A DNA stretch of 64,000 nucleotides, taken from positions 7,201-71,200 of the forward strand of contig VGEN01000001.1 in assembly GCA_016869285.1 (NCBI GenBank), given 5' to 3'. Of this stretch, positions 1 to 64,000 are shown piece after piece. Source of the stretch: Alphaproteobacteria bacterium (GTDB taxonomy: Bacteria > Pseudomonadota > Alphaproteobacteria > SHVZ01). Each line of letters starts with the position of its first letter. The first letter of the stretch is position 1. Under the pieces are notes generated by a model. The model did not search any database and was not told the origin of the DNA. It saw only the letters and a program-made list of their open reading frames with translations. The position numbers were made by a program, and so were the translations under genes.

Positions 1-377
1 ACCAGGATCAAGGGGATCGAGAGCCGGGCCGTGATCGTGAAGAGGACGATATCGTCGATACGGCCGCCGAAGAAGCCGCCGACAACACCGAAGGCAACAC
101 CGATGATGCCCGATGTCACCACCGTCGCGATGCCGATCAGCATCGAGATGCGGGCGCCGTAGACCAAGCGCGCGAAGTAGTCGCGGCCGAGTCCGTCCGT
201 GCCGAGAAAGTGCTCGGACCTGCCGCCTTCCATCCAGGAAGGCGGCACCAGGCGTTTGCTCAGATCCTGGGCAAAAGGGTCCTGGGTCGCGACCATCGGG
301 GCGAAGATCGCGATGAACAGCGTAAAGCCGACAATGAAGGCACCGAGCCAAAGTCCCCAGGCACGCCACCCCTTCAT
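1..377 (-). CDS. ABC transporter permease, DppC/OppC-like (N-terminal 125 aa only; gene runs off the window start)
   Basis: Reverse translation from ATG(377) gives MKGWRAWGLWLGAFIVGFTLFIAIFAPMVATQDPFAQDL..., typical N-terminus of the second permease of peptide/nickel importers; ATGA overlap with stop of upstream permease at 374. Confidence 0.6.
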   Translation of the reverse strand, partial: MKGWRAWGLWLGAFIVGFTLFIAIFAPMVATQDPFAQDLSKRLVPPSWMEGGRSEHFLGTDGLGRDYFARLVYGARISMLIGIATVVTSGIIGVAFGVVGGFFGGRIDDIVLFTITARLSIPLIL

Positions 378-1291
378 GCGGCGCGAAGCCTCGGGTCGAG
401 CACGGCGTTCAGCAGATCTGCGCCGAGCGTGAGCAGGGTGTAGATGATCGCAAGAAGCAAGACGACCGCCTGCACCGTCGGGAAATCGTTCTTGCTGATC
501 GACTCCCAGGCGAGGAATCCGACGCCGTGAAGCGCGAAGACCGTCTCGATGACGATCGAGCCGCCGAGCATGAAGCCCAGTTGTACCGCCGCGATCGAGA
601 CGACCGGCATCGCCGCGTTGCGAGCCGCATGCTTGAGCACGATCGAGGTTCGCGACAGCCCCTTGGCACGCGCCGTTCTTATGTAGTCCGCCGACATCGC
701 GTCGATCATCCCGCTGCGCGTCAGTCGCATGAGCGCGGGGATCGCGGAGAAAGCCAGGACAACGCCCGGCATGACGAAATGCTGCCATGTGCCGGTGCCG
801 GAAATCGGCAGCCAGCCGAGATGAAGGCCGAAGGTGATCATCAGCACGAGGCCGAGCCAGAAGGACGGCATCGCCTGGCCAAGCAGCGCCACCAACGAGA
901 TGATCCGATCGATCGGGCGGCCCTCGCGCAGCGCCGAGATCACCCCCAGCGGCAGCGCCACCGACAGCGCGATGCCGAGGCCGACCAGGCCCAGGGTCAG
1001 CGTGATCGGAAGCCTGCTGAAGATCAGCGTCGAAACCTTCTCGCGGAAGAAATAGGAGCGGCCGAAATCGCCAACCATGGCGCGGCTGACCCAGTCGAAG
1101 AACTGTTCCACGAGGGGCCGGTCGAGACCGTAGGCCTTGCGCACGACCTCGATGTCGGCGGCGGTCGAGTTCGGCCCGGCGATGGAGATGGCAAGATCGC
1201 CCGCAAGACGCGTGAGCGCGAAGGCGAAGGTCAGCACGGTGAGGCAGACGAGAAGAGCAACCAAGAGGCGGCGCGCAAGAAACTGCAGCAT
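374..1291 (-). CDS. ABC transporter permease, DppB/OppB-like (peptide/nickel/opine family)
   Basis: 305 aa ORF, 6 TM profile, conserved permease EAA-like loop (IRTARAKGLS), C-terminal ...DPRLR motif typical of DppB family. Confidence 0.85.
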   Translation of the reverse strand: MLQFLARRLLVALLVCLTVLTFAFALTRLAGDLAISIAGPNSTAADIEVVRKAYGLDRPLVEQFFDWVSRAMVGDFGRSYFFREKVSTLIFSRLPITLTLGLVGLGIALSVALPLGVISALREGRPIDRIISLVALLGQAMPSFWLGLVLMITFGLHLGWLPISGTGTWQHFVMPGVVLAFSAIPALMRLTRSGMIDAMSADYIRTARAKGLSRTSIVLKHAARNAAMPVVSIAAVQLGFMLGGSIVIETVFALHGVGFLAWESISKNDFPTVQAVVLLLAIIYTLLTLGADLLNAVLDPRLRAA

Positions 1292-1335
1292 GGCTCAAGA
1301 CTAGCCATACGCGGCCCCGAGAAACAAGGAGAGGG

Positions 1336-3246
1336 TCAGGCCTTCCGGATCGGCAAGACGATATGCGAAGGCCGCGCCCGGTCGAGCCAGAGCGTGTTGT
1401 GGGTCTTGACCGTGTGGGTATGGCACCCGAGCGGCTCCCCCGTACCGGGGTTGATGTCGAAGCGCGGGAAGTTCGACGAGGCGATATCGACCCGAATCCG
1501 GTGCCCGGTGGCGAACAGGTTGGCCACCGGCGGCAGCCGGACGGTAATCGCATATGCCTTGCCCGGCTCCAGCAACCGCTCCTTGTCGAAGCCGCCGTGA
1601 AAACGAAGGCGCAGAATGCTGTCGACGAGCGGCATGTGGAAGCTGTCGGGATAGTCGAGGCTCGCCGGGTGAACGTCGAGCAGCTTGACGGTGATGTCGG
1701 TATCAGGCTGCGAGGACGACACCCAAAGCCTCGCCTCCATGTTTCCTGCGATCTCGACCGCAGCTTTCAGCGGTTCGGTCTGGAACACCATGACGTCCGG
1801 TCGCTCGGCCAGCAGCGGCCAAGGTGCACGGCAGCCGACCTGATCGGGTCGCTCCTTCTGATGCAGAGGCCCGTCGGGCACGAGCGTCCGCATGCGGCCG
1901 CGCGGATGGATGTAGCGGCGGTCGACATCGTCCGGGACTTTCGACCACTCATAGAAGCCAGTGACCGCGGCACCGAGAGTCGGCACCGGATGCTCCGGAT
2001 CGTGCACCCATCGCGCCGGCTCGGCTTCTGCCGACGGCTCCTCCGGCTCAAGCCTGCCGCCTGAGATCAGATACCAGGGCGTCGGCGTCACGTCCGGCAA
2101 CGGCCAGGTCCTTGCCTCGATCCACCGCCCGCCGTGATTGATCCGCCCTTGGCTCTTCTTGCCGTCGCCGCCGCCCATGACGAAGACGCGGACGGGCGGT
2201 TCGTTCTCGACGCCGGTCGGCACGTCGCGCAGCCAGCGCTCGAACCAGCGCAGCCGCTCGCGGTTGTAGACCGCATTGCCCCAGGCCGCCTCCGGCCCGA
2301 ATTCGACCTCGCCGACATGGGAGGCGCCGTCGCCCTTCATCGAGCCGTGGTTCCACGGCCCCAGGAGAAGCTGGGTGGTCGACTTGTTCTGCTTCACGAG
2401 GTCGACGAATTCGCGCGCCATGTCGAGCGCAAAAGGGTCGTACCAGCCGCTGGAGAGGATCACCGGGATGTCTGCGAAGCGCTTGATGTGGGGGTGCAGG
2501 TTCATGACCGGCATCCGCCACCAATCATCCTCGACACCGTTGCACTGGTAGCGGAGCAACAGCTCCTCGAAGTTCGGGTTGGGCGTGAGCGGCGTATGGC
2601 CGGGCTTGAACGGGATGCGATAGAGCTGGTCGCGCAGCGTCTCGACAGCCGTCTCCAGGCGCTTCCGGGCGGCCATGTCGTCGCGGATCTCCTGGGCATC
2701 GAAACCATGCAGGAAGAGCGCGCCGAACATATGGAGCGCCTGTGCCCCGCCTTCACGGGCACAGCCGTCGAAGAACTTGGTCGGTGCGACATCGACCCAG
2801 AGCGCCTTCAGATGCGGCGGCCGCTCCATCGCTGCCGCGTTCTGAACAATGCCCATATGCGAGCTGCCGAGCATGCCGATGCGCCCGTTGCACCAGGGCT
2901 GTGCCGCGGCCCATTCGATCGTGTCGTATCCGTCGCGGCCTTCATTGATGTTGGCGACGTGGAAATACTGCCCCTTCCCTTCCGACCTGCCGCGGCCGCG
3001 GAGGTCTTGAAGCAGACAGACATAGCCGCGCGGCGTGAAGAAGCGCGCGACGGGCTCTATGTGGGCGACGGCGTTCGATTTGTCGTAGGAGGTTCGGTAG
3101 ACGAGCGTCGGGTACGGCCCCGGCAGGGGCGTTCCGTCGGGTGCAGCCGGGCGGTAGATGTCGGTCGCCAGCCGCACGCCATCCCGCATCGGGACCATGA
3201 CATTCTCGGCGATGACGGTTCCGCAGGTCGGTCCCGGAAGGTTCAT
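1336..3246 (-). CDS. CocE/NonD family hydrolase (S15 X-Pro dipeptidyl-peptidase-like alpha/beta hydrolase)
   Basis: 636 aa; N-terminal ...VPMRDGVRLATDIYRP... and GxSxxG nucleophile elbow (GMLGSSHMG) characteristic of CocE/NonD. Confidence 0.8.
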   Translation of the reverse strand: MNLPGPTCGTVIAENVMVPMRDGVRLATDIYRPAAPDGTPLPGPYPTLVYRTSYDKSNAVAHIEPVARFFTPRGYVCLLQDLRGRGRSEGKGQYFHVANINEGRDGYDTIEWAAAQPWCNGRIGMLGSSHMGIVQNAAAMERPPHLKALWVDVAPTKFFDGCAREGGAQALHMFGALFLHGFDAQEIRDDMAARKRLETAVETLRDQLYRIPFKPGHTPLTPNPNFEELLLRYQCNGVEDDWWRMPVMNLHPHIKRFADIPVILSSGWYDPFALDMAREFVDLVKQNKSTTQLLLGPWNHGSMKGDGASHVGEVEFGPEAAWGNAVYNRERLRWFERWLRDVPTGVENEPPVRVFVMGGGDGKKSQGRINHGGRWIEARTWPLPDVTPTPWYLISGGRLEPEEPSAEAEPARWVHDPEHPVPTLGAAVTGFYEWSKVPDDVDRRYIHPRGRMRTLVPDGPLHQKERPDQVGCRAPWPLLAERPDVMVFQTEPLKAAVEIAGNMEARLWVSSSQPDTDITVKLLDVHPASLDYPDSFHMPLVDSILRLRFHGGFDKERLLEPGKAYAITVRLPPVANLFATGHRIRVDIASSNFPRFDINPGTGEPLGCHTHTVKTHNTLWLDRARPSHIVLPIRKA

Positions 3247-3266
3247 GGCATTCCCCCTCGACGGCG

Positions 3267-4112
3267 TCAGGCCGCCCTGTATTCCTCTTTCTTGACCGTA
3301 TCGGCGAACAGCATCGCCGCACAGCCGTCGTCCGCCTCCTCGCCGACATCGAACTTGTACATGGCGCGCGTCGCCAGATCCGTGTCGATATCCGCGATGA
3401 CCAGCTGCTCCTGCTTGAGCTCGGACTGTGCCTTCACCACGCCGTCTGGCGAGATCACCATGGTCCGGCAGTTCTGGTGCTGGTCGTGGCAGATGTTGGT
3501 GGTGAGGAACCAGACGGTGTTCTCGGCGGCCCGTGTCGTCGCCATCGCGTGATGCACCGGGATCTTCCAGTCGTTTGGCCGCGTCGTATTGTTCTGCGGA
3601 TGGAAGATCACCTGCGCGCCCTTGGCAACGCAGGCGCGTGTCGTCGAGGCGAAGCGGAAGGCCTCATAGCAGATGACGACGCCGATCTTGACGCCGAACA
3701 GCTCGTAGACGTCGAAGCCTTCGCCTTTCGAGTAGGCGACAGCATCGAGCGGCGTCAGCTTGGTCTTATGGTGAACGCCGAGGATCTTGCCCTCGGGCGA
3801 GATCGTCAGCGCCGAGTTGAAGGGCTTGCCGCCGCCCGGATTCGGCGTTTCGGTGCCAAGGATGCAGGCCATCTTGAGCTCGCCGCAGCGCCTGGCGACG
3901 CGCGCATGCAGATCCTTCAGACGCTCAGGCTCGACCGGCGCATCGGTCGGCGTGATGTCGACGCGATAGCCTACGGTCTGGGTCTCCGGAAAGCAGAGGA
4001 TCTGCACACCCGCCTTCGCCGCCTGCTCGATGAAGCGGAAGATCGTGGCCGCGTTCTTGTCGAAGGAAGCGCTCTGCCGCGTCTGCGCCAAGCCGACCTT
4101 GAGAATGGGCAT
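3267..4112 (-). CDS. carbon-nitrogen hydrolase (nitrilase superfamily amidase)
   Basis: 281 aa; Glu (CFPE), Lys (HHKTKL) and Cys (VVICYE) catalytic triad positions of the nitrilase superfamily. Confidence 0.8.
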   Translation of the reverse strand: MPILKVGLAQTRQSASFDKNAATIFRFIEQAAKAGVQILCFPETQTVGYRVDITPTDAPVEPERLKDLHARVARRCGELKMACILGTETPNPGGGKPFNSALTISPEGKILGVHHKTKLTPLDAVAYSKGEGFDVYELFGVKIGVVICYEAFRFASTTRACVAKGAQVIFHPQNNTTRPNDWKIPVHHAMATTRAAENTVWFLTTNICHDQHQNCRTMVISPDGVVKAQSELKQEQLVIADIDTDLATRAMYKFDVGEEADDGCAAMLFADTVKKEEYRAA

Positions 4113-4244
4113 GACAGGCTCCCGAGGTTCGAGGAAAGCCTATCCGGCCGGAAATGCCGGTCAACCCGAGGCCGGAATCCGCGAACCTATTGACGGCCGG
4201 GCGCCTACCCTCGTCTGATCCCTTCGACCAAGTCGCGGGGGATC

Positions 4245-5360
4245 ATGGCCAGCAACCGTCTCGGCGTCGGCGTACTCGGAGCCCATGCCTGGGCCAACAA
4301 GGCGCACCTGCCGGGCTTCAAGTCCTGCGAACGCATGGACCTCGTCGCCATCTGCGATGTCGTCAAGGATCGCGCCGATGCGCTCGCGCAGAAGTTCGGC
4401 ATCCGCAAGGTCTACACCGACCCCAGGCAACTGATCGCCGATCCCGAGGTGCAGATGGTCGATGTCTGCACCCCGACGGACACGCATCTCGAGCTCAGCC
4501 TCGCGGTAATCGCTGCCGGCAAGCATGTTCTCTGCGAGAAGCCGATCGCGCGCTCGGCGGCCGACGCCTATCGCCTGCACGAGGCGACCCAGGCCAAGGG
4601 GCTCCGCAGCAAGACCGGCTTCACCTTCCGCTACTCGCCGGCGCTCCGCCAGATCCGCGCCTGGATCGAGGACGGCACCATCGGCGAGATCTTCCATATC
4701 CACGGCTTCGAGCAGAACAGCCAGTTCCTCGATCCCTACTTCCCGCTCCGCCAGGTGCCCGCCGGCGCGGACTTCGCCAAGCTGAGCCCGCAGTCGATCG
4801 TCGGCTATGGCTCGCACCTGGTCGACCTTATGCGCTGGATGGGCGGTGAGTTCGGCGCGGTCTCCGCCAGCATGAAGAGCTACGTGCCGGAGCGCATGGT
4901 GCGCGGCTACGAGGGGATGCAGAAAATTCTCGCCGATGACGGCACGGTCGGCATCGTCGAGTTTGCCTCGGGCGCGCAGGGTGTCTTGCAGACCTCGATC
5001 GTCGCCGTCGGCAACTATCCCGGCGTCGAGATCCGCGTCTACGGCTCGAAGGCCGCGGCGATCGGCCGCCTCGTGACCGAGCGCGGCGACGCCGAGACGC
5101 TGCGCTTCGCCCGTGCCGATGCGGTCGAGTTCGAGCCGGTGACCCTGCCGGCCAACCACTTCCCGCCCGGCACCTCGGTCAAGACAATGTGGGCGGAACT
5201 CTACTATCAGAATCTCGCGCGCCACTGGGCCGACGAGATCCTCGATGGCGGCCGCCCGGAAGCCACGTTCCTCGACGGCGCCCGCAGCCAGGAGATCGTG
5301 GACGCCTGCGTCGCCTCGCATTTCGAGCGGCGCTGGATCTCTCTACCCAACTATGACTGA
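4245..5360 (+). CDS. Gfo/Idh/MocA family NAD(P)-dependent oxidoreductase
   Basis: 371 aa; N-terminal Rossmann GVGVLGAHAWANKAHLPGF and EKP motif (VLCEKPIA). Confidence 0.8.
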   Translation: MASNRLGVGVLGAHAWANKAHLPGFKSCERMDLVAICDVVKDRADALAQKFGIRKVYTDPRQLIADPEVQMVDVCTPTDTHLELSLAVIAAGKHVLCEKPIARSAADAYRLHEATQAKGLRSKTGFTFRYSPALRQIRAWIEDGTIGEIFHIHGFEQNSQFLDPYFPLRQVPAGADFAKLSPQSIVGYGSHLVDLMRWMGGEFGAVSASMKSYVPERMVRGYEGMQKILADDGTVGIVEFASGAQGVLQTSIVAVGNYPGVEIRVYGSKAAAIGRLVTERGDAETLRFARADAVEFEPVTLPANHFPPGTSVKTMWAELYYQNLARHWADEILDGGRPEATFLDGARSQEIVDACVASHFERRWISLPNYD

Positions 5361-6966
5361 GCCGCTCGACAGGCTGGTCGACGACTTCCTCGACCATCAC
5401 GCGCGATTCCACCCGGTCGACGCGACCTTCATGGGGCTTGCCGGCAGCAATCATCGGCTGCCGCCGAGCGATGCCGAGGCTCCTTCCCGCGAAGCCGGGG
5501 CGCTCGAGGCGCTGATACGGCGCCTCGATGCAGCGAAGGTGGACGACACGCCGGGGCATCGCATCGAGGCGAAGATGCTCCGCGCTGCCCTCACTCATGC
5601 CCGCGCCGCGCTCGATCATTGGCCGCGCTACGGGCAGCCGAGCTGGTACACGGGTGAGGTTGCCTTCGGGCTGATCTCGCTGCTCCTGCCTTCCCAGCCG
5701 ACGAGCGCCGCCGAATCGCTGCCGGCCCGGCTCGCCGCCATCCCGGCCTTTCTCACGGGCGCACCCCATCATTTAAGAAGGCGCCCGATACCGGCCGACT
5801 GGTCGGAGCGCGCGCTCAAGGAAGTCGCGGCGCTCGGCCGGTTGTTCGCGCAAGGCCTGCCGTTGCATCCGCTGTGGCAGCCTGCCTGGCAGCCGCTGGT
5901 CGAAGCTGCCGGCGAGTCTCTCAAGCAGTTCGCCGAGGGACTGAACTCCTCGCCCGAGGCACGGCCCGCCTGCGGCCGGGACTATCTCGCCTTTCTCATG
6001 CGCGACGTCCATGGCCTTCCCTGGACGCCCGATGAGGCCATCGCGATCGCCGAAGACGCCTTCACCCGGCTTGGCGACCGACTCGCGACCGAAGCGGAGC
6101 GCATCGATCCGTCGAAGGCGTGGCAGGAACAGCTCGCCGAGCTTTCGGCGATGCATCCCACCCTGGACTCTGTCGCAGCCACCTATCGCCGCTGGCACGA
6201 GCGTGCGCTCGATGAGGCAAGCAGGCTGGTGACGCCTGCAGCCGGCTATGAGCTCGACTTCGTGATCCACGAGCCCTGGGCGCAGCCGGTGATCGGCGAT
6301 CTCTACTTCCTCGCCTATCGCTCGCCGCCGGCGCTGACCGCCGGGCGCGGCAGCATCTACTGGATACCGGCGCCCGGTGCCGATGCCGCCGCCTATCTCC
6401 GAAGCCAGGCCACCGTCACGGTCAAGCAGACTCATGCCGTGCATCACGGCTCGATCGGCCATCACACGCAGAATGCGCGAGCCCGCGAAGCCCCGTCTCG
6501 GCTGGCGAGGCTCGCGGGTACAGACTGCGCCTCCGGCATCGCGTTCCTGTCGTCAGGCACCATAGTCGAAGGTTGGGCCTGCTATGCGACCGAGCTGATG
6601 GCCGAGGTCGACGGCTTCTACACGCCAGGCGAGACGCTGGCGTTGCTTCAGGCCGACCGCCGCAATGCCGCCTCCGTGCTGGCCGACATCAAGCTCCACA
6701 CCGGCGCCTGGTCGCTGGAAGAGATGCGCACCTTCTATCGCGACCAAGCCGGCTTCCCGGCAGCGCGTGTCTGGGGAGAGACGACGCGCAATTCGCTGCT
6801 GCCCGGCACGCGGCTGATGTATTTCCTCGGCACGGAGCAGATCAAGGCGCTGCGTTCTGAAATCGGCGGCGAGCCGAAGCCGCTCTTCGATGCACTGCTC
6901 GGCCACGGCCACGTACCGATCGCCTGGGCCGCCGAGGAGATCCGGCGCGCAGCGCCTAAGGCGTGA
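5353..6966 (+). CDS. DUF885 family protein (putative metallo-hydrolase)
   Basis: ATG at 5353 overlaps stop of upstream gene (the longer 5245 ORF is an overlap artefact); HxxH..GHH-like motif VHHGSIGHH; size and composition fit DUF885. Confidence 0.55.
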   Translation: MTEPLDRLVDDFLDHHARFHPVDATFMGLAGSNHRLPPSDAEAPSREAGALEALIRRLDAAKVDDTPGHRIEAKMLRAALTHARAALDHWPRYGQPSWYTGEVAFGLISLLLPSQPTSAAESLPARLAAIPAFLTGAPHHLRRRPIPADWSERALKEVAALGRLFAQGLPLHPLWQPAWQPLVEAAGESLKQFAEGLNSSPEARPACGRDYLAFLMRDVHGLPWTPDEAIAIAEDAFTRLGDRLATEAERIDPSKAWQEQLAELSAMHPTLDSVAATYRRWHERALDEASRLVTPAAGYELDFVIHEPWAQPVIGDLYFLAYRSPPALTAGRGSIYWIPAPGADAAAYLRSQATVTVKQTHAVHHGSIGHHTQNARAREAPSRLARLAGTDCASGIAFLSSGTIVEGWACYATELMAEVDGFYTPGETLALLQADRRNAASVLADIKLHTGAWSLEEMRTFYRDQAGFPAARVWGETTRNSLLPGTRLMYFLGTEQIKALRSEIGGEPKPLFDALLGHGHVPIAWAAEEIRRAAPKA

Positions 6967-7962
6967 GCGCCTCGCGCGCGACCACATCTCCCGCGTAGTG
7001 ACAGGCGGACCAGCGGTCGGCGCCCAGCGAGACCTTCGGCGGTGCGGTCGTCTTGCAGAGATCGGTGGCCAGAGGGCAACGCGGATGGAAGCGGCATCCA
7101 GAGGGCAGCACCTGCACCGACGCCGCATCGCCGGCGAGGCGGATGCGCCTGCGCCGCGCACCCGGCCGGTGCTCCGGTACGGCGGCGACGAGAAGCTGCG
7201 TGTAGGGATGACCGGCGCGCGCGATGAGGTCCTCGGTCGGTCCCTCCTCGACGATGGCGCCGAGGTACATGACGGCGATGCGGCCCGACATATATCGAGC
7301 CACGGCAAGGTCGTGCGTGATGTAGAGATAGGCGACCTCCGTACGATCGCGCAGCGCCAGCATCAGGTTCATCACGCCGGAGCGGACCGAGACATCGAGC
7401 ATGCTGACCGGCTCGTCGGCGACGATCAGCTTCGGCTCGAGCACCAGCGCGCGGGCGATCGAGACACGCTGAAGCTGCCCACCGGAGAGATCGGCGGGAT
7501 AGCGCTCGGCGAAGCGCGCCGGCGGCAGCTCGACACGCGCCAACGCAGCTTCGGCTCGATCGCGGCGTTCACGCGCGTTGCCGATGCCGTGAATGGCCAG
7601 CGGCTCCGCCACGGTATGAATGACACGATGGCGCGGATCTAAGGATTCGAACGGGTTCTGGAAGATCATCTGCACGCGCCGCCGATAGGCCTTCAAGGCG
7701 GCACCGGATAGATCCGCGATGTCGCTGCCGTCGAAGCGGAGCGTACCGCCGCTCGGCTGTTCTTGGCGCGTGATCAGCTTGCCGGTCGTCGTCTTGCCGG
7801 AGCCGCTCTCGCCGACGAGCGCCAGGATCTCGCCGGGCTTCATGATCAGGTCGATACCGTCGACGGCACGCAAGGTCTCGGTCCCGATACCGAGAAGGCT
7901 GCCGAGCCAGCCGCGGCCGAGCGCGTAGTGCTTGCTCAAGGCGCGGGCCTCGATCAGCGGCG

Positions 7963-7966
<4 letters not shown>
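6956..7966 (-). CDS. ABC transporter ATP-binding protein, DppF/OppF-like
   Basis: Walker A GESGSGKTT, signature LSGGQLQRVSIARAL, Walker B LIVADEP, C-terminal oligopeptide-type extension; start at internal ATG giving MTPLIEARAL (ATGA overlap with upstream stop). Confidence 0.8.
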
Positions 7967-9818
<1,852 letters not shown>

Positions 9819-9819
<1 letters not shown>

Positions 9820-10784
9820 CAGAGAGCGACCCTGGGATCGAGCGCGGCGTAGACGAGGTCGGTGATCAGCGAGGCGAGCGCCACCGTCAGCGACATGACG
9901 ATGAAGGCGCCCATGATCACGGGCGTATCGCGCGCGAGGATGGCCTCGTAGATCATGCGGCCGAGCCCCGGCCAGGAGAACACGGTCTCGGTCAGCACCG
10001 CACCGGTCAGCACCAGACCGAGCTGGAGCCCGAGCACGGTCACCACCGGCAACAGAGCATTCCTGAGCGCGTAGTGATGCAGCACGGTCCGCTCGGGGAA
10101 GCCGATGGCGCGTACCGTGGTGATGAAATGCTCGCCCAGCACGTCGGCGACGGAGGTGCGGGCAAGGCGCACGTACTGGCCGACGGAGACGGTCATCAGC
10201 GCGGCCACCGGCAGCACCATGTGCCGGGCAATGTCGAGGATGTAGCCGGGGCCCGAGCGCGGGCCGTCGAGGCTGGTCATTCCCATCGCCGGCAGGATCG
10301 GGATCTCGACCGTGAAGAGCAGGATCAGCATCAGGCCGAACCAGAAGACCGGCACGCTGAAAAGGGCGACGGCGGCGAAGCTGACGGCGCTGTCGAGAGT
10401 CGAGCCGGGCCGGCGCGCGATCCAGGTGCCGATCCAGGTGCCGATGGCGACCGAAAGTGTCAGGCTGGTGCCGACCAGCAGCAGGGTTGCCGGCACCTTT
10501 TCCAAGATCTCGTCGAGCACCGGCTGGCGCGAGCGGAAGGAAAGACCGAGATCGCCCGATCCGATCTGTATCAGGTAGCGCCAGAGTTGCTCCAGGAACG
10601 GCTTGTCGAGGCCGAATTTCTCGCGCACCAGCGCGAGGTAGGCCGGATCGGCGTTCTCGCCGGCGAGCAGCAGCGAGATGTCGCCGGGGGCAAGGTGGAT
10701 GAGCAGGAAGTTGAGCACGATGACGACGAACGTCACCGGCACGAACTGCAGCACGCGCAGGAGCACGTAGCGCCGAAGGCGCAT
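9819..10784 (-). CDS. ABC transporter permease, DppB-like
   Basis: 321 aa TM protein ending ...ALDPRVAL; stop overlaps start of downstream fused gene. Confidence 0.85.
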
Positions 10785-10827
10785 CGGCCGACCCTACCCT
10801 GCCCCAAACGTGTCGCGCGGGCGCCGT

Positions 10828-12405
10828 TCAGCGCCCGGGCGGCTTGACCGCGTAGAAGCCGAACCAGGTAAGCGACTTGTCGAAGCCCGACTCCTCGATG
10901 TTGAACCCGTCCCAGCCGGCGCGAAGAAGAGTGGTTTTCTGCTCGTTGAACAGGTTGATGTAGGGCAGTTCGCTGACGACGATCTCCTGGATGCGGTCAT
11001 AGGCCTTCTTGCGCTCGGCCCTGTCGCGCGAGACCGAAGCCTTGGCTGCGATCTCGTCGAGCTCCTTGTTGGAGAAGCTCTGGAAGTTGCGCCCGCCGCC
11101 GGTGGCGAAATGCTCGCGGAAGGCGTCCGGATCCGGCCCATAGCGGGTGAAGTAGCAGGAGATGTCGAAGTTCTTCTCGAACTGGCGGCGGAACCAGGTC
11201 GCCTGGTCGAACTGCTCCAGCTTGGCGTTGATGCCGACCTGGCGGAGCTGCTGGACGAGTACCTCCATCATCGCCTTGCAGTCGACGAAGTTGGGCGGCG
11301 TCACGGTGACGGCGAAACGCCAGCCATCGGCCTTGCGCGGCAGGCCGGCCTCGTCGAGCAGCTTCTCGGCCTTGGCCTTGTCGTGCTCGGGGAACTTGGC
11401 GCTGCGGTTGATCCATTCGCCCTGGCTCTCGACGCTGGCGTGGATCGCCGGCGTCCACAGGCCGTTGAAGGCGAGCTTGTTCATCGCCTCGCGGTCGATC
11501 GCATGCGCGATCGCCAGGCGGACTTCGCGCTTGTCGAGCGGCGGCCGAGCCAAGTTCAGCTGGATGTCGCGGCTGAAGTGGGAAGGCGTGAACACGACCT
11601 TGATGTTCTGGTTGCGCTTGAGCGCCGGCACCTCGGCCAGTGGCGGCGCGTAGTCATAGGGAAGATAGTGGAGCCGCCCCGCGTCGAACTCAGCGCGGGC
11701 GACGTTGATGTCGGCCATCGGCCGGTAGATCAGGCGGTCGAGCTTCGGCCTGCCGCGGAAGTAGTCCGGGTTGGCCTCGAGCTCGACGACGCCGCCCTTC
11801 TCCCAGCGCACAAACTTGAAGGGGCCGGAGCCGATCGGCGCATTGAGGTGCGGCCCGCCCTCGAAGCCGTCCTGCCCCTCCCAGAGATGCTTCGGATAGA
11901 TCTTGGCGGTCCAGGTCGACACCTGCGCCAGCATCGGCACGAAGCCGGTCTCAGGATCGGTCAGGTGGAGGACGACCGTGTGATCATCCGCCACCGCGAT
12001 CTCGCGCACGTTCTTCAGCACGACGAAGGATGGGTACTTCTTCCGGATGATCGTGTCGTAGGTGAACTTGACGTCATGCGCCGTCACCGGCTTGCCGTCA
12101 TGGAACTTCACGTTCTTGTGCAGCTTGAAGGTCACCGCCTTGCCGTCGGCGCTGGTCGTCCAGCTCTCGGCGAGGTCGCCATAGGCGGTGGTGCCCTTGA
12201 CGATCCCCCAGTCGAGCGCGACCAGATGGCTGTAGACATTGCTGCCCGGGCCGAAGGCGTGGGAGTCGGAGGCCATGTTCGGGCTCAGCGTCTTCGGCTC
12301 GCCGGTCTGCGGCACCACCAGCGTCGCCGGCTGCCCCTGCGCGAAGGCCGTCCCGATCAGCATCAACGCGCCCGCCGCGGCGAGCGCCAGAATCCGCGAG
12401 TTCAT
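10828..12405 (-). CDS. ABC transporter substrate-binding protein, family 5 (peptide/nickel/opine)
   Basis: 525 aa; Sec signal MNSRILALAAAGALMLIGTAFAQG; family-5 SBP size and composition. Confidence 0.85.
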   Translation of the reverse strand: MNSRILALAAAGALMLIGTAFAQGQPATLVVPQTGEPKTLSPNMASDSHAFGPGSNVYSHLVALDWGIVKGTTAYGDLAESWTTSADGKAVTFKLHKNVKFHDGKPVTAHDVKFTYDTIIRKKYPSFVVLKNVREIAVADDHTVVLHLTDPETGFVPMLAQVSTWTAKIYPKHLWEGQDGFEGGPHLNAPIGSGPFKFVRWEKGGVVELEANPDYFRGRPKLDRLIYRPMADINVARAEFDAGRLHYLPYDYAPPLAEVPALKRNQNIKVVFTPSHFSRDIQLNLARPPLDKREVRLAIAHAIDREAMNKLAFNGLWTPAIHASVESQGEWINRSAKFPEHDKAKAEKLLDEAGLPRKADGWRFAVTVTPPNFVDCKAMMEVLVQQLRQVGINAKLEQFDQATWFRRQFEKNFDISCYFTRYGPDPDAFREHFATGGGRNFQSFSNKELDEIAAKASVSRDRAERKKAYDRIQEIVVSELPYINLFNEQKTTLLRAGWDGFNIEESGFDKSLTWFGFYAVKPPGR

Positions 12406-12626
12406 GACGGTCCTTCCTCCGGCTGTTCCCCCTGCCCTGGCATCGAAGCCGGACAGTTGTCCGACAAGAGGTTAGCGCCCCTGCGGCTGGCCCACAATCG
12501 CCCTAGGCGCGCAAACCCCCTTGTTCGCGCGGCGTGCAATCGGCGTGACATCGCCGCGGCGGTGGTGAGATGGTCCGATCCAATGAAAGAGGAAGCGCTC
12601 CCTAGCTCGGCGGAGGCCTTGTCCGG

Positions 12627-13892
12627 GTGAACGATGCCCAGCGGCCGCCGGTGCTGGCGCCGTTCCAGACGCGCAGCTTCCGCTTCCAATGGCCCGCCGA
12701 TCTCGCCACCTCCTGGGCGCAGGAGATGGAGGGCGTGATCCTCGGCTGGTACATCCTGGTCGAAACCGGCTCGGTCATGATGCTGGCCGTGTTCGGCTCG
12801 GTGATGCTGGTCGGCACCTTGCTTGCGCCGATGTTCGGCGTCGTCGGCGACCGCATCGGTCACCGCAACCTCCTCTGCCTGATGCGTGCCACCTATTCCG
12901 CCCTCGCCTTCACGCTGATGGCGCTGATCTTCACCGGGGCGGTCTCGCCGCTCTGGGTCTTCGTCATTGCGACGCTGATGGGCTCCGTGCGCTCCTCCGA
13001 CCTCGTCATGCGCAATGCGATCATCGGCAACACGATCCCGACGCCGCTGATCGTCGGCGCGATGAGCATCTCGCGCACGACCGGCGACTCCGCCCGCATT
13101 GCCGGCGCGCTGGCCGGCGCCGGGATTGTCGCCGCGCTTGGCATGGGTCCGGCCTATCTCGTCATCGCGCTGCTCTACATGACGAGCTTCCTTTTGACCC
13201 TGGGGGTCGCCGGCAGCGGCCCTTCCGCGCACTCGATCGGCGAGATGACCGGGATGCCGATGCGCCCCTCGGCGTGGCGCGACCTCGGAGACGGCCTCGC
13301 CTATGTCTGGCGTACGCCGCATCTGCTGGCGGCGATGTTCATCGCCTTCCTGGTAAACCTAACGGCCTATCCCTGGTCGAACGGCCTGCTCCCCTATGTG
13401 GCGAGGGAGGTCTACCGCATCGACCAGACGGGCCTCGGCTACCTGGTGGCAAGCTTCGCCATCGGCGCCATCATCGGCTCGATCGGGCTCAGCACGCATG
13501 GCTCCGGAATCAAGCCGGCGCGCATGATGATCGTCTTCTCCGCGCTCTGGCACGCGCTCCTCTTCGTCTTTGCGCTCGTCGAGACCGAGGTCAACGGCAT
13601 CGTGGTGATGGCGCTCGCCGGCCTCTGCCAGAGCCTGTGCCTGGTGCCGCTGGCGGCCATGCTGGTGCGAACCTCCGAGCCGCGTTTTCGCGGCCGGGTC
13701 ATGGGCGTGCGCATGCTCGCGGTCTATGGCCTGCCCGTCGGTCTGATGCTGACCGGCCCTTTGATCGAGCGCTTCGGCTTCACGGCGACCGGGCTGCTCT
13801 ACTCGACGTTCGGCGTCGTCGCGACCTTTGCGATCGGGCTGATATGGCGCCGCGCCGTCTGGCCTGCCGACGCGCCTGGCAATGCGCGTTAA
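12627..13892 (+). CDS. MFS transporter
   Basis: 421 aa, about 12 TM; GTG start as given by ORF track (an internal ATG at about 12726 is an alternative). Confidence 0.7.
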   Translation: MNDAQRPPVLAPFQTRSFRFQWPADLATSWAQEMEGVILGWYILVETGSVMMLAVFGSVMLVGTLLAPMFGVVGDRIGHRNLLCLMRATYSALAFTLMALIFTGAVSPLWVFVIATLMGSVRSSDLVMRNAIIGNTIPTPLIVGAMSISRTTGDSARIAGALAGAGIVAALGMGPAYLVIALLYMTSFLLTLGVAGSGPSAHSIGEMTGMPMRPSAWRDLGDGLAYVWRTPHLLAAMFIAFLVNLTAYPWSNGLLPYVAREVYRIDQTGLGYLVASFAIGAIIGSIGLSTHGSGIKPARMMIVFSALWHALLFVFALVETEVNGIVVMALAGLCQSLCLVPLAAMLVRTSEPRFRGRVMGVRMLAVYGLPVGLMLTGPLIERFGFTATGLLYSTFGVVATFAIGLIWRRAVWPADAPGNAR

Positions 13893-13893
13893 G

Positions 13894-14793
13894 TCAGGCC
13901 GCCGGCGGGCGTCGATTGACGAGATAAAGACCGGCGAAGATCAGCGAGGCGCTGACAATAACGCCAAGCCCCACCGTCTCGCCGAAGAAGAGCCAACCCC
14001 AGAACAGGCCGGAGAGCGCGACAGCGTATGACGCCTGGCTCACAAACACCGCGCCGACGCGCCGCAAGAGGTCGAAATAGAGAATGTAGGAGCAGACCGA
14101 GACGAACATGACCGCGATCAGCGCCCATTCGCCGGGAAGCAGCGGCGGCCACGGCACGTAGAGCTGGTCCAGGGCGCCCGCGGCCGGAAGCAGAAAGCTG
14201 ATGGCACCGCCGAGCATGCCGGCGGCCATCAGGATAGGCGCGTTTCGATCGGTCGGTCTCAGCTTCACGCCGATGACGTTGCCGGTCGCATAGAGCACCG
14301 GGGTCAGGATCGCCTGCAGCAGCCACGGCAGCAGGTCCGGCGAAGGCAGGGCCACGCCGGGGCTGACCAGCACGACGACGCCGCCCAATCCTACCAGGAT
14401 GCCTAGCGCCCGTGGCATCGAGAAGGCTTCCAACCGGATGACGACCGCGATCGCGTAAGTGACCACCGGCGACAGATTGACCAGCAGCGACATCAGACCG
14501 GCCGGGATGTGCTTCACGCAGAAAGCCATGTTGGCGTTGGGCAGCGCGATGCTGAAGATGCCCATGGCCAGGTAGAAGCGAAGGTGCTCCCAGCCATAGC
14601 CGAGGCTCAAGCCTCGCCAGGCGGCGAGCGCCAGCAGCAGCGCGCCCGCCCCCGTCGACTGCCAGAGCGAATAGCTGACCGGCGGCACGCCGGCGCTGGT
14701 CGCCAGCTTGGCGAGCGACATCATCAATCCCCAGAGCGATCCGAGGCAGATGATGCCGGCCGCGGCATGGAGCGGGCTTGTCGGTGCGGTCAT
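13894..14793 (-). CDS. DMT superfamily (EamA-like) transporter
   Basis: 10-TM profile with two EamA-like halves; start taken at internal ATG (MTAPTSPL...). Confidence 0.7.
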   Translation of the reverse strand: MTAPTSPLHAAAGIICLGSLWGLMMSLAKLATSAGVPPVSYSLWQSTGAGALLLALAAWRGLSLGYGWEHLRFYLAMGIFSIALPNANMAFCVKHIPAGLMSLLVNLSPVVTYAIAVVIRLEAFSMPRALGILVGLGGVVVLVSPGVALPSPDLLPWLLQAILTPVLYATGNVIGVKLRPTDRNAPILMAAGMLGGAISFLLPAAGALDQLYVPWPPLLPGEWALIAVMFVSVCSYILYFDLLRRVGAVFVSQASYAVALSGLFWGWLFFGETVGLGVIVSASLIFAGLYLVNRRPPAA

Positions 14794-15097
14794 CGGGCGC
14801 CCGGCATAGCAGATATGTGCCGCGGTGCCAGCAAAGACCGCACCAAGGTGCGGTACGGCGTTGAACCGCGGCAGCGACAACGACCGGCCCTCTCACCAGC
14901 GCCCTCCAAGCCCCGTTCCGAGTACCGGCGAATCTCGACCATCTCCTCCTGTCGGCGGCCCATAATGCGAAAGGCAAGGCTGCTCGATTCCGTCGCCCAA
15001 CGTCGCAGGCAAGCGCTTGGGGCGCCGGCGATTGTGCGAACAAGCCTCGCCGTGTAAGTCTTTGCCTCCGACGTTCCCGCCGCCCGATCCGAGCCCG

Positions 15098-16351
15098 ATG
15101 AGCCGCTACTCCGTCTTCCGCCTCTTCCGCGAGGGCCTGCGCAACCAGACCGGCTGGACGCGGGCATGGCGCGCCCCGGAGCCGAAACCCGCCTATGACG
15201 TGATCATCATCGGCGGCGGCGGGCACGGGCTTGCCAGCGCCTACTACCTCGCCAGGGAGCAGGGCATCACCAATGTCGCGGTGCTCGAACGCGGGCAGAT
15301 CGGCCTCGGCAATGTCGGCCGCAATACCACGATCGTCCGCTCGAACTATCTCTTCCCGGAGAACAACCTCTTCTACGAGAAGTCGCTACAGCTCTGGGAA
15401 GGCCTCGAGCAGGATCTGAACTTCAACGTGATGATGAGCCAGCGCGGCGTCATCAACCTCTACCATTCCGACAGCCAGCGCGACGCCTACGCCCGCCGCG
15501 GCAACTCGATGCGGCTCAACGGCATCGATGCCGAGCTGCTCGACCGCGATCAGGTGCGCGCGCTTGTCCCCGTGCTCGATTTCGACAATGCACGTTTCCC
15601 GATTCACGGCGGATTGATCCAGCGTCGCGGCGGCACCGCGCGCCACGACGCCGTCGCCTGGGGCTTGGCGCGCGGCGCCGACCGGCTCGGTGTCGACATC
15701 ATCCAGAACTGCGAAGTGACCGGCATTCGCCGCGACGGTGGCCGCGTCGTCGGCGTCGAGACCACGCGCGGCTATATCGCCGCGCCGAAGATCGGTATCG
15801 CCGTAGCCGGCCATACCTCGCAGGTTGCGGCCATGGCCGGCATCCGGCTCCCGATCGAGAGCCATGTGCTGCAGGCCTTCGTCAGCGAAGCGGTCAAGCC
15901 GGTGCTTGACCATGTCGTCACCTTCGGTGCCGGACATTTCTATATCAGCCAATCGGACAAGGGCGGCCTCGTCTTCGGCGGCGGCCTCGACGGCTACAAT
16001 TCCTTCGCCCAGCGCGGCACGCTTCCCGAGGCCGAGCATGTGATCAACGAGGGAGTCGCGCTGATGCCGCTGCTGTCGCGTCTTCGCGTGCTGCGCCAAT
16101 GGGCCGGCGTCATGGACATGACCTTCGACGGCACGCCGCTGATCTGCAAGACGCCGGTGCAAGGTCTCTACATCAATGGCGGCTGGTGCTATGGCGGCTT
16201 CAAGGCGGTCCCCGGCTCCGGCTGGTGCTTCGCGCATACCGTCGCCAAGGACGAGCCGCATCCCTTCAATGCGGCGATGACGATCGAGCGCTTCCGCGAC
16301 GGCGCGATGGTCGACGAGAAGGGCGCCGGACCCTTCCCCTGGCTCCAGTGA
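15098..16351 (+). CDS. soxB: sarcosine oxidase subunit beta
   Basis: FAD dinucleotide fold YDVIIIGGGGHGLASAYYLA; full-length similarity pattern to heterotetrameric SoxB; followed by soxD-soxA-soxG in canonical order. Confidence 0.9.
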   Translation: MSRYSVFRLFREGLRNQTGWTRAWRAPEPKPAYDVIIIGGGGHGLASAYYLAREQGITNVAVLERGQIGLGNVGRNTTIVRSNYLFPENNLFYEKSLQLWEGLEQDLNFNVMMSQRGVINLYHSDSQRDAYARRGNSMRLNGIDAELLDRDQVRALVPVLDFDNARFPIHGGLIQRRGGTARHDAVAWGLARGADRLGVDIIQNCEVTGIRRDGGRVVGVETTRGYIAAPKIGIAVAGHTSQVAAMAGIRLPIESHVLQAFVSEAVKPVLDHVVTFGAGHFYISQSDKGGLVFGGGLDGYNSFAQRGTLPEAEHVINEGVALMPLLSRLRVLRQWAGVMDMTFDGTPLICKTPVQGLYINGGWCYGGFKAVPGSGWCFAHTVAKDEPHPFNAAMTIERFRDGAMVDEKGAGPFPWLQ

Positions 16352-16358
16352 GCGACCG

Positions 16359-16634
16359 ATGCATCGCATAGACTGTCCCTGGTGCGGTGTTCGCGACGAA
16401 GCGGAGTTCAGCTATCGCGGCGACGCGACGGTAAAGCGACCGCCAGCGGATGGCGGCGCCGAGGGCTTCTACGCTTACGTCTATGACCGCACCAACCCGA
16501 AGGGCTGGCACGTCGAGTGGTGGCATCACGTCGCCGGCTGCCGACAGTTCCTGAAGGTGGTGCGCCATACGGTGACGCATGAGATCCGGTCGGTGGCCAA
16601 AGCCACGGACGAAGTGGCGGCGCCGCCGGCATGA
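16359..16634 (+). CDS. soxD: sarcosine oxidase subunit delta
   Basis: 91 aa with CPWCG...C zinc-ribbon-like N-terminus typical of SoxD; position between soxB and soxA. Confidence 0.85.
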   Translation: MHRIDCPWCGVRDEAEFSYRGDATVKRPPADGGAEGFYAYVYDRTNPKGWHVEWWHHVAGCRQFLKVVRHTVTHEIRSVAKATDEVAAPPA

Positions 16635-19582
16635 CTCAGACGCATCGCCTCGCCCAAGGCGGCCGCATCGACCGCAGCCGCACGCTCCGCTTCACCTTCG
16701 ACGGCCGCCGCTATGAAGGCCATCCCGGCGACACCCTCGCTTCGGCCCTGCTGGCCAGCGGCGAGCGGCTGGTCGGGCGCAGCTTCAAGCACCACCGTCC
16801 GCGCGGCATCGTGACCGCTGGGCCTGAAGAACCCTGCGCCCTGGTCGAGCTTCGCTCGGGCGCTCGGCGCGAGCCCAACACGCGCGCAACCGTCGCCGAG
16901 ATCTACGACGGCCTGGAGGCGACGAGCCAGAACCGCTGGCCCTCGCTCGCCTTCGATGTCAGCGCGATCAACCAGCTCGTCGGCCGTTTCCTGCCGGCCG
17001 GCTTCTACTACAAGACCTTCATGTGGCCGGCGTCGTTCTGGGAGAAGGTCTACGAGCCGATCATCCGCCGCGCCGCCGGCCTCGGCCGCGCCGCGATGGC
17101 GCCCGATCCTGACGAGTACGAGTCGATGCACGCGCATTGCGACGTGCTGGTGGTGGGTTCCGGCGCCGCCGGCCTTGCCGCTGCGCGTGCCGCCGGCGCA
17201 GCCGGCGCCCGCGTCATCGTCGCCGATCAGGATTTCGAGCTCGGCGGCGGGCTCCTGCTCGAGCCGGAGCAGGAGCCGTGGCGTCAGGGGATGCTGGCCG
17301 CCCTTTCCGGCATGCCGGAGGTGCGCCTTCTGCCACGCACAACGGTATTCGGATTCTACGAGCATGACGTGCTGGGCGCGGTCGAGCGTGTCGCCGATCA
17401 CCTGCCGGTGCCGCCCGAGCACGGCGTGCGCCAGCGCGTCTGGACCATCCGTGCCAGGCAGACGGTGCTCGCAACCGGATCGACGGAGCGGCCGATCGCC
17501 TTCCCCAACAACGACCGGCCCGGCGTCATGCTGGCCTCGGCGGCGATGACCTATGTCCGGCGCTTCGGCGCGCGCCCCGGCGAGCGCGCCGTCTTCTTCG
17601 CCAACAACGACATCGCCTACGACGCTGCCTTCGCGCTTCACCATGCCGGCGTCAGTGTCGCGGCGATCATCGATGTACGGAAAAAGGACTCGAAACGCGC
17701 TGCAGCCGCCGCCGATCGCGGCATCGCGGTCAAGCTCGGCTCGGTCATCTCCGATGTGAAGGGCGGCCGCAACGTTCACGGCGTCTCTTTCCGCACCGCC
17801 AATGGCAGCGTCGAGCGCGTGCTCGACGCCGATCTGCTCTGCGTCTCCGGCGGCTGGAACCCGGCCGTCCATCTGCAAAGCCACACCCGCGCGCGTCCGA
17901 TCTGGAACAACGACCTCGCCGCCTTCCTTCCCGGCAAGCCGGTCCAGGCCGAACGCTCCGCCGGCAGCGCGGCCGGCGTCTTCGGTATCGCGCACTGCGC
18001 TACCGACGGCGCCAAGGCGGGGCGCGAGGCCGCGGCGGCCCTCGGCTTCCGCGACGGCGCGGCCTTCGAGCTGCCGGCGCCAGATGCTGAAGTCGATCCC
18101 AGGGTGAAGCCGTTCTGGGAGGTGAAGGCCAAGGGCAAGGCCTTCGTCGATTTGCAGAACGACGTCACTGCCGACGACATCCGCCTCGCCCATCGCGAGG
18201 GCTACACGCATATCGAGCACGCCAAGCGCTATACCACGCACAGCATGGCGACCGACCAAGGCCGCTTCTCGGGCATCCTTGGCACCGCCGTGCTCGCCGA
18301 GGCGCGCGGCGAGACGATCGAGACGGTCGGCGTGCCGACCTTCCGCCCCTATGTCACGCCGGTCACTTGGGGGGCCATGGCCGGGCGCCATGCGGGCCAT
18401 CACCTGCAACCGGTAAGGCGCTCGCCGCTGCACCCCTGGCATGTCCGCAACCACGGCATCTTCCTCGAGACCGGGCTGTGGATGCGACCGCTCTACTACT
18501 CGGCGACGCGCGAGACCGGCTGGGACCCGATCCTCAAGGAAGCGCGCGCTGTGCGCCAGGCGGTTGGCATCTGCGACGTCTCGACCTTGGGCAAGATCGA
18601 CATCCAGGGCCGCGATGCCGGCATTCTCCTCGATCGGCTCTACACCAACACCTTCTCGACGCTCGCCGTCGGCAAGGCGCGCTACGGCCTGATGCTGCGC
18701 GAGGACGGCATCATGTTCGACGACGGCACCACCTCGCGGCTTTCCGAGCACCGCTACCTGATGACGACGACCACGGCGAAGGCGGCCGAGGTGCTGGCCC
18801 ATATGGAGTTCTATCACCAGACCGTCTGGCCCGAGCTCGATGTGCGCTACTGCACGGTCACCGACCAATGGGCGCAGATGTCGGTCGCCGGGCCGAAGAC
18901 GCGGCTCGCGCTGCAGGGCTGCGTCGAGGGACTTGATCTCTCGAACGAAGCTTTTCCATTCATGGGCGTCTGCGATGCGACCGTCGCCGGATGCCCGGTG
19001 CGCCTCTACCGCGTCAGCTTCTCGGGCGAGATGGCCTATGAGGTCGCGACGCCGGCCGGCTATGGCGAGCGCGTCTGGGAGGCGATCCTGGCGGCCGGCA
19101 GGCCGCACGGCATCCTGCCCTACGGGCTCGAGGCGCTCGGCCTGCTCCGCATCGAGAAGGGCCATGTCGCCGGGCCCGAGCTCAACGGCCAGACCACGGC
19201 GCGCGATCTCGGCTTCGAGAAGATGCTGAAGAAGAAGGGCGACTATGTCGGCCGCGTCAACGCCGAGCGGCCGGCGCTGGTGGCGCCCGACCGGCCGCGG
19301 CTGGTCGGCATCCGCGCCGTCGATCCTTCCTTCGAGAAGCGGCTGCGCGGCGGCGCGCACATCGTCGACAGGCCGGACTCGAAGGCGAGCCTCGGCTGGG
19401 CCACCAGCATCACGCGCTCGGTCGAGCTCGAGCGCTGGCTGGGCCTGGCGATGATCCGCAACGGCCCCGAGCGGATCGGCCAGCGCCTCTACGCCACATA
19501 TCCGCTCAAGAACGAGGTGGTCGAGATCGAGGTCTGCTCGCCGCACCATGTCGATCCGGAGAACCTCCGTGTCCGCGCCTGA
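16631..19582 (+). CDS. soxA: sarcosine oxidase subunit alpha
   Basis: 983 aa; N-terminal 2Fe-2S-like/NAD domain, C-terminal GcvT-like folate-binding domain; ATGA coupling to soxD. Confidence 0.9.
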   Translation: MTQTHRLAQGGRIDRSRTLRFTFDGRRYEGHPGDTLASALLASGERLVGRSFKHHRPRGIVTAGPEEPCALVELRSGARREPNTRATVAEIYDGLEATSQNRWPSLAFDVSAINQLVGRFLPAGFYYKTFMWPASFWEKVYEPIIRRAAGLGRAAMAPDPDEYESMHAHCDVLVVGSGAAGLAAARAAGAAGARVIVADQDFELGGGLLLEPEQEPWRQGMLAALSGMPEVRLLPRTTVFGFYEHDVLGAVERVADHLPVPPEHGVRQRVWTIRARQTVLATGSTERPIAFPNNDRPGVMLASAAMTYVRRFGARPGERAVFFANNDIAYDAAFALHHAGVSVAAIIDVRKKDSKRAAAAADRGIAVKLGSVISDVKGGRNVHGVSFRTANGSVERVLDADLLCVSGGWNPAVHLQSHTRARPIWNNDLAAFLPGKPVQAERSAGSAAGVFGIAHCATDGAKAGREAAAALGFRDGAAFELPAPDAEVDPRVKPFWEVKAKGKAFVDLQNDVTADDIRLAHREGYTHIEHAKRYTTHSMATDQGRFSGILGTAVLAEARGETIETVGVPTFRPYVTPVTWGAMAGRHAGHHLQPVRRSPLHPWHVRNHGIFLETGLWMRPLYYSATRETGWDPILKEARAVRQAVGICDVSTLGKIDIQGRDAGILLDRLYTNTFSTLAVGKARYGLMLREDGIMFDDGTTSRLSEHRYLMTTTTAKAAEVLAHMEFYHQTVWPELDVRYCTVTDQWAQMSVAGPKTRLALQGCVEGLDLSNEAFPFMGVCDATVAGCPVRLYRVSFSGEMAYEVATPAGYGERVWEAILAAGRPHGILPYGLEALGLLRIEKGHVAGPELNGQTTARDLGFEKMLKKKGDYVGRVNAERPALVAPDRPRLVGIRAVDPSFEKRLRGGAHIVDRPDSKASLGWATSITRSVELERWLGLAMIRNGPERIGQRLYATYPLKNEVVEIEVCSPHHVDPENLRVRA

Positions 19583-20159
19583 CCGCCTCTCGCCCTTCGG
19601 CCCCGAGGCACGGCCCGGCCGTCACGGTGCCGCCGGCGGTTCGCCGGTGTTGATGACCGAGCGCAGGGTCGACATCGTCCAGGTGATGGCGAGCCGCGAT
19701 GCCGAAGCGGCGGGGGGCGTCAGGGATGCGACCGGCCTCGCCCTTCCCGGCCCGCGCAAAGCCGAGATCGCCGGCGACGCGATGGCGGTCTGGATACAGC
19801 CTTCCGGCTGGCTGGTGATCCGCCCGCGCGGCGAGGAAGGCGCGCTGGCGAAGAAGCTCGGCGGCAACGAAGCGATGGCCGTGGTCGATCAAAGCCATGG
19901 CCGCTGCGTGCTGCGCCTGTCCGGCGCGCATGCCGGCGGGGTGCTCGCCAAGGGCAGCCGCGTCGACCTTCATCCCCGCGTCTTCCCGCCCGGCAGCGCC
20001 GCCACCACGAGCATCGACCACCTCACCGTCACGATCGTGAAGGTCGATGCAGTGCCCAGCTTCGATCTCATCCTGCCATCGAGTTTCGCCGAAGCCTTCC
20101 TCGACTGGCTCCGGACGTCGGCGACTGAGTTCGGCTACGAGATCAGACCGTCGACGTGA
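19548..20159 (+). CDS. soxG: sarcosine oxidase subunit gamma
   Basis: About 200 aa ORF overlapping soxA end; canonical position; exact start (19548 ATG or in-frame GTG 19569) uncertain. Confidence 0.75.
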   Translation: MSIRRTSVSAPDRLSPFGPEARPGRHGAAGGSPVLMTERRVDIVQVMASRDAEAAGGVRDATGLALPGPRKAEIAGDAMAVWIQPSGWLVIRPRGEEGALAKKLGGNEAMAVVDQSHGRCVLRLSGAHAGGVLAKGSRVDLHPRVFPPGSAATTSIDHLTVTIVKVDAVPSFDLILPSSFAEAFLDWLRTSATEFGYEIRPST

Positions 20160-20230
20160 AGGTTTCAGGAGAGCTGGGCAACCACTTCCCGGCATGGCAC
20201 GTTAAGCTCGCGACGACTCTCTAAGGAGCG

Positions 20231-21805
20231 TCAGAAGTCCGTCTTCACGCCGCCCTCTTCCTTGCGCCTGGAGACGAAGGCATCGATGGCCTCGGCCGCT
20301 GCCGAATCCATCGGCGGTGGCTGGTAGCGGGCCAGCGTCTCCTTCCAGATCCGGTTCGATCGCTCCATGGCCGTCGGCGACCCGGCCTCGCGCCAGCTCT
20401 CGAAGTTGCGCCAATCGGAGACCAGCGGGCTGTAGAAGGCCGTCTTGTAGCGGCTCTGCGTGTGCACGGCGCCGAAATAGTGGCCGCCCGGCCCGACCTC
20501 GCGGATCGCATCGAGCGCCAGCGTCTCGTCGCTCACCTCCAGCGGATCGAGGTACTGGGAAACCATCTGCAGGAGGTCGACATCGACGATGGTCTTCTCG
20601 AAGGAGGCGGTAAGACCGCCTTCCATCCACCCGGCCGAGTGCAGGATGAAGTTCCCGCCGCCCATGACCGCACCCCAGAGCGAGAACACGGATTCATAGG
20701 CCGCCTGTGCATCGACGGTATTGGCGGCGCAGGTGTTCGAGGTGCGATAGGGCAGTCCATAGCGGCGCGCGAGCTGGCCGCCGACCGTTGCCGCCTTCAT
20801 GTACTCCGGCGTACCGAAGGCCGGTGCCCCCGACTTCATGTCGACATTCGAGGTGAAGCCGCCATAGACCACCGGCGCCCCCGGCCGGACGATCTGGGTC
20901 AGCGTAATGCCGGCCAACGCCTCGGCGTTCTGCTGCGCCAGCGCGCCCGCGACCGTCACCGGCGCCATTGCACCGGCGAGCGTGAACGGCGTCATGATGA
21001 CGACCTGGTTTCTCGCCGACATCTCCATGATGCCCTGGAGCATCGGCGCGTCGAGGCGAAGCGGCGACGAGGAGTTGATGACGGTGATCAATGAGGGCTC
21101 GCGGTCGAGCTGCTCTTGCGCGATGCCGCGGGCAAGCCTGACGACCTCCAGCGCGTCGCGGTTGCGCTGCCGGCCCAGCGAATAGGCATGGAAGGCCTTG
21201 TCGGTCAGCTTGGCGAGATCGGAAAGGCAGTCGAGGTGCCGGATCGACGCATGCAGATCGACCGGCTCGACCGGGTAGCCGCCGGTCATGTGGATGACAT
21301 TGAAGCTCTGCGCCAGCTTCACGAGGTTGCGGAAGTCCTCATGATTGCCGGGCCTCCGGCCCTTGTCGGCATCCGAGCAGTTGGGGGCGCTTGCGACCTG
21401 GGCGAAAATCACCTTGTCGCCGCCGAAGTCGAGATTGTGCGCGGGATTGCGCGCATGCAGCGTGAAGGTCGAAGGCGCGGTCCTGATCCTCTCCTCGATC
21501 AGGCCGCGATCGAAGCGCACGCGCTGCTGGCCCGGTCTGGTCTTCGCACCGGCCTTGGCGAGCAGCGCGATCGCGTCTGTGTCGAGGAAGTCCATGCCGA
21601 TCTCTTCGAGGATCGTGAGCGAGGCGTTGTGGATCGCCTCGAGTTCGTCGGCGCTCAGGATCTCCACCGGCGGGAAGCGCCGCCGCGGCTGACGAAAGGG
21701 GAACGCATCCGCCGCCGCATCCGCCGCCGCCCGGCCGGCATGACGCGCCCGCCCGCCGCGCCGCTCGCGCCCCTCGCCGCCTTGCCGTTCCGACGGCTCG
21801 GTCAT
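20231..21805 (-). CDS. MttB superfamily (non-pyrrolysine) methyltransferase, trimethylamine/glycine-betaine:corrinoid methyltransferase-like, paralog 1
   Basis: 524 aa from internal ATG (MTEPSERQ...); TIM-barrel MttB hallmarks, no in-frame amber; strongly similar (same motif blocks, e.g. ...GGFTSNVDMKSGAPAFGTPEY...) to paralog at 30296. Confidence 0.85.
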   Translation of the reverse strand: MTEPSERQGGEGRERRGGRARHAGRAAADAAADAFPFRQPRRRFPPVEILSADELEAIHNASLTILEEIGMDFLDTDAIALLAKAGAKTRPGQQRVRFDRGLIEERIRTAPSTFTLHARNPAHNLDFGGDKVIFAQVASAPNCSDADKGRRPGNHEDFRNLVKLAQSFNVIHMTGGYPVEPVDLHASIRHLDCLSDLAKLTDKAFHAYSLGRQRNRDALEVVRLARGIAQEQLDREPSLITVINSSSPLRLDAPMLQGIMEMSARNQVVIMTPFTLAGAMAPVTVAGALAQQNAEALAGITLTQIVRPGAPVVYGGFTSNVDMKSGAPAFGTPEYMKAATVGGQLARRYGLPYRTSNTCAANTVDAQAAYESVFSLWGAVMGGGNFILHSAGWMEGGLTASFEKTIVDVDLLQMVSQYLDPLEVSDETLALDAIREVGPGGHYFGAVHTQSRYKTAFYSPLVSDWRNFESWREAGSPTAMERSNRIWKETLARYQPPPMDSAAAEAIDAFVSRRKEEGGVKTDF

Positions 21806-21884
21806 AGTGTGCCTCTCGTCATCTTCGGCCGCGGCGCAAGGTAGTGCAACGCCGCGCTTCAAGCCACCTCGCTCCGGACATTGC

Positions 21885-23030
21885 ATGAAGACCCTGCTCC
21901 CGGTCCCGGAAATCGCTGTCGGCGCCGACCGGGTCGACAAGATCGGCGCCGATCTCGCCGCCCTCAAGGAAGCGCCAAAGCGCGTCCTCCTGGTGATCGA
22001 CCGCATGCTCTCGCACGGCGGCGTCGGCAAGCGCGTCCGCGAGGCATTGGCGACGACCCGTCACGAGACGGCGCTGTGGGACGGGCTTGCCGGCAAACCG
22101 ACTGGCGCCCAGATCGATACCGCCGCCGCCCTGGCGCGGACGCATACGGCAGAGGCCGTCATCGGGGTCGGCGGGGGCTCCGCGCTCGATGTCGCCAAGC
22201 TCGTGGCGGCGATCGCCGGCGCTACGGACAGTGTCGAGCGCTACGCCTTCTGCGCCAACCCGCTGCCGACAATACCGCTGCCTGTGATCTGCGTGCCGAC
22301 CACCGCCGGCACCGGCTCCGAGACCACCCACACCGCGGTCTTCGCCAATGCCGCCGGCAAGAAGGCCTGGGCCTGGGGGCCGGAGCTGGCGGCGCGCAAA
22401 GCCGTCCTCGATGCGAGCCTGACAACCTCGCTGCCTGCGCCTCTGACTGCCGCGACCGGCATCGATGCGTTGATTCATGCCGTCGAATCCTGCACCAATG
22501 CCAACCGCTTCGAAGCCAATGACGTGATCGCGCATGCCGCGATCCGGCTGATCGCGCGCCATCTGCCCGCAGCCGTCCGCGAGCCGCAGAACCTTGAGGC
22601 GCGTGAAGGCATGCTGGTCGCTTCCTGCTATGCCGGCATCGCCATCAACAACACCGGAACCGCGATCGCGCACAACATCGCGCATGCGCTCGGCAGCATC
22701 GGCAAGGTTCATCATGGACGGGCTGCCGGGCTCGGCCTTCGTGCTTCCCTGCCCTGGAGCCTGTCCGCCAGCGAACGCGCCTTTGCCGATGTCGCCGAGG
22801 CGATGGGAGGACCGCGTGACGCCGGCGCCCTGCCCGGCCTCGTCGATCGGCTCATCCGAGCCGTCGGCTTGAAGGTGGCGCTGGCCGACGAGCTGCCAGG
22901 CGTCACGCCCGAGCGCCTCGCCGCCGAAATGGCTCTGCCCGAGAACGAGGCGATGCGGAAGTCGTCGGCACGACCCTCAACCGAGCGCGACCTGCACGAT
23001 CTTGCGCGCGCCGTGCTGACAGCGAGCTGA
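21885..23030 (+). CDS. iron-containing alcohol dehydrogenase family protein
   Basis: GGGSALD glycine-rich NAD motif and His-rich metal site (HxxxH-type, AHNIAHALG); start at internal ATG MKTLLPV. Confidence 0.8.
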   Translation: MKTLLPVPEIAVGADRVDKIGADLAALKEAPKRVLLVIDRMLSHGGVGKRVREALATTRHETALWDGLAGKPTGAQIDTAAALARTHTAEAVIGVGGGSALDVAKLVAAIAGATDSVERYAFCANPLPTIPLPVICVPTTAGTGSETTHTAVFANAAGKKAWAWGPELAARKAVLDASLTTSLPAPLTAATGIDALIHAVESCTNANRFEANDVIAHAAIRLIARHLPAAVREPQNLEAREGMLVASCYAGIAINNTGTAIAHNIAHALGSIGKVHHGRAAGLGLRASLPWSLSASERAFADVAEAMGGPRDAGALPGLVDRLIRAVGLKVALADELPGVTPERLAAEMALPENEAMRKSSARPSTERDLHDLARAVLTAS

Positions 23031-23034
23031 AACA

Positions 23035-24165
23035 ATGAAGATCACCGCCATCGAGATCACCCAGCATCAGCTGCCGCTGGACCCGCCGTTCCACCCAAGC
23101 TGGTCGTCGCGCCCGCGGCTCAAATTCGATGCGACCCTGGTGCGCGTCCACACCGATGAAGGGATCACCGGGATCGGCTCGGGCGACTACATGCTGGGCT
23201 TCGCCGGTCACGAGCATCTGTTCATCGGCGAGGACCCACTTCGCCTCGAGCGCCATTGGCGCGTGATCGACCATATCGGCTTCCACTACGGCCGCTGCTG
23301 GCCGCTCGACCTCGCGCTCTGGGACATCGCCGGCAAGGCGGCGGGCCAGCCCTGCTGGAAGCTGCTCGGAGGCTACGCCAATAGGCTTCGGTGCTATGCC
23401 TCCTCCGGAACGCTCCGCAACGCCAAGGCGCTCGCCGACCTCGCCGAACGCGTGATCGTACGCGGCTTCAAGGCGATGAAGATCCGCTTCCGCCGCGGCT
23501 CCTGGCGCGACGACATCCGCGCGCTGGAGGCCGTGCGCGAGCGCATCGGCACCCGCCTCGAACTCATGGTCGACTGCAACCAGGGTTGGCGGTTTCCGTG
23601 GGACACGATGGCCGCCTGGACCCTCAAGGATGCGATCGCCGTCGGGCGCGAACTGGAAAGGCTGCACGTCTACTGGATGGAGGAGCCGCTGCACCGTGCC
23701 GACCGCCGTGGCATGCGCACGCTCAAGGACACGCTGGATGTCCGCATCGCCGGCGGCGAGCTCAACCGCGAGATGAGCGAGCTGCGCGACGTGATCCAGG
23801 AAGGCTGCCTCGACGTCGTGCAGCCCGACGTGGTTTCGATCGGCGGCATCACGGGCCTGGCCAAGGTCGCAGCGATGGCGAATGCCAACAACATCGTCTT
23901 CACGCCGCATACCTGGGGCAACGGCATCGGACTCATGGCCAACGCGCATGTCGTCGCCGGCACCACCGATCCAAGCTACCTCGAATTCCCCTGGGATCCG
24001 CCGGAATGGACCAATGAACGGCGCGACTACCTGCTAACCGAGCCGATCGACCTCGACGCCGAGGGCAATCTGATCCTCAGCGACAGGCCGGGCCTTGGGA
24101 TCGACCTCGACGAGGCGGTGCTGAAACGCACCCTGGTCGATGGCATCGTCAAGTCGAATAACTAG
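23035..24165 (+). CDS. enolase-superfamily enzyme (mandelate racemase/muconate lactonizing family; proline-betaine/hydroxyproline-betaine epimerase HpbD-like candidate)
   Basis: 376 aa; capping domain + barrel with metal-ligand Asp/Glu positions (MVDCNQGW, WMEEP, DVVQPD) and KxK-type general base region. Confidence 0.75.
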   Translation: MKITAIEITQHQLPLDPPFHPSWSSRPRLKFDATLVRVHTDEGITGIGSGDYMLGFAGHEHLFIGEDPLRLERHWRVIDHIGFHYGRCWPLDLALWDIAGKAAGQPCWKLLGGYANRLRCYASSGTLRNAKALADLAERVIVRGFKAMKIRFRRGSWRDDIRALEAVRERIGTRLELMVDCNQGWRFPWDTMAAWTLKDAIAVGRELERLHVYWMEEPLHRADRRGMRTLKDTLDVRIAGGELNREMSELRDVIQEGCLDVVQPDVVSIGGITGLAKVAAMANANNIVFTPHTWGNGIGLMANAHVVAGTTDPSYLEFPWDPPEWTNERRDYLLTEPIDLDAEGNLILSDRPGLGIDLDEAVLKRTLVDGIVKSNN

Positions 24166-26189
24166 TCGCGCCGTCGCCGCCGGCGTCCCTCGCCCGCCGC
24201 GGCGGCCTCCTTCCGCTCGGGCATCTTCACTGCTGCGGTCAGGTTCGGGAACGGCTCGACGCGGTTCGGGAAACCGATCGCATTGACGAAGTGCTCCTGG
24301 AAGCGCGGCTCGACCGCGGTTTCGATCTTCTCGATGCGCCGAACCAGGCCTTCGATCTCGCGGCGGTGGCCGCGATTGAGCAGCGCCATGCGGGCACCTG
24401 TGCCGGCGGCGTTGCCGACCGCTGAGACCTTGTCGAGGGCGCAATCCGGCACGAGGCCGATGATCATCGCGTGCTTCGGATCGATGTGGCTGCCGAAGGC
24501 CCCGGCGAGCTTGATGCGATCGACCTTGTCGATGCCGAGCTTGTCCATGAGCAGCCGCGAGCCGGCATAGAGCGCCGCCTTGGCGAGCTGGATGGCGCGG
24601 ATGTCATTTTGGGTGACCTTGATCTCGACGGGTTCCGTCCTCAGGACATAGGAGTAGGTCCGCCTGTCCGGCACAATCCGCGGCGTCCGCGCCGCAAGCG
24701 TACCGTCGATCATGCCGTCATGCGTCACGATGCCGGCGAGGAACATCTCCGCCACCGCCTCGATGATGCCTGAGCCGCAGATGCCGGTGACGCCGACCCT
24801 GTCGATGCCAATATCGAACCCCTCCTCGTTCGACCACGGGCCGACGTCGATGACCTTGATGCGCGGCTCAAGTGTCTCTGGATCGATGCGCACGCGCTCA
24901 ATCGCACCGGGCGCCGCGCGCTGACCTGAGGAGATCTGCGCGCCCTCGAAGGCCGGACCGGTCGGCGAGCTCGCGGCGAGCAGGCGGTCGGCGCTGCCGA
25001 GCACGATCTCCGCATTGGTGCCGACATCGATGACGAGCGTGATTTCCTGCCCCTTGTGCGGCGCCTCGGCCAGCGTCACCGCTGCCGCATCGGCGCCGAC
25101 GTGCCCCGCGATGCACGGAAGGACGTAGGCACGGCCAGACTTCAGGATCGGTAGGCCCAGGCCCTGCGCGCGGAGATCGAGCGCCTGCGAGACCGCGAGC
25201 GGAAACGGCGCCTGGCCCAGCGGTGTCGGATCGATACCGAGATAGAGGTGATGCATGATCGGATTGCCGACCAGCACCGCCTCGACGATCTCTTCCTGCG
25301 CGACTGCGCCCTGGCCGGCGACGCGGCCGATCAACGTGTTGACGGCATCGCGCACGACATCGGTCAGTGCGCCGCGACCCTCCGGATTCATCATCACATA
25401 GGAGACCCGCGACATCAGGTCTTCGCCGAAGCGGATCTGCGGGTTGGCCGTACCAGCGGACGCCACGGTACGCCCCGACATCAGATCGACGAGATGGCAG
25501 GCGATCGTGGTCGAGCCGATGTCGACGGCTACGCCGAAGAGGCGCTCGCGGTAGCCGGGCCAGACGCCGACGACCCGCGGCCTTCCGCCATCCTGGTGCA
25601 CGGCCACCGTCGCCTTGTAGCCGCCCTTGATCAGCGCCGGCTGCACGTCCGGCAGGATGGCGACATCGACGAGCACGTCGCGGATGCCCCATTTCTCGGA
25701 CAGGTGGCCGATCACGCGATCGAGATCGCCTTGCGGCTTCGCCATGTCGGGCGGGTCGATCTCGATATAGTGGAGATGCGTCGCGAGATCGCGCACGATT
25801 GCGCGGGTTTCGGCGCGTTTGCGCACGACCTGGGTGTTGACGGCGACATCGGCCGGTACGTCGATCACGACATCGCCCTCGATCTTCGCCGAACAGCTCA
25901 GGCGCCGGCCCGCCGGCAACGAACGGATATCGGCATAGCGCTGCTCGGTCTCCGACCGCCCGCTCAAGCTGTCGGCGCGAGAGGTGATGCCGTGCTTGGC
26001 AAAGACGCCTTCGGCGACCTCGATCTGGCAGCGCCCGCAAAGGCCGCGGCCGCCGCAGACGGACTCAATGTAGACGCCGAGCGAGCGCGCCGCATCGAGA
26101 ACGGACATGCCGATGGGGAAGCGGCCGCGGCGCCCGCTCGGCATGAAGATGACGAGCGCGTCGTCGGTCTTGGCGGGGGTGTCTGGCAC
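24162..26189 (-). CDS. ASKHA-domain corrinoid reductive activator (RACE/RamA-like) with N-terminal 2Fe-2S ferredoxin domain
   Basis: 675 aa; N-terminal plant-type ferredoxin cysteines (CGGRGLCGRCQ...C), followed by large ASKHA ATPase-like domain as in corrinoid activation enzymes. Confidence 0.8.
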   Translation of the reverse strand: MPDTPAKTDDALVIFMPSGRRGRFPIGMSVLDAARSLGVYIESVCGGRGLCGRCQIEVAEGVFAKHGITSRADSLSGRSETEQRYADIRSLPAGRRLSCSAKIEGDVVIDVPADVAVNTQVVRKRAETRAIVRDLATHLHYIEIDPPDMAKPQGDLDRVIGHLSEKWGIRDVLVDVAILPDVQPALIKGGYKATVAVHQDGGRPRVVGVWPGYRERLFGVAVDIGSTTIACHLVDLMSGRTVASAGTANPQIRFGEDLMSRVSYVMMNPEGRGALTDVVRDAVNTLIGRVAGQGAVAQEEIVEAVLVGNPIMHHLYLGIDPTPLGQAPFPLAVSQALDLRAQGLGLPILKSGRAYVLPCIAGHVGADAAAVTLAEAPHKGQEITLVIDVGTNAEIVLGSADRLLAASSPTGPAFEGAQISSGQRAAPGAIERVRIDPETLEPRIKVIDVGPWSNEEGFDIGIDRVGVTGICGSGIIEAVAEMFLAGIVTHDGMIDGTLAARTPRIVPDRRTYSYVLRTEPVEIKVTQNDIRAIQLAKAALYAGSRLLMDKLGIDKVDRIKLAGAFGSHIDPKHAMIIGLVPDCALDKVSAVGNAAGTGARMALLNRGHRREIEGLVRRIEKIETAVEPRFQEHFVNAIGFPNRVEPFPNLTAAVKMPERKEAAAAGEGRRRRRRD

Positions 26190-26193
26190 GGAG

Positions 26194-26493
26194 CTATCCT
26201 GTTCGCCCGTTTCCGGCGACCAGCGCCTTCAAGCGCTCGGCATCGTAGGTGGCTTCGAGGGAGGCGACCGCCGCATCGGCCTCGGCCTTGAGGTCGTCGC
26301 CGCAAGCCTCGGGATCGCCACGCCGCCACTCCGCGAGATAGGCATCGCTGTCGCGGGCCCCAACCTTCATCGCGCAGCGGTCGATCGCCTGGATGAAGCG
26401 CTCCGGCAGCTCGCGCTTTTCGGCCGTTCTCCCCTGGCGCACGATCACCTGTGCTGGTATGTCACGCCAATACACGATGATCCGCTGCGCCAT
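26194..26493 (-). CDS. small conserved protein of the family often annotated 'virulence factor', co-transcribed with RACE
   Basis: 99 aa, balanced composition, N-terminus IIVYWRDIPAQVIV; 4-bp gap to RACE start. Confidence 0.45.
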   Translation of the reverse strand: MAQRIIVYWRDIPAQVIVRQGRTAEKRELPERFIQAIDRCAMKVGARDSDAYLAEWRRGDPEACGDDLKAEADAAVASLEATYDAERLKALVAGNGRTG

Positions 26494-26523
26494 AGAGCCG
26501 AATTCCTAGGATACGAGGGCTGG

Positions 26524-27534
26524 ATGTCGAGTCGTCTCGAAGAGCTGCTGAAGGCACGGGGCCGCCTGCTCGCCGACGGCGCGACCGGAACCAACCTGTT
26601 CGAGATGGGCCTCTTGTCGGGGGACGCGCCCGAGCTCTGGAACGAGACGCAGCCGGAGAAGATCCGCGCGCTGCACCAGAGCTTCGTCGACGCCGGGGCC
26701 GACATCATCCTTACGAACACCTTCGGATGCAACAGGCGCCGCCTGATGCTTCACAAGGCGGAAGGCCGTACCCGCGAGCTGAACCGGCTGGGCGCCCAGA
26801 TCGCCCGCTCCGTCGCGGACAAGGCTGGACGGACGGTGATCGTCGCGGGCTCGGTCGGACCGACCGGCGATCTGCTGATCCCGCTCGGACCTTTGAGCGA
26901 GGAAGAGGCCGTCGACGTCTTCATCGAGCAGATCGAGGGGCTGAAGGCCGGCGGCGCCGACGTCGTCTGGATCGAGACCATGTCCGCGATCGAGGAGATG
27001 CGCGCCGCCGCGCAGGCCGCGATCAAGGTCGGCATGCCTTATACTGTGACCGCGACCTTCGACACGGCCGGGCGCACCATGATGGGTGCGACGCCGGAAG
27101 CGGTTGCTACCTTCCTCAGGGGCCTCGAACCGAAGCCGATCGCGATCGGAGCCAATTGCGGCGTCGGCGCACCCGACCTGATCTACTCGGTCATGCAGAT
27201 CACCGAGGCGGCACCGGACGCGGTGGTCATCGCCAAGGGAAATTGCGGCATCCCCAAATTCGTCGGCACCCAGGTCGAGTATACGGGCACTCCGGCGGTC
27301 ATGGCTGAGTATGCGCGGCTCGCGCTGGACACGGGCGCGCGTATCGTCGGCGGCTGCTGCGGAACCTCGCCCGGTCATCTCGCCGCCATGCGTCAGGCCC
27401 TCGATACGCACCGGCCAGGCGAGCGCCCCGACCTGGCAAAAGTGATCCAATGCATCGGCCCGCTAACCGCTCCGCCGGCCGACACCGCGGCCGAGCCCGT
27501 CAAACGCCGCGCCGGGCGACGCCGGAGCGGCTGA
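26524..27534 (+). CDS. homocysteine S-methyltransferase domain protein (MetH N-terminal-like / BHMT-like)
   Basis: 336 aa; zinc-binding Cys motifs GANCGVG and GGCCGTSP at canonical spacing of Hcy-binding (S-methyl_trans) domains; first gene of the corrinoid operon. Confidence 0.8.
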   Translation: MSSRLEELLKARGRLLADGATGTNLFEMGLLSGDAPELWNETQPEKIRALHQSFVDAGADIILTNTFGCNRRRLMLHKAEGRTRELNRLGAQIARSVADKAGRTVIVAGSVGPTGDLLIPLGPLSEEEAVDVFIEQIEGLKAGGADVVWIETMSAIEEMRAAAQAAIKVGMPYTVTATFDTAGRTMMGATPEAVATFLRGLEPKPIAIGANCGVGAPDLIYSVMQITEAAPDAVVIAKGNCGIPKFVGTQVEYTGTPAVMAEYARLALDTGARIVGGCCGTSPGHLAAMRQALDTHRPGERPDLAKVIQCIGPLTAPPADTAAEPVKRRAGRRRSG

Positions 27535-27655
27535 ACCGCCCCAGCGGCCGATGTCGCCCTCGGCCTCATGATGGTCGCAAATGCGGTGAATCGGCATCGG
27601 AACGCGACTAGGCTTGGCCCAAAGCCGACCCCGCTTCCGGGGCCGAAAGCGAGCG

Positions 27656-28906
27656 ATGGCCCAAGTCTTCAAGGACCCGCGGAAACGCGCCTTCCTCAAT
27701 CCCGACGGAGCCGACAAGCCGCTGAAAAGCCCGGTGCCGCCGGCGACGCTCAAGGCCGCTCGCGCCTATCGCCTCAGCCGTATCCGAGACCAGCTCAAGC
27801 GTCACGACTGCGCCGCCATCCTACTCTACGACCCCGTCAACATCCGCTACGCGCTCGACGTCTCCAACATGCAACTCTGGATGACGCACAACCCGTCGCA
27901 CTACGCGGTGATCTGCGCCGAAGGGCCGGCGATCGACTTCGAGTACAAGGGTTCCGAGCACGTCGCTAAAGGCATTGAGACCATCGATGAGATCCGTCCG
28001 GCGATCTCGTGGTTCTACTTCTCTGCCGGCAACAACCTCGCCCGGCGCTGCGACAAATGGGCGGACGAGATCGCAGACATCGTCCGCCAGCATGGCGGCG
28101 GCAACAAGCGCCTTGCTGTCGACAAGCTGGAGCCGCTTGGCGTCGATGCGCTCCGCAATCGCGGCATCACGCTCGTCGAGGGCCAAGAGCTGACGGAGCA
28201 CGCCCGCTGCATCAAGAGCCCGGCCGAGCTCGAGCTGATGAGCTGGACCGTGCGTGTCTGCGAAGCGGCGATGGCGCGCATGTACGAGCGCTCCGAGCCC
28301 GGGCGCACCGAGCAGGAGATCTGGGCCGAGATGCATTTCGAGAATATCCGCTCCGGCGGCGAGTGGATCGAGACGCGGTTGCTCGCCGCCGGCCCACGGA
28401 CCAACCCCTGGTTCCAGGAGTGCTCTGACTATATCTGCGAGGAGGGTGACATCCTCGCCTTCGACACGGACCTGATCGGCCCCTACGGCTATTGCGCCGA
28501 TCTCTCGCGCTCCTGGACCATCGGCCACACGCGCATGAGCAACGAGCAGCGGACGCTCTATGCCGCCGCGGTCGAGCAGATCGACCACAACCTCTCGATC
28601 CTCAAGGCCGGCATGAGCTTCCGCGAGTTCAACGAGAGATCCTGGAAGATCCCTGCGAAGTACATGGAGCGCCGCTACTCGGTCGCCTTGCACGGCGTCG
28701 GCCTGGCCGACGAGTGGCCATCGGTGCCGCTCCACCCCGACTTCGCCCGTGCCTATGACGGGCGGTTCGCGGAGAACATGGTGGTCTGCGTCGAGAGCCT
28801 GATCGGCGAAGAGGGCGGACGCGAGTGCATCAAGCTCGAAACCCAGGCCGTGATCGGCGCCAACGGCGCCAGGCGGCTTGACAGCTTCCCTTGGGAAGAG
28901 GTCTAG
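27656..28906 (+). CDS. M24 family metallopeptidase-fold hydrolase (creatinase/Xaa-Pro aminopeptidase-like)
   Basis: About 415 aa; pita-bread fold metal ligands (D..D..H..E..E pattern: FDTDLIGPYGYCAD, HGVG, CVES); start 27656 preferred over 27614. Confidence 0.7.
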   Translation: MAQVFKDPRKRAFLNPDGADKPLKSPVPPATLKAARAYRLSRIRDQLKRHDCAAILLYDPVNIRYALDVSNMQLWMTHNPSHYAVICAEGPAIDFEYKGSEHVAKGIETIDEIRPAISWFYFSAGNNLARRCDKWADEIADIVRQHGGGNKRLAVDKLEPLGVDALRNRGITLVEGQELTEHARCIKSPAELELMSWTVRVCEAAMARMYERSEPGRTEQEIWAEMHFENIRSGGEWIETRLLAAGPRTNPWFQECSDYICEEGDILAFDTDLIGPYGYCADLSRSWTIGHTRMSNEQRTLYAAAVEQIDHNLSILKAGMSFREFNERSWKIPAKYMERRYSVALHGVGLADEWPSVPLHPDFARAYDGRFAENMVVCVESLIGEEGGRECIKLETQAVIGANGARRLDSFPWEEV

Positions 28907-28944
28907 AGATCAGCGGCTTACACGAATGCTGGGGATTTAAGGTC

Positions 28945-29646
28945 ATGGCCGACGGCGACGACATCGTCCTGGAAGAGCTCAATGACAGCGAGCTCGTCAA
29001 GCAGATGCATGACGACCTCTATGACGGTCTCAAGGACGAGATCGAGGAGGCCGTCCACATCTTGCTGAGGCGCAAGTGGGAGCCGTACCGGATTCTCACC
29101 GAGGCGTTGGTCGAAGGCATGCGCATCGTCGGCATCGACTTCCGCGACGGCATCCTGTTCGTGCCGGAAGTGCTGATGTCGGCCAATGCGATGAAGGCCG
29201 GCATGGCGATCCTGAAGCCGCTGCTGGCCGAGACCGGGGCGCCGCGCGTCGGCAAGATGGTGATCGGCACCGTCAAGGGTGACATCCACGACATCGGCAA
29301 GAATCTCGTCACCATGATGATGGAAGGCGCCGGCTTCGAGGTGATCGACCTAGGCATCAACAACGCGGTCGAGAAGTACCTGGACGCCATCGCCGAGCAT
29401 CAGCCGGACATCCTCGGTATGTCGGCGCTGCTGACCACGACCATGCCCTACATGAAGGTCGTCATCGACGCCCTCAAGGAGAAAGGCATCCGCGATGACA
29501 TCGTCGTGCTCGTCGGCGGAGCGCCGTTGAATGAGGACTTCGCCAAGGCGATAGGCGCCGACAGCTATTGCCGGGACGCCGCCGTCGCGGTCGAGACCGC
29601 CAAGCAGTACATGATGCGCAAGCACAACCAGCGCGCTGCCGGCTGA
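28945..29646 (+). CDS. cobalamin-binding corrinoid protein (MtbC/MtgC-like)
   Basis: 233 aa; B12-binding DxHxxG motif GDIHDIGKN followed by Rossmann-like B12 domain, N-terminal helical cap. Confidence 0.85.
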   Translation: MADGDDIVLEELNDSELVKQMHDDLYDGLKDEIEEAVHILLRRKWEPYRILTEALVEGMRIVGIDFRDGILFVPEVLMSANAMKAGMAILKPLLAETGAPRVGKMVIGTVKGDIHDIGKNLVTMMMEGAGFEVIDLGINNAVEKYLDAIAEHQPDILGMSALLTTTMPYMKVVIDALKEKGIRDDIVVLVGGAPLNEDFAKAIGADSYCRDAAVAVETAKQYMMRKHNQRAAG

Positions 29647-30299
29647 TGCCAGAGGACGCCACCACGCGAGCGACGCGGCGTCAGCTCATCCTTGCCTGCG
29701 GCGCGCTCGCGCGCGAGGTCAATGCCGTGATCGCCGCCAACCATCTGCACCATGTGACCGTGCAGTGCCTGCCGGCTGGGCTGCACAACCGGCCGAAAGA
29801 GATCCCGGCGGCGGTCAGGGCTGCTGTCGCTGAGCATCGCGACGAGTACGACGACATCCTGGTCGGTTATGCCGATTGCGGCACCGGGGGGGAGCTCGAC
29901 AGGGTGCTCGACGAGCTCAGGCTGCACCGCCTGCCGGGCGCGCATTGCTACGCCTTCTTCTCCGGCGTGGCCGAGTTCGGCCGCCGCGCCGACGAGGACA
30001 TGCGCGCCTTCTTTCTGACCGACTTCCTGGTCCGGCAGTTCGAGACGCTGGTGATCGAGGGGCTCGGCCTCGACCGTCACCCCGAGCTTCGGGATGCCTA
30101 TTTCGGCCACTACGAGAAAGTCGTCTATCTGGCGCAGACCGACGACCCGCGCCTGAAGCGCGAGGCGGAGGCCGCGGCGAAGCGGCTTGGCCTCGGCTAC
30201 GAGCACCGTCTTGTCGGCCTTGGCGAGCTTGTGCCGGCGATCGTCGAATTCGCCGAAGAGCCGCTCAGACCGAGAGAAAAGAGGATGAGCGAACGATGA
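29646..30299 (+). CDS. DUF1638 domain protein
   Basis: 217 aa; TGATG overlap with corrinoid protein stop and ATGA overlap with downstream MttB; family recurrently found in MttB/corrinoid loci. Confidence 0.65.
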   Translation: MPEDATTRATRRQLILACGALAREVNAVIAANHLHHVTVQCLPAGLHNRPKEIPAAVRAAVAEHRDEYDDILVGYADCGTGGELDRVLDELRLHRLPGAHCYAFFSGVAEFGRRADEDMRAFFLTDFLVRQFETLVIEGLGLDRHPELRDAYFGHYEKVVYLAQTDDPRLKREAEAAAKRLGLGYEHRLVGLGELVPAIVEFAEEPLRPREKRMSER

Positions 30300-31852
30300 C
30301 CGCTGAACGCAGCGTCGAACGCGGGGCCGGCGATCGTCGGGCACGTCGCAAGGCCGAAGCGAGCTCAGGCGTACTGCAGCCGCCTTGGGCGCCGATCCGC
30401 AACCCGATGCCGCCGCTCGAGCTGCTCGACGAAGACGGCGTGCGGCGCATCGACGACACGGCGTTGCGCGTGCTCGAGGAGCTTGGCATCGAGTTCCTCA
30501 ACGACGAGGCGCTAGACGTCTTCGAGAAGGCCGGCTGCAAGGTCGACCGCTCGACCAAGCTGGTGCGCTTTGACCGCGGCATGCTCAGGGAGACGATCGC
30601 CAAGGCGCCGCGTCAATTCCGCCTGTTCGCGCGCAATCCCGAGCGCAACCTCGTGATCGGCGACAACACCATCAATGTCGGCCCGGTCGGCAGCCCGCCG
30701 AACGTCTCTGACCTCGACCGCGGCCGCCGCCCCGGCAGCTATGAGGACGTCGTCAAACTGATCAAGCTCAACCAGATGCTGACCTGCGTTCATCACTCCG
30801 GCGGCACGCTGACCGAAGCGCTGGACCTGCCCGCTGACTCGCGCCACCTCGACCTCTACCGCGCACACACCTTCCTTGCCGACCGCTGCTTCATCGGCCG
30901 CGGCATCGGGCGCGAAAGGATCACAGACGCGATCGAGATCGTCTGCCTCGCCCGCGGCATCGGCCGCGAGCAGCTGATGGCGGAGCCGACGCTGACCACG
31001 GTGATCAACGTCAACTCGCCGCGCCGCGTCGACAAGGAGATGATTGCGGGATTGATGGCGATGACCGCTCATGGCCAGCCTTGCATCGTCACTCCCTTCA
31101 CGCTCGCCGGCGCCATGAGCCCGGTGACCATCGCCGGCGCGCTGGCGCAGCAGACCGCCGAGGCGCTGTCGGTGATCGCGCTGATCCAGATCTTGCGGCC
31201 GGGCACGCCGGTGATCTTCGGCGGCTTCACCTCCAATGTCGACATGAAGTCCGGCGCGCCGGCCTTCGGCACGCCGGAATATGTGCGCTCGACCATCATC
31301 GGCGGCCAGATCGCGCGGCGCTGGGGCCTGCCCTATCGGTCGAGCAACGTGAACGCGTCCAACTGCGTCGATGCGCAGTCGACGCATGAATCGCTGATGT
31401 CGATCTGGGCCTGCGTCATGTCGCACGTACATTTCATGCATCACGGCACCGGCTGGCTCGAAGGCGGCCTCGTCGCCTCCTACGAAAAGGTCATCGTCGA
31501 CGCCGAGGCGCTGCACGCGATGGCCGCGTGGCTGAAGCCGATGGACCTTTCCGACGACGCGCTCGCCTTCGAGGCGCTCAAGGAAGTGCCTCCCGGCGGG
31601 CATTTCTTCGGCGCAACCCACACCATGGCCCGATACGAGCACGCCTTCCATCAACACCTGATCGCCGACTGGCGAAACTTCCAGTCCTGGCAGGAAGCCG
31701 GCGCCCTCAACGCGACGCAACGCGCCAACGCTGTGTGGAAGAAGCTGCTCGAAAGCTATGTCGAGCCGCCGCTCGATCCCGGCAAGAAGGAGGCAATCGA
31801 CGCCTTCGTCGCCAGGCGCAAGACCGAGATCATGCAGCGCGGGATCGTTTGA
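30296..31852 (+). CDS. MttB superfamily (non-pyrrolysine) methyltransferase, paralog 2
   Basis: 518 aa; same conserved blocks as paralog 1 (...MTPFTLAGAMxPVTxAGALAQQ..., ...GGFTSNVDMKSGAPAFGTPEY...); no amber codon. Confidence 0.85.
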   Translation: MTAERSVERGAGDRRARRKAEASSGVLQPPWAPIRNPMPPLELLDEDGVRRIDDTALRVLEELGIEFLNDEALDVFEKAGCKVDRSTKLVRFDRGMLRETIAKAPRQFRLFARNPERNLVIGDNTINVGPVGSPPNVSDLDRGRRPGSYEDVVKLIKLNQMLTCVHHSGGTLTEALDLPADSRHLDLYRAHTFLADRCFIGRGIGRERITDAIEIVCLARGIGREQLMAEPTLTTVINVNSPRRVDKEMIAGLMAMTAHGQPCIVTPFTLAGAMSPVTIAGALAQQTAEALSVIALIQILRPGTPVIFGGFTSNVDMKSGAPAFGTPEYVRSTIIGGQIARRWGLPYRSSNVNASNCVDAQSTHESLMSIWACVMSHVHFMHHGTGWLEGGLVASYEKVIVDAEALHAMAAWLKPMDLSDDALAFEALKEVPPGGHFFGATHTMARYEHAFHQHLIADWRNFQSWQEAGALNATQRANAVWKKLLESYVEPPLDPGKKEAIDAFVARRKTEIMQRGIV

Positions 31853-31996
31853 GCCCCCTCTCCCGGCGAAGCCGGGGGAGGGCCGGGGTGGGGCCGGCGC
31901 GAAGCGACGGGTGGTGGTCCGTCCACATGATACCGACCGTCGCTTCGCGCCGGCCTCCACCCTACCCTGCCCCACGCCTTCGGCGCGGAAGAGGGT
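31853..31996. repeat. REP/RIME-like palindromic element, copy A
   Basis: Hairpin CCCTCTCCCGGCGAAGCCGGGGGAGGG followed by perfect 18-bp inverted repeat GCCGGCGCGAAGCGACGG...CCGTCGCTTCGCGCCGGC; shares core with copies at 49143 and 53215; lies between convergent genes. Confidence 0.7.
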
Positions 31997-32014
31997 TTAC
32001 GAAAGCGGATCTCG

Positions 32015-34441
32015 CTAGGCGCGCATCCGCGCGCCAGCCGGGTCGTAGGGCGGCTCCTTGAGAATTCGCGCCGGGCGGCGGTCGCCGATGATCTCGATCT
32101 CGAAACCGCCGAGCGCGGAGACGAGATCCTTCGGCACGTAGCCAAGCGCAAGAGACTTTGCCACGGTGTGGCCGTATCCACCCGAGGTGACCCAGCCGAC
32201 GACCTTGCCGGCGTGCCAGATCGGCTCATCGCCGAAGGCGTCGCCGTCGCGGGCGTCGACCTCGAACAGGACCAGGCGCCGCTCGCCGCCCGACTTGCGC
32301 TCGGCCTCCGCCGCAGCACGGCCGACGAAGTCCTTCTTCTCCAGGCGCACGAAGCGTCGCATGCCCGCCTCCTCCGGCCCGTAGATCGGCCGGTACTCGC
32401 GCGCCCAGGTCCCGTAGCACTTCTCCAGGCGCAGCGACAGCAGCGCGTGGGTGCCGAACTGCATGAGGCCGAGGTCGCGGCCGGCATCGAGGAGCGTCCG
32501 GTAGAGCAGCCGCTGATGGTCGGGCGCGCACCAGAGCTCATAGCCGAGCTCGCCGGTGAAGCTGATGCGCGAGACGATGCAGGGGACCATGCCGACCGAC
32601 ATCTCGCGGATCGACAGGAACGGGAAGGCGTTCGACGACAGCTCCTCGCGCACGAGGCGTCCGAGCAGGTCGCGCGCCTTCGGGCCGGCAATGGCCAAGC
32701 CGGACAGCGCGGCAGTCATCGGCCGGATCGCCACCTGGAGGCTTCCGCGCTGCCGCTCGAACCAGCGGAGATGATAGGCCTCGGCCGGGCCGGAACCGAT
32801 GATGAAGAAGCGGTCCTTGGCGAGCCGGCCGACGGTGAAGTCGCCGATCAGCTTGCCCTGCTCGTTCAGCATCGGCGCCAGCACGATGCGGCCCTCCTCC
32901 AGCATGCGGTTGGCGAGGATGCGCTCGAGGAAGGCCGCGGCATCCGGCCCGCTCACCTCGTAGCGTCCATAGGCCGAGGTCTCGATCAGGCCGACGCCGC
33001 TCCGCACCGCCTTGCACTCGGCGGCGACGACCGGAAAGGCATTCGATCGGCGGTAGGTGACCGTTTCCTCGGCCGGCGTGCCCTTGGGCGCGAACCAAAG
33101 CGGATATTCGAGGCCGTAGGAGGCTCCGAACACCGCATTCTCCGCCGCGAGCTCACCATGGATCGGCACGGTCCGCAGCGCCCGCGCCGCCGGCAGCTCC
33201 TCGTTGGGGAAGCGGATGCGGAAGCGGCGCGAGTAGTTCTCGCGCACCTTGGCGTTGGTATAGGCCATGGTCGCCCAGTCGCCGTAGCGCGAGACGTCCA
33301 TGCCCCAGACATCGAAGCCCGGGTCGCCCTGGATCATCCAGTTGGAGAGCGCCAGGCCGACGCCACCGCCTTGGCTGAATCCCGCCATGACGCCGCAGGC
33401 GACCCAGTAGTTCTTCAGGCCCCGCACCGGCCCGACAAGCGGATTGCCGTCGGGCGTGAAGGTGAAGGGACCGTTGACCACGCGTTTGATGCCGGCACGC
33501 CCGATCGCGGGAAAGTGGCGGAAGCCGGTATCGAGGCTGGCGGAGATGCGATCGAGGTTCTCCTGCAGCAGCTCAGGCCCGAAATCCCAGGAAGTCGTAT
33601 CCGGCATCCACGGCACGCCTTCGCGCTCGTAGCTGCCAAGCAGAATCCCTTTCCCTTCCTGGCGAAGATAGAGCTCGCCTTCGAAGTCGATGACATGGAC
33701 CAGCTCCTTGCCGGTCCAGGCCTCGATCTCGGCGACCTCCGCTGAGTCCTCGGTGACGATGTAGTGGTGCTCCATCGCCAGCACCGGCAGCTCCAGGCCG
33801 ACCATGCGGCCGACCTCGCGCGCCCAGAGACCGCCGGCGTTGACCACATGCTCGGCTGTGATCGTGCCCTTGTCGGTGACGACGTCCCAGCTTCCCTCAG
33901 GCCGCAGGTTCAGCTCGATCACGCGGGTCTGGCGGTAGATCTCGGCGCCGAAGATCCGGGCTGCCTTGGCATAGGCATGCGTCGTGCCCGAGGGATCGAG
34001 ATGCCCTTCGAGCGGGTCGTACATGGCGCCGATGAAGTATCTCTCATCGATCAGCGGCAGCCGGCGCTTGGCCTCGGCCGCATCGATGATCTCGGTGTCC
34101 ATGCCGAGATAGCGGCCCTTGGCATGCGCAAGCTTCAGGAAGTCCATGCGCTCGGGCGTGCCGGCCAGCATCATGCCGCCGGTGATGTGCAACCCGCAGG
34201 ACTGGCCTGAGATCTCTTCGATCTCCTTGTATAGCTGCACCGTGTAGCTCTGCAGCTTGGCAACGTTGGGGTCGCCGTTGAGCGTGTGGAAGCCGCCGGC
34301 GGCGTGCCAGCTCGAGCCCGAGGTCAGCTCCAGGCGCTCGATCAGGCAGATGTCCTTCCAGCCGGCCTTGGCCAGATGGAAGAGCACACTGCAGCCGACA
34401 ACGCCGCCGCCGATCACGGCGACGCGGACATGAGACTTCAT
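32015..34441 (-). CDS. dimethylglycine dehydrogenase / sarcosine dehydrogenase family protein (FAD oxidoreductase fused to GcvT-like folate-binding domain), paralog 1
   Basis: 808 aa; N-terminal VAVIGGGVVGCSVLFHLA FAD fold; C-terminal aminomethyltransferase-like domain. Confidence 0.85.
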   Translation of the reverse strand: MKSHVRVAVIGGGVVGCSVLFHLAKAGWKDICLIERLELTSGSSWHAAGGFHTLNGDPNVAKLQSYTVQLYKEIEEISGQSCGLHITGGMMLAGTPERMDFLKLAHAKGRYLGMDTEIIDAAEAKRRLPLIDERYFIGAMYDPLEGHLDPSGTTHAYAKAARIFGAEIYRQTRVIELNLRPEGSWDVVTDKGTITAEHVVNAGGLWAREVGRMVGLELPVLAMEHHYIVTEDSAEVAEIEAWTGKELVHVIDFEGELYLRQEGKGILLGSYEREGVPWMPDTTSWDFGPELLQENLDRISASLDTGFRHFPAIGRAGIKRVVNGPFTFTPDGNPLVGPVRGLKNYWVACGVMAGFSQGGGVGLALSNWMIQGDPGFDVWGMDVSRYGDWATMAYTNAKVRENYSRRFRIRFPNEELPAARALRTVPIHGELAAENAVFGASYGLEYPLWFAPKGTPAEETVTYRRSNAFPVVAAECKAVRSGVGLIETSAYGRYEVSGPDAAAFLERILANRMLEEGRIVLAPMLNEQGKLIGDFTVGRLAKDRFFIIGSGPAEAYHLRWFERQRGSLQVAIRPMTAALSGLAIAGPKARDLLGRLVREELSSNAFPFLSIREMSVGMVPCIVSRISFTGELGYELWCAPDHQRLLYRTLLDAGRDLGLMQFGTHALLSLRLEKCYGTWAREYRPIYGPEEAGMRRFVRLEKKDFVGRAAAEAERKSGGERRLVLFEVDARDGDAFGDEPIWHAGKVVGWVTSGGYGHTVAKSLALGYVPKDLVSALGGFEIEIIGDRRPARILKEPPYDPAGARMRA

Positions 34442-34463
34442 CGCCTACCCCCCCCGAAACCCT

Positions 34464-35522
34464 TCACTCGGCCGCCTTGACGCCTCTCGGCGTGCGCATC
34501 GCTTCGAGCCCGCGGAACTCGACGAAGCGCGTCATTGCCGCCCAGAGGTGGTCGCCGTAAAGGAACGGCTCGAACGGCGCGATGCCCGGCAGCGGCAACG
34601 GTACGATCACCGCGTCGACACGCGGCTCGTAGAAAAACGGGATCGAGAAGCGCTCGCGGTCCGGCCCGATGACTCGGTGCTCGGTCGCCTTGATCCGCCC
34701 GCCGGTCCAGCGTTCGAGCACACCGCCGAAATTGACCGCCAGCGTGCCTTCGGTCGGCGGTACGTCGATCCACTCGCCGCTCGCCGTGCGCGCCTGCAGC
34801 CCTTCGATCCCGTCTTGCGCGAGAAGCGTGACGAATCCTGAGTCGACATGGGCACCGCCGATCAGGTTACGCCGCCGGCCCTGGTGATCGACCAGGATCG
34901 CGCTCATGTCGCCTCCGACGAAGGACTCGGGCGGGCGCACCGGGTAGCGGATCAGGCGCAGCGTCGAGTTGCCGCCGGCAAAGGCAGCGTCGAAGTGCGC
35001 CTCGGCAAGACCCAGGCCGCGAGCAACCGATGCCATCAGCAGGCGCCCGAGCCGTTCCATGCCGCGGTAGTACTGCGCCACATCGGCGCGCCAGCCCGGA
35101 AGTTGCTTCTCCTCCGGCAACGGGGTCGGCTCGGTCAGAGGATCGCTCGGATCGGGGAGGAAGGCCGGATCGGCGACGTCCGGCCCCATGTCGATGCCTT
35201 CCTTGTAGGTCATCGCGCCGTTCTGAAGCGGAAACCAGCCGTGATAGATGTTGGGCTGTGCCGGATCGAACTTTCGCCGCCACAAGCGGCGCTTGATCGG
35301 CTCCGGCAGCGCGAAGACCCGAAGGAGACCGGCACGCACCGCGGCGCCATGCGGGATCTCGGAAGGCAGCCCCGAGATCGCCAGGAACCCGACCTCGCCG
35401 GCGGCCGACAAGATGCGCAGGTCCGTCTCCTGTCGGAGCCGCGACGGCGGGCCCAACAATGGCCCGATGTCGATGGTCGGGATCACACGCGACAGTCGAG
35501 GCGCGGAGGCAAGCAAAGTCAA
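34464..35522 (-). CDS. 2-oxoglutarate/Fe(II)-dependent dioxygenase (isopenicillin-N-synthase-like)
   Basis: 352 aa; HxD...H facial triad (AHVDSG ... TEHRV) and C-terminal RxS-like 2OG-binding region. Confidence 0.7.
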   Translation of the reverse strand: MTLLASAPRLSRVIPTIDIGPLLGPPSRLRQETDLRILSAAGEVGFLAISGLPSEIPHGAAVRAGLLRVFALPEPIKRRLWRRKFDPAQPNIYHGWFPLQNGAMTYKEGIDMGPDVADPAFLPDPSDPLTEPTPLPEEKQLPGWRADVAQYYRGMERLGRLLMASVARGLGLAEAHFDAAFAGGNSTLRLIRYPVRPPESFVGGDMSAILVDHQGRRRNLIGGAHVDSGFVTLLAQDGIEGLQARTASGEWIDVPPTEGTLAVNFGGVLERWTGGRIKATEHRVIGPDRERFSIPFFYEPRVDAVIVPLPLPGIAPFEPFLYGDHLWAAMTRFVEFRGLEAMRTPRGVKAAE

Positions 35523-35687
35523 CCGCCTTCAAGGGCGAAATCGCGACAGCCATGGTCGCTGCTCGACCACTTGAAAGGCCTGCCGGGCTTGCGCCCCTCG
35601 GTGCCGGTGGACTAGCCTCAACTCACCACTTCTGCGTCGAAACCGCCGCTCAAGGCCGGGTCAGCGCGGATCAACGGGGAGACCATC

Positions 35688-37355
35688 ATGACCGACAAGC
35701 TTCACCCGATCATCGAGAAGGCTGGCCGCGAATTCGCTGACGGCAAGCTCGGCCGCAGAGAGTTTCTGCGGATTGCAGTTTTGCTCGGCGTCGCCGCGCC
35801 CACCGCCTATGGCATGGTCGGCCTTGCCGCGCCGGCAATGGCCCAGGGAGCGCCAAAGAAGGGCGGCACCATCCGCCTTGGCATGCGCGTGCAGGACATA
35901 TCGAGCCCGCACACCTATTCCTGGATCGAGTCCGCGAATTCGGCCCGCCAGACCCTCGACTACATGGCTGTCACCGGCATCGACAACGTGACCCGGCCGT
36001 CGCTGGTGCAGAAGTGGGAAGCCACTCCCGACCTCAAGACCTGGACGTTGCAGCTCCGCCGCGACGTCAAGTGGCGGAAGGGTCGCCAGTTCAACGCCGA
36101 CGACGCGATCTGGAACCTGAAGCGGGTGCTCGACGACAAGACCGGCTCCTCCGTCGTCGGCCTGCTCAAGGGCTTCATCCTGACCGAGTTCGATGACGGC
36201 CAGAAGGACGCCAAGGGCAACCCGCGCAAGTCGGTCAAGCTCTGGGACGCGAATGCGATCCAGAAGGTCGACGATTTCACCGTGAAGCTCAACGGCCAGA
36301 CCGCCAACCTGGCGATCCCGGAGGCGCTCTATCACTATCCGCTGCTGATCTGCTCGCCCGAGGATGGCGGCAAGTTCGGCATCGGCAGTGACGGCACGGG
36401 CGCCTACGAGCTCGTCGAGCACGAGGTCGGCAAGCGCTCGCTCTACGTCGCCACCAAGACCGCCCACTGGAGCGGCATGGGCCCGAATGTCGACCGCTTC
36501 GAGATCATCGATCTCGGCGACGACGCGGCGGCGCAGGTCTCGGCGCTCGCCTCCAAGCAGGTCGACATGATCTACCAGGGCGCGATCTCGACCCTGCCGA
36601 CGGTCGAACGGCTGCCGCATGTCCAGGTCAACACGGTCGACAGCGGCTATACTGCCGTCGCCCGCACGCATCCGATCAAGCCATTCGACGACAAGCGGGT
36701 GCGCCAGGCGCTGCGTCATGCAACCGATACCGAGGCGGTGCTCAAGGCCGCCTATCGCGGTCTCGGCAAGCCTGGCGAGCACCATCACGTCGCCCCGGTG
36801 CATCCGGAGTACGCGAATATCGGCTTCATGAAGCAGGATATCGCCAAGGCGAAGGCCCTGCTGGCCGAGGCCGGTCACCCGAACGGCATCGACTGCCAGA
36901 TCGATTGCCGCCCCCAGCCGGACTGGGAACTCCTGGCGGTCCAGACCATGGTCGAGCAGTGGAAGGCAGCCGGCATTCGCGCCAAGATCAACGTGATGCC
37001 CTCGGCCCAGTACTGGGAGAACTGGACCAAAGTCCCGTTCGGCTTCACCACCTGGGCACACCGCCCGCTCGGCACCATGGTCCTCGGTCTCGCGTATCGT
37101 TCGGGCGCAGCCTGGAACGAATCCGCCTGGTCGAATGCCGAGTTCGACAAACTGATCACCGAGGCGGAAGGCTATCTCGATGTTGAGAAGCGCCGCGCCG
37201 TGATGGCCAAGATCCAGCGCATCATGCTCGACGAGGGCCCCGCCGTCGTCCCGCTGTGGCGTGCGGTCTTCAACTACTCGGACAAGAAGATCAAGGGCTA
37301 CAAGATCCATCCGAGCATCTACATCGACATCAAGGACCTCTGGATCGACGCCTAA
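35688..37355 (+). CDS. ABC transporter substrate-binding protein, family 5, Tat-exported
   Basis: 555 aa; twin-arginine signal GRREFLRIAVLLGVAAPTAYG...AMAQ. Confidence 0.85.
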   Translation: MTDKLHPIIEKAGREFADGKLGRREFLRIAVLLGVAAPTAYGMVGLAAPAMAQGAPKKGGTIRLGMRVQDISSPHTYSWIESANSARQTLDYMAVTGIDNVTRPSLVQKWEATPDLKTWTLQLRRDVKWRKGRQFNADDAIWNLKRVLDDKTGSSVVGLLKGFILTEFDDGQKDAKGNPRKSVKLWDANAIQKVDDFTVKLNGQTANLAIPEALYHYPLLICSPEDGGKFGIGSDGTGAYELVEHEVGKRSLYVATKTAHWSGMGPNVDRFEIIDLGDDAAAQVSALASKQVDMIYQGAISTLPTVERLPHVQVNTVDSGYTAVARTHPIKPFDDKRVRQALRHATDTEAVLKAAYRGLGKPGEHHHVAPVHPEYANIGFMKQDIAKAKALLAEAGHPNGIDCQIDCRPQPDWELLAVQTMVEQWKAAGIRAKINVMPSAQYWENWTKVPFGFTTWAHRPLGTMVLGLAYRSGAAWNESAWSNAEFDKLITEAEGYLDVEKRRAVMAKIQRIMLDEGPAVVPLWRAVFNYSDKKIKGYKIHPSIYIDIKDLWIDA

Positions 37356-37449
37356 GGCGTGGTCCCAGCGGCTTCGCCCTGCGGACGTACGACACGTCCG
37401 CAGGGCCGCCGGCCCCTTTTCAGTCCTTTAACGCCTACCGCCCGGAGCG

Positions 37450-38391
37450 GTGATGCTGCGATATTCGGCGAAGCAGCTACTGAACATGGCGCTGACGCTG
37501 TTCGCGGTGTCGTTCCTGGTCTTCGCCTTGAACGAGCTGTCGCCGGGCGACGTCACACGCAAGATCCTCGGCCCCTATGCCTCGCAGAGCCAGGTCGACC
37601 ACCTGACCCGAGAGATGGGTTTGGATCGCCCGGCCCTTGTCCGCTACTTCGAATACATGGGCAAGGCCCTGACAGGGAACTTCGGCAACTCGATCTACTA
37701 CCGCCAGCCGGTCTCGGAGCTCATGTGGGACCGTCTCGGCAACACGCTGCTGCTCGCCGCCATCTCCTTTGCCGTCATCGTACCGATTTCGGTCCTGCTC
37801 GGCGTGCTGGCCGGCATGCGCGAACGCGGCTGGTTCGACCGCGCCGTCTCGATCTTCTCCTCGATATGCGCCTCCATCCCGGAATTCGCCATGGGCGTCT
37901 TCCTGCTCGCCATCTTCGTCGTCTGGCTCGGCGTGCTGCCAGGCACCTCGCCGCTCCGCGGCGATGCCGGCTGGGCGATCTGGATGCAGTTCGTCCTGCC
38001 GGTGCTGGTCGTCACCTTCTATGACGCCGGCTATCTGATCGCGATGGTGCGCTCCTCGATGGTCGAGGTCATGCGCCAGCCCTATATCCGGACCGCGCTG
38101 CTCAAGGGCAATTCTTTCCGCAATGTCGTTGCCAAGCACGCGCTCCGCAACGCGCTGATCACGCCCTTCACCGTGATCCTGCTGCAGCTCAACTACCTCG
38201 TCTCCGGCCTCGTCGTCGTCGAGACGCTGTTCGCCTATCCCGGCTTCGGCCGGCTGATGCTCGAAGCGGCGCTGGCCAAGGACATCGCGGTGCTCGAGGC
38301 CGGCACTCTGGTCGCCGTCAGCGTCACCATGCTGACCCAGCTCTTCGGCGATCTCGGCTACATGGCTCTGGATCCGAGGATCCGCGTATGA
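37450..38391 (+). CDS. ABC transporter permease, DppB-like
   Basis: 313 aa TM protein, ...ALDPRIRV C-terminus. Confidence 0.85.
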   Translation: MMLRYSAKQLLNMALTLFAVSFLVFALNELSPGDVTRKILGPYASQSQVDHLTREMGLDRPALVRYFEYMGKALTGNFGNSIYYRQPVSELMWDRLGNTLLLAAISFAVIVPISVLLGVLAGMRERGWFDRAVSIFSSICASIPEFAMGVFLLAIFVVWLGVLPGTSPLRGDAGWAIWMQFVLPVLVVTFYDAGYLIAMVRSSMVEVMRQPYIRTALLKGNSFRNVVAKHALRNALITPFTVILLQLNYLVSGLVVVETLFAYPGFGRLMLEAALAKDIAVLEAGTLVAVSVTMLTQLFGDLGYMALDPRIRV

Positions 38392-39296
38392 CCGAGGTCA
38401 GTCACGACCTGGCGGGCGGACGCGTCGGCAGCTTCCGCGGCACGGACGCCGCCGCCGCGTCGCGCGGCTGGGCACGCAAGATCTACGATCTTCTCACCCG
38501 TTCCCCGATCGGCACGATCGGCGCCGCGATTCTGCTGACCTGGACGATCCTCGCCGTCTTCGCGCCGTGGATCGCCCCCTACTCGCCGACCAAGATCGAT
38601 CCGGCGCTGATTGCCGATCCCTACCCCTCCGCCCAGCACTGGCTCGGCGTCGATCATCTCGGCCGCGACATCCTCTCACGCCTGATCTGGGGTGCCCGCA
38701 CCGTGCTGACCGTGGCACCGACCGCCGTACTCGGCGCCGTGATCCTCGGCACCTTCCTCGGGCTTCTCGCCGGGTATCGCGGCGGCATCGTCGATGCCGT
38801 CATCATGCGGATCGGCGACACGCTACTGGCCTTCCCCAAGATCATCCTCTACCTGATCATCATCGCCAAATTCGGTGCCTCGGCCTTCAACATCATCGCC
38901 GTGATCACGCTCTCCTCGGCGCCGATCATCGCGCGCATCGTCCGCGGCGTGACGCTCGACATCAAGAACCGCGACTATGTCGCCGCCGCTCGCATGCGCG
39001 GCGAGAGCGCCTTCTTCATCATGTTTGTCGAGATCCTGCCGAACGCTCGAGGCCCGCTGATCGTCGATTTCTTCCTGAGGCTGGGATATACGACGATCGC
39101 GATCGGCGTGCTTGGCTTCCTCGGCGTCGGGCTGCCGCCGCCGGACCCCGACTGGGGCGGCATGGTCAAGGAAGCCTACGGCATGATCTTCGTGTGGCCG
39201 CACATGACGATCATCCCGTCGCTCGCCATATCCTCGCTCGTCATCGGCGCCAACTTCCTTGCGACCGGGCTTCGCGAAGCCTCGCTCGATGGCTGA
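38388..39296 (+). CDS. ABC transporter permease, DppC-like
   Basis: 302 aa, 6 TM, overlaps upstream stop by 4 bp. Confidence 0.85.
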   Translation: MTEVSHDLAGGRVGSFRGTDAAAASRGWARKIYDLLTRSPIGTIGAAILLTWTILAVFAPWIAPYSPTKIDPALIADPYPSAQHWLGVDHLGRDILSRLIWGARTVLTVAPTAVLGAVILGTFLGLLAGYRGGIVDAVIMRIGDTLLAFPKIILYLIIIAKFGASAFNIIAVITLSSAPIIARIVRGVTLDIKNRDYVAAARMRGESAFFIMFVEILPNARGPLIVDFFLRLGYTTIAIGVLGFLGVGLPPPDPDWGGMVKEAYGMIFVWPHMTIIPSLAISSLVIGANFLATGLREASLDG

Positions 39297-41343
39297 AATC
39301 CTCGCGTTCGAGCATGCCTCGATCGCCTATGACGGGCGTGCCGGCCGCCAGATCATCCTGAACGACGTCGATTTCTCGATCGGCGAGGGCGAAGCGCTCG
39401 GCCTCGTCGGCGAGTCCAGCTGCGGCAAGTCCACCGTGGCGCTCGCCGCCATGCGTTACCTTCCGCGCGGCATGAGCGTCATCGACGGCCGCATCCGCGT
39501 CGAAGGCCGCGACATCGCCGGGCTTACCGACCGCGAGCTCTCGCGCATCCGCGGCAACCGGATCGCCATGGTCTACCAGGACCCGATGTCGAGCCTGAAC
39601 CCGGTGATGCCGATCGGCAAGCAGCTCATGGAAGTCCCGCTGCTTCATGGCGAGACCGACGAAAACGCCGCGTTCCGCCGTGCCGTCGCGATGCTCGAAG
39701 AAGTCCGCCTCCCCGCCGCCGCGGCGATGATGGAGCGCTACCCGCACCAGCTCTCCGGCGGCCAGCAGCAGCGTGTCGTCATCGCCATGGCACTGATGGC
39801 GAAGCCCGCACTCCTGATCATGGACGAGCCGACCACCGGCCTCGACGTCACCATCGAGGCCGCGATCCTGGAGCTGGTCCGCGAGCTTCGCGCCAAGTTT
39901 GGTACGGCGATCCTGTTCATCTCGCACAACCTCGGCACGGTCGCGCGCATCTGCGACCGAATTGGCGTGCTCTATGCCGGGCGCATGGTCGAGACCGGCC
40001 GGATCGGTGCGGTCTTCCGCTCCCCCTCACACCCCTACACACGCGGCCTGCTCGGCGCGCTGCCGCGCCTGAGCGGCGGAGGACGCCGCGGCCGGCTTCG
40101 ACCGATCGAAGGCACCATCGCCGCCGCCGATCGCGCCCGGCCGGGTTGCGCCTTCGCGCCGCGCTGCAGCTTTGCCGCCCGCCACGAATGCGAAGAGCGT
40201 CCGATCCTGATGGTCGAGCTCGGCGACGGGCATCTTGCCCGCTGCGCGCGGCTCGACGCCGTCCGCGCCAGCGCCGAAGACGATCGTGCGGCCGCAGCTT
40301 CTGCAGCCACGGATGGTGCTCCCATCGTCCTCCGTGTCCGCAAGCTCAGCAAGGAGTACAAGCTGACCGGACTCTTCGGCGGCGAGAAGAAGGGCGTCGT
40401 CCGCGCCGTGACCGATGTCGATCTCGATGCCCGCGCCGGCGAAACGCTGGCGATCGTCGGCGAGTCGGGCTGCGGTAAGTCGACGCTCGCCCGCATCGTC
40501 TCGGGCCTGCTCGCCGGTACCTCGGGCGAGGTCAAGCTCGGCGAGACCGATCTGGCGAAGCTCGAAGTCGATGACCGCCCGCCCGAGATTCGTCGTCAAA
40601 TCCAGATGGTGTTCCAGAATCCGGACTCAACGCTGAATCCCAGCCACTCCATCGCCTACGCCCTGTCGCGGCCGCTGCGCATGCTGCGCAACCTTGCCAG
40701 CGGCGACGCCAAGACCGAAGTGTCGAAGCTCCTGGCCCAGGTGCGGCTACCGGTTGAAGTGGCCGAGCGCATGCCGCACCAGCTCTCCGGCGGCCAGCGC
40801 CAGCGGGTGGCCATCGCCCGCGCGCTCGCCGGCAAGCCGAAACTCGTCGTCGCCGATGAGCCGGTCTCCGCCCTCGACGTCTCGGTCCAGGCGGCGATCC
40901 TCAATCTGCTCGGCGAGCTGCTCGAGCAGTCGCGGCTCGGCCTCGTGCTGATCTCGCACGACCTGGCCCTGGTCCGGCACATGGCAGACTGGGTCGCGGT
41001 CATGTATCTCGGCCGCGTCGTCGAGTACGGGCCGGTCGCGCAGGTCTTCAGCCCGCCCTTCCATCCCTACACCGAAGCGCTGCTGCGGGCCGCACCGACG
41101 CCCGATCCCGATGCGGCGCCGCCGACGGCGGCGCTTGAAGGCATGATGCCGAGCCCGACCGAGATCATCGTCGGCTGCGCCTTCGCCAGCCGCTGCCCGA
41201 GCCGTATCGCCGAGCAGTGCGATACGACGCCGCCGCCGGTGCGCCAATTCGGCGAGCACCGGATCGCCTGCCACCTGGAGCTTGGCCGTCAGGCGCCTGC
41301 AGAACGCGGCGGCCGCACCGAAATCCGGTCGTCGATCTCGTAA
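39289..41343 (+). CDS. tandem (duplicated) ABC ATP-binding protein, DppD-DppF fusion
   Basis: About 685 aa with two complete NBDs: Walker [10 protein letters not shown] and GESGCGKST, signatures [12 protein letters not shown] and [12 protein letters not shown], Walker B IMDEPT and VVADEP. Confidence 0.85.
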
Positions 41344-41684
41344 TAGTCGCCGGCATCCTCGGCGAAGATCTGCAACGTTGTCCTGAGGCCGGTCGGTTCG
41401 TCCAGGCTGCCGGCGGCGACCGAAACCATGTCCGTGCCGAGCCGTTCCCAGAACAGGCTCGAACCGCAGCCGCGGCAGAAGCCGCGCCGGGCGAGCTCCG
41501 AGGAACGGAACCAGGCGACGTCGCCCTCGACCTTCAGGTCGACCTTGGCGACGCGTGTGTACGCGCCGACATGACCGTGCCAGCGGCGGCATTGGCTGCA
41601 ATGGCAGACCACGACGTTCCTCAAGCCACCGCTCAGGCGGAAGCGGATCGCGCCACAAAGGCACTGCCCCTCGATTTCGCTCAT
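41289..41684 (-). CDS. GFA family protein (glutathione-dependent formaldehyde-activating enzyme / CENP-V-like zinc protein)
   Basis: 131 aa from internal ATG; Cys pattern CLCGAIRF...CHCSQCRR...CRGCGS typical of GFA domain. Confidence 0.7.
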   Translation of the reverse strand: MSEIEGQCLCGAIRFRLSGGLRNVVVCHCSQCRRWHGHVGAYTRVAKVDLKVEGDVAWFRSSELARRGFCRGCGSSLFWERLGTDMVSVAAGSLDEPTGLRTTLQIFAEDAGDYYEIDDRISVRPPRSAGA

Positions 41685-42283
41685 GCTCGTGTCTCCGTCA
41701 TCGTCGCGTAGACTTCGACATTGCCGGTCCAGCAATAGAGCGCCAGCAGCGGCTCGTCGCTCGTCCGCATGGCATGGCGAACCATCGGCGTGTGATGGAT
41801 GACCGAGCCAGGCGGCCTCATTCGCCAGCCCTCCCCTTCCCGCCACCATTCCGCGTTACCGGCGACGACGTGATAGATTTCCTCGGCCGGATGCGCGTGG
41901 TCCGGGTAGTGCATCTCCGGCCCCAGCAGCAGCAGGCCGACGAGCAGATCGGTGCTCTCGACCGGGCGTCCAGGCCCGATCAGCTCGACATAGCCGTAAC
42001 GGTCGTCGTAGCCGGGCCCCATGCCCTCGACCGAGTAGTTCGGATTCTGCAGCCAGGTCGCCAACGGCTCGACCGCCGCAAAGGCCTCGGCGACTTCGGC
42101 CAGCGGCCCGCGACGGCCGAGTTCGACCGCCTGCCCGACGAATTTCGCCACCGGTTTGCGGCCAGCCCGGCCGAGTTGCAGATCCCGGTCCTTGACAACG
42201 GCGATGCGCGCGCTTGCAACCGCGAGCGGACCTTCGCTTGCTTCGCGATAGACCGCCTCGATCGCGCGCAGCAGCGTCAGCAT
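41681..42283 (-). CDS. cupin domain protein (possible DddL/DddQ/DddW-like DMSP-lyase-type cupin)
   Basis: 200 aa from internal ATG; cupin metal motif HYPDHAHPAEEIYHVVAG...H; ATGA overlap with GFA gene. Confidence 0.5.
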   Translation of the reverse strand: MLTLLRAIEAVYREASEGPLAVASARIAVVKDRDLQLGRAGRKPVAKFVGQAVELGRRGPLAEVAEAFAAVEPLATWLQNPNYSVEGMGPGYDDRYGYVELIGPGRPVESTDLLVGLLLLGPEMHYPDHAHPAEEIYHVVAGNAEWWREGEGWRMRPPGSVIHHTPMVRHAMRTSDEPLLALYCWTGNVEVYATMTETRA

Positions 42284-42285
42284 TG

Positions 42286-43101
42286 TCAGGTGATCTGCGC
42301 CAAGCCTCGCGCCTCGGCGGCCTGCGCCCAGTCCTCGGTGATCTGGTAGCCGGACTCGGGAATGCGCGCGAAGCCGAGGATGCAAAGATCGTCGCGCAGC
42401 GCCGCCTGGCCCGGATCGTCGCCGAAGCTGGTGAGCGTCTCGCCGAGACGCTCCACGATGTCGGATGGCGCGCCTTCCGAGGCCATGAAAGCCGGAATCG
42501 GCACAACGTCTGTCGAGGCTATGATGCGAGTGCGCCCCGCCACCTCCGGCCAGTGCCGGCGCAGCAGCGCATAGGCGAAGGAGTCGAGGGGGCCGACATC
42601 GGTTTTGCCTTCGACGATCGCCTCGACCATCAGGCGCGGCGTCCTCAAGGGTCCGACGATCTCGCGATAGAGCATCTTGGTCACGCCCTTGCGGTAGGAA
42701 AGCAGATGGTGCCGCGGCGCGTTGTAGCCCGAATGCGAGTCCGGGATCGTGTAAGCGAAACGATGGCCGAAGGTGTCTTCCAGCGTCTTGAACGGCGCGT
42801 CGTCGCGGACGACGAAGTGCGAGCAGTAGACCGCTCGTCCCCGGGCATAGGCAGCGCTCGGGATCGGCGCGGCGACGACCTGGTGGATCGCGCCGTAGCG
42901 CATGAAGGGCCAACCGCACATGAAAGTGCAGGCGAGGTCCTTCCTGGACCACAGCTCGTCGAGCGAGGCCGGGAAGGCATGGTCGATCACCGTCATGTCG
43001 AAGCCCGACCGCTCCTGGAGCCAGGCGAAGAGCCGCTTCCACGCCGCGGCCGCGCCCGGCGCGACCGAGTACATGCGGGCATTGGCGATGAGATCGCTCA
43101 T
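42286..43101 (-). CDS. PhnD/SsuA-like periplasmic-binding-protein-fold protein lacking a signal peptide
   Basis: 271 aa from internal ATG MSDLIANARMYSVAP...; type-II PBP-like composition, no N-terminal hydrophobic signal; ATGA overlap with DMGDH paralog 2. Confidence 0.55.
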   Translation of the reverse strand: MSDLIANARMYSVAPGAAAAWKRLFAWLQERSGFDMTVIDHAFPASLDELWSRKDLACTFMCGWPFMRYGAIHQVVAAPIPSAAYARGRAVYCSHFVVRDDAPFKTLEDTFGHRFAYTIPDSHSGYNAPRHHLLSYRKGVTKMLYREIVGPLRTPRLMVEAIVEGKTDVGPLDSFAYALLRRHWPEVAGRTRIIASTDVVPIPAFMASEGAPSDIVERLGETLTSFGDDPGQAALRDDLCILGFARIPESGYQITEDWAQAAEARGLAQIT

Positions 43102-45509
43102 CCGCGCTGGCGACCGCCATTGGCGTCGAAGAGCGGCTGGGTCTGCACGATCGCCAGGCAGGCTTTGCCGAAGATCAGCACCGAGAGCTCGGCGCCGTCC
43201 TTGGCGTAGTCGGCATGGACATAGGCCATCGCCATGCTCTTGCCGGCCCAATGCGCATAGCCACCCGAAGTCACCTGGCCGACCGCTTCGCCGTTCCGCA
43301 TCACGCTCTCATAGCCGACGACTTCGGTATCGGTATCGACAATCAGCGGCACCAGCTTCTTCTTCGGTGCTGCCGCTCGGTCTTTATGCGCCGCCTCACG
43401 GCCGATGAAGTCCGGCTTGTCATAAGCGACGAAACGGTCGAGGCCACTTTCCATCGGCGTGTAGTCCGGACGGAACTCGCGGAAGAAGGCGCCATAGGCC
43501 TTTTCCAGGCGCAGCGACATCAGCGCACGGTTGCCGAAATGGCGGAGGCCGAGATCCTTGCCGGCCCCGACCAGCGCCTCGTAGAGCGTTACCTGATAGT
43601 CGGGCGTCACCCAGATCTCGTAGCCGAGATCACCGGTGTAGCTGGCACGGAGCACCGTCGCCGGCGCCAGGCCGACAACCATCTCGCGCGCGGCGAAGAA
43701 CTTGAAGGCCTGGGCCGAGACATCCTCGAAGACGAGGCGCTGGAGCAGCTCGCGCGACTTCGGGCCGGCGATCATGAAGCCGGTCAGCGCATGCGGCAGC
43801 GGGCGGATATAGGTTCCGGCCGGCGGCGGATGCTTCTCGAACCAGCGCATGTGGTAGATCTCGGCGACGCCGGAACCGATCATCAGGAAACGGTCCTCGG
43901 CGAGCCTCGCCACCGAGAAGTCGCCGATGATCGTGCCGCGCGGGTTCAGCATCGGCGCCAGCACCATGCGGCCCGGCTTCGGCATCTTGTTGGCGAGCAT
44001 CCGGTTGAGCCAGGACTCGGCCTCCGGACCTACCACCTCGTATTTGCCGAACCCCGAGATCTCCATGAGACCGACGGCGTTGCGGATCGCGTGGCACTCC
44101 TCCCTGACGATCGGGAAAGCGTTGGATCGGCGATAGGTCGGGTTCTCGTAGGGCTCCATGCCTTTCGGCGCATACCAGAGCGCGACCTCGAGGCCGAAAT
44201 TGGCGCCGAACACGGCGCCTGCCTCCTTGAGCCGGTCATAGACCGGCGTGCGGCGCAGCGGGCGTGCGGCCGGCATCTCCTCGTTCGGATAAGCGATGCG
44301 GAAGCGCCGGCTGTAATTCTCCGGCACCTTGATCAGCGTATACTGGTGTGTGGCGAACTTGCCGAAGCGCGCTACGTCCATGGCGAAGATGTCGGAGCCT
44401 GGATCGCCCTCGACCATCCAGCGCGAGAGCGCAAGGCCGACGCCGCCCCCTTGCGCGAAGCCGGCCATGACGCCGCAAGCCGACCAGTAGTTTCGCAGGC
44501 CCCGGACCGGCCCGACCAGCGGGTTGCCGTCGGGGGCGAAGGTGAAGGGGCCGTTGACCACCTTCTTGATCCCGGCGCGGCCGACCGCCGGGAAATGCTT
44601 GAAGCCGATCTCGAGATGCGGCGTCAGACGGTCGAGATCGTCCGGCAGCAGCGCCATCGAGAATTCCCAGGGCGTGGTGTGCGGCGACCACACCCGGCAA
44701 TCCTTCTCATAGGTGCCGAGCAACACGCCCTTACCTTCCTGGCGCATGTAGATCTCGCCGAAATAATCGGTGGTCGGCAGGACCTCGCGGCCATGCGCCA
44801 CGACCTCGGGGATCTCCTCGGTCACCACATACATGTGCTCCATTGCCAGCACCGGCAGCTCGATGCCCGCCATGCGGCCGACTTCGCGCGCCCAGAGGCC
44901 GGCAGCGTTGACGACATGCTCGGCATGCACATTGCCCTTGTCGGTGATCACGTCCCAGGAACCGTCGCGGCGCTGCTTCAGCGCCGAGACCTGGGTAAAG
45001 CGATGCACCTCGGCGCCCGCCTTGCGCGCGGCGATGGCATAGGCGTGAGCCACGCCGTTCGGGTCGACATGGCCGCCATCGAGGCGATGCAAGGCGCCGA
45101 CGAACTGCCCAGGGTCGAGCAGAGGATTGAGTTTCCTGGCCTCGGCCGGCGAGATCAGATGCGTCTCCATGCCGAGATACTTGGCACGCGAGTGCATGAG
45201 CTTGAGGTTGTCGAAGATCTCGTCGGTAGCGGCGACGACCATGTTGCCGGTGGCGTGGATGCCGCAGCTCTGGCCGGAGATCCGCTCGATCTCGCGATAG
45301 AGGTCGATCGTGTACTTCTGCAGCCGCGAGACGTTGGCGTCCGAATTGTAGGTATGCACGCTGGCCGCCGCGTGCCAGGTCGAACCCGAGGTGAGCTCGT
45401 GCTTCTCGAACAGCGCGATGTCGGTCCAACCGAGCTTGGTCAGATGGTAGAGAATGCTGGCGCCGACGACCCCGCCGCCGATCACGGCCACACGATACTC
45501 GGTCTTCAC
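43098..45509 (-). CDS. dimethylglycine dehydrogenase / sarcosine dehydrogenase family protein, paralog 2
   Basis: 803 aa; VAVIGGGVVGASILYHLT FAD fold plus GcvT-like C-terminal domain; colinear with paralog 1. Confidence 0.85.
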   Translation of the reverse strand: MKTEYRVAVIGGGVVGASILYHLTKLGWTDIALFEKHELTSGSTWHAAASVHTYNSDANVSRLQKYTIDLYREIERISGQSCGIHATGNMVVAATDEIFDNLKLMHSRAKYLGMETHLISPAEARKLNPLLDPGQFVGALHRLDGGHVDPNGVAHAYAIAARKAGAEVHRFTQVSALKQRRDGSWDVITDKGNVHAEHVVNAAGLWAREVGRMAGIELPVLAMEHMYVVTEEIPEVVAHGREVLPTTDYFGEIYMRQEGKGVLLGTYEKDCRVWSPHTTPWEFSMALLPDDLDRLTPHLEIGFKHFPAVGRAGIKKVVNGPFTFAPDGNPLVGPVRGLRNYWSACGVMAGFAQGGGVGLALSRWMVEGDPGSDIFAMDVARFGKFATHQYTLIKVPENYSRRFRIAYPNEEMPAARPLRRTPVYDRLKEAGAVFGANFGLEVALWYAPKGMEPYENPTYRRSNAFPIVREECHAIRNAVGLMEISGFGKYEVVGPEAESWLNRMLANKMPKPGRMVLAPMLNPRGTIIGDFSVARLAEDRFLMIGSGVAEIYHMRWFEKHPPPAGTYIRPLPHALTGFMIAGPKSRELLQRLVFEDVSAQAFKFFAAREMVVGLAPATVLRASYTGDLGYEIWVTPDYQVTLYEALVGAGKDLGLRHFGNRALMSLRLEKAYGAFFREFRPDYTPMESGLDRFVAYDKPDFIGREAAHKDRAAAPKKKLVPLIVDTDTEVVGYESVMRNGEAVGQVTSGGYAHWAGKSMAMAYVHADYAKDGAELSVLIFGKACLAIVQTQPLFDANGGRQRG

Positions 45510-45553
45510 TCAGATCCCCTGCACATCGACTGGCTCACGGGCAATACGGCAAT

Positions 45554-46513
45554 TCACTCCGACCGCGCAACCGCTCCGGCATCGCCGGCCCCGCGCCGGC
45601 CGCGACGGCGGCCGCCCGCCCCCTCCCCCGCAGCAGCCGGGTCACGGTTGGCGCGGAGCCAGGCCATGCAGTCGGGGTCGAAGCCATTCAGCGTATTGGC
45701 GGCGCGGATCGCATCCATATCCTCCTTGTGCAGCGGGTTCATGATGGCGCTGGTCATGCCGATGGCGGCGGCCATCGACAGGAAATGCGCATTCATGACC
45801 CGGCGGTTCGGGATGCCGAAGGAGATATTCGAGGCACCGCAGGTGGTGTTCACCTTGAGCTCCTCGCGCAGCCGGCGGACGAGGCGAAAGACCTGGGCGC
45901 CGGCCGAGTTGAGCGCGCCGATCGGCATCACCAGCGGGTCGATGACGATGTCGGCAGCCTTGATGCCGTGATCCGCGGCACGCTCGACGATCTTCTTGGC
46001 GACGGCGAAGCGAACATCGGGGTCGTAGCTGATGCCGGTCTCGTCGTTGGAGATCGCAACCACCGGCACATTGTACTTCTTCACCAGCGGCAGGATGGTC
46101 TCGAGCCGGTCTTCCTCGCCGGTTACCGAATTGACCAAGGGGCGCCCCTTGGCGACCGCGAGACCGGCCGCCAGCGCCGCCGGCACGGAGGAGTCGATCG
46201 AGAGCGGCACGTCGACCAGCGACTGCACCAGCTCGATGGTCTTGGCCAGCAGCGGCGGCTCGGTGAGGTTGGGATCGACCGCGGTGACGCCGGCATTGAC
46301 GTCGAGAACCAGCGCACCGGCCGCGACCTGGGCCAGCGCGTCGGCGGTCACGGTCGAGAAGTCGCCGGCCATCATCTCGGCCGCAAGCTTCTTGCGGCCG
46401 GTCGGGTTGATACGCTCACCGATCACGCAGAATGGCTGATTGAAGCCGATGATTGCGGTCTTGGTTGCTGAATGCAGGACAGTCTCGGTCACGGAATTCC
46501 CCTTCCCACCCAC
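45554..46513 (-). CDS. pterin-binding methyltransferase (methyltetrahydrofolate:corrinoid methyltransferase, MtrH/AcsE/MtgA-like)
   Basis: N-terminal IIGERINPTGRKK motif typical of pterin-binding (DHPS-like) methyltransferases; ORF-track start is GTG; an internal GTG at 46492 overlapping the MTHFR stop is an alternative. Confidence 0.75.
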   Translation of the reverse strand: MGGKGNSVTETVLHSATKTAIIGFNQPFCVIGERINPTGRKKLAAEMMAGDFSTVTADALAQVAAGALVLDVNAGVTAVDPNLTEPPLLAKTIELVQSLVDVPLSIDSSVPAALAAGLAVAKGRPLVNSVTGEEDRLETILPLVKKYNVPVVAISNDETGISYDPDVRFAVAKKIVERAADHGIKAADIVIDPLVMPIGALNSAGAQVFRLVRRLREELKVNTTCGASNISFGIPNRRVMNAHFLSMAAAIGMTSAIMNPLHKEDMDAIRAANTLNGFDPDCMAWLRANRDPAAAGEGAGGRRRGRRGAGDAGAVARSE

Positions 46514-47382
46514 GAACCTCGTCCAGTCAGCCAGGCCGTCGCGGCGGCTAGCCCACCGAAAGCATACACATGCAGCTGCCGGATCAGCCGCGCCTCGCCG
46601 GCAAGGACTCTACGCTCAATCGCGCGGACATGCGCCTCGGGCTCATAGTTGCCGAGCAGCGAGGTCAGCTGAGTGCCGCGCTTGAGCGCGAAGGACATCG
46701 AGGTCCGCACGCCGCACAGCGCCGCGAATTTGAGAAGCCGCGTCATGGTCGTCGGCCCGGCGACGCCGAGATGGATCGGCAGGCTCACCCCTTCATCGCG
46801 AAGGCCGTTGGCCCAGGCGATGGCCAGGCTCGGATCGAAGCCGAATTGCGTGACCAGCCGGACATCGATGCCGGTGCGCTTGGCGAAGTCAATCTTCCAA
46901 CGCAGCGCCTCGACGATGACGGTCGGCGCGATATCGGGCGAGCCCTCCGGGTGCCCGGCGACGCCGATGTGACGGATTCCGTATTGCTCGAACAATCCGG
47001 TCGACAGCACATCCATCGACGAGCCGAAGGGGCCGAGCGGTCTGGCTATGTCGCCGCCGATGATGAGCGCGTCGTCGATCGCTGCCGCCTCCGCCATCGC
47101 GCGCAGACGCTCCTCGATCTCCTCCAGGCTCCTCAGACGACGGCAGGCGATGTGCGGGACGGGGCGAAGGCCGGCCTCGGCGAGGATGCGGCAGGCGCTG
47201 CCCCACTCCGAAACCGGCGTGTCGCCGCCGTCGACCAGATAGATCCGGGTCGCCTCCGGGATCGCCTTCAGCGGCGACGGTTCCTTGATGACGCCTTTGG
47301 GCGACAGCTCGATCGAGGCCGGCAGTGCCCGGCTATCCTGTCGGCCTGCGATCTCGACCATCGGTCCTCGAACCTCGCTCAT
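46489..47382 (-). CDS. methylenetetrahydrofolate reductase (MetF-like)
   Basis: 297 aa TIM-barrel flavoprotein pattern of MTHFR family (..PHIACRRL..; ..LVTQFGFD..). Confidence 0.75.
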   Translation of the reverse strand: MSEVRGPMVEIAGRQDSRALPASIELSPKGVIKEPSPLKAIPEATRIYLVDGGDTPVSEWGSACRILAEAGLRPVPHIACRRLRSLEEIEERLRAMAEAAAIDDALIIGGDIARPLGPFGSSMDVLSTGLFEQYGIRHIGVAGHPEGSPDIAPTVIVEALRWKIDFAKRTGIDVRLVTQFGFDPSLAIAWANGLRDEGVSLPIHLGVAGPTTMTRLLKFAALCGVRTSMSFALKRGTQLTSLLGNYEPEAHVRAIERRVLAGEARLIRQLHVYAFGGLAAATAWLTGRGSWVGRGIP

Positions 47383-47472
47383 GCCGCCTCAATCGCATGG
47401 CCGGGCACGGGCAGCGGATTGGCCCCCGACCGGTTCCCTTCCATTGGCGACAAGTTCCTACTCCGTTCGCGC

Positions 47473-49113
47473 CTAGCCGACGCGATCAAGCCTTATATCC
47501 TTCATGCGATCGGAGCTGACCAGCAGGCCGACGACTCTGCCGCCATCGCGTACCACGCGCACGGCATGGACAACGCGCCAGCCGGGCCAGAGCATGGTGG
47601 TGCCGATAAAGCGGTCAGGTTCGAGCGCCTCCAGCGAAACCAGGGCGCCACGGTGGAAGCCGGGCCCGAGCTTGAGCACAAGGCCGCCATCGACGAGGCG
47701 TAGCTCGAATGTGGTCGCCAGCTCCTCGCTGGCATAGCGCCCGACCAGCGCCGACAGGGCCGACGCCGAAGGCCGATACTCGGGCGCCGGATCGAAGACG
47801 CAGCGCTGTCCGCCGAAATCCATGCGGATCACCGGCCCGCCATTCGCCCTTTTCTCGATCTCGGCCGTCGTATCGACATTCGCCCAGCTCTCGAGGAAGC
47901 GGTTGCCGCCGATCGGCCGAAGCATGAGCGCATGCCCGTGCTTGTCCGCCTCGATACCGGACTCGGTGACTTTCAGAGTCAGGACTTCGCCGGAGTCGCG
48001 GTCGACATAGCGACCATTGACCGCGGAGAGGTCGAGTCCGGGGATCGCAACCTGCTTCATGCGCTCCTTGCCAAGCGTCACCGGCGAAGGCTCGGTAAAC
48101 TCATCGGCCAGCGCCACATCGGCGATCTCGGTGAAACGACGGTATGGATCGGCATCGTCACGGTTGCAGAGGAGCACGACGCCGAAGTCGACGCCCGGCA
48201 TATACGCGAAGACCGAGCGGAAACCCGGCAGCCCGCCGCCATGCGTCCAGAGATCGAGTCCGCGATACTTTCGGACGCCGAGACCGAGGCCGTAGTTGGT
48301 CGGGCTGCCATCGGCGAGCTTGCCTGTCGTCGTCATGTGGCGGACGAGCTTCTCCTTGCCGATACCGCCGGCGCGGAGCATGCCCTGCCAGCGGACGAGA
48401 TCGGGCACCGAGCTGATGAGCCCACCGGCACCGCCCAGACCGATGGTGAAGATACCCTTGCGCCAGCCGCCGCCCGGCTTCGGCAGGTAGGAGCTGGCCA
48501 GGTCCTCGGCGACATCGTCGGCATCGTCGCGCATTCGCGTCGCCGCGATGCCGAGCGGCACCAGCAGCTCGTCGTCCAGGAACGTCATGAAGGGCTTGCC
48601 CGACCGGCGCTCGACCACCAACGCCATCAGGATGAAGTTGATGTTGGTGTAGACGTTGCGCGCCCCGACCGGGAAGCTGAAGTGGCGCTGGTTGAAGGCG
48701 ATGTCGAGATAGTCTTGGACCGTACGCGCCTGATCGGTGCCGACGCCGGAGAGCTGCATCAACTCCCAGGAGTCGCGGAGCCCGCTGGTCATGCCGAGAA
48801 GGCGGCGCAACGGCACCGGCCGGTCGACCTTCAGCTCCGGTACGATACCCCGCACATCCTCGTCGATATCGAGCCGGCCGCGTTCGACCAGAAGGGCCGA
48901 TGCCGCACCGACGAAGGTCTTGGTGATCGAGGCGATGTGAAAACGCGACTTCAGACTGACCGGCACGCCAAGCTCGATGCTGGCGAGGCCAAAGCAGCGC
49001 GAATGCACGATCTCGCCGCCGCGGACCAGAGCCAGCGCGCCTCCCGGCTGACCGGCCGCGTCCCAGCCGGCGAAGAGATTGTCGATCGCGTTGGTACGCA
49101 GAGTTGTCGGCAT
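47473..49113 (-). CDS. beta-lactamase-fold serine hydrolase (class C / D-aminopeptidase-like) with C-terminal extension
   Basis: 546 aa; SxxK active-site motif SITK near N-terminus, class C-like fold. Confidence 0.75.
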   Translation of the reverse strand: MPTTLRTNAIDNLFAGWDAAGQPGGALALVRGGEIVHSRCFGLASIELGVPVSLKSRFHIASITKTFVGAASALLVERGRLDIDEDVRGIVPELKVDRPVPLRRLLGMTSGLRDSWELMQLSGVGTDQARTVQDYLDIAFNQRHFSFPVGARNVYTNINFILMALVVERRSGKPFMTFLDDELLVPLGIAATRMRDDADDVAEDLASSYLPKPGGGWRKGIFTIGLGGAGGLISSVPDLVRWQGMLRAGGIGKEKLVRHMTTTGKLADGSPTNYGLGLGVRKYRGLDLWTHGGGLPGFRSVFAYMPGVDFGVVLLCNRDDADPYRRFTEIADVALADEFTEPSPVTLGKERMKQVAIPGLDLSAVNGRYVDRDSGEVLTLKVTESGIEADKHGHALMLRPIGGNRFLESWANVDTTAEIEKRANGGPVIRMDFGGQRCVFDPAPEYRPSASALSALVGRYASEELATTFELRLVDGGLVLKLGPGFHRGALVSLEALEPDRFIGTTMLWPGWRVVHAVRVVRDGGRVVGLLVSSDRMKDIRLDRVG

Positions 49114-49142
49114 CTAGATGACTTTCTTTGAGATCAGGCTTT

Positions 49143-49282
49143 GACAGCCCCTCGCTTCGCTCGCCCCCACCCCATCCCTCCGCCGCTTCGCGGGAGAGGG
49201 GGCACGAGAAGGCAAGCGCCTCGTGTCCCCTCTCCCGCGAAGCGGCGGAGGGATGGGGAGGGGGAGAGCGCGGCGAGGGTCG
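49143..49282. repeat. REP/RIME-like palindromic element, copy B
   Basis: About 60-bp imperfect inverted repeat arms (...CCCCATCCCTCCGCCGCTTCGCGGGAGAGGGGG / CTCGTGTCCCCTCTCCCGCGAAGCGGCGGAGGGATGGGG...) around centre AAGGCAAGCGC. Confidence 0.7.
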
Positions 49283-50380
49283 TCATCGAGCTTCGGCGGC
49301 GAGGCCGCGGGCGATGCGGTCGAGCAGGAGTCGCGACTGCGCCACCACCATCTCACGCCAGGAATCGTGGTCGGGCGCGAAAGCACGCAGCAAACGCTGC
49401 TTCACCGACTGCACCGAGGCGTCGTGCCAGTCGTTCCTGCCCCGCTTGTGGAGCACATGCTCGGCACGCAGCGAATCGATCACCTCCTCATGCGGCACGG
49501 TGCCGTATTCGAAGCTGACATAGGCCGAGTGCAGGCCGCAACTCTTCTCCCAGAGCTCCGAGCTCAGGCCCTGCTGCGGCGGCGTCGCCGCCTTACCTTC
49601 GCGCTGGATCGTCATCGCCGGACCGATCCAGCGTTGCAGCCGGTCGCGGCCGGGATGCGCCGGATCGCCGGAATAGATCGGCTCGCAATAGCCGAACGGG
49701 CCGGCGCCGGTATGGAAGTCGATGGCGGCGACCAGCTTGCGGCCCCTGAGGTCGTAGTCGGCGAGGATCGCCTCCATGGTCTTGCGCGACCAGGTCGGGC
49801 CGGTGCCGCCGTAGAACCAGCCATCCGGCCGGGCGTATTGACCGCCTGACTGTGCGATCGCCAGCGCCGCACGGCCATGCTTGTCGCCATAGGACTTGAT
49901 GCGCGCATCCGCGGCCTTCCATGTCGCCTCGCTCGCATCGCGCGGCACGAAGTCGTCAGCGAGCTCTTCATAGCCGTGATTGACCGGAAGCGGTTTCGAG
50001 AAGTCGGCAAAGTTACGGTTAATGTCGACATTGTCCTCGTTGGTGCGGCGGAGCCAGGCGGTGCCGTAGGGATTTACGGCATGGATCAGCAGCGCGGCAA
50101 CGTCCCCATAGCGCGCGATGTCGAGATCGAGCAGCGCATCGACCTGCGCACCCGAGCCGCAGAACAGCTCCGGCCCATGCACGCCTGAAGTGACCACCAG
50201 CACCGACTTGGCCTTCGGGTTGCCGAGAAGGGCGACATCGGTCGCCAGCTCCTCGCCGTCCGGCCCGGTCATCGGGTGCTTGCAGGCGCGCGTTTTGACG
50301 CCGGCGAGATCGGCGGCAAGCTGAAACTTGCGGCGGGCTTCGGCATAGGTGAGCGCGAAGCGGTTGTTGACGCTGAGCAT
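49283..50380 (-). CDS. M14-family zinc carboxypeptidase-like protein (DUF2817 / succinylglutamate-desuccinylase-aspartoacylase-like)
   Basis: HxxE zinc motif HGPE, NRNF arginine motif, downstream zinc His (DFHTG); start at internal ATG MLSVNNRF. Confidence 0.65.
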   Translation of the reverse strand: MLSVNNRFALTYAEARRKFQLAADLAGVKTRACKHPMTGPDGEELATDVALLGNPKAKSVLVVTSGVHGPELFCGSGAQVDALLDLDIARYGDVAALLIHAVNPYGTAWLRRTNEDNVDINRNFADFSKPLPVNHGYEELADDFVPRDASEATWKAADARIKSYGDKHGRAALAIAQSGGQYARPDGWFYGGTGPTWSRKTMEAILADYDLRGRKLVAAIDFHTGAGPFGYCEPIYSGDPAHPGRDRLQRWIGPAMTIQREGKAATPPQQGLSSELWEKSCGLHSAYVSFEYGTVPHEEVIDSLRAEHVLHKRGRNDWHDASVQSVKQRLLRAFAPDHDSWREMVVAQSRLLLDRIARGLAAEAR

Positions 50381-50382
50381 GA

Positions 50383-52374
50383 TCAGCTCTTCACCCTGAA
50401 GCGGTCGAACCAGCCGAGCATGATAGAAACCTCGGCCGCGAAGAGCGACGGTCGCATGACCCATGACGAATGGCTGGTGTTGGGGAAACGGACGAGCGAG
50501 GTCTCGACGCCGGCGAGCTTGAAGGCGGCGTACATCTGATAGGCTTCGGTCGGCGGCGTTCGCGAATCCGCCTCGCCCGCCATCAGCATGGTCGGCGTCT
50601 TCGCCCTATGCGCGAAGGCGAGCGGCGACCGCGCGCGGTACTTGCCCGGATTCTCCCAGGGCCTTTCGTTGCCCATCCAGACGAGCCCGTTGGTGATGCC
50701 CATGTCGGCGGTGAGCAGCCAGCTCTCCCACGCCGCCACCGGCTTGATCGAGCAGGCGGCGCGGAAGCGATGCGTGTGGGTGACCGTCCACAAGGTCAGC
50801 ACGCCGCCGCCGCTGACGCCGGTGACGAAGAGGTTCTTCTCATCGATGTCAGACCGCGCCGAGGCGACATCGACTGCCGCCATCAGGTCGTCGTAGTCGG
50901 GGCCGGGGAAGCGGTCGTGCAGCGCATTGGCGAAAGCTTCTCCATAGCCGGTCGAGCCGCAGGGATTGGTGAACAGCACGGCGTAGCCGGCCGCAGCCAG
51001 GAGCTGGTACTTGATCGAAAAGCGGTCGCCATACTGCGCATAGGGGCCGCCATGGATCTCGAGGATCATCGGGTGCGGTCCGGCGCCCTTCGGCTTCATC
51101 AGCCAGCACTGGACCTTGCGGCCCTCGCCGCCTTCGACCCAGAACATCTCGGCGCCATGGAAGCCGTTGAGGTCGCGCGCGAGATCGCCGTTGATCTGGC
51201 TGATCGTTCGCGCCGGGCCCGAGGGCGGGATCACCGCGATCTCGGCCGGCACGTCGACGGCCGAGCGCACATAGGCGACGGTGCCGTCGCTGGAGGCGGA
51301 GAAGCCGCCGCTGGCATAGGGCATCTCGATCGAGGCGCCAACATCCTTGGCGATCGGCGTCACCTTGCCGTCGAGCGTGACGCGGGCGATCTCACGTCGT
51401 CCCTCGGCCTCGTAGGTCACGAGCAGTTGCTTCCCGTCCGCGGTCCAGGCGACGTCCTCGATCGAGCGATCGAAGCCGGAAAGGATCTCCTTCCCGGCGC
51501 CACCGCTCATCGGCATCACATAGAGACGCCGGCGCTTGAACGAAAAGCTGCAGTCATCGGCGACGGTGTAGGCGAGCGACTTGCCGTCCGGCGAGGCCGC
51601 CGGATGGCTGACTCGGCCCGATTGCTTCGTCACCTGCCGCGTGCCGCTGCCGTCGGCGCGCGCGGCATGGATGTCAGTATCCGAGGGCTTCGCGTCCCAG
51701 TCGGGGCGGTTCGAGCCGGTGAACAGGATCTCGCTCGAATCGGACGACCAGACGAGGCCCGGCGGATTGAGATGCGGCATGCCGTTCCACCAGATGCCGG
51801 CGGTCACCTGCTTCGCCGGTGCCAAGCCGTCGGACGCGGCGACCAGGATCTGATAGCTGCCCTCCGGCCACTCGCCATAAGAGTCGTGGCGCCAGAAGGT
51901 GCGCTCGGTGACCTTGACGGGCGGCGACCAGACTGCGCCCGCGGGTGCCGTGACAAGACCGAGCCAGTTGGGCAGAGGCTCGTCGACGCGCATCTGGAAA
52001 GCGACGCGCGTGCCATCGGGAGACCAGGCGAGCTCGCGCATCGGCGCCGCGCTCTCATGCAGGGTTTTCGCAGTACCGCTGGCGGTGTCCAGGATCGCGA
52101 CCGCGGTCTTGCCGCCAGACTTCCTCAGCATCGCAATCCGGCGGCTGTCGGGCGCCCAGCGTGCGACCAAACAGCCCCTTGTCTCGGGGATCTCCTTCCA
52201 GCTCGCGCGGTCGCCTGAGAGCATCAGCGAATTCACCTTCTCGTCGACGGATATGTCGCGGATCGTGTGCAGGTACATGATTTGCCGCCCGTCCGGCGAG
52301 ATCTGCGCGTCGGCCGCGCTCTTGAAGGCGAAAACGTCAAGCGAGGTGAGCCGGCGCTGCGTGGCATCGTTCAT
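50383..52374 (-). CDS. S9 family peptidase (prolyl oligopeptidase / acylaminoacyl-peptidase-like: beta-propeller + alpha/beta hydrolase)
   Basis: 663 aa; GxSxG nucleophile GVSGGG, C-terminal Asp/His region. Confidence 0.8.
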   Translation of the reverse strand: MNDATQRRLTSLDVFAFKSAADAQISPDGRQIMYLHTIRDISVDEKVNSLMLSGDRASWKEIPETRGCLVARWAPDSRRIAMLRKSGGKTAVAILDTASGTAKTLHESAAPMRELAWSPDGTRVAFQMRVDEPLPNWLGLVTAPAGAVWSPPVKVTERTFWRHDSYGEWPEGSYQILVAASDGLAPAKQVTAGIWWNGMPHLNPPGLVWSSDSSEILFTGSNRPDWDAKPSDTDIHAARADGSGTRQVTKQSGRVSHPAASPDGKSLAYTVADDCSFSFKRRRLYVMPMSGGAGKEILSGFDRSIEDVAWTADGKQLLVTYEAEGRREIARVTLDGKVTPIAKDVGASIEMPYASGGFSASSDGTVAYVRSAVDVPAEIAVIPPSGPARTISQINGDLARDLNGFHGAEMFWVEGGEGRKVQCWLMKPKGAGPHPMILEIHGGPYAQYGDRFSIKYQLLAAAGYAVLFTNPCGSTGYGEAFANALHDRFPGPDYDDLMAAVDVASARSDIDEKNLFVTGVSGGGVLTLWTVTHTHRFRAACSIKPVAAWESWLLTADMGITNGLVWMGNERPWENPGKYRARSPLAFAHRAKTPTMLMAGEADSRTPPTEAYQMYAAFKLAGVETSLVRFPNTSHSSWVMRPSLFAAEVSIMLGWFDRFRVKS

Positions 52375-52384
52375 GGATTTGCTT

Positions 52385-53209
52385 TCAGATCGAAGGAAAA
52401 GGCCAGACGCGAGGGAACAGAGCGCAATCCATTCTGTCGCCGTGCTTCAGGCCCGGATCGGATGTGGGGATCGCGACCTCGCCGGAATGCACGCAGTAGC
52501 GCGCATCGTCGCCGGTCCAGCGCGTCGCCAGCGCGCGGCGCCGATGCGTCATCGAGGCGTTGCCCGGCGCTCCATGGACGATCATCGCCTGGAAGACGAG
52601 GCAGTCGCCCGGCTCCATCTCATAGGCGACGATGTCGTAGGCCGAGCGGTCGACATCGATATCCGGCATCGCCTCCAGCGCGCGCTCGCGATAGGGGCTG
52701 CCATCGCTGAAGTGGTAAGGCAGGAAAGTGCGGTTCCACTCATGCGAGCCGCGGACATACTCTACTGCGGTCGGCTTCGGGACGGGATCGAAGGGAAGCC
52801 AGATCGAGCAGACCTGGCGGCCCGAAACCGCCCAATAGGGCTGGTCCTGGTGCCAGGGCGTGCGCTCGGCCGTTCCTGGCTCCTTCACCAGGAGCTGGTC
52901 GTAGAAGAAGTTGACCTTGGACGCGCCCATGACGCGCGCGGCGATCTGAGCCGCCGGCGACTCGAAGACGAAGCGGCGGAAACGCGGCAACCGCTGCCAC
53001 ATATCGAGATCGCCGAAGAAGCCGCCGGGGTTGCCGGGCTTGGTATAGCTCTCTCCATGCCGGCCGGGCTTCGCCATCGCCTCGGCGACGGCCGCCGCCA
53101 TGAAATCGATCCAGTCGCGATCGAACATGCGGCGGAGGCACACGACGCCGTCGCGCTCATAGGCGGCAACCTCGGCCTCGCCGATCGGGCTCAGCGGGTC
53201 GCGGTTCAT
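52385..53209 (-). CDS. phytanoyl-CoA dioxygenase (PhyH) family Fe(II)/2OG oxygenase
   Basis: 274 aa; HxD motif in WHQDQPYW and distal His (IVHGAPGN region). Confidence 0.75.
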   Translation of the reverse strand: MNRDPLSPIGEAEVAAYERDGVVCLRRMFDRDWIDFMAAAVAEAMAKPGRHGESYTKPGNPGGFFGDLDMWQRLPRFRRFVFESPAAQIAARVMGASKVNFFYDQLLVKEPGTAERTPWHQDQPYWAVSGRQVCSIWLPFDPVPKPTAVEYVRGSHEWNRTFLPYHFSDGSPYRERALEAMPDIDVDRSAYDIVAYEMEPGDCLVFQAMIVHGAPGNASMTHRRRALATRWTGDDARYCVHSGEVAIPTSDPGLKHGDRMDCALFPRVWPFPSI

Positions 53210-53214
53210 CGGTT

Positions 53215-53390
53215 CGTCTTCGTGTCCCCTCTCCCGCGAAGCGGGGGAGGGCTAGGGAGGGGGCGAGCGCAGCGTGGCGAACGCCGTCCGCATGACGACC
53301 GACGCCATATGCCACTCTCAGTCACGTCGGCAGGAACTCCTCGCTTCGTTCGCCCCCTCCCCGCTCTCGCCCGCTTCGCGGGAGAGTAGG
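53215..53390. repeat. REP/RIME-like palindromic element, copy C
   Basis: Left arm TCGTGTCCCCTCTCCCGCGAAGCGGGGGAGGG (25-mer identical to copy B right arm) and inverted partner ...GCCCGCTTCGCGGGAGAG about 70 bp downstream. Confidence 0.7.
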
Positions 53391-53481
53391 TACGATCACG
53401 GAAGCAATGCATCCGAACGGATCGGACGCTAGCCTAGGAACCGGGCCGGGCGAGCGCAAGGCGCGGACACCCTGGGTGGAA

Positions 53482-54678
53482 ATGGTCGATAGGGCGAAGA
53501 TCAGGGCGCTTCTGGACACAAGGAAACCCGGGCACACGCTGCCCCAGGAATTCTATCGCGATCCCGAAATCCACGAATCCGATCTCGACGCGATCTTCGG
53601 CCGGACGTGGCTGTTCGCCGGCCTCGATCTCGACATACCGAAGCCGACCGGCTGGGTAACGGTACAGATCGGCCGCAGCTCGATCCTCCTCATCCGCGGC
53701 CATGACGGAAAGCTCCGCGGCTTCTTCAACACCTGCCGCCATCGTGGCGCGCAGATCTGCAGCGAAGCGAGCGGGCGCGCGAGCCGGCTCATCTGTCCTT
53801 ATCACCAATGGACCTACGGGCTCGATGGCAGCCTGCTGACCGCCGCTGGCATGCCCCAGGGCTTTGACCGGGCGAGCCATGGGCTCAAACCTGTTCATCT
53901 CGAAGAGGTCGCCGGCACGCTCTTCCTCTGCCTCGCCGAGAAGCCGCCCGATTTCGCGCCGATCCGCGCCGGCCTCGAACCCTTGCTGGCGCCGCACGCG
54001 CTCGGCGATGCCAAGATCGCGCATGAAACCTCCATTGTCGAAAAGGGCAACTGGAAGCTCGTGATGGAGAATGCGCGCGAGTGCTACCACTGCCCGGCGC
54101 AGCATCCCGAGCTGATGAAGTGCTTCCCGGAGATCCCCCGGAAGAAGCACCGGACCGACGAGCCGGCGACGGCCGCGTTCATCGAGAAGTGCAAAGCGCA
54201 GGGACTCCCGACCGGCCCCTTCACCCATGACGGCTTCGAGGCGAACCGCTTCCCGCTTCGCAACGGCGCGCGCTCCTTCACCCTCGACGGCAAGCCGGCG
54301 GTGAAAAAACTGCTCGGCAATGTGGGCGACGGCGATGTCGGCTCGCTCCGCTTCGCCCTCGACCCCAACAGCTTTGCCCACGCGGTCGGCGACTACGCCT
54401 TCATCTTCTGGTGCTGGCCGAAAGGACCGGAGGAAACGCTCGTCCACATGAAGTGGGTGGTGAACAAGGAAGCCGTCGAGGGCGTCGACTATGACCTCGC
54501 GCGCCTGACCCAGCTCTGGCAGACGACCAACGACCAGGATCTCTGGCTGGTCGAGAACAACCAGCGCGGCGTCAACTCACTGGGCTTCCAGCCCGGCCCC
54601 TACTCCGCCGACTCCGAACGCACTCTTATTCAGTTCACCGACTGGTACGTGACCCAGACCCGAAAGGCGCTGCGCTAA
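53482..54678 (+). CDS. Rieske non-heme iron oxygenase alpha subunit (GbcA/Stc2/CntA-like N-demethylating oxygenase candidate)
   Basis: Rieske CxH...CxxH (CRHRG...CPYHQW) and mononuclear iron region (NARECYHCPAQHPEL); start at internal ATG MVDRAKIR. Confidence 0.8.
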   Translation: MVDRAKIRALLDTRKPGHTLPQEFYRDPEIHESDLDAIFGRTWLFAGLDLDIPKPTGWVTVQIGRSSILLIRGHDGKLRGFFNTCRHRGAQICSEASGRASRLICPYHQWTYGLDGSLLTAAGMPQGFDRASHGLKPVHLEEVAGTLFLCLAEKPPDFAPIRAGLEPLLAPHALGDAKIAHETSIVEKGNWKLVMENARECYHCPAQHPELMKCFPEIPRKKHRTDEPATAAFIEKCKAQGLPTGPFTHDGFEANRFPLRNGARSFTLDGKPAVKKLLGNVGDGDVGSLRFALDPNSFAHAVGDYAFIFWCWPKGPEETLVHMKWVVNKEAVEGVDYDLARLTQLWQTTNDQDLWLVENNQRGVNSLGFQPGPYSADSERTLIQFTDWYVTQTRKALR

Positions 54679-54829
54679 GGAGCGACACCGCCACCTCACC
54701 CGCCTCGGCCCGTTAATCCGACCCCTGTCAAAGGCCGGACCCTCTGCCCAGGATAATTGTCCGCGAAAATCGGCTTTACTCGCCAACGGAATTTATCCCG
54801 GAAGTCTATGAAGCTCAGTCGTTCCTCCT

Positions 54830-54850
54830 CCCCTGCGCAGCAGGGCGGGG
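54830..54850. terminator. weak GC hairpin between convergent Rieske oxygenase and aldo/keto reductase genes (candidate bidirectional terminator)
   Basis: CCCCTGC-GCA-GCAGGGCGGGG stem-loop; no U-tract. Confidence 0.2.
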
Positions 54851-54870
54851 GTACGAGGAAGGCGCTCGCC

Positions 54871-55899
54871 TCACACCGGCGGCGGATTGCGGTCGAGGCT
54901 GGTGCGGCGCTGGTGCCAGTAGGGATAGGCGAGCGGGCGCGCGCTCACCTCGTCGAGGCGCTTGATCTGATCCGGCGTCAGCTTGAACTCGACGGCGCCG
55001 AAATTCTCCTTGAGCTGGGCTTCGGTGCGGGCGCCGACGACGACGGTCGAGACCGTCGGCCGCGACATCACCCAGTTGAGCGCGACCTGGGAGACGGTCT
55101 TGCCGGTCTCCTTGGCGATCGCCTCCAGCATGTCGACGATGTCGTAGAGCTGCTCGTCGGGGATCTGCGGGCCCATGGCGCCGATCTGGGCAACGCGGGT
55201 TCCTTCCGGCGCCTTCTGCCTGCGGTTGATCTTGCCGGTGATCTTGCCGCCGGCGAGCGGGCTCCACACCACGGCGCCGACTTTCTCGGCGATCCCAAGC
55301 GGCATCAGCTCCCATTCGTAGTCGCGGCCGATCAACGAATAGTAGACTTGGTGCGCGACATAGCGGCTCCAGCCGTAGCGGTCGGCGACGCTCAGCGACT
55401 TCATCAGGTGCCAGCCGGAGAAATTCGAGCAGCCGACATAACGGACCTTACCTGACGTCACCAGGTCGTCGAGGGCGCAGACCGTTTCCTCGATCGGCGT
55501 CTTGGCATCGAAGCCGTGCATCTGCCAGAGATCGATATGGTCGATCCTCATGCGTCTCAGGCTCGCCTCGCAGGCGGCGATCAGGTGGTGGCGCGAGGAG
55601 CCCACCTGGTTCGGGCTCGGGCCCATGCGGAAGGTCGACTTGCCCGAGATCAGCAGCCGGTTGCGCTTGCCGGCGATCGCCTGGCCCAGGATCTCCTCGG
55701 CGGCGCCGGCCGAGTAGGCATCCGCCGTGTCGAACAGGGTGACGCCGGAATCCAGGCACATGTCGATCATGCGCGTCGCCTCGGCGACGTCGGAATTGCC
55801 CCAGGCGCGGAAGAAGTCGTTGCCGCCGCCGAAGGTGACCGTGCCGAAGCTTAAGACAGGCACGCTGAAGCCCGATCCGCCGAGCAGACGATGTTCCAT
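54871..55899 (-). CDS. aldo/keto reductase
   Basis: 342 aa; AKR catalytic tetrad region (DTADAY..., ...HGFD..) and typical length. Confidence 0.85.
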   Translation of the reverse strand: MEHRLLGGSGFSVPVLSFGTVTFGGGNDFFRAWGNSDVAEATRMIDMCLDSGVTLFDTADAYSAGAAEEILGQAIAGKRNRLLISGKSTFRMGPSPNQVGSSRHHLIAACEASLRRMRIDHIDLWQMHGFDAKTPIEETVCALDDLVTSGKVRYVGCSNFSGWHLMKSLSVADRYGWSRYVAHQVYYSLIGRDYEWELMPLGIAEKVGAVVWSPLAGGKITGKINRRQKAPEGTRVAQIGAMGPQIPDEQLYDIVDMLEAIAKETGKTVSQVALNWVMSRPTVSTVVVGARTEAQLKENFGAVEFKLTPDQIKRLDEVSARPLAYPYWHQRRTSLDRNPPPV

Positions 55900-55987
55900 G
55901 GGAGGTAGTCCGTTACGAGTGAGAGGAAATAGCTTAGCCGAACGGGGGCGGAGACGGCTAACATGCTAACGTAGATCGTGGAGGCGC

Positions 55988-56374
55988 ATGGCAAGGATCC
56001 TGGTCATCGAGGACGACAACGCTCTGTGCACGGCGCTGGGCATGATGCTCACCAGGGCCGGGCATGAGCCGGTGCTGTTCGAAAGCGCCATCCCGGCGAT
56101 GGAGAGCTTCGCCTCGGACAGCGCCTTCGATCTCGTCGTCACCGACATCCTGATGCTGGAGATGGACGGCATCGACGTGATCCGAGCGTTGCGGAAGCGC
56201 GGCGACACACCGCTTATTCTCGCGATTTCCGGCGGCGCCTCGGCGCTCCACGGCGACCTCCTGAAGGCCGCGCTCAGCCTCGGCGCCCAAGGCACGCTGC
56301 TGAAACCCTTCACCAAGGACGTGTTCCTGAAGAAGGTCGCGGACCTGCTCGCCGGCCCGGCGAACAGCGCCTGA
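55988..56374 (+). CDS. single-domain response regulator (CheY-like receiver)
   Basis: 128 aa; acidic pocket (IEDD), phospho-acceptor Asp in DLVVTDILM, conserved T/S and K (LKPF). Confidence 0.8.
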   Translation: MARILVIEDDNALCTALGMMLTRAGHEPVLFESAIPAMESFASDSAFDLVVTDILMLEMDGIDVIRALRKRGDTPLILAISGGASALHGDLLKAALSLGAQGTLLKPFTKDVFLKKVADLLAGPANSA

Positions 56375-56464
56375 AGGCACCGTCGCCGGGGCGGCGGGCG
56401 CCCGGAAGGGGAAGGCGCGCCCCTGCCCTTTGCGATCTCCCCCCTGCCGCGATAGCGTCGGCGC

Positions 56465-57607
56465 ATGTCAGCGGAGACCTCGCCGTCGATCATCGCGCTC
56501 GCTAACCGCTTCGCCTACGACCCGGCCGACTCCGACGATGTGCGATCGGAAAAGAACGCGATTCTTCTGCTCGCAGGCTCCTGCTGCCTCGCCGGCCTCA
56601 TCTGGTCCTGGGTCTACCTTTCCTTCTTCGGTCCCGGCCTGACGGCAGCGCTGCCCTTCGCCTTCACAGCGATCGTCGGTCCGGCGCTGGCCGTTTCGCA
56701 TGTCACGCGCAACCATCGGATCGCGATCTACGCCCAGATCGTCTGCATCATCTACGTCACGACCCTCGTCCAGTTCAGCATCGGTGACGTGCTCGACTCC
56801 GGCTTCGTCATGGTGTGGGCGTTCCTCGGGCCGCTGGTCGCGCTGATGTTCTTCTCCGTCGGACAGGCGGCCGTCTGGTTCGCGCTCTTCCTGCTGAACG
56901 TCCTCGCCGCCGTCCTCTTCAGCGACTTCTTCGCCGCGCATGGACAGTCGGTCGTGCATGGCCAGCGGCTCGCCTTCTTCGCGATGAACCTCGGCATCTC
57001 GTCGTCGATCATCTTCGCCTTCGCCACCTACTACGTCAGGACCGCGCTGACCGAGAAGCAGAAGGCGGACCGGCTGCTGCTGAACATCCTGCCGGCGAAG
57101 ACGGCGCGAACCCTCAAAGTGCGCGAAGGCGTCATCGCCGAGGAGTTCGAGAGCGTCAGCGTGCTGTTCGCCGACATCACCGACTTCACCGAATATGCGA
57201 GCGGAAAAAAGCCGACGGAAGTGGTGTCGAAGCTGAACGAGATCTTTCATCGGTTCGATCAGCTGGCGGATCGCTACGGCCTGGAGAAGATCAAGACGAT
57301 CGGCGACGCCTACATGGCGGTCGGGGGCCTGTCGGAGCCGAGCGAACGACATTGTCATGCCATCGCGGGGATGGCGTGCGCGATGATGGAATCGATCAAG
57401 GCGGTCGATCGCGGCGGAGGCCGGACCTTCTCGATCCGCATCGGCATCCATACCGGTCCGGTGGTAGCCGGCGTCATCGGCACGAGAAAATTCGCCTACG
57501 ATCTGTGGGGTGACACGGTCAACGTCGCAAGCCGGCTCGAATCCAGCGGCGTCCCCGGACGCATCCAGGTCAGCGAGGAGGTCTACAGGCGCCTCCAGAC
57601 CGACTAA
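56465..57607 (+). CDS. membrane-anchored class III adenylate/guanylate cyclase, interrupted by an in-frame TAA 26 codons before the natural end
   Basis: 6-TM N-terminus then CHD domain (VLFADITDFT, KTIGDAYMAVGG, GIHTGPVVAGVIG, WGDTVNVASRLES); in-frame continuation 57608-57685 encodes VFEKRGTVILKGKGAIDTYFLIAPR, the conserved CHD C-terminal strand. Confidence 0.75.
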   Translation: MSAETSPSIIALANRFAYDPADSDDVRSEKNAILLLAGSCCLAGLIWSWVYLSFFGPGLTAALPFAFTAIVGPALAVSHVTRNHRIAIYAQIVCIIYVTTLVQFSIGDVLDSGFVMVWAFLGPLVALMFFSVGQAAVWFALFLLNVLAAVLFSDFFAAHGQSVVHGQRLAFFAMNLGISSSIIFAFATYYVRTALTEKQKADRLLLNILPAKTARTLKVREGVIAEEFESVSVLFADITDFTEYASGKKPTEVVSKLNEIFHRFDQLADRYGLEKIKTIGDAYMAVGGLSEPSERHCHAIAGMACAMMESIKAVDRGGGRTFSIRIGIHTGPVVAGVIGTRKFAYDLWGDTVNVASRLESSGVPGRIQVSEEVYRRLQTD

Positions 57608-57715
57608 GTGTTCGAGAAGCGAGGCACGGTAATCCTGAAAGGCAAGGGCGCGATCGACACGTACTTCCTGATCGCCCCCAGATGAGGGCCTGGCGCGCCG
57701 ACGCGGTGACCGCTT

Positions 57716-57738
57716 GACCTTCCAGTAAGTGGAAGGTC
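57716..57738. promoter_or_regulatory. CueR/HmrR (MerR-family) copper-responsive operator within copA promoter
   Basis: Perfect dyad GACCTTCCA-GTAAG-TGGAAGGTC overlapping a TTGACC -35 (57714-57719); arms ACCTTCC / GGAAGGT with 7-bp spacer match the E. coli PcopA CueR box. Confidence 0.65.
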
Positions 57739-57745
57739 CATATGA

Positions 57746-64000: not shown

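What the first reader, a model, noticed from the sequence alone, without database searches (positions are those of the whole stretch)
20231..24165. Second, unlinked MttB paralog next to an Fe-ADH + enolase-superfamily (HpbD-like) pair, suggesting a distinct betaine substrate
Seen directly: a second MttB paralog (20231-21805, minus) is convergent with soxG and divergent from an operon of an iron-type alcohol dehydrogenase and a mandelate-racemase-family enzyme. Its blocks are conserved with the 30296 copy, but its N-terminal 70 residues are very different.

Established knowledge: enolase-superfamily HpbD enzymes epimerise/racemise proline betaine and 4-hydroxyproline betaine as the first step of their catabolism. 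The different MttB clades discriminate betaine substrates.

Inference: the two paralogs probably serve different quaternary amines (for example glycine betaine versus proline/hydroxyproline betaine, or carnitine). The ADH/epimerase pair may process the demethylated or hydroxylated product. This copy has no corrinoid protein of its own, so both paralogs may share the single corrinoid protein and RACE.
Basis: partly seen in the sequence, partly recalled or inferred. Interest (0 to 1): 0.6.

Follow-up and report, generated by a model that had tools for sequence, protein, structure and literature searches.

The report
Betaine demethylase paralog, conserved enolase partner

Summary
The genes are real and lie where stated: MttB-1 (20231-21805, minus), then a 79-bp divergent spacer, then Fe-ADH (21885-23030) and an enolase-superfamily gene (23035-24165) 4 nt apart.

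Two points of the reading fail. First, the copy is not "unlinked". It lies inside one methylamine island that carries a complete MtgC/MtgD/MtgE/RamA/DUF1638/MetF2 set. In relative L089 the layout is MttB1<-|->FeADH->Enol->M24->MttB2. Second, the enolase protein is not HpbD-like. It belongs to the mandelate-racemase subgroup: an Asp265/His292 dyad, Glu242 as third metal ligand, and K-x-R in place of K-x-K, invariant in 67 orthologs. It lacks both HpbD catalytic lysines.

The distinct-substrate idea survives. MttB-1 and MttB-2 are 52% identical and belong to separate clades with different fixed partners. MttB1-type sits with a DMGDH-like gene, a Dpp-type ABC transporter and Fe-ADH/enolase. MttB2-type sits with a DddP-like M24 protein. 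Both keep the carboxylate-binding Arg/His of MtgB but have Ala or Gly at the Tyr97 site. A third, Tyr-bearing clade (S. meliloti 4YYC type) is the closest to true MtgB.

The enolase orthologs sit beside N-demethylase genes in 56 of 80 species. The substrate is unknown. I found no published description of this association.

The parts
20231..21805 (-). MttB-1: non-pyrrolysine MttB-superfamily methyltransferase of the 'MttB1-type' clade (Ala at the MtgB Tyr97 site)
   Evidence: PF06253 E 2e-206. The ORF is uninterrupted. It scores below the Pyl-type TIGR02369 cut-off, 313 against 525 bits. The JGI gene call is identical.
21806..21884 (.). 79-bp divergent intergenic region between MttB-1 and Fe-ADH
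   Evidence: Read directly. No sigma-70-like promoter or terminator pattern was found. Beyond close relatives no conserved motif is visible.
21885..23030 (+). Iron-type (class III) alcohol dehydrogenase, 381 aa
   Evidence: PF00465 and PF25137. No NCBIfam equivalog reaches its cut-off; the best are ErcA, 4-hydroxybutyrate DH, SarD and GbsB at 165-184 bits. The best PDB matches are methanol and 1,3-propanediol dehydrogenases. An Fe-ADH lies upstream of the enolase ortholog on the same strand in 44 of 80 species loci.
23035..24165 (+). Enolase-superfamily protein of the mandelate-racemase subgroup, K-x-R variant, 376 aa
   Evidence: PF13378 and PF02746. Residues K149, R151, D180, N182, E216, E242, D265, H292 and E317 are invariant in 67 orthologs. 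The AF2 model has pLDDT 92.7 and places these residues at or just after the barrel strand ends. PDB neighbours are MR-subgroup enzymes.
24162..26189 (-). RACo/RamA-type corrinoid reductive activase; its 3' end overlaps the enolase gene by 4 nt
   Evidence: PF14574, PF17651, PF17650 and Fer2. The best NCBIfam match is AcsV/RamA-like. It is the only copy in the window.
26194..26493 (-). Small PF13769 protein upstream of RACo on the same strand
   Evidence: Gene call and Pfam annotation. The same pair is present in L090.
26524..27534 (+). MtgE-type homocysteine-binding methyltransferase (annotated 'BHMT')
   Evidence: PF02574. NF005718 scores 504 bits, above its cut-off of 338. The role follows PMC12478193.
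27656..28906 (+). DddP-like M24 protein, the fixed neighbour of MttB2-type genes
   Evidence: PF00557. The NCBIfam DddP model scores 415 bits, below its cut-off of 600. PDB DddP structures 4B28 and 4RZY match at E 1e-95 to 1e-100. Adjacency is seen in the window, L004, L011, L085, L089, L090 and L091.
28945..29646 (+). MtgC corrinoid protein, the only one in the window
   Evidence: PF02310 and PF02607. It gives a single tblastn hit in the window.
29646..30299 (+). DUF1638 protein (B12 reactivation partner in R. pomeroyi)
   Evidence: PF07796 in the gene call. The role follows PMC12478193.
30296..31852 (+). MttB-2: second MttB-superfamily paralog of the 'MttB2-type' clade (Gly at the Tyr97 site)
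   Evidence: PF06253 E 4e-193. It is 52% identical to MttB-1.
32015..34441 (-). DMGDH-1: FAD plus GcvT-domain tertiary-amine dehydrogenase. Its orthologs sit next to MttB1-type or enolase genes in other genomes
   Evidence: Pfam DAO, FAO_M and GCV_T. It scores about 600 bits to mammalian DMGDH. Of 55 DMGDH-like genes in the related loci, 45 are closer to this copy than to DMGDH-2.
34464..35486 (-). IPNS/EFE-like 2OG-Fe(II) oxygenase next to DMGDH-1
   Evidence: PF03171. The same pairing occurs in L085, L089 and L090; tblastn with the matching ORF cluster (C19) also finds it next to DMGDH-like genes in Labrys loci.
35688..41343 (+). Dpp/Opp-type ABC transporter (SBP_bac_5 binding protein, two permeases, fused ATPase)
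   Evidence: Related SBP_bac_5 transporters flank MttB1-type genes in L085-L089.
15098..20159 (+). soxBDAG heterotetrameric sarcosine-oxidase-type operon, convergent with MttB-1
43098..47361 (-). DMGDH-2, MtgD (methyl-THF:corrinoid methyltransferase) and a MetF2-like MTHFR. These complete the MtgBCDE set
   Evidence: Pfam results. NF005719 scores 375 bits, above its cut-off of 259.

Best explanation
The segment is one arm of a roughly 37-kb methylated-amine catabolic island, about 10.8 to 47.4 kb of the window.

Proposed mechanism:
1. MttB-1 is a non-pyrrolysine MttB-superfamily methyltransferase. It takes one methyl group from a quaternary amine that carries an acidic group and passes it to Co(I) on the single corrinoid protein MtgC.
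2. The methyl then goes to tetrahydrofolate through MtgD and MetF2, or to homocysteine through MtgE.
3. RamA/RACo and DUF1638 re-reduce oxidised cobalamin.
4. MttB-1 belongs to a conserved clade that differs both from MttB-2 and from the Tyr97-bearing MtgB/4YYC clade. Its substrate is therefore most likely not glycine betaine but another, probably bulkier, betaine-like compound, taken up by a Dpp/Opp-type ABC transporter.
5. The next two methyl groups are removed by the DMGDH-1-type flavoenzyme and by a sarcosine-oxidase-type enzyme.
6. The tightly adjacent Fe-ADH and enolase-superfamily enzymes work on the carbon skeleton of the same compound. The dehydrogenase oxidises an alcohol; in many species a PuuC/BADH-like aldehyde dehydrogenase is encoded between the two genes.
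7. The enolase-type enzyme has only the His292/Asp265 base and Arg in place of the second lysine. It abstracts the proton next to a carboxylate and drives a one-base beta-elimination (dehydration, or loss of an amine or onium group), not a two-base racemisation.

Shown: gene identities, catalytic-residue layout, clade structure, conserved gene neighbourhood. Inferred: direction of methyl flow, the order of steps, the reaction type of the enolase enzyme, and that the substrate is not glycine betaine. The substrate itself is unknown.
For: System parts in one window: MttB x2, MtgC, DUF1638, MtgE, RACo, MtgD and a MetF2-like gene. These match the R. pomeroyi MtgBCDE model (PMC12478193).

Clades:
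- MttB-1 versus MttB-2 is 52% identical, and each is 40% identical to 4YYC.
- MttB1-type orthologs in Hyphomicrobiales and Gammaproteobacteria are 63-84% identical to MttB-1.
- Microbaculum and Tepidamorphus carry a 4YYC-type copy (Tyr) next to MtgC and an MttB1-type copy (Ala) in the same locus.

Pocket:
- The Arg312 and His348 equivalents are invariant in all ~270 homologs checked.
- The Tyr97 site is Ala in 134 of 145 MttB1-type and Gly in 69 of 87 MttB2-type sequences.
- Y97A raises the glycine-betaine Km of MtgB about 360-fold (PMC13080624).

Neighbourhood of 80 species-level enolase orthologs (63-86% identical):
- Fe-ADH upstream on the same strand in 44.
- At least one N-demethylase gene (MttB, DMGDH-like or SoxB) in 56 of 80, and in 35 of the 44 loci with more than 8 kb on both sides.
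- An MttB1-type gene in 28.
- The divergent layout [DMGDH<-MttB1<-][->FeADH->ALDH->Enol] is kept in Labrys species.

Reciprocal test: 4 of 4 MttB1-type orthologs, chosen for long contigs without knowledge of their context, have the enolase and/or Fe-ADH within 10 kb. They also have a DMGDH-like gene adjacent to it and an SBP_bac_5 ABC transporter.

Enolase chemistry:
- K149, R151, D180, E216, E242, D265, H292 and E317 are invariant in 67 of 67 orthologs.
- They lie at or just after the barrel strand ends of a confident model.
- The nearest structures are MR-subgroup dehydratases and cycloisomerases.
- From memory of the mandelate racemase literature: the K166R mutant (PDB 1MDL, listed) loses racemisation but keeps the His297-side half-reaction.
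Against: - No substrate is identified and nothing here is experimental.
- DMGDH-1 and DMGDH-2 are equally similar to true mammalian DMGDH, about 600 bits each. MttB1 followed by DMGDH-1 and Sox could therefore simply be glycine betaine -> dimethylglycine -> sarcosine -> glycine.
- The second aromatic residue of MtgB (Phe356) is also missing from the Tyr-bearing 4YYC clade. Pocket rules from the Firmicute enzyme may not transfer.
- I could not place the glycine-betaine-induced R. pomeroyi proteins SPO2108 and SPO2134 in these clades.
- The aldehyde dehydrogenase is absent from the window. Fe-ADH is absent from relative L085. The Paroceanicella plasmid carries Fe-ADH plus enolase with no demethylase nearby.
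- In Alsobacter the pair lies near a 4YYC-type MttB, not an MttB1-type one. The pair may therefore serve methylamine catabolism in general rather than MttB-1 in particular.
Confidence: 0.5

Rival explanations
1. MttB-1 is simply the (or a second) glycine-betaine methyltransferase. Fe-ADH, with an aldehyde dehydrogenase encoded here or elsewhere, supplies glycine betaine from choline, as GbsB/GbsA do in Bacillus. DMGDH-1 and SoxBDAG finish the route to glycine. The enolase-family protein has an accessory or unrelated role.
For: - A DMGDH-like gene lies next to MttB1-type genes: directly downstream on the same strand in L086-L088, convergent in L085. That gene is as similar to true DMGDH as DMGDH-2 is.
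- sox genes are adjacent in the window and in L085, L088 and L089.
- The carboxylate-binding Arg and His are conserved.
- Fe-ADH orthologs score 165-209 bits against the GbsB choline dehydrogenase model, among their best hits.
- The aldehyde dehydrogenase between Fe-ADH and the enolase gene scores 487 bits against the BADH model.
- In R. pomeroyi two MttB paralogs are both induced on glycine betaine, choline and carnitine.
Against: - The Tyr97 site is Ala, and Y97A costs MtgB about 360-fold in Km.
- A separate Tyr-bearing clade closer to true MtgB (45% versus 36% identity) coexists with MttB1-type copies in the same loci and sits next to MtgC.
- The associated transporter is Dpp/Opp-type rather than the Opu-type permease seen beside 4YYC-type genes in Alsobacter (for the neighbourhood; the Opu assignment is my reading of the C14 sequence and was not tested against a profile library).
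- No Fe-ADH or ALDH model reaches its curated cut-off.
- This reading gives no role to the most conserved member of the gene set, the enolase protein.
Confidence: 0.27
2. One reading: the enolase-family protein is an HpbD-type 2-epimerase/racemase for proline betaine or 4-hydroxyproline betaine, and MttB-1 is the matching proline-betaine methyltransferase (MtpB-like).
For: - Enolase-superfamily enzymes do act on betaines (HpbD).
- In Microbaculum and Tepidamorphus the enolase gene is followed by an MSOX/N-methyltryptophan-oxidase-like flavoenzyme.
- In three related loci an MttB1-type gene lies next to an ORF that, from its sequence, looks like an Old-Yellow-Enzyme/N-methylproline-demethylase-type flavoprotein. 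That assignment is my reading of the sequence and was not tested against a profile library.
- A GbcA/Stc2-family Rieske oxygenase lies 30 kb away in the window.
Against: - Both HpbD catalytic lysines are absent (Arg151, Asp265). The third metal ligand is Glu rather than Asp. A His/Asp dyad is present instead. This holds in 67 of 67 orthologs.
- No HpbD structure is among the 60 best sequence matches or the 50 best fold matches in the PDB, all of which are MR-subgroup.
- With one general base, a two-base 1,1-proton transfer is not expected.
- No HpbB1C1, HpbA or HpbJ-type context lies next to the gene.
Confidence: 0.06
3. Fe-ADH plus enolase is an ordinary sugar-acid or hydroxy-acid catabolic pair, and its position next to MttB-1 is coincidental.
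For: - The best family matches are arabinonate, talarate/galactarate and galactonate dehydratases.
- On the Paroceanicella plasmid the pair has no demethylase neighbour and lies about 8 kb from a sugar ABC transporter.
Against: - 56 of 80 species loci (35 of 44 with long flanks) carry MttB, DMGDH or Sox genes next to the enolase ortholog, and the reciprocal test gave 4 of 4.
- The pair is co-oriented with an SBP_bac_5 transporter and an MSOX-like gene in L086.
- It is co-oriented with M24 and MttB2 in L089.
- No sugar kinase, aldolase or lactonase recurs in the neighbourhood clusters.
- All dehydratase models score far below their cut-offs.
Confidence: 0.1

Closest known systems
Aerobic MtgBCDE split cobalamin methyltransferase of Ruegeria pomeroyi DSS-3 (Mausz et al. 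2025, PMC12478193)
   Same: The same set of separate proteins is present: PF06253 methyltransferase(s), MtgC corrinoid protein, pterin-binding MtgD next to a MetF paralog, homocysteine-binding MtgE, RamA and DUF1638. Several MttB paralogs share one MtgC.
   Different: Here the genes are clustered rather than scattered. One paralog is divergently paired with Fe-ADH plus an MR-subgroup enolase protein, and the other with a DddP-like M24 protein. Neither association is mentioned in that paper. I could not determine the clade of the R. pomeroyi MtgB1 and MtgB2.
MtgB glycine betaine:corrinoid methyltransferase of Desulfitobacterium hafniense (PDB 2QNE/9YCE; PMC13080624)
   Same: Same fold family (343 bits). 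The Arg312 and His348 carboxylate clamp is conserved.
   Different: Only 36% identical. The cation-pi pair Tyr97/Phe356 is replaced by Ala/Gly in MttB-1 and Gly/Gly in MttB-2. A conserved Trp occupies the MtgB Ile352 position.
Sinorhizobium meliloti MttB homolog, PDB 4YYC
   Same: It is the best solved relative of both paralogs (401 and 391 bits) and has the same Arg/Gly-rich N-terminal leader.
   Different: It forms a third clade, 40% identical to each window paralog. It keeps Tyr at the Tyr97 site and is closer to true MtgB (45%). Its orthologs sit next to MtgC in L086 and L087.
HpbD 4-hydroxyproline betaine 2-epimerase / proline betaine racemase (PDB 2PMQ, 4J1O; PMC3950512)
   Same: Enolase superfamily, Mg-dependent abstraction of the proton alpha to a carboxylate, and encoded among betaine catabolic genes.
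   Different: HpbD has two lysine bases (Lys164, Lys266) and Asp/Glu/Asp metal ligands. It sits with Rieske demethylases. The window protein has Arg151, Asp265, His292 and Glu242 and sits with corrinoid and flavin demethylases.
Mandelate-racemase-subgroup enzymes: galactarolactone cycloisomerase 4HPN, Bordetella 3OZM, L-talarate/galactarate dehydratase 2PP0, mandelate racemase and its K166R mutant 1MDL
   Same: Same barrel residue layout (Asp, Glu, Glu ligands; Asp-His dyad; Glu on strand 8). TM-scores are 0.80-0.85.
   Different: Only 22-31% identical. The second lysine of K-x-K is an invariant arginine. The 20s and 50s loops and the positions after His292 and Glu317 are rich in conserved Phe/Trp. 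The genomic context is N-methyl amine catabolism rather than sugar-acid genes.
Bacillus subtilis GbsB/GbsA (Fe-type choline dehydrogenase plus betaine aldehyde dehydrogenase). The comparison rests on my own knowledge plus the NCBIfam models.
   Same: A class III Fe-ADH followed, in many related loci, by a BADH/PuuC-like aldehyde dehydrogenase. This is the logic of turning an amino alcohol into a betaine acid.
   Different: Scores are far below the GbsB and BADH cut-offs (165-209 against 550; 487 against 669). The window has no aldehyde dehydrogenase gene in the cluster. An enolase-family gene is always attached.

Membership tests
MttB superfamily, non-pyrrolysine branch | Full-length PF06253 domain | tested here: met
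   E 2e-206, profile positions 1-500 of 500.
MttB superfamily, non-pyrrolysine branch | No in-frame UAG (pyrrolysine) codon, and not a true TMA methyltransferase | tested here: met
   The 524-codon ORF is uninterrupted. The Pyl-type equivalog TIGR02369 scores 313 bits against a cut-off of 525.
MtgB (glycine betaine methyltransferase) | Arg312/His348 pair that binds the carboxylate | tested here: met
   Both are conserved in MttB-1, MttB-2 and about 270 homologs.
MtgB (glycine betaine methyltransferase) | Aromatic cation-pi pair Tyr97/Phe356 | tested here: not met
   MttB-1 has Ala and Gly; MttB-2 has Gly and Gly. In MtgB, Y97A raises Km about 360-fold and F356L about 800-fold.
MtgB (glycine betaine methyltransferase) | [quoted passage not shown] | not testable with these tools
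   This needs an enzyme assay.
Aerobic MtgBCDE system | Presence of MtgC, MtgD, MtgE, RamA, DUF1638 and a MetF paralog next to MtgD | tested here: met
   All lie in the window between 24.1 and 47.4 kb.
HpbD (4-hydroxyproline betaine 2-epimerase) | Two lysine acid/base catalysts (Lys164 on strand 2, Lys266 on strand 6) | tested here: not met
   The corresponding positions are Arg151 and Asp265, invariant in 67 orthologs. The mapping uses motif spacing, the alignment to 3OZM and the model's strand ends. I had no HpbD sequence for a direct alignment.
HpbD (4-hydroxyproline betaine 2-epimerase) | Asp194/Glu219/Asp242 metal ligands | tested here: not met
   The ligands here are Asp180/Glu216/Glu242. 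The third is Glu, as in the MR subgroup.
HpbD (4-hydroxyproline betaine 2-epimerase) | Betaine-binding Trp312 and Asp293 | tested here: inconclusive
   The strand-7 position is His292. Conserved Trp residues exist (W294, W325), but their equivalence to Trp312 could not be checked without an HpbD alignment.
HpbD (4-hydroxyproline betaine 2-epimerase) | Closest solved relatives are HpbD structures | tested here: not met
   No HpbD entry is among the 60 best sequence matches (E 8e-39 to 9e-20) or the 50 best Foldseek matches.
HpbD (4-hydroxyproline betaine 2-epimerase) | Neighbourhood with Rieske demethylase HpbB1C1, HpbA, HpbR and a betaine-binding transporter protein | tested here: not met
   The neighbours are MttB, RACo and Fe-ADH. 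A GbcA-like Rieske gene lies 30 kb away.
Enolase superfamily, mandelate racemase subgroup | Asp/Glu/Glu metal ligands on strands 3-5, and Glu on strand 8 | tested here: met
   D180, E216, E242 and E317 are invariant and lie at or just after the strand ends of the model.
Enolase superfamily, mandelate racemase subgroup | His-Asp dyad on strands 7 and 6 | tested here: met
   H292 and D265 are invariant and align with the PHT and QAD motifs of 3OZM.
Enolase superfamily, mandelate racemase subgroup | K-x-K motif on strand 2, in which the second Lys is a base | tested here: not met
   The motif is K149-I-R151 in all 67 orthologs. The protein fits the subgroup but is a variant lacking this base.
Class III iron alcohol dehydrogenase | Fe-ADH N-terminal and C-terminal domains | tested here: met
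   PF00465 E 1.5e-35 and PF25137 E 7.8e-30. No substrate-specific model reaches its cut-off.

The most novel reading that the evidence does not exclude
The K-x-R enolase-superfamily family defines a new enzyme activity on an N-methylated or onium-bearing carboxylic acid. It would be a one-base beta-elimination: dehydration of a hydroxylated betaine or of its demethylated product, or loss of an amine or onium group from a beta-substituted acid. A hydratase acting on the acrylate produced by the DddP-like neighbour is another option. Together with Fe-ADH, an MttB1-type B12 methyltransferase, a DMGDH-type enzyme and a Dpp-type transporter, it would form a previously undescribed, widespread aerobic pathway for a methylated nitrogen compound other than glycine betaine.
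Probability: 0.35. Interest if true: 0.7.

Novelty: new variant of a known kind. Interest (0 to 1): 0.45.

Why it matters
Non-pyrrolysine MttB homologs are among the most abundant unassigned methyltransferases in Alphaproteobacteria. The 2025 work on aerobic MtgBCDE left open what the extra paralogs (up to seven per genome) do.

This analysis gives three concrete handles:
- Three separable clades with a simple marker at the Tyr97 site: Tyr, Ala or Gly.
- Fixed partner genes for two of the clades.
- Cultured carriers in which to test them: Labrys, Alsobacter, Microbaculum and Tepidamorphus.

It also flags an uncharacterised, highly conserved enolase-superfamily family that is tied to N-demethylation genes in at least 56 species. 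That is a good target for function discovery. If its substrate is found, it would add a route by which B12 controls turnover of methylated nitrogen in soils and lakes.

Tried and rejected
1. HpbD assignment: rejected on catalytic residues and nearest relatives. I could not obtain an HpbD sequence for a direct alignment. The residue mapping rests on motif spacing, the 3OZM alignment and the AF2 strand ends.
Only MtgB (2QNE/9YCE), 4YYC and true MttB (7XCL) could be compared.
3. Homoserine-betaine idea, prompted by ThrC-like, Kbl and Tdh genes after MttB1-DMGDH in L088: not replicated in any other locus, so dropped to a mere possibility.
4. Using similarity to true DMGDH to decide which DMGDH paralog handles dimethylglycine: both score about 600 bits, so this is uninformative.
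5. Riboswitch or RNA clue: no Rfam family reaches its gathering score in the window.
6. Promoter and terminator scan of 19.5-26.5 kb found nothing. The intergenic alignment shows no motif beyond close relatives.
7. Annotated plasmid collection: only one ortholog (Paroceanicella, 61% identical), with a generic annotation.
8. Literature: no paper links a mandelate-racemase-family protein or an Fe-ADH with MttB genes.
9. Substrate-specific NCBIfam models for Fe-ADH, ALDH, the enolase protein and the SBP: none reaches its cut-off.

Full report
**What is there**

The window is 64-70% G+C throughout. ORF listing, Pfam and NCBIfam scans, and an independent gene call on an identical JGI metagenome contig agree on this map:
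- soxBDAG, 15098-20159 (+).
- MttB-1, 20231-21805 (-), 524 aa.
- A 79-bp spacer.
- Fe-ADH, 21885-23030 (+).
- Enolase-superfamily protein, 23035-24165 (+).
- RACo/RamA, 24162-26189 (-), preceded on its strand by a small PF13769 gene.
- MtgE-type homocysteine methyltransferase, 26524-27534 (+).
- DddP-like M24 protein, 27656-28906 (+).
- MtgC corrinoid protein, 28945-29646 (+).
- DUF1638, 29646-30299 (+).
- MttB-2, 30296-31852 (+).
- DMGDH-like gene, 32015-34441 (-).
- 2OG-Fe(II) oxygenase, 34464-35486 (-).
- Dpp-type ABC transporter, 35688-41343 (+).

Further on lie a cupin "DMSP lyase"-family gene, a PhnD-like binding protein, a second DMGDH-like gene, MtgD (methyl-THF:corrinoid methyltransferase; 375 bits, above its cut-off) and a MetF-like gene at 41.3-47.4 kb. 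The Fe-ADH stop codon and the enolase start codon are 4 nt apart. The soxG and MttB-1 stop codons are 71 nt apart.

**Check of the observation**

The gene-level observation is correct, and the matches are far beyond chance (E 2e-206 for MttB-1).

Two details are off. First, the paralogs align from residue 36/33 onward at 52% identity, so only about 35 residues differ strongly. Both leaders are Arg/Gly/Ala-rich, and MttB-1's aligns with that of the S. meliloti homolog 4YYC.

Second, "unlinked" is not tenable. The two copies are 8.5 kb apart inside one island that contains the only MtgC and the only RACo of the window. In relative L089 the order is MttB1<-|->FeADH->Enol->M24->MttB2 with gaps of 5-11 nt within the plus-strand run. 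In L085 it is MttB1<-|->Enol->M24->MttB2. The window looks like that layout with the RACo/MtgE and MtgC/DUF1638 genes lying in between (inference).

**The system it belongs to**

Mausz et al. 2025 (PMC12478193) showed the following in Ruegeria pomeroyi:
- Glycine betaine is demethylated aerobically by PF06253 proteins (MtgB1, MtgB2) acting on a single corrinoid protein, MtgC.
- MtgD passes the methyl group to tetrahydrofolate, and a MetF paralog oxidises it.
- MtgE uses the same MtgC for methionine synthesis.
- RamA and a DUF1638 protein reactivate cobalamin.
- Genomes hold up to seven PF06253 paralogs, which the authors suggest serve other methylated compounds.

Every one of these parts is in the window. 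It is not new.

**Are the two paralogs different kinds?**

The MtgB glycine-betaine site is defined by Tyr97 and Phe356 (cation-pi) and by Arg312 and His348 (carboxylate). Y97A raises Km about 360-fold (PMC13080624).

I mapped these residues through the HMMER alignments to 2QNE/9YCE. The numbering was checked on all four residues:

| Protein | Tyr97 | Arg312 | His348 | Phe356 |
|---|---|---|---|---|
| MttB-1 | Ala | Arg | His | Gly |
| MttB-2 | Gly | Arg | His | Gly |
| S. meliloti 4YYC | Tyr | Arg | His | Gly |

Across about 270 homologs the pattern holds:
- Arg and His are invariant.
- A Trp at the MtgB Ile352 position is invariant.
- The Tyr97 site is Ala in 134 of 145 MttB1-type sequences and Gly in 69 of 87 MttB2-type sequences.

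Twenty-six columns separate the two clades. Several are charge changes, for example Leu249/Arg243, Pro254/Glu248 and Tyr208/Arg202.

D. hafniense MtgB is 45% identical to 4YYC but only 36% identical to either window paralog. In Microbaculum and Tepidamorphus a 4YYC-type copy (76-77% identical to 4YYC, Tyr retained) sits near MtgC, while an MttB1-type copy (Ala) sits 4.5 kb away.

So there are at least three clades, and the window holds the two that do not resemble the glycine-betaine enzyme at the aromatic site. The conserved Arg/His pair says that both substrates carry an acidic group. The small residue at the Tyr97 site suggests a roomier pocket (inference).

**The enolase-family protein is not HpbD-like**

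HpbD uses Lys164 and Lys266 as the two bases, Asp194/Glu219/Asp242 as metal ligands, and Trp312/Asp293 for the betaine (PMC3950512).

The window protein and its orthologs carry invariant K149-I-R151, D180, N182, E216, E242, D265, H292 and E317. In a confident AF2 model (pLDDT 92.7) these lie at or just after the ends of barrel strands 2-8. They align with the KLK, DANQ, EEP, GE, QAD and PHT motifs of the Bordetella MR-subgroup structure 3OZM. That is the mandelate-racemase layout, with the second lysine replaced by arginine.

Other evidence agrees:
- The 60 best sequence matches and the 50 best Foldseek matches in the PDB are MR-subgroup proteins. They include galactarolactone and anhydrogalactonate cycloisomerases, talarate/galactarate dehydratase, and mandelate racemase with its K166R mutant. 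No HpbD entry appears.
- NCBIfam dehydratase models score 100-160 bits, far below their cut-offs.

With only the His/Asp dyad as a general base, a two-base racemisation is unlikely. From memory of the mandelate racemase literature, the K166R mutant loses racemisation but keeps the His297-side half-reaction. A one-base beta-elimination, as in rhamnonate-type dehydratases and the cycloisomerases, is the natural expectation (inference).

By position, the residues next to His292 and Glu317 and those in the 20s and 50s loops are conserved aromatics: F19, W23, F56, W294 and W/Y/F320.

**Is the pairing with MttB-1 meaningful?**

A scan of one genome per species returned at least 599 loci. The best 80 carry orthologs at 63-86% identity. 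They come from Rhodospirillales-like MAGs, Labrys, Alsobacter, Beijerinckiaceae, Lichenihabitans, Acetobacteraceae, Steroidobacteraceae and others.

tblastn with the window's proteins, plus de novo clustering of neighbouring ORFs, gave these counts:
- Fe-ADH lies upstream on the same strand in 44 of 80 loci.
- A PuuC/BADH-like aldehyde dehydrogenase lies between Fe-ADH and the enolase gene in Labrys and others (14 loci).
- A GcvA-like LysR regulator is present in 28 loci.
- A DMGDH-like gene is present in 37 loci.
- An MttB1-type gene (at least 60% identical to MttB-1, and always closer to it than to MttB-2) is present in 28 loci.
- At least one N-demethylase gene is present in 56 of 80 loci, and in 35 of the 44 loci with more than 8 kb on both sides.

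The divergent arrangement [DMGDH<-MttB1<-][->FeADH->ALDH->Enol] is kept in Labrys. The DMGDH-like neighbour is the ortholog of the window's 32015-34441 copy in 45 of 55 cases.

The reciprocal test also holds. Four MttB1-type orthologs (72-84% identical) were chosen for long contigs without knowledge of their context. All have the enolase and/or Fe-ADH within 10 kb, a DMGDH-like gene adjacent to it and an SBP_bac_5 ABC transporter. In Microbaculum the run on one strand is SBP, permeases, ATPase, Fe-ADH, enolase, then an MSOX-like oxidase.

There are exceptions:
- The Paroceanicella plasmid carries the pair without demethylases.
- In L085 the Fe-ADH is missing.
- In Alsobacter the pair lies near a 4YYC-type MttB.

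By contrast, MttB2-type genes are always preceded by the DddP-like M24 gene. This holds in the window, L004, L011, L085, L089, L090 and L091.

**Most likely working**

Shown:
- A complete aerobic corrinoid methyl-transfer system is present.
- It has two non-MtgB-like MttB paralogs from distinct clades.
- There is a conserved, tightly adjacent Fe-ADH plus MR-type K-x-R enolase pair.
- That pair belongs, in most species, to gene sets for stepwise N-demethylation and to a Dpp-type transporter.

Inferred:
1. MttB-1 removes the first methyl from a carboxylate-bearing quaternary amine other than glycine betaine.
2. DMGDH-1-type and Sox/MSOX-type enzymes remove the rest.
3. Fe-ADH, with an aldehyde dehydrogenase where present, oxidises an alcohol function.
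4. The enolase-type enzyme performs a one-base beta-elimination on the resulting or demethylated acid.

Candidate chemistries that fit include dehydration of a 3-hydroxy acid such as demethylated carnitine, elimination from an isoserine-like or beta-substituted propionate skeleton, and hydration of acrylate made by the DddP-like neighbour. None is supported over the others. A homoserine-betaine hint from one locus did not replicate.

**Main rival**

MttB1-type followed by DMGDH and then Sox may simply be the glycine-betaine route, with Fe-ADH and ALDH feeding in choline. I give this about 0.27, for these reasons:
- Both DMGDH paralogs look equally like true DMGDH.
- Phe356 is missing even from the Tyr-bearing clade.
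- I could not place the Ruegeria proteins in the clades.

**Novelty and interest**

Multiple MttB paralogs sharing one MtgC is published. A distinct substrate for extra paralogs is a published suggestion.

I found no description of three things:
- The three-clade split with its Tyr/Ala/Gly marker.
- The fixed partnerships: MttB1-type with DMGDH-1, Dpp-type ABC transporter, Fe-ADH and enolase; MttB2-type with DddP-like M24.
- The existence of a highly conserved K-x-R MR-subgroup family tied to N-demethylation genes.

I rate this a new variant of a known kind, of moderate interest. It is a tractable lead for assigning a new substrate and a new enolase-superfamily activity. It is not a surprise in kind.

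Noticed in passing
window 27656-28906 and 30296-31852; also L011, L085, L089, L090, L091: A DddP-like M24 protein (E about 1e-100 to solved DddP DMSP lyases, but below the NCBIfam DddP cut-off) lies immediately upstream of every MttB2-type gene examined. This suggests that MttB-2 and the DddP-like protein act on the same compound, possibly a sulfonium or a beta-substituted propionate.
   Followed up: partly
window 41289-43101 (minus); L091 5841-8682; L021 and L081: The window has three adjacent genes: a GFA-family protein, a cupin of the DMSP_lyase family (PF16867) and a PhnD-like binding protein (PF12974). The same three genes lie next to an M24 gene and an MttB2-like gene in L091. PhnD-like genes also abut MttB2-like genes in L021 and L081.
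   Followed up: partly
window 34464-35486 (minus): An IPNS/ethylene-forming-enzyme-like 2OG-Fe(II) oxygenase is paired with the DMGDH-1-type gene here and in L085, L089 and L090; tblastn with the matching ORF cluster also places it next to DMGDH-like genes in Labrys loci. Its role is unknown; hydroxylation or oxidative N-demethylation are possibilities.
   Followed up: partly
window 53407-54678 (+) and 52385-53209 (-): A GbcA-family Rieske oxygenase (435 bits against the glycine betaine monooxygenase model, below the cut-off of 670) lies next to a PhyH-family dioxygenase. It may be an oxygen-dependent quaternary-amine demethylase alongside the B12-dependent system.
   Followed up: no
window 26194-26493 (minus): A 99-aa PF13769 ('Virulence_fact') gene lies directly upstream of RACo/RamA on the same strand. 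The same pairing occurs in L090. It may be an uncharacterised partner of the activase.
   Followed up: no
L068, L073, L081 (Steroidobacteraceae): A second, distant enolase-family paralog (28-30% identical; Asp in place of Arg151 and Asn in place of Asp265) sits beside another DMGDH-like paralog (about 26% identical). Enolase-type and FAD/GcvT-type enzymes therefore pair up more than once.
   Followed up: no
L088 14140-18391: In a gammaproteobacterial MAG, MttB1-type and DMGDH genes are followed by a cupin, a threonine-synthase-like gene, glycine C-acetyltransferase (Kbl) and a Tdh-like Zn-ADH. This hints at a homoserine- or threonine-derived skeleton, but it was not seen in any other locus.
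   Followed up: yes
window 1336-3246 and 47473-52374: Several peptidase-type genes flank the island: an S15 X-Pro dipeptidyl peptidase, an S9 prolyl oligopeptidase family protein, a DUF2817 protein and a beta-lactamase/D-aminopeptidase-like protein. There are also two Dpp-type ABC transporters. They may be linked to uptake of peptide-like substrates.
   Followed up: no
L059, L061, L064: Here an MttB1-type gene lies next to an ORF that, from its sequence, looks like an Old-Yellow-Enzyme/N-methylproline-demethylase-type flavoprotein rather than a DMGDH-like gene. This is the only context that would fit a proline-betaine-like substrate. The assignment was not tested against a profile library.
   Followed up: no

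What the first reader, a model, noticed from the sequence alone, without database searches (positions are those of the whole stretch)
24162..31852. Corrinoid-dependent quaternary-amine methyltransferase module whose in-operon acceptor is a homocysteine methyltransferase domain
Seen directly: a plus-strand operon of five tightly coupled genes (TGATG/ATGA overlaps between the last three).
- A standalone homocysteine S-methyltransferase domain with the two zinc-Cys motifs GANCGVG and GGCCGTSP.
- An M24-fold hydrolase.
- A B12-binding corrinoid protein (DxHxxG = GDIHDIGKN).
- DUF1638.
- A non-Pyl MttB-family methyltransferase.
Divergently, 30 bp away, lies a small conserved protein plus a 2Fe-2S/ASKHA RACE-type reactivase.

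Established knowledge: non-Pyl MttB members (MtgB, MtpB, MtcB, MtyB) methylate a cognate corrinoid protein from glycine betaine, proline betaine, carnitine or gamma-butyrobetaine. RamA-like ASKHA proteins reduce inactive Co(II) corrinoids. In the described anaerobic systems the methyl acceptor enzyme is a pterin-binding MtgA-type protein that makes methyl-THF.

Inference: here the acceptor encoded in the operon is a homocysteine-binding domain. This predicts a split, MetH-like route transferring a betaine methyl group via Co(I)/CH3-Co(III) directly to homocysteine, i.e. betaine-driven, methyl-THF-independent methionine synthesis. It occurs in a genome that otherwise encodes O2-dependent demethylation (Sox, DMGDH, Rieske). 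Such a three-component betaine:homocysteine system is, to my knowledge, not biochemically described.

The M24 hydrolase embedded between the Hcy-MT gene and the corrinoid gene is an additional unexplained component.
Basis: partly seen in the sequence, partly recalled or inferred. Interest (0 to 1): 0.85.

Follow-up and report, generated by a model that had tools for sequence, protein, structure and literature searches.

The report
Split B12 methionine synthase/betaine demethylase cluster
This is a real gene cluster for a vitamin-B12-dependent system that strips methyl groups from betaine-type compounds and shares its B12 carrier protein with a split methionine synthase; the system was already described in 2018 and 2025, so this is a new example with an unusual gene order and an unknown substrate, not a new kind of pathway.

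Summary
Gene order is conserved in more than ten independent contigs.

- **Already published.** A stand-alone homocysteine methyltransferase working with a separate corrinoid protein, a RamA-like activase and DUF1638 is the split methionine synthase of Phaeobacter inhibens (2018). Its sharing of the corrinoid protein with MttB-family demethylases is the MtgBCDE system of Ruegeria pomeroyi and Sinorhizobium meliloti (2025).
- **A folate branch exists.** The window also encodes the pterin-binding partner (MtgD) and a MetF2-like reductase 14 kb downstream, so the system is not folate-independent by design.
- **Hcy-MT identity.** It resembles MetH homocysteine domains far more than human BHMT.
- **Substrate unknown.** The in-operon MttB belongs to a clade distinct from the corrinoid-adjacent, putative glycine-betaine clade. 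It keeps the carboxylate-binding Arg and His but lacks both aromatic residues that hold glycine betaine.
- **The M24 gene.** It is a DddP-family protein with an intact active site. Its orthologues recur beside MttB, DMGDH-like, cupin "DMSP-lyase" and GFA genes, so it belongs to methyl-compound catabolism.

Verdict: a new member of a known kind, of modest interest. The open points are the substrate and the role of the DddP-like enzyme.

The parts
24162..26189 (-). RamA/RACo-type ATP-dependent reductive activase of the corrinoid protein (N-terminal 2Fe-2S ferredoxin domain plus ASKHA domain)
   Evidence: Pfam Fer2, RACo_linker, Raco_middle and RACo_C_ter. NCBIfam AcsV-like at 375 bits, below its cut-off. 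Cys45/51/54/99. Function inferred from PMC5764234.
26194..26493 (-). Small PF13769 ('Virulence_fact') protein of unknown role that travels with the corrinoid core genes
   Evidence: Pfam E = 1e-28. Among 72 species loci: with MtgC in 20, MtgC alone in 9, PF13769 alone in 3. No paper in the searchable library names PF13769. Single-sequence AlphaFold model was unusable, pLDDT 54.
26524..27534 (+). MtgE-type stand-alone homocysteine S-methyltransferase, the homocysteine module of a split MetH (annotated 'betaine--homocysteine S-methyltransferase' by NCBIfam)
   Evidence: PF02574, E = 1e-65. NF005718 at 505 bits, cut-off 338. PDB: MetH domains 143 bits, human BHMT 71, MmuM 54. Zinc Cys motifs aligned to Thermotoga MetH.
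27549..27655 (+). Conserved non-coding stretch upstream of the M24 gene; candidate regulatory element of unknown type
   Evidence: 83-98% identical across loci whose third codon positions are only 67-75% identical. No compensatory pair changes. No Rfam match. Found only at this position in the window-type clade.
27656..28906 (+). DddP-family M24 metalloenzyme (pita-bread fold plus creatinase-type N-domain); substrate unknown
   Evidence: Pfam. NF043017 DddP at 415 bits, cut-off 600. 338 bits to the RdDddP structure 4b28. All six metal ligands plus Tyr366 and Asp377 conserved, read from the alignment against the residue list in PMC4108388.
28945..29646 (+). MtgC-type corrinoid (cobalamin) carrier protein
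   Evidence: B12-binding_2 + B12-binding. DIHDIG at residue 113. 79-84% identical to the corrinoid genes of Hyphomicrobiales Mtg clusters. Below cut-off for all anaerobe-type corrinoid protein models.
29646..30299 (+). DUF1638 protein, genetically required with the RamA-like protein in the split MetH of P. inhibens; mechanism unknown
   Evidence: PF07796, E = 3e-29. TGATG junction with the corrinoid gene and ATGA overlap with MttB. PMC5764234.
30296..31852 (+). MttB_a: non-pyrrolysine MttB-superfamily substrate:corrinoid methyltransferase; substrate not assigned
   Evidence: PF06253, E = 2e-193. No in-frame stop. 41% identical to 4YYC and 36% to D. hafniense MtgB. Separate clade III. Arg312 and His348 kept; Tyr97 and Phe356 replaced by Gly.
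20231..21805 (-). MttB_b: second non-pyrrolysine MttB paralogue, 52% identical to MttB_a
   Evidence: Pfam. 67-69% identical orthologues sit next to DMGDH-like genes in Mesorhizobium, Pseudaminobacter and Tianweitania.
21885..24165 (+). Fe-dependent alcohol dehydrogenase (21885-23030) and enolase-superfamily enzyme (23035-24165), divergent from MttB_b and conserved with the M24/MttB_a unit
   Evidence: Conserved order in L007, L009, L091 and L098.
45554..47382 (-). MetF2-like MTHFR (46489-47382) followed by the MtgD-type pterin-binding methyl-corrinoid:THF methyltransferase (45554-46513)
   Evidence: Pterin_bind and MTHFR. NF005719 at 380 bits, cut-off 259. ORFs. 71-76% and 45-47% identical to the genes in Hyphomicrobiales Mtg clusters.
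41289..45509 (-). Same minus-strand gene string, continued: DMGDH-like oxidase 2 (43098-45509), PhnD-type binding protein (42286-43101), PF16867 'DMSP_lyase' cupin (41681-42283), GFA (41289-41684). The last three junctions overlap by 4 bp.
   Evidence: In other genomes the same string ends in the M24 orthologue (L093, L104, L120, L139).
32015..41343 (.). DMGDH-like oxidase 1 (32015-34441, -), 2OG-Fe(II) oxygenase (34464-35516, -) and a Dpp/Opp-type ABC transporter (35688-41343, +), conserved next to MttB_a
   Evidence: Conserved in L007, L009, L091 and L098.
14966..20159 (+). Heterotetrameric sarcosine oxidase soxBDAG
   Evidence: gene calls.

Best explanation
The region is an MtgBCDE-type system: a split, cobalamin-dependent methionine synthase whose corrinoid carrier is shared with substrate-specific MttB-family demethylases. 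It sits inside a ~33-kb island for the catabolism of methylated onium compounds.

**Proposed mechanism**
1. A carboxylate-bearing quaternary amine, or possibly a sulfonium, is taken up.
2. MttB_a (and separately MttB_b) transfers one methyl group to Co(I) on the corrinoid protein MtgC.
3. CH3-Co(III)-MtgC is discharged by one of two acceptor modules.
   - The pterin-binding MtgD gives methyl-THF. The MetF2-like enzyme oxidises it, feeding C1 oxidation or assimilation.
   - The homocysteine module MtgE gives methionine.
4. Run in reverse, MtgD plus MtgC plus MtgE also acts as the housekeeping methionine synthase from methyl-THF.
5. The RACo/RamA-like protein, together with DUF1638 and perhaps the PF13769 protein, re-reduces Co(II) to Co(I).
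6. DMGDH-like oxidases and sarcosine oxidase remove the remaining N-methyl groups.
7. The DddP-family M24 enzyme acts on the carbon skeleton of the substrate or of a demethylated product, by metal-assisted elimination or hydrolysis.

**Shown here:** gene content, motifs, clade placement and conserved synteny.

**Taken from the literature:** the roles of MtgC, MtgD, MtgE, RamA and DUF1638.

**Inferred:** the substrate class, the role of M24, and any direct MttB -> MtgC -> MtgE flux.
For: - **Family assignments:**
- **Hcy-MT is MetH-like, not BHMT-like:** 143 vs 71 bits, with zinc motifs aligned.
- **Synteny of the Hcy-MT gene:** of 45 species-level loci outside the close clade with at least 8 kb on both sides, 23 carry MtgC + DUF1638 + an MttB within 10 kb of the Hcy-MT gene. 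18 carry PF13769, 9 the pterin gene and 7 RACo. Acidimicrobiia are included.
- **The folate branch is in the window:** MtgD and a MetF2-like gene.
- **MttB clades and binding-site residues:**, using the residue list of PMC13080624.
- **M24 active site intact:** with PMC4108388.
- **M24 orthologues (>=70% identity) in loci of at least 5 kb:** 19 of 22 lie beside MttB, MtgC, DMGDH-like, cupin or GFA genes.
- **The seven-gene module recurs in an unrelated genomic context:** in L092 the Hcy-MT and M24 genes overlap by 4 bp.
- **Literature:** PMC5764234 (split MetH genetics), PMC12478193 (MtgBCDE; the S. meliloti 'Bmt' reinterpreted as MtgE), bioRxiv 10.64898/2025.12.19.695462 (mtgB1 and mtgC mutants).
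Against: - No biochemistry or expression data exist for this organism.
- In the model organisms mtgE is down-regulated when methyl donors are present and is seen as competing with MtgB for MtgC/MtgD. That argues against, or at least does not predict, co-expression of MtgE with an MttB as implied here.
- The 121-bp conserved spacer may separate mtgE from the downstream four genes transcriptionally.
- Orthology to the R. pomeroyi and P. inhibens proteins was inferred through Hyphomicrobiales synteny, not by direct comparison.
- Purified P. inhibens Bmt makes methionine from betaine or DMSP without cobalamin (PMC12366255).
- Neither window MttB carries the Tyr97 equivalent, so glycine betaine may not be a substrate at all.
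Confidence: 0.7

Rival explanations
1. The homocysteine methyltransferase works alone as a cobalamin-independent onium:homocysteine methyltransferase (Bmt/BHMT-like). It takes a methyl group directly from glycine betaine, DMSP or a related compound. Its position next to the corrinoid genes reflects shared regulation, not methyl transfer from the corrinoid.
For: - NCBIfam equivalog 'betaine--homocysteine S-methyltransferase' is matched above its cut-off (505 vs 338 bits).
- Purified P. inhibens Bmt formed methionine from DMSP or betaine without THF or cobalamin (PMC12366255).
- Its immediate neighbour is a DddP-family protein, and the two genes overlap by 4 bp in L092. That would fit a sulfonium theme.
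Against: - It is much closer to MetH homocysteine domains than to human BHMT or MmuM.
- Mausz et al. report that the S. meliloti-type protein lacks the betaine-binding residues of human BHMT, and that the bmt mutant still catabolises betaine when given methionine (PMC12478193).
- P. inhibens mutants in the corrinoid, pterin, RamA-like and DUF1638 genes are methionine auxotrophs like the homocysteine-module mutant (PMC5764234).
- Synteny with MtgC and DUF1638 holds in about half of species loci.
- The two roles are not mutually exclusive.
Confidence: 0.15
2. The homocysteine module, corrinoid protein, MtgD, RACo and DUF1638 are simply the organism's housekeeping split methionine synthase using methyl-THF. 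The MttB enzymes feed only the THF branch. The homocysteine gene sits here because the shared corrinoid gene does, so there is no meaningful direct substrate-to-methionine route.
For: - In R. pomeroyi and P. inhibens, MtgE abundance or transcripts fall on glycine betaine while MtgB, MtgC and MtgD rise (PMC12478193; bioRxiv 10.64898/2025.12.19.695462).
- A conserved 105-nt element separates mtgE from M24-mtgC-DUF1638-mttB, which is compatible with separate control.
- In 40 of 72 species loci the homocysteine gene stands without the corrinoid gene or the PF13769 gene within reach.
Against: - Once MtgC is methylated by an MttB, nothing known prevents MtgE from using it.
- From my own recollection of Barra et al. 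2006 (cited in PMC12478193; the paper itself was not read), glycine betaine can support methionine supply through bmt in S. meliloti.
- The Hcy-MT/M24 overlap in L092 indicates co-translation with the catabolic genes in at least one lineage.
Confidence: 0.3
3. The M24 gene and MttB_a act on a sulfonium compound of the DMSP type rather than on a quaternary amine. The cluster would then be a corrinoid-dependent DMSP-like demethylation/cleavage pathway.
For: - The M24 protein keeps every DddP metal ligand and both proposed catalytic residues (PMC4108388).
- A PF16867 'DMSP_lyase' cupin lies in the mtgD gene string of the window. In other genomes it sits directly upstream of M24 orthologues.
- The P. 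inhibens Bmt accepts DMSP in vitro (PMC12366255).
Against: - The M24 protein is below the DddP equivalog cut-off (415 vs 600 bits).
- DMSP cleavage by DddP and by cupins such as DddQ has been argued to be promiscuous, with unknown native substrates (bioRxiv 10.1101/168930).
- From my recollection of the JGI project behind the sample ids, the source is a freshwater lake metagenome; no tool output states the habitat.
- All characterised non-Pyl MttB enzymes use quaternary amines.
- The surrounding DMGDH-like and sarcosine oxidase genes are N-demethylases.
Confidence: 0.12

Closest known systems
MtgBCDE of Ruegeria pomeroyi DSS-3 and Sinorhizobium meliloti (Mausz et al. 2025, PMC12478193), built on the split methionine synthase of Phaeobacter inhibens (Price et al. 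2018, PMC5764234)
   Same: The parts list is identical.
- A stand-alone homocysteine module (MtgE, the S. meliloti 'Bmt').
- A corrinoid protein (MtgC).
- A pterin-binding methyltransferase (MtgD) next to a MetF paralogue.
- A RamA-like activase and DUF1638.
- Several non-Pyl MttB paralogues.
- An aerobic alphaproteobacterial background with DMGDH and Sox genes nearby.
   Different: - mtgE lies directly upstream of, and co-oriented with, mtgC-DUF1638-mttB, with a DddP-family M24 gene inserted between them. In the marine models mtgE is unlinked and regulated oppositely to mtgB.
- The linked MttB proteins form clades separate from the MtgC-adjacent clade of Hyphomicrobiales and lack the Tyr97 equivalent.
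- MtgD and MetF2 lie 14 kb away in another gene string.
- No function has been tested in this organism.
MtgB/MtgC/MtgA glycine betaine:THF methyltransferase system of Desulfitobacterium hafniense, and the related MtpB, MtcB, MtyB and MthB systems of Eubacterium limosum
   Same: An MttB-superfamily methyltransferase methylates a separate corrinoid protein. A RamA-type activase is present. A pterin-binding methyltransferase makes methyl-THF.
   Different: - Only 36% identity to D. hafniense MtgB.
- The corrinoid protein scores below the cut-off of every anaerobe-type model.
- An additional homocysteine acceptor module and DUF1638 are present.
- The host context is aerobic.
Cobalamin-dependent methionine synthase MetH
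   Same: The homocysteine, pterin and B12-cap/B12-binding modules are homologous to MetH modules. The chemistry is Co(I)/CH3-Co(III) cycling.
   Different: The modules are separate polypeptides. There is no SAM-dependent reactivation domain; reactivation is instead by an ATP-dependent RACo/RamA-like protein plus DUF1638. The corrinoid carrier is also open to MttB donors.
Betaine-homocysteine S-methyltransferase (human BHMT; SAR11-type Bhmt)
   Same: Same Pfam family (PF02574) and zinc Cys triad. NCBIfam names the protein BHMT. Methionine is the product.
   Different: It scores 71 bits to human BHMT against 143 bits to MetH domains. The S. meliloti-type proteins are reported to lack the betaine-binding residues (PMC12478193; not re-tested here).
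DddP DMSP lyase (Roseobacter denitrificans 4B28, Ruegeria lacuscaerulensis 4RZY)
   Same: M24 pita-bread fold with an N-terminal domain. About half the residues are identical by eye in the alignment. All six metal ligands plus Tyr366 and Asp377 are conserved.
   Different: It is below the DddP equivalog cut-off. The gene context is different: corrinoid, MttB, DMGDH-like, cupin and GFA genes, instead of the context reported for dddP in 10.1101/168930. The activity is unknown.

Membership tests
MtgBCDE / split MetH system | Stand-alone homocysteine-binding S-methyltransferase with a zinc Cys triad | tested here: met
   PF02574, E = 1e-65. Cys motifs at residues 209 and 276 aligned to Thermotoga MetH.
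MtgBCDE / split MetH system | Stand-alone corrinoid protein with B12 cap plus B12-binding domain and DxHxxG | tested here: met
   DIHDIG at residue 113. 79-84% identical to corrinoid genes in Hyphomicrobiales Mtg clusters.
MtgBCDE / split MetH system | Stand-alone pterin-binding methyltransferase (MtgD) with an adjacent MetF paralogue | tested here: met
   45554-46513 and 46489-47382. They are present in the window but not in the operon of the finding.
MtgBCDE / split MetH system | RamA-like (ferredoxin + DUF4445/RACo) activase and DUF1638 | tested here: met
MtgBCDE / split MetH system | One or more non-pyrrolysine MttB (PF06253) methyltransferases | tested here: met
   Two paralogues, neither with an in-frame stop.
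MtgBCDE / split MetH system | Direct orthology to the characterised R. pomeroyi and P. inhibens proteins | not tested
Orthology was inferred only through synteny with Rhizobiaceae and Phyllobacteriaceae loci that match the published S. meliloti description.
MtgBCDE / split MetH system | Loss of mtgC or mtgD gives methionine auxotrophy and loss of betaine demethylation | not testable with these tools
   Needs genetics in a cultured relative.
Glycine-betaine-specific MtgB (D. hafniense type) | Binding-site residues Tyr97 and Phe356 (cation-pi) and Arg312 and His348 (carboxylate), from PMC13080624 | tested here: not met
   Arg and His are conserved. Tyr97 is Gly in MttB_a and Ala/Gly in the MttB_b clade. 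Phe356 is Gly in all alphaproteobacterial clades. The two proteins are therefore filed as MttB-superfamily, substrate unassigned.
Pyrrolysine-dependent trimethylamine methyltransferase MttB | In-frame UAG (pyrrolysine) codon and the TIGR02369 equivalog score | tested here: not met
   No in-frame stop. 274 and 313 bits against a cut-off of 525.
Direct betaine-homocysteine S-methyltransferase (EC 2.1.1.5) | NCBIfam equivalog NF005718 above its cut-off | tested here: met
   505 bits against 338.
Direct betaine-homocysteine S-methyltransferase (EC 2.1.1.5) | Closer to structurally characterised BHMT than to MetH homocysteine domains | tested here: not met
   71 bits (1LT7) against 143 bits (1Q7M).
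Direct betaine-homocysteine S-methyltransferase (EC 2.1.1.5) | Betaine-binding residues of human BHMT | not tested
   The human sequence could not be aligned with the tools at hand. Mausz et al. report that these residues are absent from S. meliloti-type proteins.
DddP DMSP lyase | Binuclear metal ligands Asp295, Asp297, Asp307, His371, Glu406 and Glu421, plus Tyr366 and Asp377 | tested here: met
   All are conserved in the alignment to 4B28, read against PMC4108388.
DddP DMSP lyase | NCBIfam equivalog NF043017 score of at least 600 | tested here: not met
   415 bits.
DddP DMSP lyase | DMS release from DMSP | not testable with these tools
   Needs an enzyme assay.

The most novel reading that the evidence does not exclude
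In this lineage and in L092, the co-oriented string mtgE-M24-mtgC-DUF1638-mttB_a is a dedicated pathway for a still unidentified, bulkier carboxylated onium compound (a betaine or a DMSP-type sulfonium). Methyl groups would go straight from MttB_a through the corrinoid protein to homocysteine without a folate intermediate. The DddP-family M24 enzyme would carry out its native reaction on the demethylated skeleton, not a promiscuous one. That would give DddP-like proteins a physiological role and add a new substrate class to the MttB superfamily.
Probability: 0.2. Interest if true: 0.65.

Novelty: new member of a known kind. Interest (0 to 1): 0.35.

Why it matters
- **Habitat and lineage.** The source contig comes from a JGI metagenome that I recall as a freshwater lake project (sample ids; the habitat is not stated in any tool output). 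It would extend the recently described MtgBCDE system beyond the marine roseobacters and rhizobia in which it was studied, to uncultured Alphaproteobacteria.
- **A testable arrangement.** The homocysteine module is physically joined to an MttB demethylase here. That makes this lineage the natural place to test whether methyl groups can pass from an onium compound to methionine without folate, a step that the published model leaves open.
- **New substrate leads.** Two MttB clades have an enlarged quaternary-amine pocket, and a DddP-family enzyme plus a 'DMSP-lyase' cupin recur in corrinoid and DMGDH clusters. Both are concrete leads to new substrates. They also bear on the native function of DddP-like proteins, which has been questioned.
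- **An unreported companion.** The small PF13769 protein travels with the corrinoid core and appears not to have been reported as such.

Tried and rejected
- **Rfam.** A whole-window scan at gathering thresholds gave no hit, so no cobalamin or SAM riboswitch was found. A permissive scan of the 27500-27700 spacer gave only chance-level hits.
- **Promoters and terminators.** The sigma-70 and terminator scan of 24000-32200 found nothing above the shuffle expectation.
- **Conserved spacer.** RNAalifold found no compensatory changes, so no structure can be claimed. Motif and nhmmer searches found no second copy in the window or in 156 loci outside the close clade.
- **PF13769 structure.** A single-sequence AlphaFold model had pLDDT 54 and was not used; no fold search was run.
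- **Literature.** A search for the gene combination MttB + mandelate racemase + DMGDH + aminopeptidase + sarcosine oxidase found no paper. A search for 'PF13769' found none.
- **Enolase-superfamily protein.** The best PDB matches are acid-sugar dehydratase-like proteins at about 137 bits, and no hit carries a proline-betaine epimerase name. The idea that it is an HpbD-type hydroxyproline betaine epimerase was therefore not supported, though not excluded.
- **M24 as an accidental insertion.** I first read M24 as belonging only to an enolase-M24-MttB unit into which the corrinoid genes had been inserted. I revised this after L092 showed the seven-gene module alone with a Hcy-MT/M24 overlap.
- **Human BHMT residues.** The betaine-binding residues could not be checked, because BHMT ranks eighth in the PDB hit list and only five alignments can be shown.

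Full report
**1. Observation**

The window has high G+C, about 66%. I therefore defined genes by codon-position G+C and by family searches. All seven genes of the finding are real.

| Gene | Coordinates | Key evidence |
|---|---|---|
| RACo-type activase | 24162-26189 (-) | 2Fe-2S domain plus RACo domains |
| PF13769 protein | 26194-26493 (-) | Virulence_fact family |
| Homocysteine S-methyltransferase | 26524-27534 (+) | PF02574 |
| M24 / Creatinase_N protein | 27656-28906 (+) | Peptidase_M24 |
| Corrinoid protein | 28945-29646 (+) | DIHDIG motif |
| DUF1638 | 29646-30299 (+) | PF07796 |
| MttB-family protein | 30296-31852 (+) | PF06253, E = 2e-193, no in-frame stop |

These rest. Gene calls on the identical public metagenome contig (JGI 3300020198) give the same protein lengths.

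The TGATG and ATGA junctions and the 30-bp divergent gap are as described. One correction is needed. The homocysteine gene is separated from M24 by 121 bp, so 'five tightly coupled genes' overstates the case.

**2. The wider window**

Upstream lie:
- soxBDAG at 14966-20159;
- a second MttB paralogue, MttB_b, at 20231-21805 (-), 52% identical to the first;
- an Fe-dependent alcohol dehydrogenase and an enolase-superfamily gene at 21885-24165.

Downstream lie:
- a DMGDH-like oxidase and a 2OG-Fe(II) oxygenase;
- a Dpp/Opp-type ABC transporter;
- a tightly packed minus-strand string (47382 down to 41289): MTHFR-like gene, pterin-binding methyltransferase, second DMGDH-like oxidase, PhnD-type binding protein, PF16867 'DMSP_lyase' cupin, GFA.

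The pterin-binding protein scores 380 bits on NF005719 against a cut-off of 259.

**3. What is already known**

A literature search shows that the system has been described.
- Price et al. 2018 (PMC5764234) showed by fitness genetics that P. inhibens makes methionine with a MetH split into homocysteine, corrinoid and pterin proteins. A RamA-like protein and DUF1638 are also required.
- Mausz et al. 2025 (PMC12478193) showed in R. pomeroyi that the corrinoid protein MtgC and the pterin protein MtgD are needed both for methionine synthesis and for glycine betaine demethylation. MttB-family MtgB proteins are induced on betaine. They named the homocysteine module MtgE and reinterpreted the S. meliloti 'Bmt/BHMT' as MtgE. 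They noted that in S. meliloti MtgBCDE and the reactivation genes are co-located.
- A 2025 preprint (10.64898/2025.12.19.695462) adds mtgB1 and mtgC mutants in P. inhibens. It also reports that mtgE transcripts fall when methyl donors are present.
- Narvaez-Barragan et al. 2025 (PMC12366255) found that purified P. inhibens Bmt makes methionine directly from DMSP or betaine without cobalamin. The direct-transfer rival therefore has experimental support in vitro.

**4. Tests on the homocysteine module**
- Against solved structures it matches MetH homocysteine domains best (1Q7M, 143 bits). Human BHMT scores 71 bits and MmuM 54 bits.
- Its Cys motifs align with the zinc ligands of Thermotoga MetH.
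- NCBIfam nevertheless names it betaine--homocysteine S-methyltransferase (505 bits, cut-off 338).
- A scan of one genome per species returned 80 loci, which I annotated by tblastn with the window proteins. Of the 45 loci outside the close clade with at least 8 kb on both sides, 23 have MtgC + DUF1638 + an MttB within 10 kb. PF13769 is present in 18, the pterin gene in 9 and RACo in 7.
- The same gene set occurs in Acidimicrobiia MAGs (L068, L082, L085, L088).

Linkage of this homocysteine gene to a corrinoid system is therefore common, as published.

**5. The MttB proteins**

An NJ tree of 56 MttB sequences from these loci plus two PDB sequences gives three alphaproteobacterial clades.
- Clade I sits beside MtgC in Hyphomicrobiales and Acidimicrobiia. 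It includes PDB 4YYC, which groups with Rhizobiaceae sequences.
- Clade II is MttB_b.
- Clade III is MttB_a.

I used the experimentally defined glycine betaine site of D. hafniense MtgB: Tyr97 and Phe356 for the cation, Arg312 and His348 for the carboxylate (PMC13080624). Arg and His are invariant in all three clades. Tyr97 is kept only in clade I; it is Gly in MttB_a and Ala or Gly in the MttB_b clade. Phe356 is Gly in all three.

My inference is that both window enzymes bind a carboxylate-bearing onium compound in a more open pocket than glycine betaine needs. Their substrates cannot be assigned.

**6. The M24 protein**

It scores 338 bits against the R. denitrificans DddP structure (4B28). 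All six metal ligands and the two proposed catalytic residues (Tyr366, Asp377; PMC4108388) are conserved in that alignment. It stays below the DddP equivalog cut-off, however (415 vs 600 bits).

Its orthologues are abundant: more than 120 clusters at 73% identity or above. Their contexts fall into recurrent types.
- **Window type:** RACo-PF13769 divergent from HcyMT-M24-MtgC-DUF1638-MttB_a. It is found in the close clade. It also occurs in L092 in an unrelated neighbourhood, where the Hcy-MT and M24 genes overlap by 4 bp.
- **Enolase-M24-MttB_a** with no corrinoid genes between them (L009, L091, L098).
- **DMGDH-like - binding protein - PF16867 cupin - GFA - M24** (L093, L104, L120, L139). In L093 this string converges on an HcyMT-MtgC-DUF1638-MttB_a operon.
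- **RACo-PF13769-DUF1638-MtgC** divergent from DMGDH-like - GFA - M24 (L103, L106, L142, L156).

Of 22 loci of at least 5 kb with an M24 at 70% identity or above, 19 carry at least one of MttB, MtgC, DMGDH-like, cupin or GFA.

The M24 gene is therefore a regular member of corrinoid- and flavin-dependent methyl-compound catabolism, not an accident of this operon. Lei et al. (10.1101/168930) argued that DMSP cleavage by DddP is promiscuous and that its native function is unknown. The contexts found here point to that native function, but they do not identify it.

**7. Mechanism proposed**

The steps are set out in the best explanation. What is shown here is gene content, motifs, clades and synteny. 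The roles of MtgC, MtgD, MtgE, RamA and DUF1638 are borrowed from genetics in other species. The substrate class, the role of M24 and the direct MttB -> MtgC -> MtgE route are inferred.

The direct route is chemically natural, because MtgC is shared. None of the papers I read demonstrates it, and opposite regulation of mtgE and mtgB in the model organisms argues that it may be minor there. The physical joining of mtgE to an mttB operon in this lineage is the main difference from the published systems.

**8. A conserved spacer**

The last ~105 nt before the M24 start codon (27549-27655) are 83-98% identical among loci whose M24 third codon positions are only 67-75% identical. There are no compensatory changes and no Rfam match. 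No other copy was found. It may be a leader or an operator that gives M24-mtgC-DUF1638-mttB its own control, separate from mtgE.

**9. Verdict**

This is a new member of a known kind with an unusual gene order. The worthwhile open questions are the substrates of MttB_a and MttB_b, the reaction of the DddP-family enzyme and the neighbouring cupin, the role of PF13769, and whether methyl groups reach methionine without folate. Interest is 0.35.

Noticed in passing
window 27549-27655 (+): The ~105 nt before the M24 start codon are conserved at 83-98% across loci whose synonymous sites are only 67-75% identical. There is no Rfam match, no covariation and no other copy. It may be a leader or operator separating mtgE from M24-mtgC-DUF1638-mttB.
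   Followed up: partly
window 26194-26493 (-); loci L019-L090: The 99-aa PF13769 'Virulence_fact' protein co-occurs with the corrinoid gene: both present in 20 loci, corrinoid only in 9, PF13769 only in 3, neither in 40. It sits next to RACo, the homocysteine gene, DUF1638 or the MTHFR-like gene. It is not mentioned in the Mtg papers, and no paper in the library names the family.
   Followed up: partly
window 41289-47382 (-): A tightly packed gene string: MTHFR-like, pterin-binding MtgD, DMGDH-like, PhnD-type binding protein, PF16867 'DMSP_lyase' cupin, GFA. It puts a second 'DMSP lyase' family protein in the same island as the DddP-like M24. In other genomes the same string ends with the M24 orthologue.
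   Followed up: partly
window 20231-24165: A second MttB paralogue (52% identical to the first) is divergent from an Fe-dependent alcohol dehydrogenase and an enolase-superfamily enzyme of unassigned function. The arrangement is conserved in relatives. Orthologues of this MttB in Mesorhizobium, Pseudaminobacter and Tianweitania sit next to a DMGDH-like gene upstream of the homocysteine gene.
   Followed up: partly
window 26494-26523: Only 30 bp separate the divergent start codons of the PF13769 gene and the homocysteine methyltransferase gene (30-40 bp in relatives). Promoters must therefore lie inside the neighbouring coding regions. No sigma-70-like site was found.
   Followed up: no
L068, L082, L085, L088: Acidimicrobiia (Actinomycetota) MAGs carry MtgC-DUF1638-pterin-RACo-MttB-(MTHFR)-HcyMT in one string. 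Their homocysteine proteins are 59-63% identical to the window protein, which suggests transfer of the whole system between phyla.
   Followed up: no
window 50383-57607: Further oxygenases and unrelated genes lie downstream: an S9 prolyl oligopeptidase-family protein, a PhyH dioxygenase, a Rieske/ring-hydroxylating alpha subunit (53296-54678), an aldo-keto reductase and an adenylate/guanylate cyclase.
   Followed up: no
L094 (GCA_050181295.1): In a Parvibaculaceae MAG the M24 orthologue follows a DMGDH-like gene and an MFS transporter. A TauD/gamma-butyrobetaine-hydroxylase-like gene and a distant MttB lie within 7 kb, a hint toward carnitine- or butyrobetaine-like substrates.
   Followed up: no

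Follow-up and report, generated by a model that had tools for sequence, protein, structure and literature searches.

Seven co-directional genes lie on the minus strand at 41289–49113 of the window (the whole 64,000-nt stretch of alphaproteobacterial DNA that was analyzed), and they raise the question of whether one operon here serves a corrinoid methyl-transfer system or whether two separate gene sets have been joined. All seven open reading frames (7/7) are present with coding-type GC3 values of 0.75–0.86, Pfam bears out the domains that a first-pass annotation had named, and genes called independently on a nearly identical metagenome contig agree in length (803, 271, 200 and 131 aa). We favor, with a probability of about 0.65, the reading that the transcription unit is a lineage-specific fusion of metF2-mtgD-DMGDH1, the THF end of the aerobic MtgBCDE system, with a module encoding a PBP-like protein, a cupin of the DMSP-lyase-like (cupin-DLL) superfamily and a GFA-family protein.

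The probable upstream limit of this unit is marked by the spacer behind blaC (47473–49113, minus strand), which encodes a 546-aa, D-aminopeptidase-like hydrolase of the beta-lactamase fold with a C-terminal extension (PF00144, 186.8 bits; NCBIfam D-aminopeptidase, 131 bits, under the cut-off of 443). The gap between blaC and the MTHFR gene is 90 nt in the window and 113 to 860 nt in relatives, and it is unalignable apart from a 27-nt block, TGTCGCCAATGGAAGGGAACCGGTCGG (47426–47452, minus strand), a candidate regulatory or promoter region upstream of metF2 that is kept in five contigs, the window, L006, L001, L010 and L012. This block is the sole zero-mismatch site in the window, one further match (52606–52631) having 3 mismatches. 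Because the block is conserved upstream of the MTHFR gene despite the variable spacers, the transcription unit would start at that gene, and it most likely runs from metF2 (47382) through GFA (41289). The S9-DUF2817-blaC order is retained in L001, L006 and L010, and blaC is probably a transcription unit of its own, grouped with the S9 and DUF2817 peptidase genes that lie upstream of it rather than heading the seven-gene unit first proposed.

Downstream of this point, the genes for MTHFR and the pterin methyltransferase (MT) share a GTGA overlap, provided that the MT starts at GTG 46492 (the start used in a 94%-identical relative), and the MT/DMGDH1 junction is a 44-nt gap with the ribosome-binding site AGGGGA. 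The DMGDH1/PBP and cupin/GFA junctions are ATGA overlaps and a 2-nt gap parts PBP from cupin. Where start-stop overlaps had been counted at four of six junctions, there are thus three 4-nt overlaps and one near-abutment, with translational coupling at three junctions. Gaps of at most 44 nt, together with the absence of terminator-like sites inside the gene string, suggest that the six genes are co-transcribed. Their order is the same in four related contigs, with protein identities of 64–96% over the six genes.

The pterin MT (45554–46492, minus strand; 312 aa from GTG 46492; PF00809) is a pterin-binding TIM barrel of the MtgD type, the methyl-corrinoid:THF methyltransferases. It scores 380 bits against NF005719 (cut-off 259) and matches the solved structures PDB 4o0q (E = 6e-39) and MeTr 2yci (5e-35); its motif, earlier quoted as IIGERINPTGRKK, actually reads VIGERINPTGRKK. 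The protein is 75.7% identical to that of an S. meliloti gene in an MttB/cobalamin-binding/DUF1638/PF13769/MTHFR/ASKHA cluster and 74–75% identical to those of Rhodobium and Cohaesibacter genes inside mtgC-DUF1638-...-ramA-mttB clusters. Its neighbor, the MetF2-like MTHFR (46489–47382, minus strand; 297 aa; GAGG ribosome-binding site before ATG 47382), reaches just 26.4 bits against PF02219 (cut-off 24) and is related to the type 4 enzymes, its best solved relative being S6MTHFR (PDB 7xg9, E = 8e-49), whereas ordinary MTHFRs match at about 1e-6. S6MTHFR of Sphingobium SYK-6 oxidizes CH3-THF, and enzymes of its type pair with THF-dependent demethylases, CmuAB included (PMC11868366). MetF2 differs from it in carrying Gly-Gly at the site of Leu48-Pro49, the NADH-blocking motif, and Ala in place of Pro268. 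Since the L48G/P49G substitutions raise NADH oxidation by S6MTHFR 38-fold (PMC11868366), the electron partner of MetF2 and its CH3-THF-oxidizing direction are only putative; by homology, it may oxidize CH3-THF to CH2-THF. The third gene, DMGDH1 (43098–45509, minus strand; DAO+FAO_M+GCV_T+GCV_T_C), encodes an 803-aa DMGDH-family FAD/THF-dependent N-demethylase that is 56% identical to its paralogue DMGDH2 at 32015–34444. Mammalian DMGDH scores alike for the two (E = 8e-177 for DMGDH1 against the rat and human enzymes, 9e-180 for DMGDH2 against the rat enzyme), which counted against assigning dimethylglycine to either.

A full Mtg set is found elsewhere in the window: two non-Pyl MttB genes, MtgC, DUF1638, RamA, PF13769, MtgE and SoxB/SoxA. 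On the plus strand, mtgE (homocysteine S-methyltransferase), a DddP-like M24 gene, mtgC (corrinoid protein), DUF1638 and mttB2 follow one another within the ORF limits 26107–31852 (identified by Pfam, and by tblastn for DUF1638), and the SoxB-like (DAO) and SoxA-like (Fer2_4 + SO_alpha_A3 + GCV_T + GCV_T_C) sarcosine oxidase subunits occupy 14966–19582. On the minus strand lie the PF13769 small protein with the RACo/RamA-type corrinoid reductive activase (24162–26493; Pfam) and MttB1 (20231–22060; PF06253, 686 bits, an uninterrupted ORF). MtgC shares 80% identity with the S. meliloti mtg cluster, and RamA shares 63% with the ASKHA protein encoded next to mtgD in S. meliloti. Both window MttB genes are just 40–45% identical to the mtgC-adjacent MttB of S. 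meliloti, Cohaesibacter and Rhodobium, which are 59–67% identical among themselves, so glycine betaine is only a candidate substrate. In the pathway we propose, a non-Pyl MttB enzyme would move a methyl group from a quaternary amine to MtgC; MtgD would hand it to THF or, in reverse and with MtgE, supply a split methionine synthase; and MetF2 would convert CH3-THF to CH2-THF. A DMGDH-family enzyme would then take off the next N-methyl group oxidatively, directly onto THF, and the last would fall to SoxB/SoxA at 15–19.6 kb.

The three genes downstream of DMGDH1 are of another kind. The first (42286–43101, minus strand) encodes a 271-aa protein of the PhnD/AioX fold (PF12974, Phosphonate-bd, 94 bits) that is classed as cytoplasmic: it has no signal peptide, and in all 22 homologues aligned the sequence begins with the first beta-strand. 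It scores 42.7 bits against the PhnD equivalog, under the cut-off of 261, and its AF2 model (pLDDT 91.5) has AioX as top Foldseek match (TM 0.82). The 200-aa cupin (41681–42283, minus strand) finds its best family in PF16867 'DMSP_lyase' (121.7 bits), a membership that the earlier annotation had missed. Residues H129, H131, E135, Y137 and H164 are invariant across 30 homologues, an NCBIfam search with the cupin gave no match, and its alignments to DddQ structures (5cu1, 1e-20; 4la2, 3.5e-14) span only 125–136 of the 200 residues; judged by its sequence, it is a DddQ-like paralogue, not a DddQ orthologue. The zinc/cysteine protein of the GFA family (41289–41684, minus strand; 131 aa; PF04828, 73 bits) ends the unit, the 3' end of its gene sharing 55 nt with the convergent gene for an ABC ATPase.

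PBP and cupin form a conserved module in their own right, often with GFA, a pattern that the earlier annotation had likewise missed. The arrangement PBP-(desaturase)-cupin-(GFA)-(M24) also exists where mtg genes are missing, in L007/L013, L014, L015, L018/19, L052, L008, L070 and the P0163 locus, PBP and cupin stand together with desaturase, GFA and M24 in L019, and for 18 cupin clusters and PBP clusters the longest contigs are of identical size. Elsewhere in alphaproteobacteria the module stands alone, usually accompanied by genes for a membrane desaturase-like protein and a DddP-like M24 protein, and often beside the same two neighbors as here: an Opp-type ABC importer (35616–41343, plus strand, convergent on the operon; Pfam identifies an SBP_bac_5 binding protein, two permeases and a fused double ATPase) and a 2OG-Fe(II) oxygenase/DMGDH2 pair (32015–35528, minus strand; Pfam). 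Importer orthologues (67–81% identical) adjoin PBP-desaturase-cupin in L007, L014, L015 and L052; the oxygenase (69–71%) and DMGDH2 (82%) adjoin the same ABC genes in L015 and L052, the pair thus accompanying the importer in other lineages; and the P0163 locus contains both gene families of the pair and is flanked by the same importer gene families (at family level only). The importer is therefore a syntenic partner of the module in other lineages. In the window the ancestral module is split, each half lying within an mtg operon: PBP-cupin-GFA after mtgD-DMGDH1 and M24, 72–74% identical to the M24 after cupin-GFA in L007, L019 and L053, between mtgE and mtgC. The assignment of PBP, cupin and GFA to formaldehyde handling is not supported, given the DddQ-like nature of the cupin and the autonomy of PBP and cupin in L008 and L070, where mtg genes are absent. 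We infer that the substrate or product of the module is a small anionic methyl-onium or zwitterionic compound, the methyl groups of which would enter the Mtg/THF pool, with GFA as a possible formaldehyde or thiol safeguard.

A single seven-gene operon including blaC, forming a dedicated THF arm in which PBP, cupin and GFA serve oxidative demethylation and formaldehyde detoxification by a route unusual for an aerobe, is unlikely. Its gene content and direction are correct, its wiring matches the Mtg model in the literature and a GFA 50% identical to that of the window occurs in the Cohaesibacter mtg cluster, but the variable blaC spacer, the conserved motif upstream of metF2, the autonomous module and the published, widespread nature of the route speak against it. 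The clean split of a THF arm from a homocysteine arm is not supported either, since MtgD is bidirectional: in R. pomeroyi it is genetically needed both for glycine betaine demethylation and for methionine synthesis (PMC12478193), so that 'MetH fragment' and 'THF arm' are no true alternatives.

Chance could instead have placed a housekeeping PBP-cupin-GFA set, unrelated to C1 metabolism, downstream of DMGDH1 in this clade. PBP and cupin do lie beside mur genes in L070 and beside pet and dac genes in L019, and they stand alone in L008; in this lineage, their link with the catabolism of methyl groups may be incidental. Accident is nonetheless decidedly unlikely given the ATGA overlap shared by DMGDH1 and PBP, the arrangement kept in contigs whose cupins have diverged to 69–86%, the M24 partner likewise inside an mtg operon, and the recurrence of the module, in at least four other contigs, beside the oxygenase-DMGDH2 pair and an importer.

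We give slim odds to a catabolic island for DMSP or another sulfonium compound, with cupin and M24 as true DMSP lyases and a divergent MttB demethylating DMSP onto the corrinoid ahead of MtgD and MetF2. The PF16867 match, the full conservation of metal ligands and Tyr, the similarity of M24 to the DddP structure 4b28 (E = 9e-100), the divergence of the window MttB paralogues from the mtgC-linked type and the presence of two 'Ddd-like' families in one operon in relatives fit such an island. Against it, the cupin lacks an NCBIfam match and aligns with DddQ over part of its length, M24 scores 415 bits against the NCBIfam DddP cut-off of 600, the annotated window yielded no acrylate-utilization genes, the nearest relative is a MAG with the label 'K_Offshore_80m' (read here as lake water column), and the DMSP-lyase activities of DddQ and DddP have been argued to be promiscuous (bioRxiv 10.1101/161257, 10.1101/168930). 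Slimmer still are the odds of the (hydroxy)proline betaine pathway proposed by Lei et al. for dddQ neighborhoods with mandelate-racemase-like and DMGDH-like genes: the cupin is the second gene after one of the DMGDH family, with PBP between, and an MR_MLE gene is present (23020–24165), but that gene adjoins MttB1, 18 kb from a cupin that is itself a paralogue of DddQ, and its best solved relatives are putative mandelate racemases and galactonate/galactarate dehydratases, none (0) labelled proline-betaine epimerase.

The fusion of an Mtg THF end with the PBP-cupin-GFA module thus remains our preferred reading, and its first half has a close published counterpart. The aerobic MtgBCDE corrinoid system, metF2-mtgD included, a B12-dependent means by which aerobic bacteria demethylate betaine-type compounds, was described by Mausz et al. 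(PNAS 2025; PMC12478193), with genetic and proteomic data on MtgC, MtgD and MetF2 from R. pomeroyi, and the MtgBCD + MetF2 model passes the methyl group from MttB through corrinoid protein, pterin MT and CH3-THF to MTHFR and CH2-THF (PMC12478193). The same series of steps had been proposed for this DNA, and it fits that model, the 75.7% identity to the S. meliloti MT and the S6MTHFR relationship. It had also been called unusual outside strict anaerobes, yet aerobes with such routes are published (cmuAB + metF in Methylorubrum extorquens CM4, PMC11868366; Ruegeria pomeroyi, PMC12478193), and more than 8000 homologues of the MT, many from Alphaproteobacteria, score E <= 1e-20. The MTHFR/pterin MT pair matches metF2-mtgD of MtgBCDE and the window holds a full Mtg set; the proposed wiring is therefore probably right, though already published and widespread.

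Across the window, where G+C lies between 64 and 70%, a third-position GC of 0.75-0.9 marks the real genes. Seven such genes occupy the minus strand from 49113 to 41289. They encode, in order, a beta-lactamase-fold protein of 546 aa (blaC, 49113-47473), an MTHFR-like protein of 297 aa (MetF2, 47382-46489), a pterin-binding methyltransferase of about 310 aa (MtgD, 46492-45554), a DAO/FAO_M/GcvT/GcvT_C enzyme of 803 aa (DMGDH1, 45509-43098), a PF12974 protein of 271 aa (the PBP-like protein, 43101-42286), a cupin of 200 aa (42283-41681) and a GFA protein of 131 aa (41684-41289). The last four genes have the same lengths in independent gene calls of a near-identical metagenome contig, and a 100% match of the PBP-like protein on an ENA metagenome contig confirms the calls; an exact look-up of the MTHFR protein returned no match. 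Of the six junctions, taken from 5' to 3', three are gaps (90 nt at the first, 44 nt at the third and 2 nt at the fifth) and three are overlaps (GTGA at the second, ATGA at the fourth and sixth). The start of mtgD was taken from a 94%-identical relative, in which metF2 and mtgD overlap by 4 nt, so that three start-stop overlaps are counted rather than the four of the first-pass annotation, whose list of genes is otherwise sound.

That annotation had also placed all seven genes in one operon, a boundary that we redraw. The order S9 peptidase, DUF2817, beta-lactamase-fold protein, MTHFR is retained in four related contigs, with a spacer ahead of the MTHFR gene that varies from 113 to 860 nt. The spacers cannot be aligned except for a 27-nt block upstream of metF2 (47426-47452, minus strand), which is conserved in five of five sequences and whose pattern occurs at one further site of the window (52606-52631, with 3 mismatches). 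The block is a candidate operator or promoter, and we read it as an independent regulatory region of the MTHFR gene and hence blaC as a separate unit. The product of blaC resembles D-aminopeptidases but scores far under the NCBIfam cut-off of that family. Between DUF2817 and blaC lies a 131-nt palindrome (49149-49279; 60-nt arms, 92% complementary) that resembles an intergenic repeat of the REP or MITE kind, and a 22-nt piece of it recurs at 53226-53247, at the junction of a PhyH and a Rieske gene. At the other end of the string the GFA gene and a convergent ABC ATPase gene share the last 55 nt of their 3' ends (41289-41343), as they do in the close relative L001. Scans for sigma-70 promoter and intrinsic-terminator patterns were uninformative in this sequence of 66% GC, and Rfam and tRNA scans, which included cobalamin and SAM riboswitches, gave no matches. 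From the gene arrangement, metF2 through GFA would be expected to form one co-transcribed unit.

MtgD ties this unit to the aerobic corrinoid methyltransferase system Mtg. It matches PF00809 and, with 380 bits against a cut-off of 259, NCBIfam NF005719. Its best solved relatives are 4o0q (E = 6e-39; deposited as a dihydropteroate synthase, it is the methyl-corrinoid:THF methyltransferase of the Desulfitobacterium hafniense O-demethylase), 2yci (5e-35; the acetogen MeTr) and the folate domain of MetH. It is a stand-alone protein of about 310 aa, 74-76% identical and orthologous to the methyltransferases of mtgC-linked clusters in Rhodobium orientis, Cohaesibacter gelatinilyticus and Sinorhizobium meliloti, which run corrinoid protein, DUF1638, PF13769, (MTHFR), methyltransferase, RACo/ASKHA activase, MttB. 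The neighboring metF paralogue overlaps mtgD through GTGA in the window and through an ATGA-type junction in L001, and a 43%-identical MTHFR gene occupies the same place in Cohaesibacter. The remaining components, MtgC, a RamA-type activase, DUF1638 and MtgE, are all encoded within 24-30.3 kb, where PF13769 and RACo occupy 26493-24162 (minus strand) and MtgE, MtgC and DUF1638 lie between 26.1 and 30.3 kb. Two MttB paralogues of family PF06253, both uninterrupted ORFs, are encoded at 20231-22060 on the minus strand (MttB1) and at about 30300-31852 on the plus strand (MttB2).

In aerobic Ruegeria pomeroyi, glycine betaine is demethylated onto THF by MtgB (of the MttB family), MtgC and MtgD, and MetF2, encoded beside mtgD, is the most strongly induced protein and the proposed oxidizer of CH3-THF (Mausz et al., PNAS 2025, PMC12478193). 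That work, on R. pomeroyi DSS-3 and S. meliloti, established the aerobic corrinoid glycine betaine methyltransferase as also a split methionine synthase, with methionine synthesis in R. pomeroyi requiring MtgC and MtgD together with MtgE, and it located genes for later demethylation steps near mtgBCD in several marine lineages (PMC12478193). Since the window holds every component of this published system, the wiring proposed at first pass, from corrinoid protein to THF to MTHFR, is correct. The claim that such a route is unusual in aerobes is not borne out, as the system is published and widespread (for MtgD alone, over 8000 homologues reach E <= 1e-20), and the division into a THF arm and a homocysteine arm is too clean because MtgD serves both. 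Taken as a whole, the first-pass annotation was largely right in what it observed and right in outline in what it made of it, and it went astray on rarity, on the operon boundary and, as set out below, on the last three genes.

The first methyl donor may differ from that of the published system. MttB1 and MttB2 are 52% identical to each other and only 40-45% identical to the mtgC-linked MttBs of S. meliloti, Cohaesibacter and Rhodobium, which are 59-67% identical among themselves. Set against the 63-80% identity of MtgC, MtgD and RamA, this divergence suggests that glycine betaine is not the substrate, or not the only one.

MetF2 is barely recognized by Pfam (26.4 bits), and by far its nearest solved relative is S6MTHFR of Sphingobium SYK-6 (PDB 7xg9, E = 8e-49; ordinary MTHFRs reach about 1e-6). 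This enzyme of Sphingobium lignivorans SYK-6 defines the type 4 MTHFRs, which include homologues from CM4 and Ndbn-20; they oxidize CH3-THF, react scantly with NADH and are paired with CH3-THF-forming demethylases, among them CmuAB of an aerobic methylotroph (PMC11868366). In S6MTHFR numbering, Arg78 and the helix alpha8 motif residues Phe215 and Cys219 are retained in MetF2, where the window reads RLLKFAALCGV. Arg78, Cys219 and the FGGL loop are common to the window and its four close relatives, with Val and FGGV in Cohaesibacter; the residue at position 215 is always aromatic, Phe in the window and Tyr in several relatives. In the loop beta8-alpha11 the window has Ala-Phe-Gly-Gly-Leu for Pro268-Phe-Gly-Gly-Leu and has thus lost the proline, which the PFGGV of Cohaesibacter retains ahead of its terminal valine. 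The third motif is the NADH-excluding Leu48-Pro49 of loop beta2-alpha3, where MetF2 carries Gly-Gly (residues 52-53) and its relatives Ala-Gly, Ser-Gly or Leu-Gly. The substitution L48G/P49G raises NADH oxidation by S6MTHFR 38-fold (PMC11868366). Taken together, the three motifs make the kinship of MetF2 with the type 4 MTHFRs clear at the level of sequence and place it outside the strict type. Any direction or electron partner assigned to MetF2 is an inference, and the Gly-Gly variant of its NADH-blocking loop makes it well suited to testing what determines the direction in which type 4 MTHFRs run.

Enzymes for the later N-methyl groups are also at hand. DMGDH1 combines DAO, FAO_M, a GcvT folate domain and GcvT_C, and hits the DMGDH of rat and human with E = 8e-177. 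Its placement after mtgD fits the later demethylation steps encoded near mtgBCD by the lineages of Mausz et al. (PMC12478193). A paralogue, DMGDH2 (32015-34444), is 56% identical to it; the two score equally against solved DMGDH, which makes the comparison uninformative, and sequence alone cannot assign dimethylglycine use to either. SoxB-like and SoxA-like sarcosine oxidase genes at 14966-19582 (plus strand), beside MttB1, possibly round off a three-step betaine demethylation set within one window.

Farther out, PhyH dioxygenase, Rieske oxygenase alpha subunit and aldo-keto reductase genes at 52385-55965, whose order is kept in L001, may lie within the same catabolic island. The region 374-12471, with a second Opp-type ABC system, an S15 X-Pro dipeptidyl peptidase, a CN hydrolase, DUF885 and a GFO/IDH/MocA oxidoreductase, has the uptake and hydrolysis of peptides or small amides as its theme. 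An MR_MLE gene was considered as a hydroxyproline-betaine epimerase, an assignment that would have favored a proline-betaine pathway, and set aside, its best relatives being putative mandelate racemases and acid-sugar dehydratases.

The last three genes of the string were tied at first pass to oxidative demethylation and formaldehyde detoxification. That reading fails: the cupin belongs to PF16867, and the PBP-cupin pair recurs elsewhere as a unit of its own. The best family of the cupin is PF16867, "DMSP lyase" (121.7 bits against a cut-off of 27), and its residues H129, H131, E135, Y137 and H164, which form a His-x-His-x3-Glu-x-Tyr motif with a distal His, are invariant across 30 homologues. 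The PBP-like protein has the PF12974 fold; its predicted model (pLDDT 91.5) takes the AioX/ArrX/PhnD fold with a TM of about 0.8, and its Ser-x-Ser-Gly anion-loop-like motif (DSHSGY) is invariant among the aligned homologues. It falls far short of the PhnD equivalog (42.7 bits against 261), a signal peptide is found in none of 22 aligned homologues, none of the loci examined showed a phnC or phnE partner, and its neighbors encode cytoplasmic enzymes rather than a cognate transporter or sensor. A fold search with the model returned just the expected PhnD/AioX/PtxB fold and no clue to the ligand, and a literature search on ligand binding by AioX, the nearest solved relative, gave no primary paper. 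The GFA protein matches PF04828 (73.2 bits against 24.3) and shows Cys-rich CxC and CxxC motifs in translation; no NCBIfam equivalog matches it.

Locus look-ups and a metagenome scan give the wider context of this module. Among full-length cupin relatives (48-86% identity) a PBP-like gene almost always precedes the cupin. The two are usually separated by a membrane FA_desaturase-family gene with three His boxes, as in the other-lineage contigs L007 (9037-9996), L014, L015, L016, L017, L018/19 and L052; the window and its close relatives lack this gene. Only in the window's own clade is the PBP gene preceded by metF2-mtgD-DMGDH1. Downstream of the cupin there is often a GFA gene and, after it, an M24 gene. 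In several lineages the module adjoins an Opp-type ABC importer and a 2OG-oxygenase/DMGDH2 pair, as it does in the window at 32-41.3 kb. For eighteen cupin clusters and PBP clusters the longest contigs are identical in length, several of them just 2-7 kb. A scan of genome contigs with the cupin found one locus only, in a MAG. A more distant group of cupins, whose similarity is confined to residues 60-196 and whose contigs are mostly short, lacks a PBP partner in the sequence available. In the cultured soil bacterium S. meliloti, a distant PF16867 cupin annotated "dimethylsulfoniopropionate lyase" lies beside hutH on pSymA (contig L071, 7150-13107) in an Opp-type ABC operon ordered binding protein, cupin, permease, permease, fused ATPase; as this transporter is only 26-40% identical to the Opp-type importer of the window, we treat the association as analogy, not orthology.

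A further member of the module is found in the other mtg operon of the window. Between mtgE and mtgC lies a DddP-like M24 gene (27614-28906, plus strand), 72-74% identical to the M24 genes that follow cupin and GFA in the other-lineage contigs L007, L019 and L053. In this lineage, then, an ancestral operon of the type PBP-(desaturase)-cupin-GFA-M24 has its two halves inside different mtg operons. In the literature searched we found no description of DddQ-like and DddP-like paralogues in one operon, or joined to a corrinoid system.

We consider, at roughly one chance in four, that the PhnD-fold protein and PF16867 cupin, usually with the desaturase-like, GFA and DddP-like M24 proteins, constitute an uncharacterized and widely conserved alphaproteobacterial enzyme system whose placement suggests, as native substrate or product, a methyl-onium zwitterion (some betaine or sulfonium compound, though neither DMSP nor glycine betaine) whose methyl groups would enter the corrinoid/THF pool. 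Each of three alternatives seems to us less likely than the working view of the module given below. Catabolism of DMSP itself would suit the family names of the cupin and the M24 protein. Against orthology of the cupin to a validated DMSP lyase stand the lack of any NCBIfam name or match, an alignment to the DddQ structure 5cu1 that reaches 1e-20 with only 77 bits over residues 61-196, and a different gene context; the M24 protein scores 415 bits for NCBIfam DddP, under the cut-off of 600. Mere juxtaposition of module and mtg genes, also the less probable reading, would agree with other settings of the module, among housekeeping genes (L019, L070) or as a bare PBP-cupin pair (L008); it would have to account for module members in both mtg operons. 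Catabolism of proline betaine, finally, would suit the DMGDH-family gene near the cupin but is again the lesser prospect, there being, unlike in dddQ neighborhoods, no HpbD-like racemase near the window cupin.

As the most likely course of the methyl groups, MttB would methylate MtgC, and MtgD would pass the methyl group to THF, and in the reverse direction for methionine synthesis; CH3-THF would then be oxidized by MetF2, and the remaining N-methyl groups would reach THF through the DMGDH-type and Sox enzymes. For the MttB, MtgD, MetF2 and DMGDH/Sox steps the support is homology and published genetics in other organisms. As a working view, the PBP/cupin/GFA module would handle a small anionic onium compound tied to this methyl flux, with GFA as a formaldehyde or thiol safeguard, a role suggested by the Cohaesibacter mtg cluster, which has a GFA gene without a cupin.

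The aerobic corrinoid-THF-MTHFR route being already known, the window is a complete and compact instance of it, of use chiefly for comparison. What is new is that the Mtg system is physically coupled to the PBP-like/cupin-DLL/GFA module, that a second mtg operon holds the DddP-like partner of this module, and that MetF2 carries a variant NADH loop. The DddQ-like and DddP-like families are both annotated as "DMSP lyase" across marine and soil genomes, although it has been argued that they act on DMSP promiscuously; in the present case paralogues from the two families share a conserved operon and are linked to the catabolism of methyl groups. If the proposal is true, it would provide a first lead from genomics to the "unknown native function" of the two families. 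A functional link would name a missing substrate class for both and would be a reason not to tally such genes as DMS producers in metagenomes.

Comparison with known systems places each part of this arrangement. The PBP-like protein shares its fold with the periplasmic oxyanion-binding proteins PhnD, PtxB, AioX and ArrX, and differs from them in having no signal peptide and in being translationally coupled to cytoplasmic enzymes. The cupin shares with DddQ and the cupin-DLL family (Lei et al., bioRxiv 10.1101/161257) the fold and the metal-ligand/Tyr motif, and has, as reported for dddQ, a DMGDH-family neighbor (10.1101/161257; also noted in 10.1101/168930). Unlike DddQ, it aligns to DddQ structures over part of its length only (61-196) and has a cytoplasmic PF12974 partner, a pairing that we did not find reported for dddQ. 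The M24 protein resembles DddP, of the M24 DMSP lyase family, by its match to DddP structures (E = 9e-100), and is embedded in mtg or cupin operons rather than in the conserved neighborhood of DddP (10.1101/168930). MetF2, like S6MTHFR, is coupled to a CH3-THF-producing methyltransferase, its partner being a corrinoid system where that of S6MTHFR is LigM or DesA. The chloromethane pathway of Methylorubrum extorquens CM4 (cmuA/cmuB and metF) follows the same logic in an aerobe, from methyl-corrinoid to THF to CH3-THF oxidized by a type 4 MTHFR (PMC11868366), with another methyl donor and another first methyltransferase, CmuA instead of MttB. Closest of all is the Mtg system of R. pomeroyi and S. 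meliloti: every protein family of it is also in the window, metF2 lies beside mtgD, identity to the S. meliloti cluster is 80% for MtgC, 75% for MtgD and 63% for RamA, and downstream demethylases are co-located as in the marine lineages of Mausz et al. Unlike those clusters, the window holds mtgD and metF2 some 14-16 kb from mtgC, ramA and mttB, fused to DMGDH1-PBP-cupin-GFA, and carries a DddP-like M24 gene between mtgE and mtgC.

Follow-up and report, generated by a model that had tools for sequence, protein, structure and literature searches.

A signal-less PhnD/AioX-family protein encoded beside a DddQ-like cupin: an uncharacterized, predicted cytoplasmic offshoot of a family of transporter and sensor proteins

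PhnD/AioX-type binding proteins are commonly regarded, and by automatic annotation labeled, as receptors that serve ABC importers or sensor kinases from outside the cytoplasm. The 64-kb window (the whole stretch of DNA analyzed here) carries a gene for a protein of this family that lacks a recognizable export signal, which raises the question of what such a protein does when it is kept inside the cell. The binding-protein fold is also used by enzymes, such as THI5, MqnA/MqnD, prephenate dehydratase, and HisG.

As judged by its GC content at codon positions 1, 2, and 3 (0.64, 0.50, and 0.86, respectively), which matches the coding pattern of the window (66.5% GC overall), the 271-aa ORF reported in the preliminary description of this DNA is a real gene. 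Reading the junctions on the minus strand confirmed the close packing that had been described: the ATG of the gene overlaps the TGA of the 803-aa dehydrogenase ORF (GGATGAGC), and a 2-nt spacer (ACCTGAcaATG) separates the gene from the 200-aa cupin ORF. A second ATGA overlap (GCATGAGC) joins the cupin ORF to that of a GFA-family protein, the last gene of the run (Table 1). The domains found in the upstream ORF bear out its earlier assignment to the DMGDH family. Upstream in the same run lie genes for a methyltransferase-like pterin-binding protein and for a divergent methylenetetrahydrofolate-reductase-like protein, the latter syntenic in close relatives. Promoter and terminator scans from 40.8 to 49.6 kb gave matches at chance level only.

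Table 1. Positions of the genes discussed in the text, numbered within the 64-kb window
Feature	Position	Strand	Matches and remarks
Signal-less PhnD/AioX-family protein gene, 271 aa	42286..43101	minus	Subject gene
DddQ-like cupin (200 aa) of the Pfam DMSP_lyase family	41681..42283	minus	PF16867, E 3e-35, 121.7 bits
GFA-family (glutathione-dependent formaldehyde-activating enzyme-like) protein	41289..41684	minus	PF04828, E 1e-20; final gene in the run
DMGDH-like FAD dehydrogenase with a fused GcvT folate domain, 803 aa	43098..45509	minus	DAO + FAO_M + GCV_T + GCV_T_C
Methyl-tetrahydrofolate:corrinoid methyltransferase-like pterin-binding protein	45554..46513	minus	NF005719, 380 bits (cut-off 259); Pterin_bind
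Divergent methylenetetrahydrofolate-reductase-like protein	46489..47382	minus	PF02219, 26.4 bits (cut-off 24)
Opp/Dpp-type ABC importer	35688..41343	plus	SBP_bac_5, ABC_tran x2, oligo_HPY; converges on GFA gene
Family-5 binding protein with Tat leader	35688-37355	plus	Part of Opp/Dpp-type importer
Permeases	37450-38391 and 38388-39296	plus	Parts of Opp/Dpp-type importer
Fused double ATPase	39289-41343	plus	Part of Opp/Dpp-type importer
2OG-Fe(II) oxygenase	34464..35522	minus	PF03171; divergent from ABC importer
Second DMGDH paralogue	32015-34441
Mandelate-racemase-family gene	23035-24165

The N terminus of the protein, MSDLIANARMY, leads directly into the first strand, and the highest 10-residue Kyte-Doolittle hydropathy within residues 1 to 40 is 0.95, compared with 2.4 by the same measure for the family-5 binding protein of the window, which has a twin-arginine leader (RREFLR...). 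The sole in-frame upstream extension of the ORF, from a TTG at 43251, is rich in Arg and Gly, is not hydrophobic, and lies inside the dehydrogenase gene. The starts of homologues at 46 to 100% identity all fall no more than a few residues from that of the protein, and among the best 150 matches from a search of 1.84 billion proteins, the full-length ones measure 260 to 285 aa and align from residue 1 to 13. An N-terminal extension was absent from all 83 aligned homologues and from the full-length members of these best 150. Hydropathy, the upstream frame, and the homologue starts thus revealed no Sec or Tat signal peptide and no lipobox, and they ruled out a longer ORF hiding one. The lack of a signal peptide, noted earlier for this single protein, holds family-wide and therefore excludes a better upstream start; the preliminary description had left room for one that would reveal a signal peptide, and there is none. 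The protein is therefore predicted to be cytoplasmic, like its full-length relatives, and for a binding-protein fold without an export signal, a non-transport role is the sensible reading.

Pfam PF12974 (Phosphonate-bd) matched residues 18 to 249 with 94.8 bits (gathering score, 27), and the structure model (pLDDT 92.5) has a two-lobed type-II fold that can be superposed on solved members, the best structural matches being AioX, ArrX, PhnD, PtxB, and HtxB. The PhnD-type fold proposed earlier is thus correct. The accompanying analogy to THI5, ThiY, and SsuA was not supported, since we found no profile or close structural similarity to the THI5/NMT1, ThiY, SsuA group; THI5/NMT1, MqnA/MqnD, and ThiY-like proteins are cytoplasmic enzymes and offer a precedent for proteins of type-II fold that have no signal and take no part in transport. 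Scores against the NCBIfam models TIGR03431 (PhnD equivalog; 42.7 bits, cut-off 261.1) and TIGR01098 (subfamily; 42.9 bits, cut-off 112.05) do not qualify, and these alignments reach only the C-terminal two thirds of the protein. Unlike PhnD, PtxB, and HtxB, the ABC receptors for phosphonate, phosphite, and hypophosphite, it has neither a signal peptide nor PhnC/PhnE partners, and according to the HMM alignment it is missing the acidic residues responsible for binding the amine of 2-aminoethylphosphonate (PMC5908839). It is ∼20% identical to AioX, ArrX, and ArxX (PDB 6esk, 6esv, 6eu7, and 6x6b), which are periplasmic arsenite/arsenate sensor-binding proteins. AioX and ArrX are exported and are paired with a sensor kinase and a response regulator beside arsenic oxidoreductase genes, whereas the protein studied here has none of these attributes: no gene for a kinase, an AioR-type regulator, or a molybdoenzyme was found in its operon or in the scanned set of called genes.

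To our knowledge, the characterized members of the PhnD/AioX structural branch are all binders or sensors, and none is an enzyme. The published AioX pocket comprises Y88, C106, Y131, S161, S163, H192, and D210 (PMC5908839). Transferred by HMM alignment, the only source of the predicted pocket geometry, these residues correspond to P44, C62, Y92, S122, S124, P155, and D173. Five of the seven are kept (C62, the arsenite-ligating cysteine, Y92, S122, S124, and D173), whereas AioX Tyr88 and His192 are replaced by prolines that are invariant in the family, and the loss of two bulky side chains suggests a larger cavity. Across 83 sequences, there is no variation in the Ser-x-Ser helix cap and the Tyr oxyanion cradle (S122, S124, and Y92), nor in a Cys, three His, two Asp, and several Arg that are potentially catalytic.

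In a sample of 80 loci, we grouped relatives at ≥60% identity to the protein as clade A and a sister clade at 46 to 56% identity as clade B. Of the 24 clade-A loci, 21 have a DddQ-like cupin gene downstream on the same strand, with one further divergent case; no cupin was detected nearby in the other two. No other neighbor of the PhnD-like gene is as conserved as the cupin gene. The gap between the two genes is often 2 to 38 nt. In locus L082, the order is PhnD-like, FA_desaturase, and cupin, with 4-nt overlaps, and in L081, a three-gene unit containing the PhnD-like gene stands solitary amid housekeeping genes, without a transporter. Of the 24 clade-A loci, 11 carry a GFA-family gene downstream.

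The closest solved structures to the cupin of the window are those of DddQ (5cu1, E 1e-20, and 4la2), and it keeps the H-x-H-x3-E-x-Y metal/catalytic motif and the distal His, HAHPAEEIY...H aligning with both structures. The lyase activity that DddQ shows toward DMSP is considered promiscuous, its native function is not known, and a role in betaine catabolism has been proposed (Lei et al., 10.1101/161257, 10.1101/168930). Physiological cleavage of DMSP to DMS and acrylate by the window cupin may be regarded as a candidate activity only, given that promiscuity has been argued even for authentic DddQ. The published neighborhood of roseobacter dddQ combines the DddQ cupin with DMGDH-like and mandelate-racemase-like genes (Lei et al., 10.1101/161257, 10.1101/168930). 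The window likewise contains a DddQ-like cupin gene, a DMGDH-like gene, and a mandelate-racemase-family gene but differs in having a PF12974 gene, which is absent from the authentic dddQ loci of Shimia (L089) and Octadecabacter (L090). The PhnD-like/cupin pairing belongs to another branch of the DddQ-like cupins, one from Alphaproteobacteria of freshwater and soil. Since cupins of the same family also occur without a PhnD-like gene (L083, L084, and the two roseobacter loci), the cupin does not need it. Plasmid matches to the cupin (Sinorhizobium pSymA and Gemmobacter) cover about half its length and have unrelated or unannotated contexts.

In clade B, the fixed neighbor is an ornithine-cyclodeaminase (OCD)-family gene (46 of 50 loci), and the loci sit inside histidine and S-methyl-ergothioneine utilization clusters; neither a DMGDH-like gene nor a DddQ-like cupin was found as a neighbor in this clade, and no homologue of OCD, FA_desaturase, urocanase, or HAL was found in the 64-kb window. 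At a 95% threshold, there is no alignment position at which the cupin-linked and the OCD-linked clade are fixed for different residues, and at 80% only conservative swaps appear. The predicted pocket is alike in both clades, in keeping with a single class of ligand that serves different enzymes. Six over-long proteins among the best 150 matches were scanned against Pfam. Apparent fusions of the PhnD-like domain to the C terminus of MttB (P0352), to TctC (P0376), and to the C terminus of OCD (P0388) proved to be frameshifted, wrong-frame gene calls; as miscalls from error-prone assemblies, they indicate adjacency only, and no credible fusion of the PhnD-like gene to any partner was found. The family comprises ∼200 clusters at 50% identity, mostly from Alphaproteobacteria, and is annotated everywhere as [quoted passage not shown] In the literature searched, we found no description of a signal-less PhnD/AioX-like family or of its OCD pairing.

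The gene is thus an uncharacterized non-transport offshoot of a transporter/sensor family, and because the family is cytoplasmic and wired to soluble enzymes, its ABC transporter label is almost certainly wrong. As to function, we tentatively favor the reading that this member of the PhnD/AioX branch acts in the cytoplasm and not in transport, binding a small ligand and partnering soluble catabolic enzymes, in this locus the cupin. Pointing in this direction are the fold with its five AioX pocket residues, the cytoplasmic location, the lack of PhnCDE traits, the recurrence of the cupin in clade A, the context-independent pocket, and the non-enzymatic nature of the characterized branch members. 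The analysis shows the fold, the cytoplasmic location, the conservation of the pocket throughout the family, and the conserved neighbors; we infer that the protein binds a ligand rather than catalyzing a reaction, that the cupin is its partner, and what kind of ligand it takes. The protein would close like a Venus flytrap around a small metabolite, either anionic or zwitterionic, whose oxyanion or carboxylate head group may be gripped by Ser122, Ser124, and Tyr92 at a helix N terminus and surrounded by Cys62, Asp173, His123, His41, and Arg9. The ligand would be captured for, or presented to, soluble catabolic enzymes and not a membrane transporter, possibly with the protein acting as a subunit. 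In the lineage of the window, the functional partner would be the DddQ-like cupin immediately downstream, and the coupling to the DMGDH-like dehydrogenase may reflect one betaine/N-methyl-amine catabolic operon, a lineage-specific arrangement. Against the cupin partnership stand the same-family cupins that lack a PhnD-like gene, the two cupin-less clade-A loci, and the lack of a credible fusion.

The invariant Cys/His/Asp/Arg set fits an enzyme equally well, and the main rival to the binder reading is accordingly an enzyme built on the binding-protein fold, which we consider somewhat unlikely. Cys62, together with the His, Asp, and Arg residues of the cleft, would catalyze a step common to both genomic contexts. 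A candidate substrate would be a carboxylate with an electrophilic carbon, for example, the alpha,beta-unsaturated acids that arise from DddQ- or HAL-type eliminations.

It is also conceivable, if improbable, that two orphan enzyme types, the DddQ-like cupins and the highly conserved OCD-family enzyme, cannot do without proteins of this type as their second component, be it a subunit that binds the substrate or a true co-enzyme. If so, soluble catabolic systems made up of a binding protein plus an enzyme would form a previously unrecognized class, and knowing the ligand would show which substrate DddQ-type cupins natively use. The steady partners are unsolved too, both the DddQ-like cupin and the uncharacterized OCD-family enzyme beside histidine and S-methyl-ergothioneine catabolic genes. 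As the pocket looks the same in the cupin and OCD contexts, the ligand of one small soluble protein could inform both pathways, and it bears on whether the binding-protein fold was recruited as a soluble enzyme accessory.

We regard as quite unlikely that the protein handles a very small species in the cytoplasm, as its binder, buffer, or chaperone, and not an organic substrate, in the service of neighboring metallo- or C1-handling enzymes. Candidate ligands would be a metal with a synergistic anion, as in transferrin or FbpA, or a small oxyanion or hydrated carbonyl at Cys62, such as formaldehyde hydrate, formate, sulfite, or an arsenite-like species. However, the replacement of two AioX pocket residues by prolines suggests a ligand larger than arsenite, the OCD-family enzymes that are the fixed partner in clade B need neither metal nor C1 units, and no arsenic, iron-uptake, or metal-homeostasis genes lie beside the gene.

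The preliminary description had proposed that the protein delivers or presents a substrate specifically to the adjacent DMGDH-family dehydrogenase. The ATGA translational coupling in the window is in line with this idea, as are the recurrence of the order DMGDH, PhnD-like, cupin, and GFA in close relatives and in a 65%-identical Hyphomicrobiaceae MAG (L012) and the status of the DMGDH-like gene as a published conserved neighbor of roseobacter dddQ (10.1101/161257), seen also in L089. The gene pair does recur, but the dehydrogenase is not the conserved partner: only 8 of 21 informative clade-A loci, and 0 of 44 clade-B loci, have a DMGDH-like gene directly upstream. Moreover, the roseobacter DMGDH-dddQ clusters contain no PF12974 gene, and the second DMGDH paralogue of the window has no PhnD-like neighbor. 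Together, these observations leave dedicated delivery to the dehydrogenase very unlikely.

The window holds no PhnC/PhnE-type system, its ABC systems being only of the Opp/Dpp type, each with its own family-5 binding protein, but the earlier statement that no cognate permease or ATPase is nearby is inaccurate for the window, since one such importer is adjacent and converges on the GFA gene. This importer adjoins the PhnD-like/cupin pair in L001 to L008, L011, L012, L018, L054, and L082, and 8 of 18 loci in clade A and 2 of 37 in clade B have ABC genes no more than 4 kb away. In Rhizobium johnstonii 3841, plasmid pRL12 encodes a 36%-identical homologue within the series hutC-hutH-(OpuAC-type binding protein)-OCD-PhnD-like-permease-permease-ATPase. 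Homologues thus keep company with ABC permeases in the pRL12 branch but not generally, as L081 illustrates. Although this importer adjacency and the position of the pRL12 homologue between transporter genes would suit an ordinary exported receptor of a neighboring ABC importer, with a missed signal peptide or unconventional export, that explanation is largely refuted and scarcely credible, given the homologues without N-terminal extension, the upstream in-frame sequence, which falls within the dehydrogenase gene and does not resemble a signal, the matching binding protein that each neighboring transporter already has (SBP_bac_5 with a Tat leader in the window, an exported OpuAC-type protein in pRL12), and the many loci without any transporter. 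The 2OG-Fe(II) oxygenase gene also recurs with the module, being found beside the ABC system in L082, in L083, and in close relatives.

The PhnD-like ORF lies in a compact minus-strand run (see the table of features). Its codon-position GC (0.64/0.50/0.86 at positions 1/2/3) matches that of real genes of the 66.5% GC window. On the minus strand, its ATG overlaps the TGA of the dehydrogenase gene (GGATGAGC), a 2-nt spacer (TGAcaATG) separates it from the cupin gene, and a second ATGA overlap (GCATGAGC) joins the cupin and GFA genes. The preliminary description, which had the ORF overlap the stop codon of the 803-aa dehydrogenase gene as ATGA and the cupin gene start 2 bp downstream, was thus accurate on both junctions. 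The ABC ATPase gene (ends 41343, +) and the GFA gene (ends 41289, -) converge and overlap by ~55 nt at their 3' ends, and no structure resembling a terminator was seen around this overlap (41289-41343).

Features of the window around the PhnD-like gene and of the wider catabolic island
Feature	Coordinates	Strand	Remarks
Sarcosine oxidase soxBDAG	15017-20159		
MttB methyltransferase homologue 1	20231-22030	-	non-Pyl
RACo-type reductive corrinoid activator	24162-26189		
Homocysteine-S-methyltransferase-domain protein	26107-27534		
PF13769 'virulence factor' protein	26194-26493		
DddP-like creatinase-N/M24 protein	27614-28906	+	NCBIfam DddP (DMSP lyase), 414.8 bits, below the 600 cut-off
Corrinoid protein	28891-29646		
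DUF1638 protein	29568-30299		
MttB methyltransferase homologue 2	30299-31852	+	non-Pyl
DMGDH-architecture paralogue	32015-34441	-	
GFA protein	41289-41684	-	131 aa; GFA (Pfam)
DMSP_lyase cupin	41681-42283	-	200 aa; PF16867, E 3e-35 (Pfam)
PhnD-like protein	42286-43101	-	271 aa; Phosphonate-bd, PF12974 (Pfam)
DMGDH-like dehydrogenase	43098-45509	-	803 aa; DAO + FAO_M + GCV_T + GCV_T_C (Pfam), dimethylglycine-dehydrogenase architecture
Methyl-THF:corrinoid methyltransferase-like protein	45554-46513	-	upstream in the run of the PhnD-like gene
Divergent MTHFR-like protein	46489-47382	-	upstream in the same run
DUF2817 protein	within 49283-54678		downstream of the operon
S9 prolyl-oligopeptidase-family protein with PD40 repeats	within 49283-54678		downstream of the operon
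PhyH-family dioxygenase	within 49283-54678		downstream of the operon
GbcA-like Rieske oxygenase	within 49283-54678		glycine betaine monooxygenase, 434.6 bits against a 670 cut-off
Mandelate-racemase-family enzyme			in window
2OG oxygenase			in window
Opp-type ABC importers			two in window

In the model, the N-terminus of the PhnD-like protein (MSDLIANARMY) runs directly into the first beta-strand, and the maximal 10-residue hydropathy of residues 1-40 is 0.95, against 2.4 for the Tat leader of the window's family-5 binding protein. Among 771 database homologues, the best 120 are nearly all 262-296 aa long, and all 83 aligned sequences from genome loci start no more than a few residues from the ANARMY motif. 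An exhaustive profile search of 1.84 billion representatives returned 203 clusters below E 1e-30; among the best 150, full-length clusters measure 260-285 aa and the match starts at residue 1-13. Lack of a signal peptide, already noted from the sequence, thus characterises the family as a whole. The sole in-frame upstream start yields an Arg/Gly-rich, non-hydrophobic extension inside the dehydrogenase gene, which, with the family-wide common start, rules out a start-codon artefact. These results establish a conserved cytoplasmic protein.

AlphaFold2 gave a confident model (pLDDT 92.5, pTM 0.90), and Foldseek ranked AioX/ArrX on top (TM ~0.8), followed by PhnD/PtxB/HtxB. Likewise, a profile search against PDB sequences gave E values of 5e-29 for AioX and 1e-18 for ArrX but just 1e-5 for PhnD, and the protein scored far under the NCBIfam PhnD cut-offs (equivalog, 42.7 versus 261; subfamily, 42.9 versus 112). 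Together with the PF12974 match (94.8 bits), the structural matches support the PhnD-type binding-protein fold assigned initially and show a member of the AioX/PhnD structural branch that is not a PhnD. The analogy with THI5/ThiY drawn at the same time holds at the superfamily level and not beyond it.

Scanning 185,579 species genomes by pattern yielded 197 confirmed loci, 80 of which were retained for neighbour mapping by tblastn, with the window proteins and representatives of recurrent neighbour clusters as queries. These loci fall into clade A (at least 60% identity to the PhnD-like protein), from freshwater-lake and soil alphaproteobacterial MAGs, Hyphomicrobiaceae included, and sister clade B (46-56% identity), from Bradyrhizobium, Rhodopseudomonas, Nitrobacter, Ferrovibrio, Aliidongia, and others. 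The conserved neighbour of the PhnD-like gene is a DddQ-like cupin gene in clade A or an ornithine-cyclodeaminase-family (OCD) gene in clade B. The cupin gene lay downstream on the same strand within 1.3 kb at 21 of 24 clade A loci, with one further locus having it divergent upstream, and at none of 47 clade B loci. In clade A, the PhnD-like gene is thus nearly always accompanied by a cupin, but the cupin does not depend on it: L083 and L084 have cupins of the window's branch and no PhnD-like gene. Other clade A neighbours were a GFA-family gene (11/24 loci), an Opp-type ABC system within 4 kb (8/18), and an FA_desaturase-family gene between the PhnD-like and cupin genes (6/24). According to precomputed Pfam calls, this last three-gene unit stands isolated amid ribosomal, tRNA-synthetase, and histidinol-dehydrogenase genes at L081; at L082 it has 4-nt overlaps and adjoins a window-type Opp-type ABC system and 2OG oxygenase, with no dehydrogenase beside it. 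The FA_desaturase-family gene (~300 aa, membrane di-iron; L081, 10842-11732; L082, 7090-8004) occupies the same position in L011, L013, L015, L016, L020, L022, L025, and L026; it is missing from the window, and NCBIfam gave just a weak, uninformative match to CrtR.

In clade B, an OCD/mu-crystallin-family gene lay immediately upstream at 46 of 50 loci, mostly with gaps of 9-45 nt, and hut genes were within 4 kb at 31 of 37. At 11 of these 37, upstream genes reached the curated NCBIfam thresholds set for S-methyl thiourocanate hydratase (958.7 versus 880) and S-methyl thiohydantoin desulfurase (545.5 versus 450), with a GST gene between them. This Bradyrhizobium-type five-gene run (desulfurase, GST, hydratase, OCD, PhnD-like) is back to back with hutD-hutU-hutI and lies at ~6.5-10.8 kb in each locus (L030, L045, L049, L050, L053, L055, L059, L060, L062, L063, and L073). 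As the OCD and PhnD-like genes form its tail, two uncharacterised genes are joined to a cluster that NCBIfam names as S-methyl-ergothioneine catabolic. Distant homologues occur on Rhizobium johnstonii 3841 pRL12 (L085), in the order hutC-hutH-(OpuAC-type binding protein)-OCD-PhnD-like-permease-permease-ATPase, and on a Paracoccus saliphilus plasmid (L086), where hutC overlaps the PhnD-like gene and OCD is divergent. The upstream part of L085 (record 810253-822096) holds a sulfate-exporter-family gene, as also adjoins L086, then CoA-transferase, SDR, MaoC dehydratase, hutC, and hutH-like lyase genes. L085 looks like one long operon, and its gene set points to breakdown of a histidine-type betaine by lyase-plus-beta-oxidation-like reactions, in a strain amenable to genetics. 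Apparent domain fusions (P0352, P0376, and P0388 of the protein library) were rejected as Arg/Ala/Ser-rich products of the wrong reading frame, from high-GC assemblies with frameshifts; such over-long proteins would mislead automated domain-fusion analysis.

In AioX, arsenite is bonded to Cys106 in a ligand pocket formed by Y88, C106, Y131, S161, S163, H192, and D210 (PMC5908839). By HMM alignment, with residue spacing checked against the AioX sequence, these map to P44, C62, Y92, S122, S124, P155, and D173. Five of the seven residues are common, the cysteine among them, whereas the aromatic Y88 and imidazole H192 give way to family-invariant prolines (P44 and P155). Where PhnD holds the ligand amine with Glu177 and Asp205, the PhnD-like protein has AioX-type F/Y175 and P203. 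Invariant across 83 sequences are R9, Y11, W21, H41, P44, W51, R53, D55, C62, G63, P65, Y92, R114, T118, S122, S124, G125, N127, R130, G150, P151, T154, P155, D168, G170, P171, D173, H183, and R192. The alignment predicts an oxyanion/carboxylate cradle with a thiol and several basic residues, in what would probably be a larger cavity than that of AioX, with size and geometry inferred from the alignment. Between clades A and B, no position was fixed to different residues at the 95% level, and only conservative changes appeared at the 80% level (e.g., F175/Y, F96/L, and I/V swaps). The pocket is kept across both genomic contexts, and the bound ligand or activity is probably the same in cupin-linked and OCD-linked settings.

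We tentatively propose that the protein is a binder of a small metabolite, anionic or zwitterionic, which it would capture, present, or sense on behalf of soluble enzymes. Speculatively, the common thread could be alpha,beta-unsaturated carboxylates, arising by DddQ-type beta-elimination in one context and by HAL/ergothionase-type elimination to urocanates in the other, together with thiol chemistry (GFA and GST genes). There are precedents both for cytoplasmic enzymes with binding-protein folds and for binding proteins of the sensor type; no description of a signal-less, enzyme-linked AioX/PhnD-family branch was found in the accessible literature. The main alternative, an enzyme of binding-protein fold using the invariant Cys/His/Asp/Arg set, is somewhat less likely. 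A carrier of a small oxyanion, C1 unit, or metal is a lesser candidate. So is delivery specific to the dehydrogenase, the role first suggested: a DMGDH-like gene was immediately upstream at 8 of 21 clade A and 0 of 44 clade B loci, a lineage-specific linkage rather than a conserved partnership. An ordinary exported receptor is essentially excluded for this family, uniformly annotated as an ABC-transporter component.

The closest solved structures to the window cupin are DddQ DMSP lyases (5cu1, E 1e-20; 4la2, 5jso, and 4b29), and its H-x-H-x3-E-x-Y motif and distal His are intact. The Tawfik laboratory reported very low and unselective DMSP-lyase activity for DddQ, DMGDH-like and mandelate-racemase-like genes as conserved dddQ neighbours, and unknown native functions for DddQ and DddP, perhaps in proline-betaine/hydroxyproline-betaine catabolism (10.1101/161257, 10.1101/168930). 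The Shimia sediminis dddQ locus (L089, 7347-13318) has, after DMGDH-like and Zn-ADH genes, two tandem DddQ-like cupins, a small extra Cupin_2 gene, and three mandelate-racemase-family (MR/MLE) paralogues, without a PF12974 gene; this gene content exceeds what has been published. In the Octadecabacter dddQ locus, the cupin is by itself. The PhnD-like protein, not startling by itself, offers an experimentally accessible route to the real role of DddQ-type cupins.

As a whole, the window forms an island of methylated-amine catabolism, which places the PhnD-like gene in a context of betaine/N-methyl-amine degradation in an uncultured freshwater alphaproteobacterium; the closest relatives are MAGs, several with lake sample labels (e.g., Baikal). 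It holds a complete corrinoid-dependent methyl-transfer kit (20231-31852 and 45554-47382) in an apparently aerobic alphaproteobacterium, made up of both MttB homologues, the corrinoid protein, the DUF1638 protein, the RACo-type activator, the PF13769 and homocysteine-S-methyltransferase-domain proteins, the methyl-THF:corrinoid methyltransferase, and the MTHFR-like protein. A DddP-like (M24) protein and a DddQ-like cupin thus occur in one methylamine-catabolic island of an apparently freshwater bacterium; the native functions of both enzyme types are disputed. The cupin and M24 genes are immediate neighbours at L083 (soxG-cupin-M24-MttB). The genes of 49283-54678 are further candidates for betaine or peptide processing. 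The two DMGDH-architecture paralogues, ~57% identical and 9 kb apart, each flank the Opp-type ABC importer/2OG-oxygenase block, and only one carries the PhnD-like/cupin/GFA tail.
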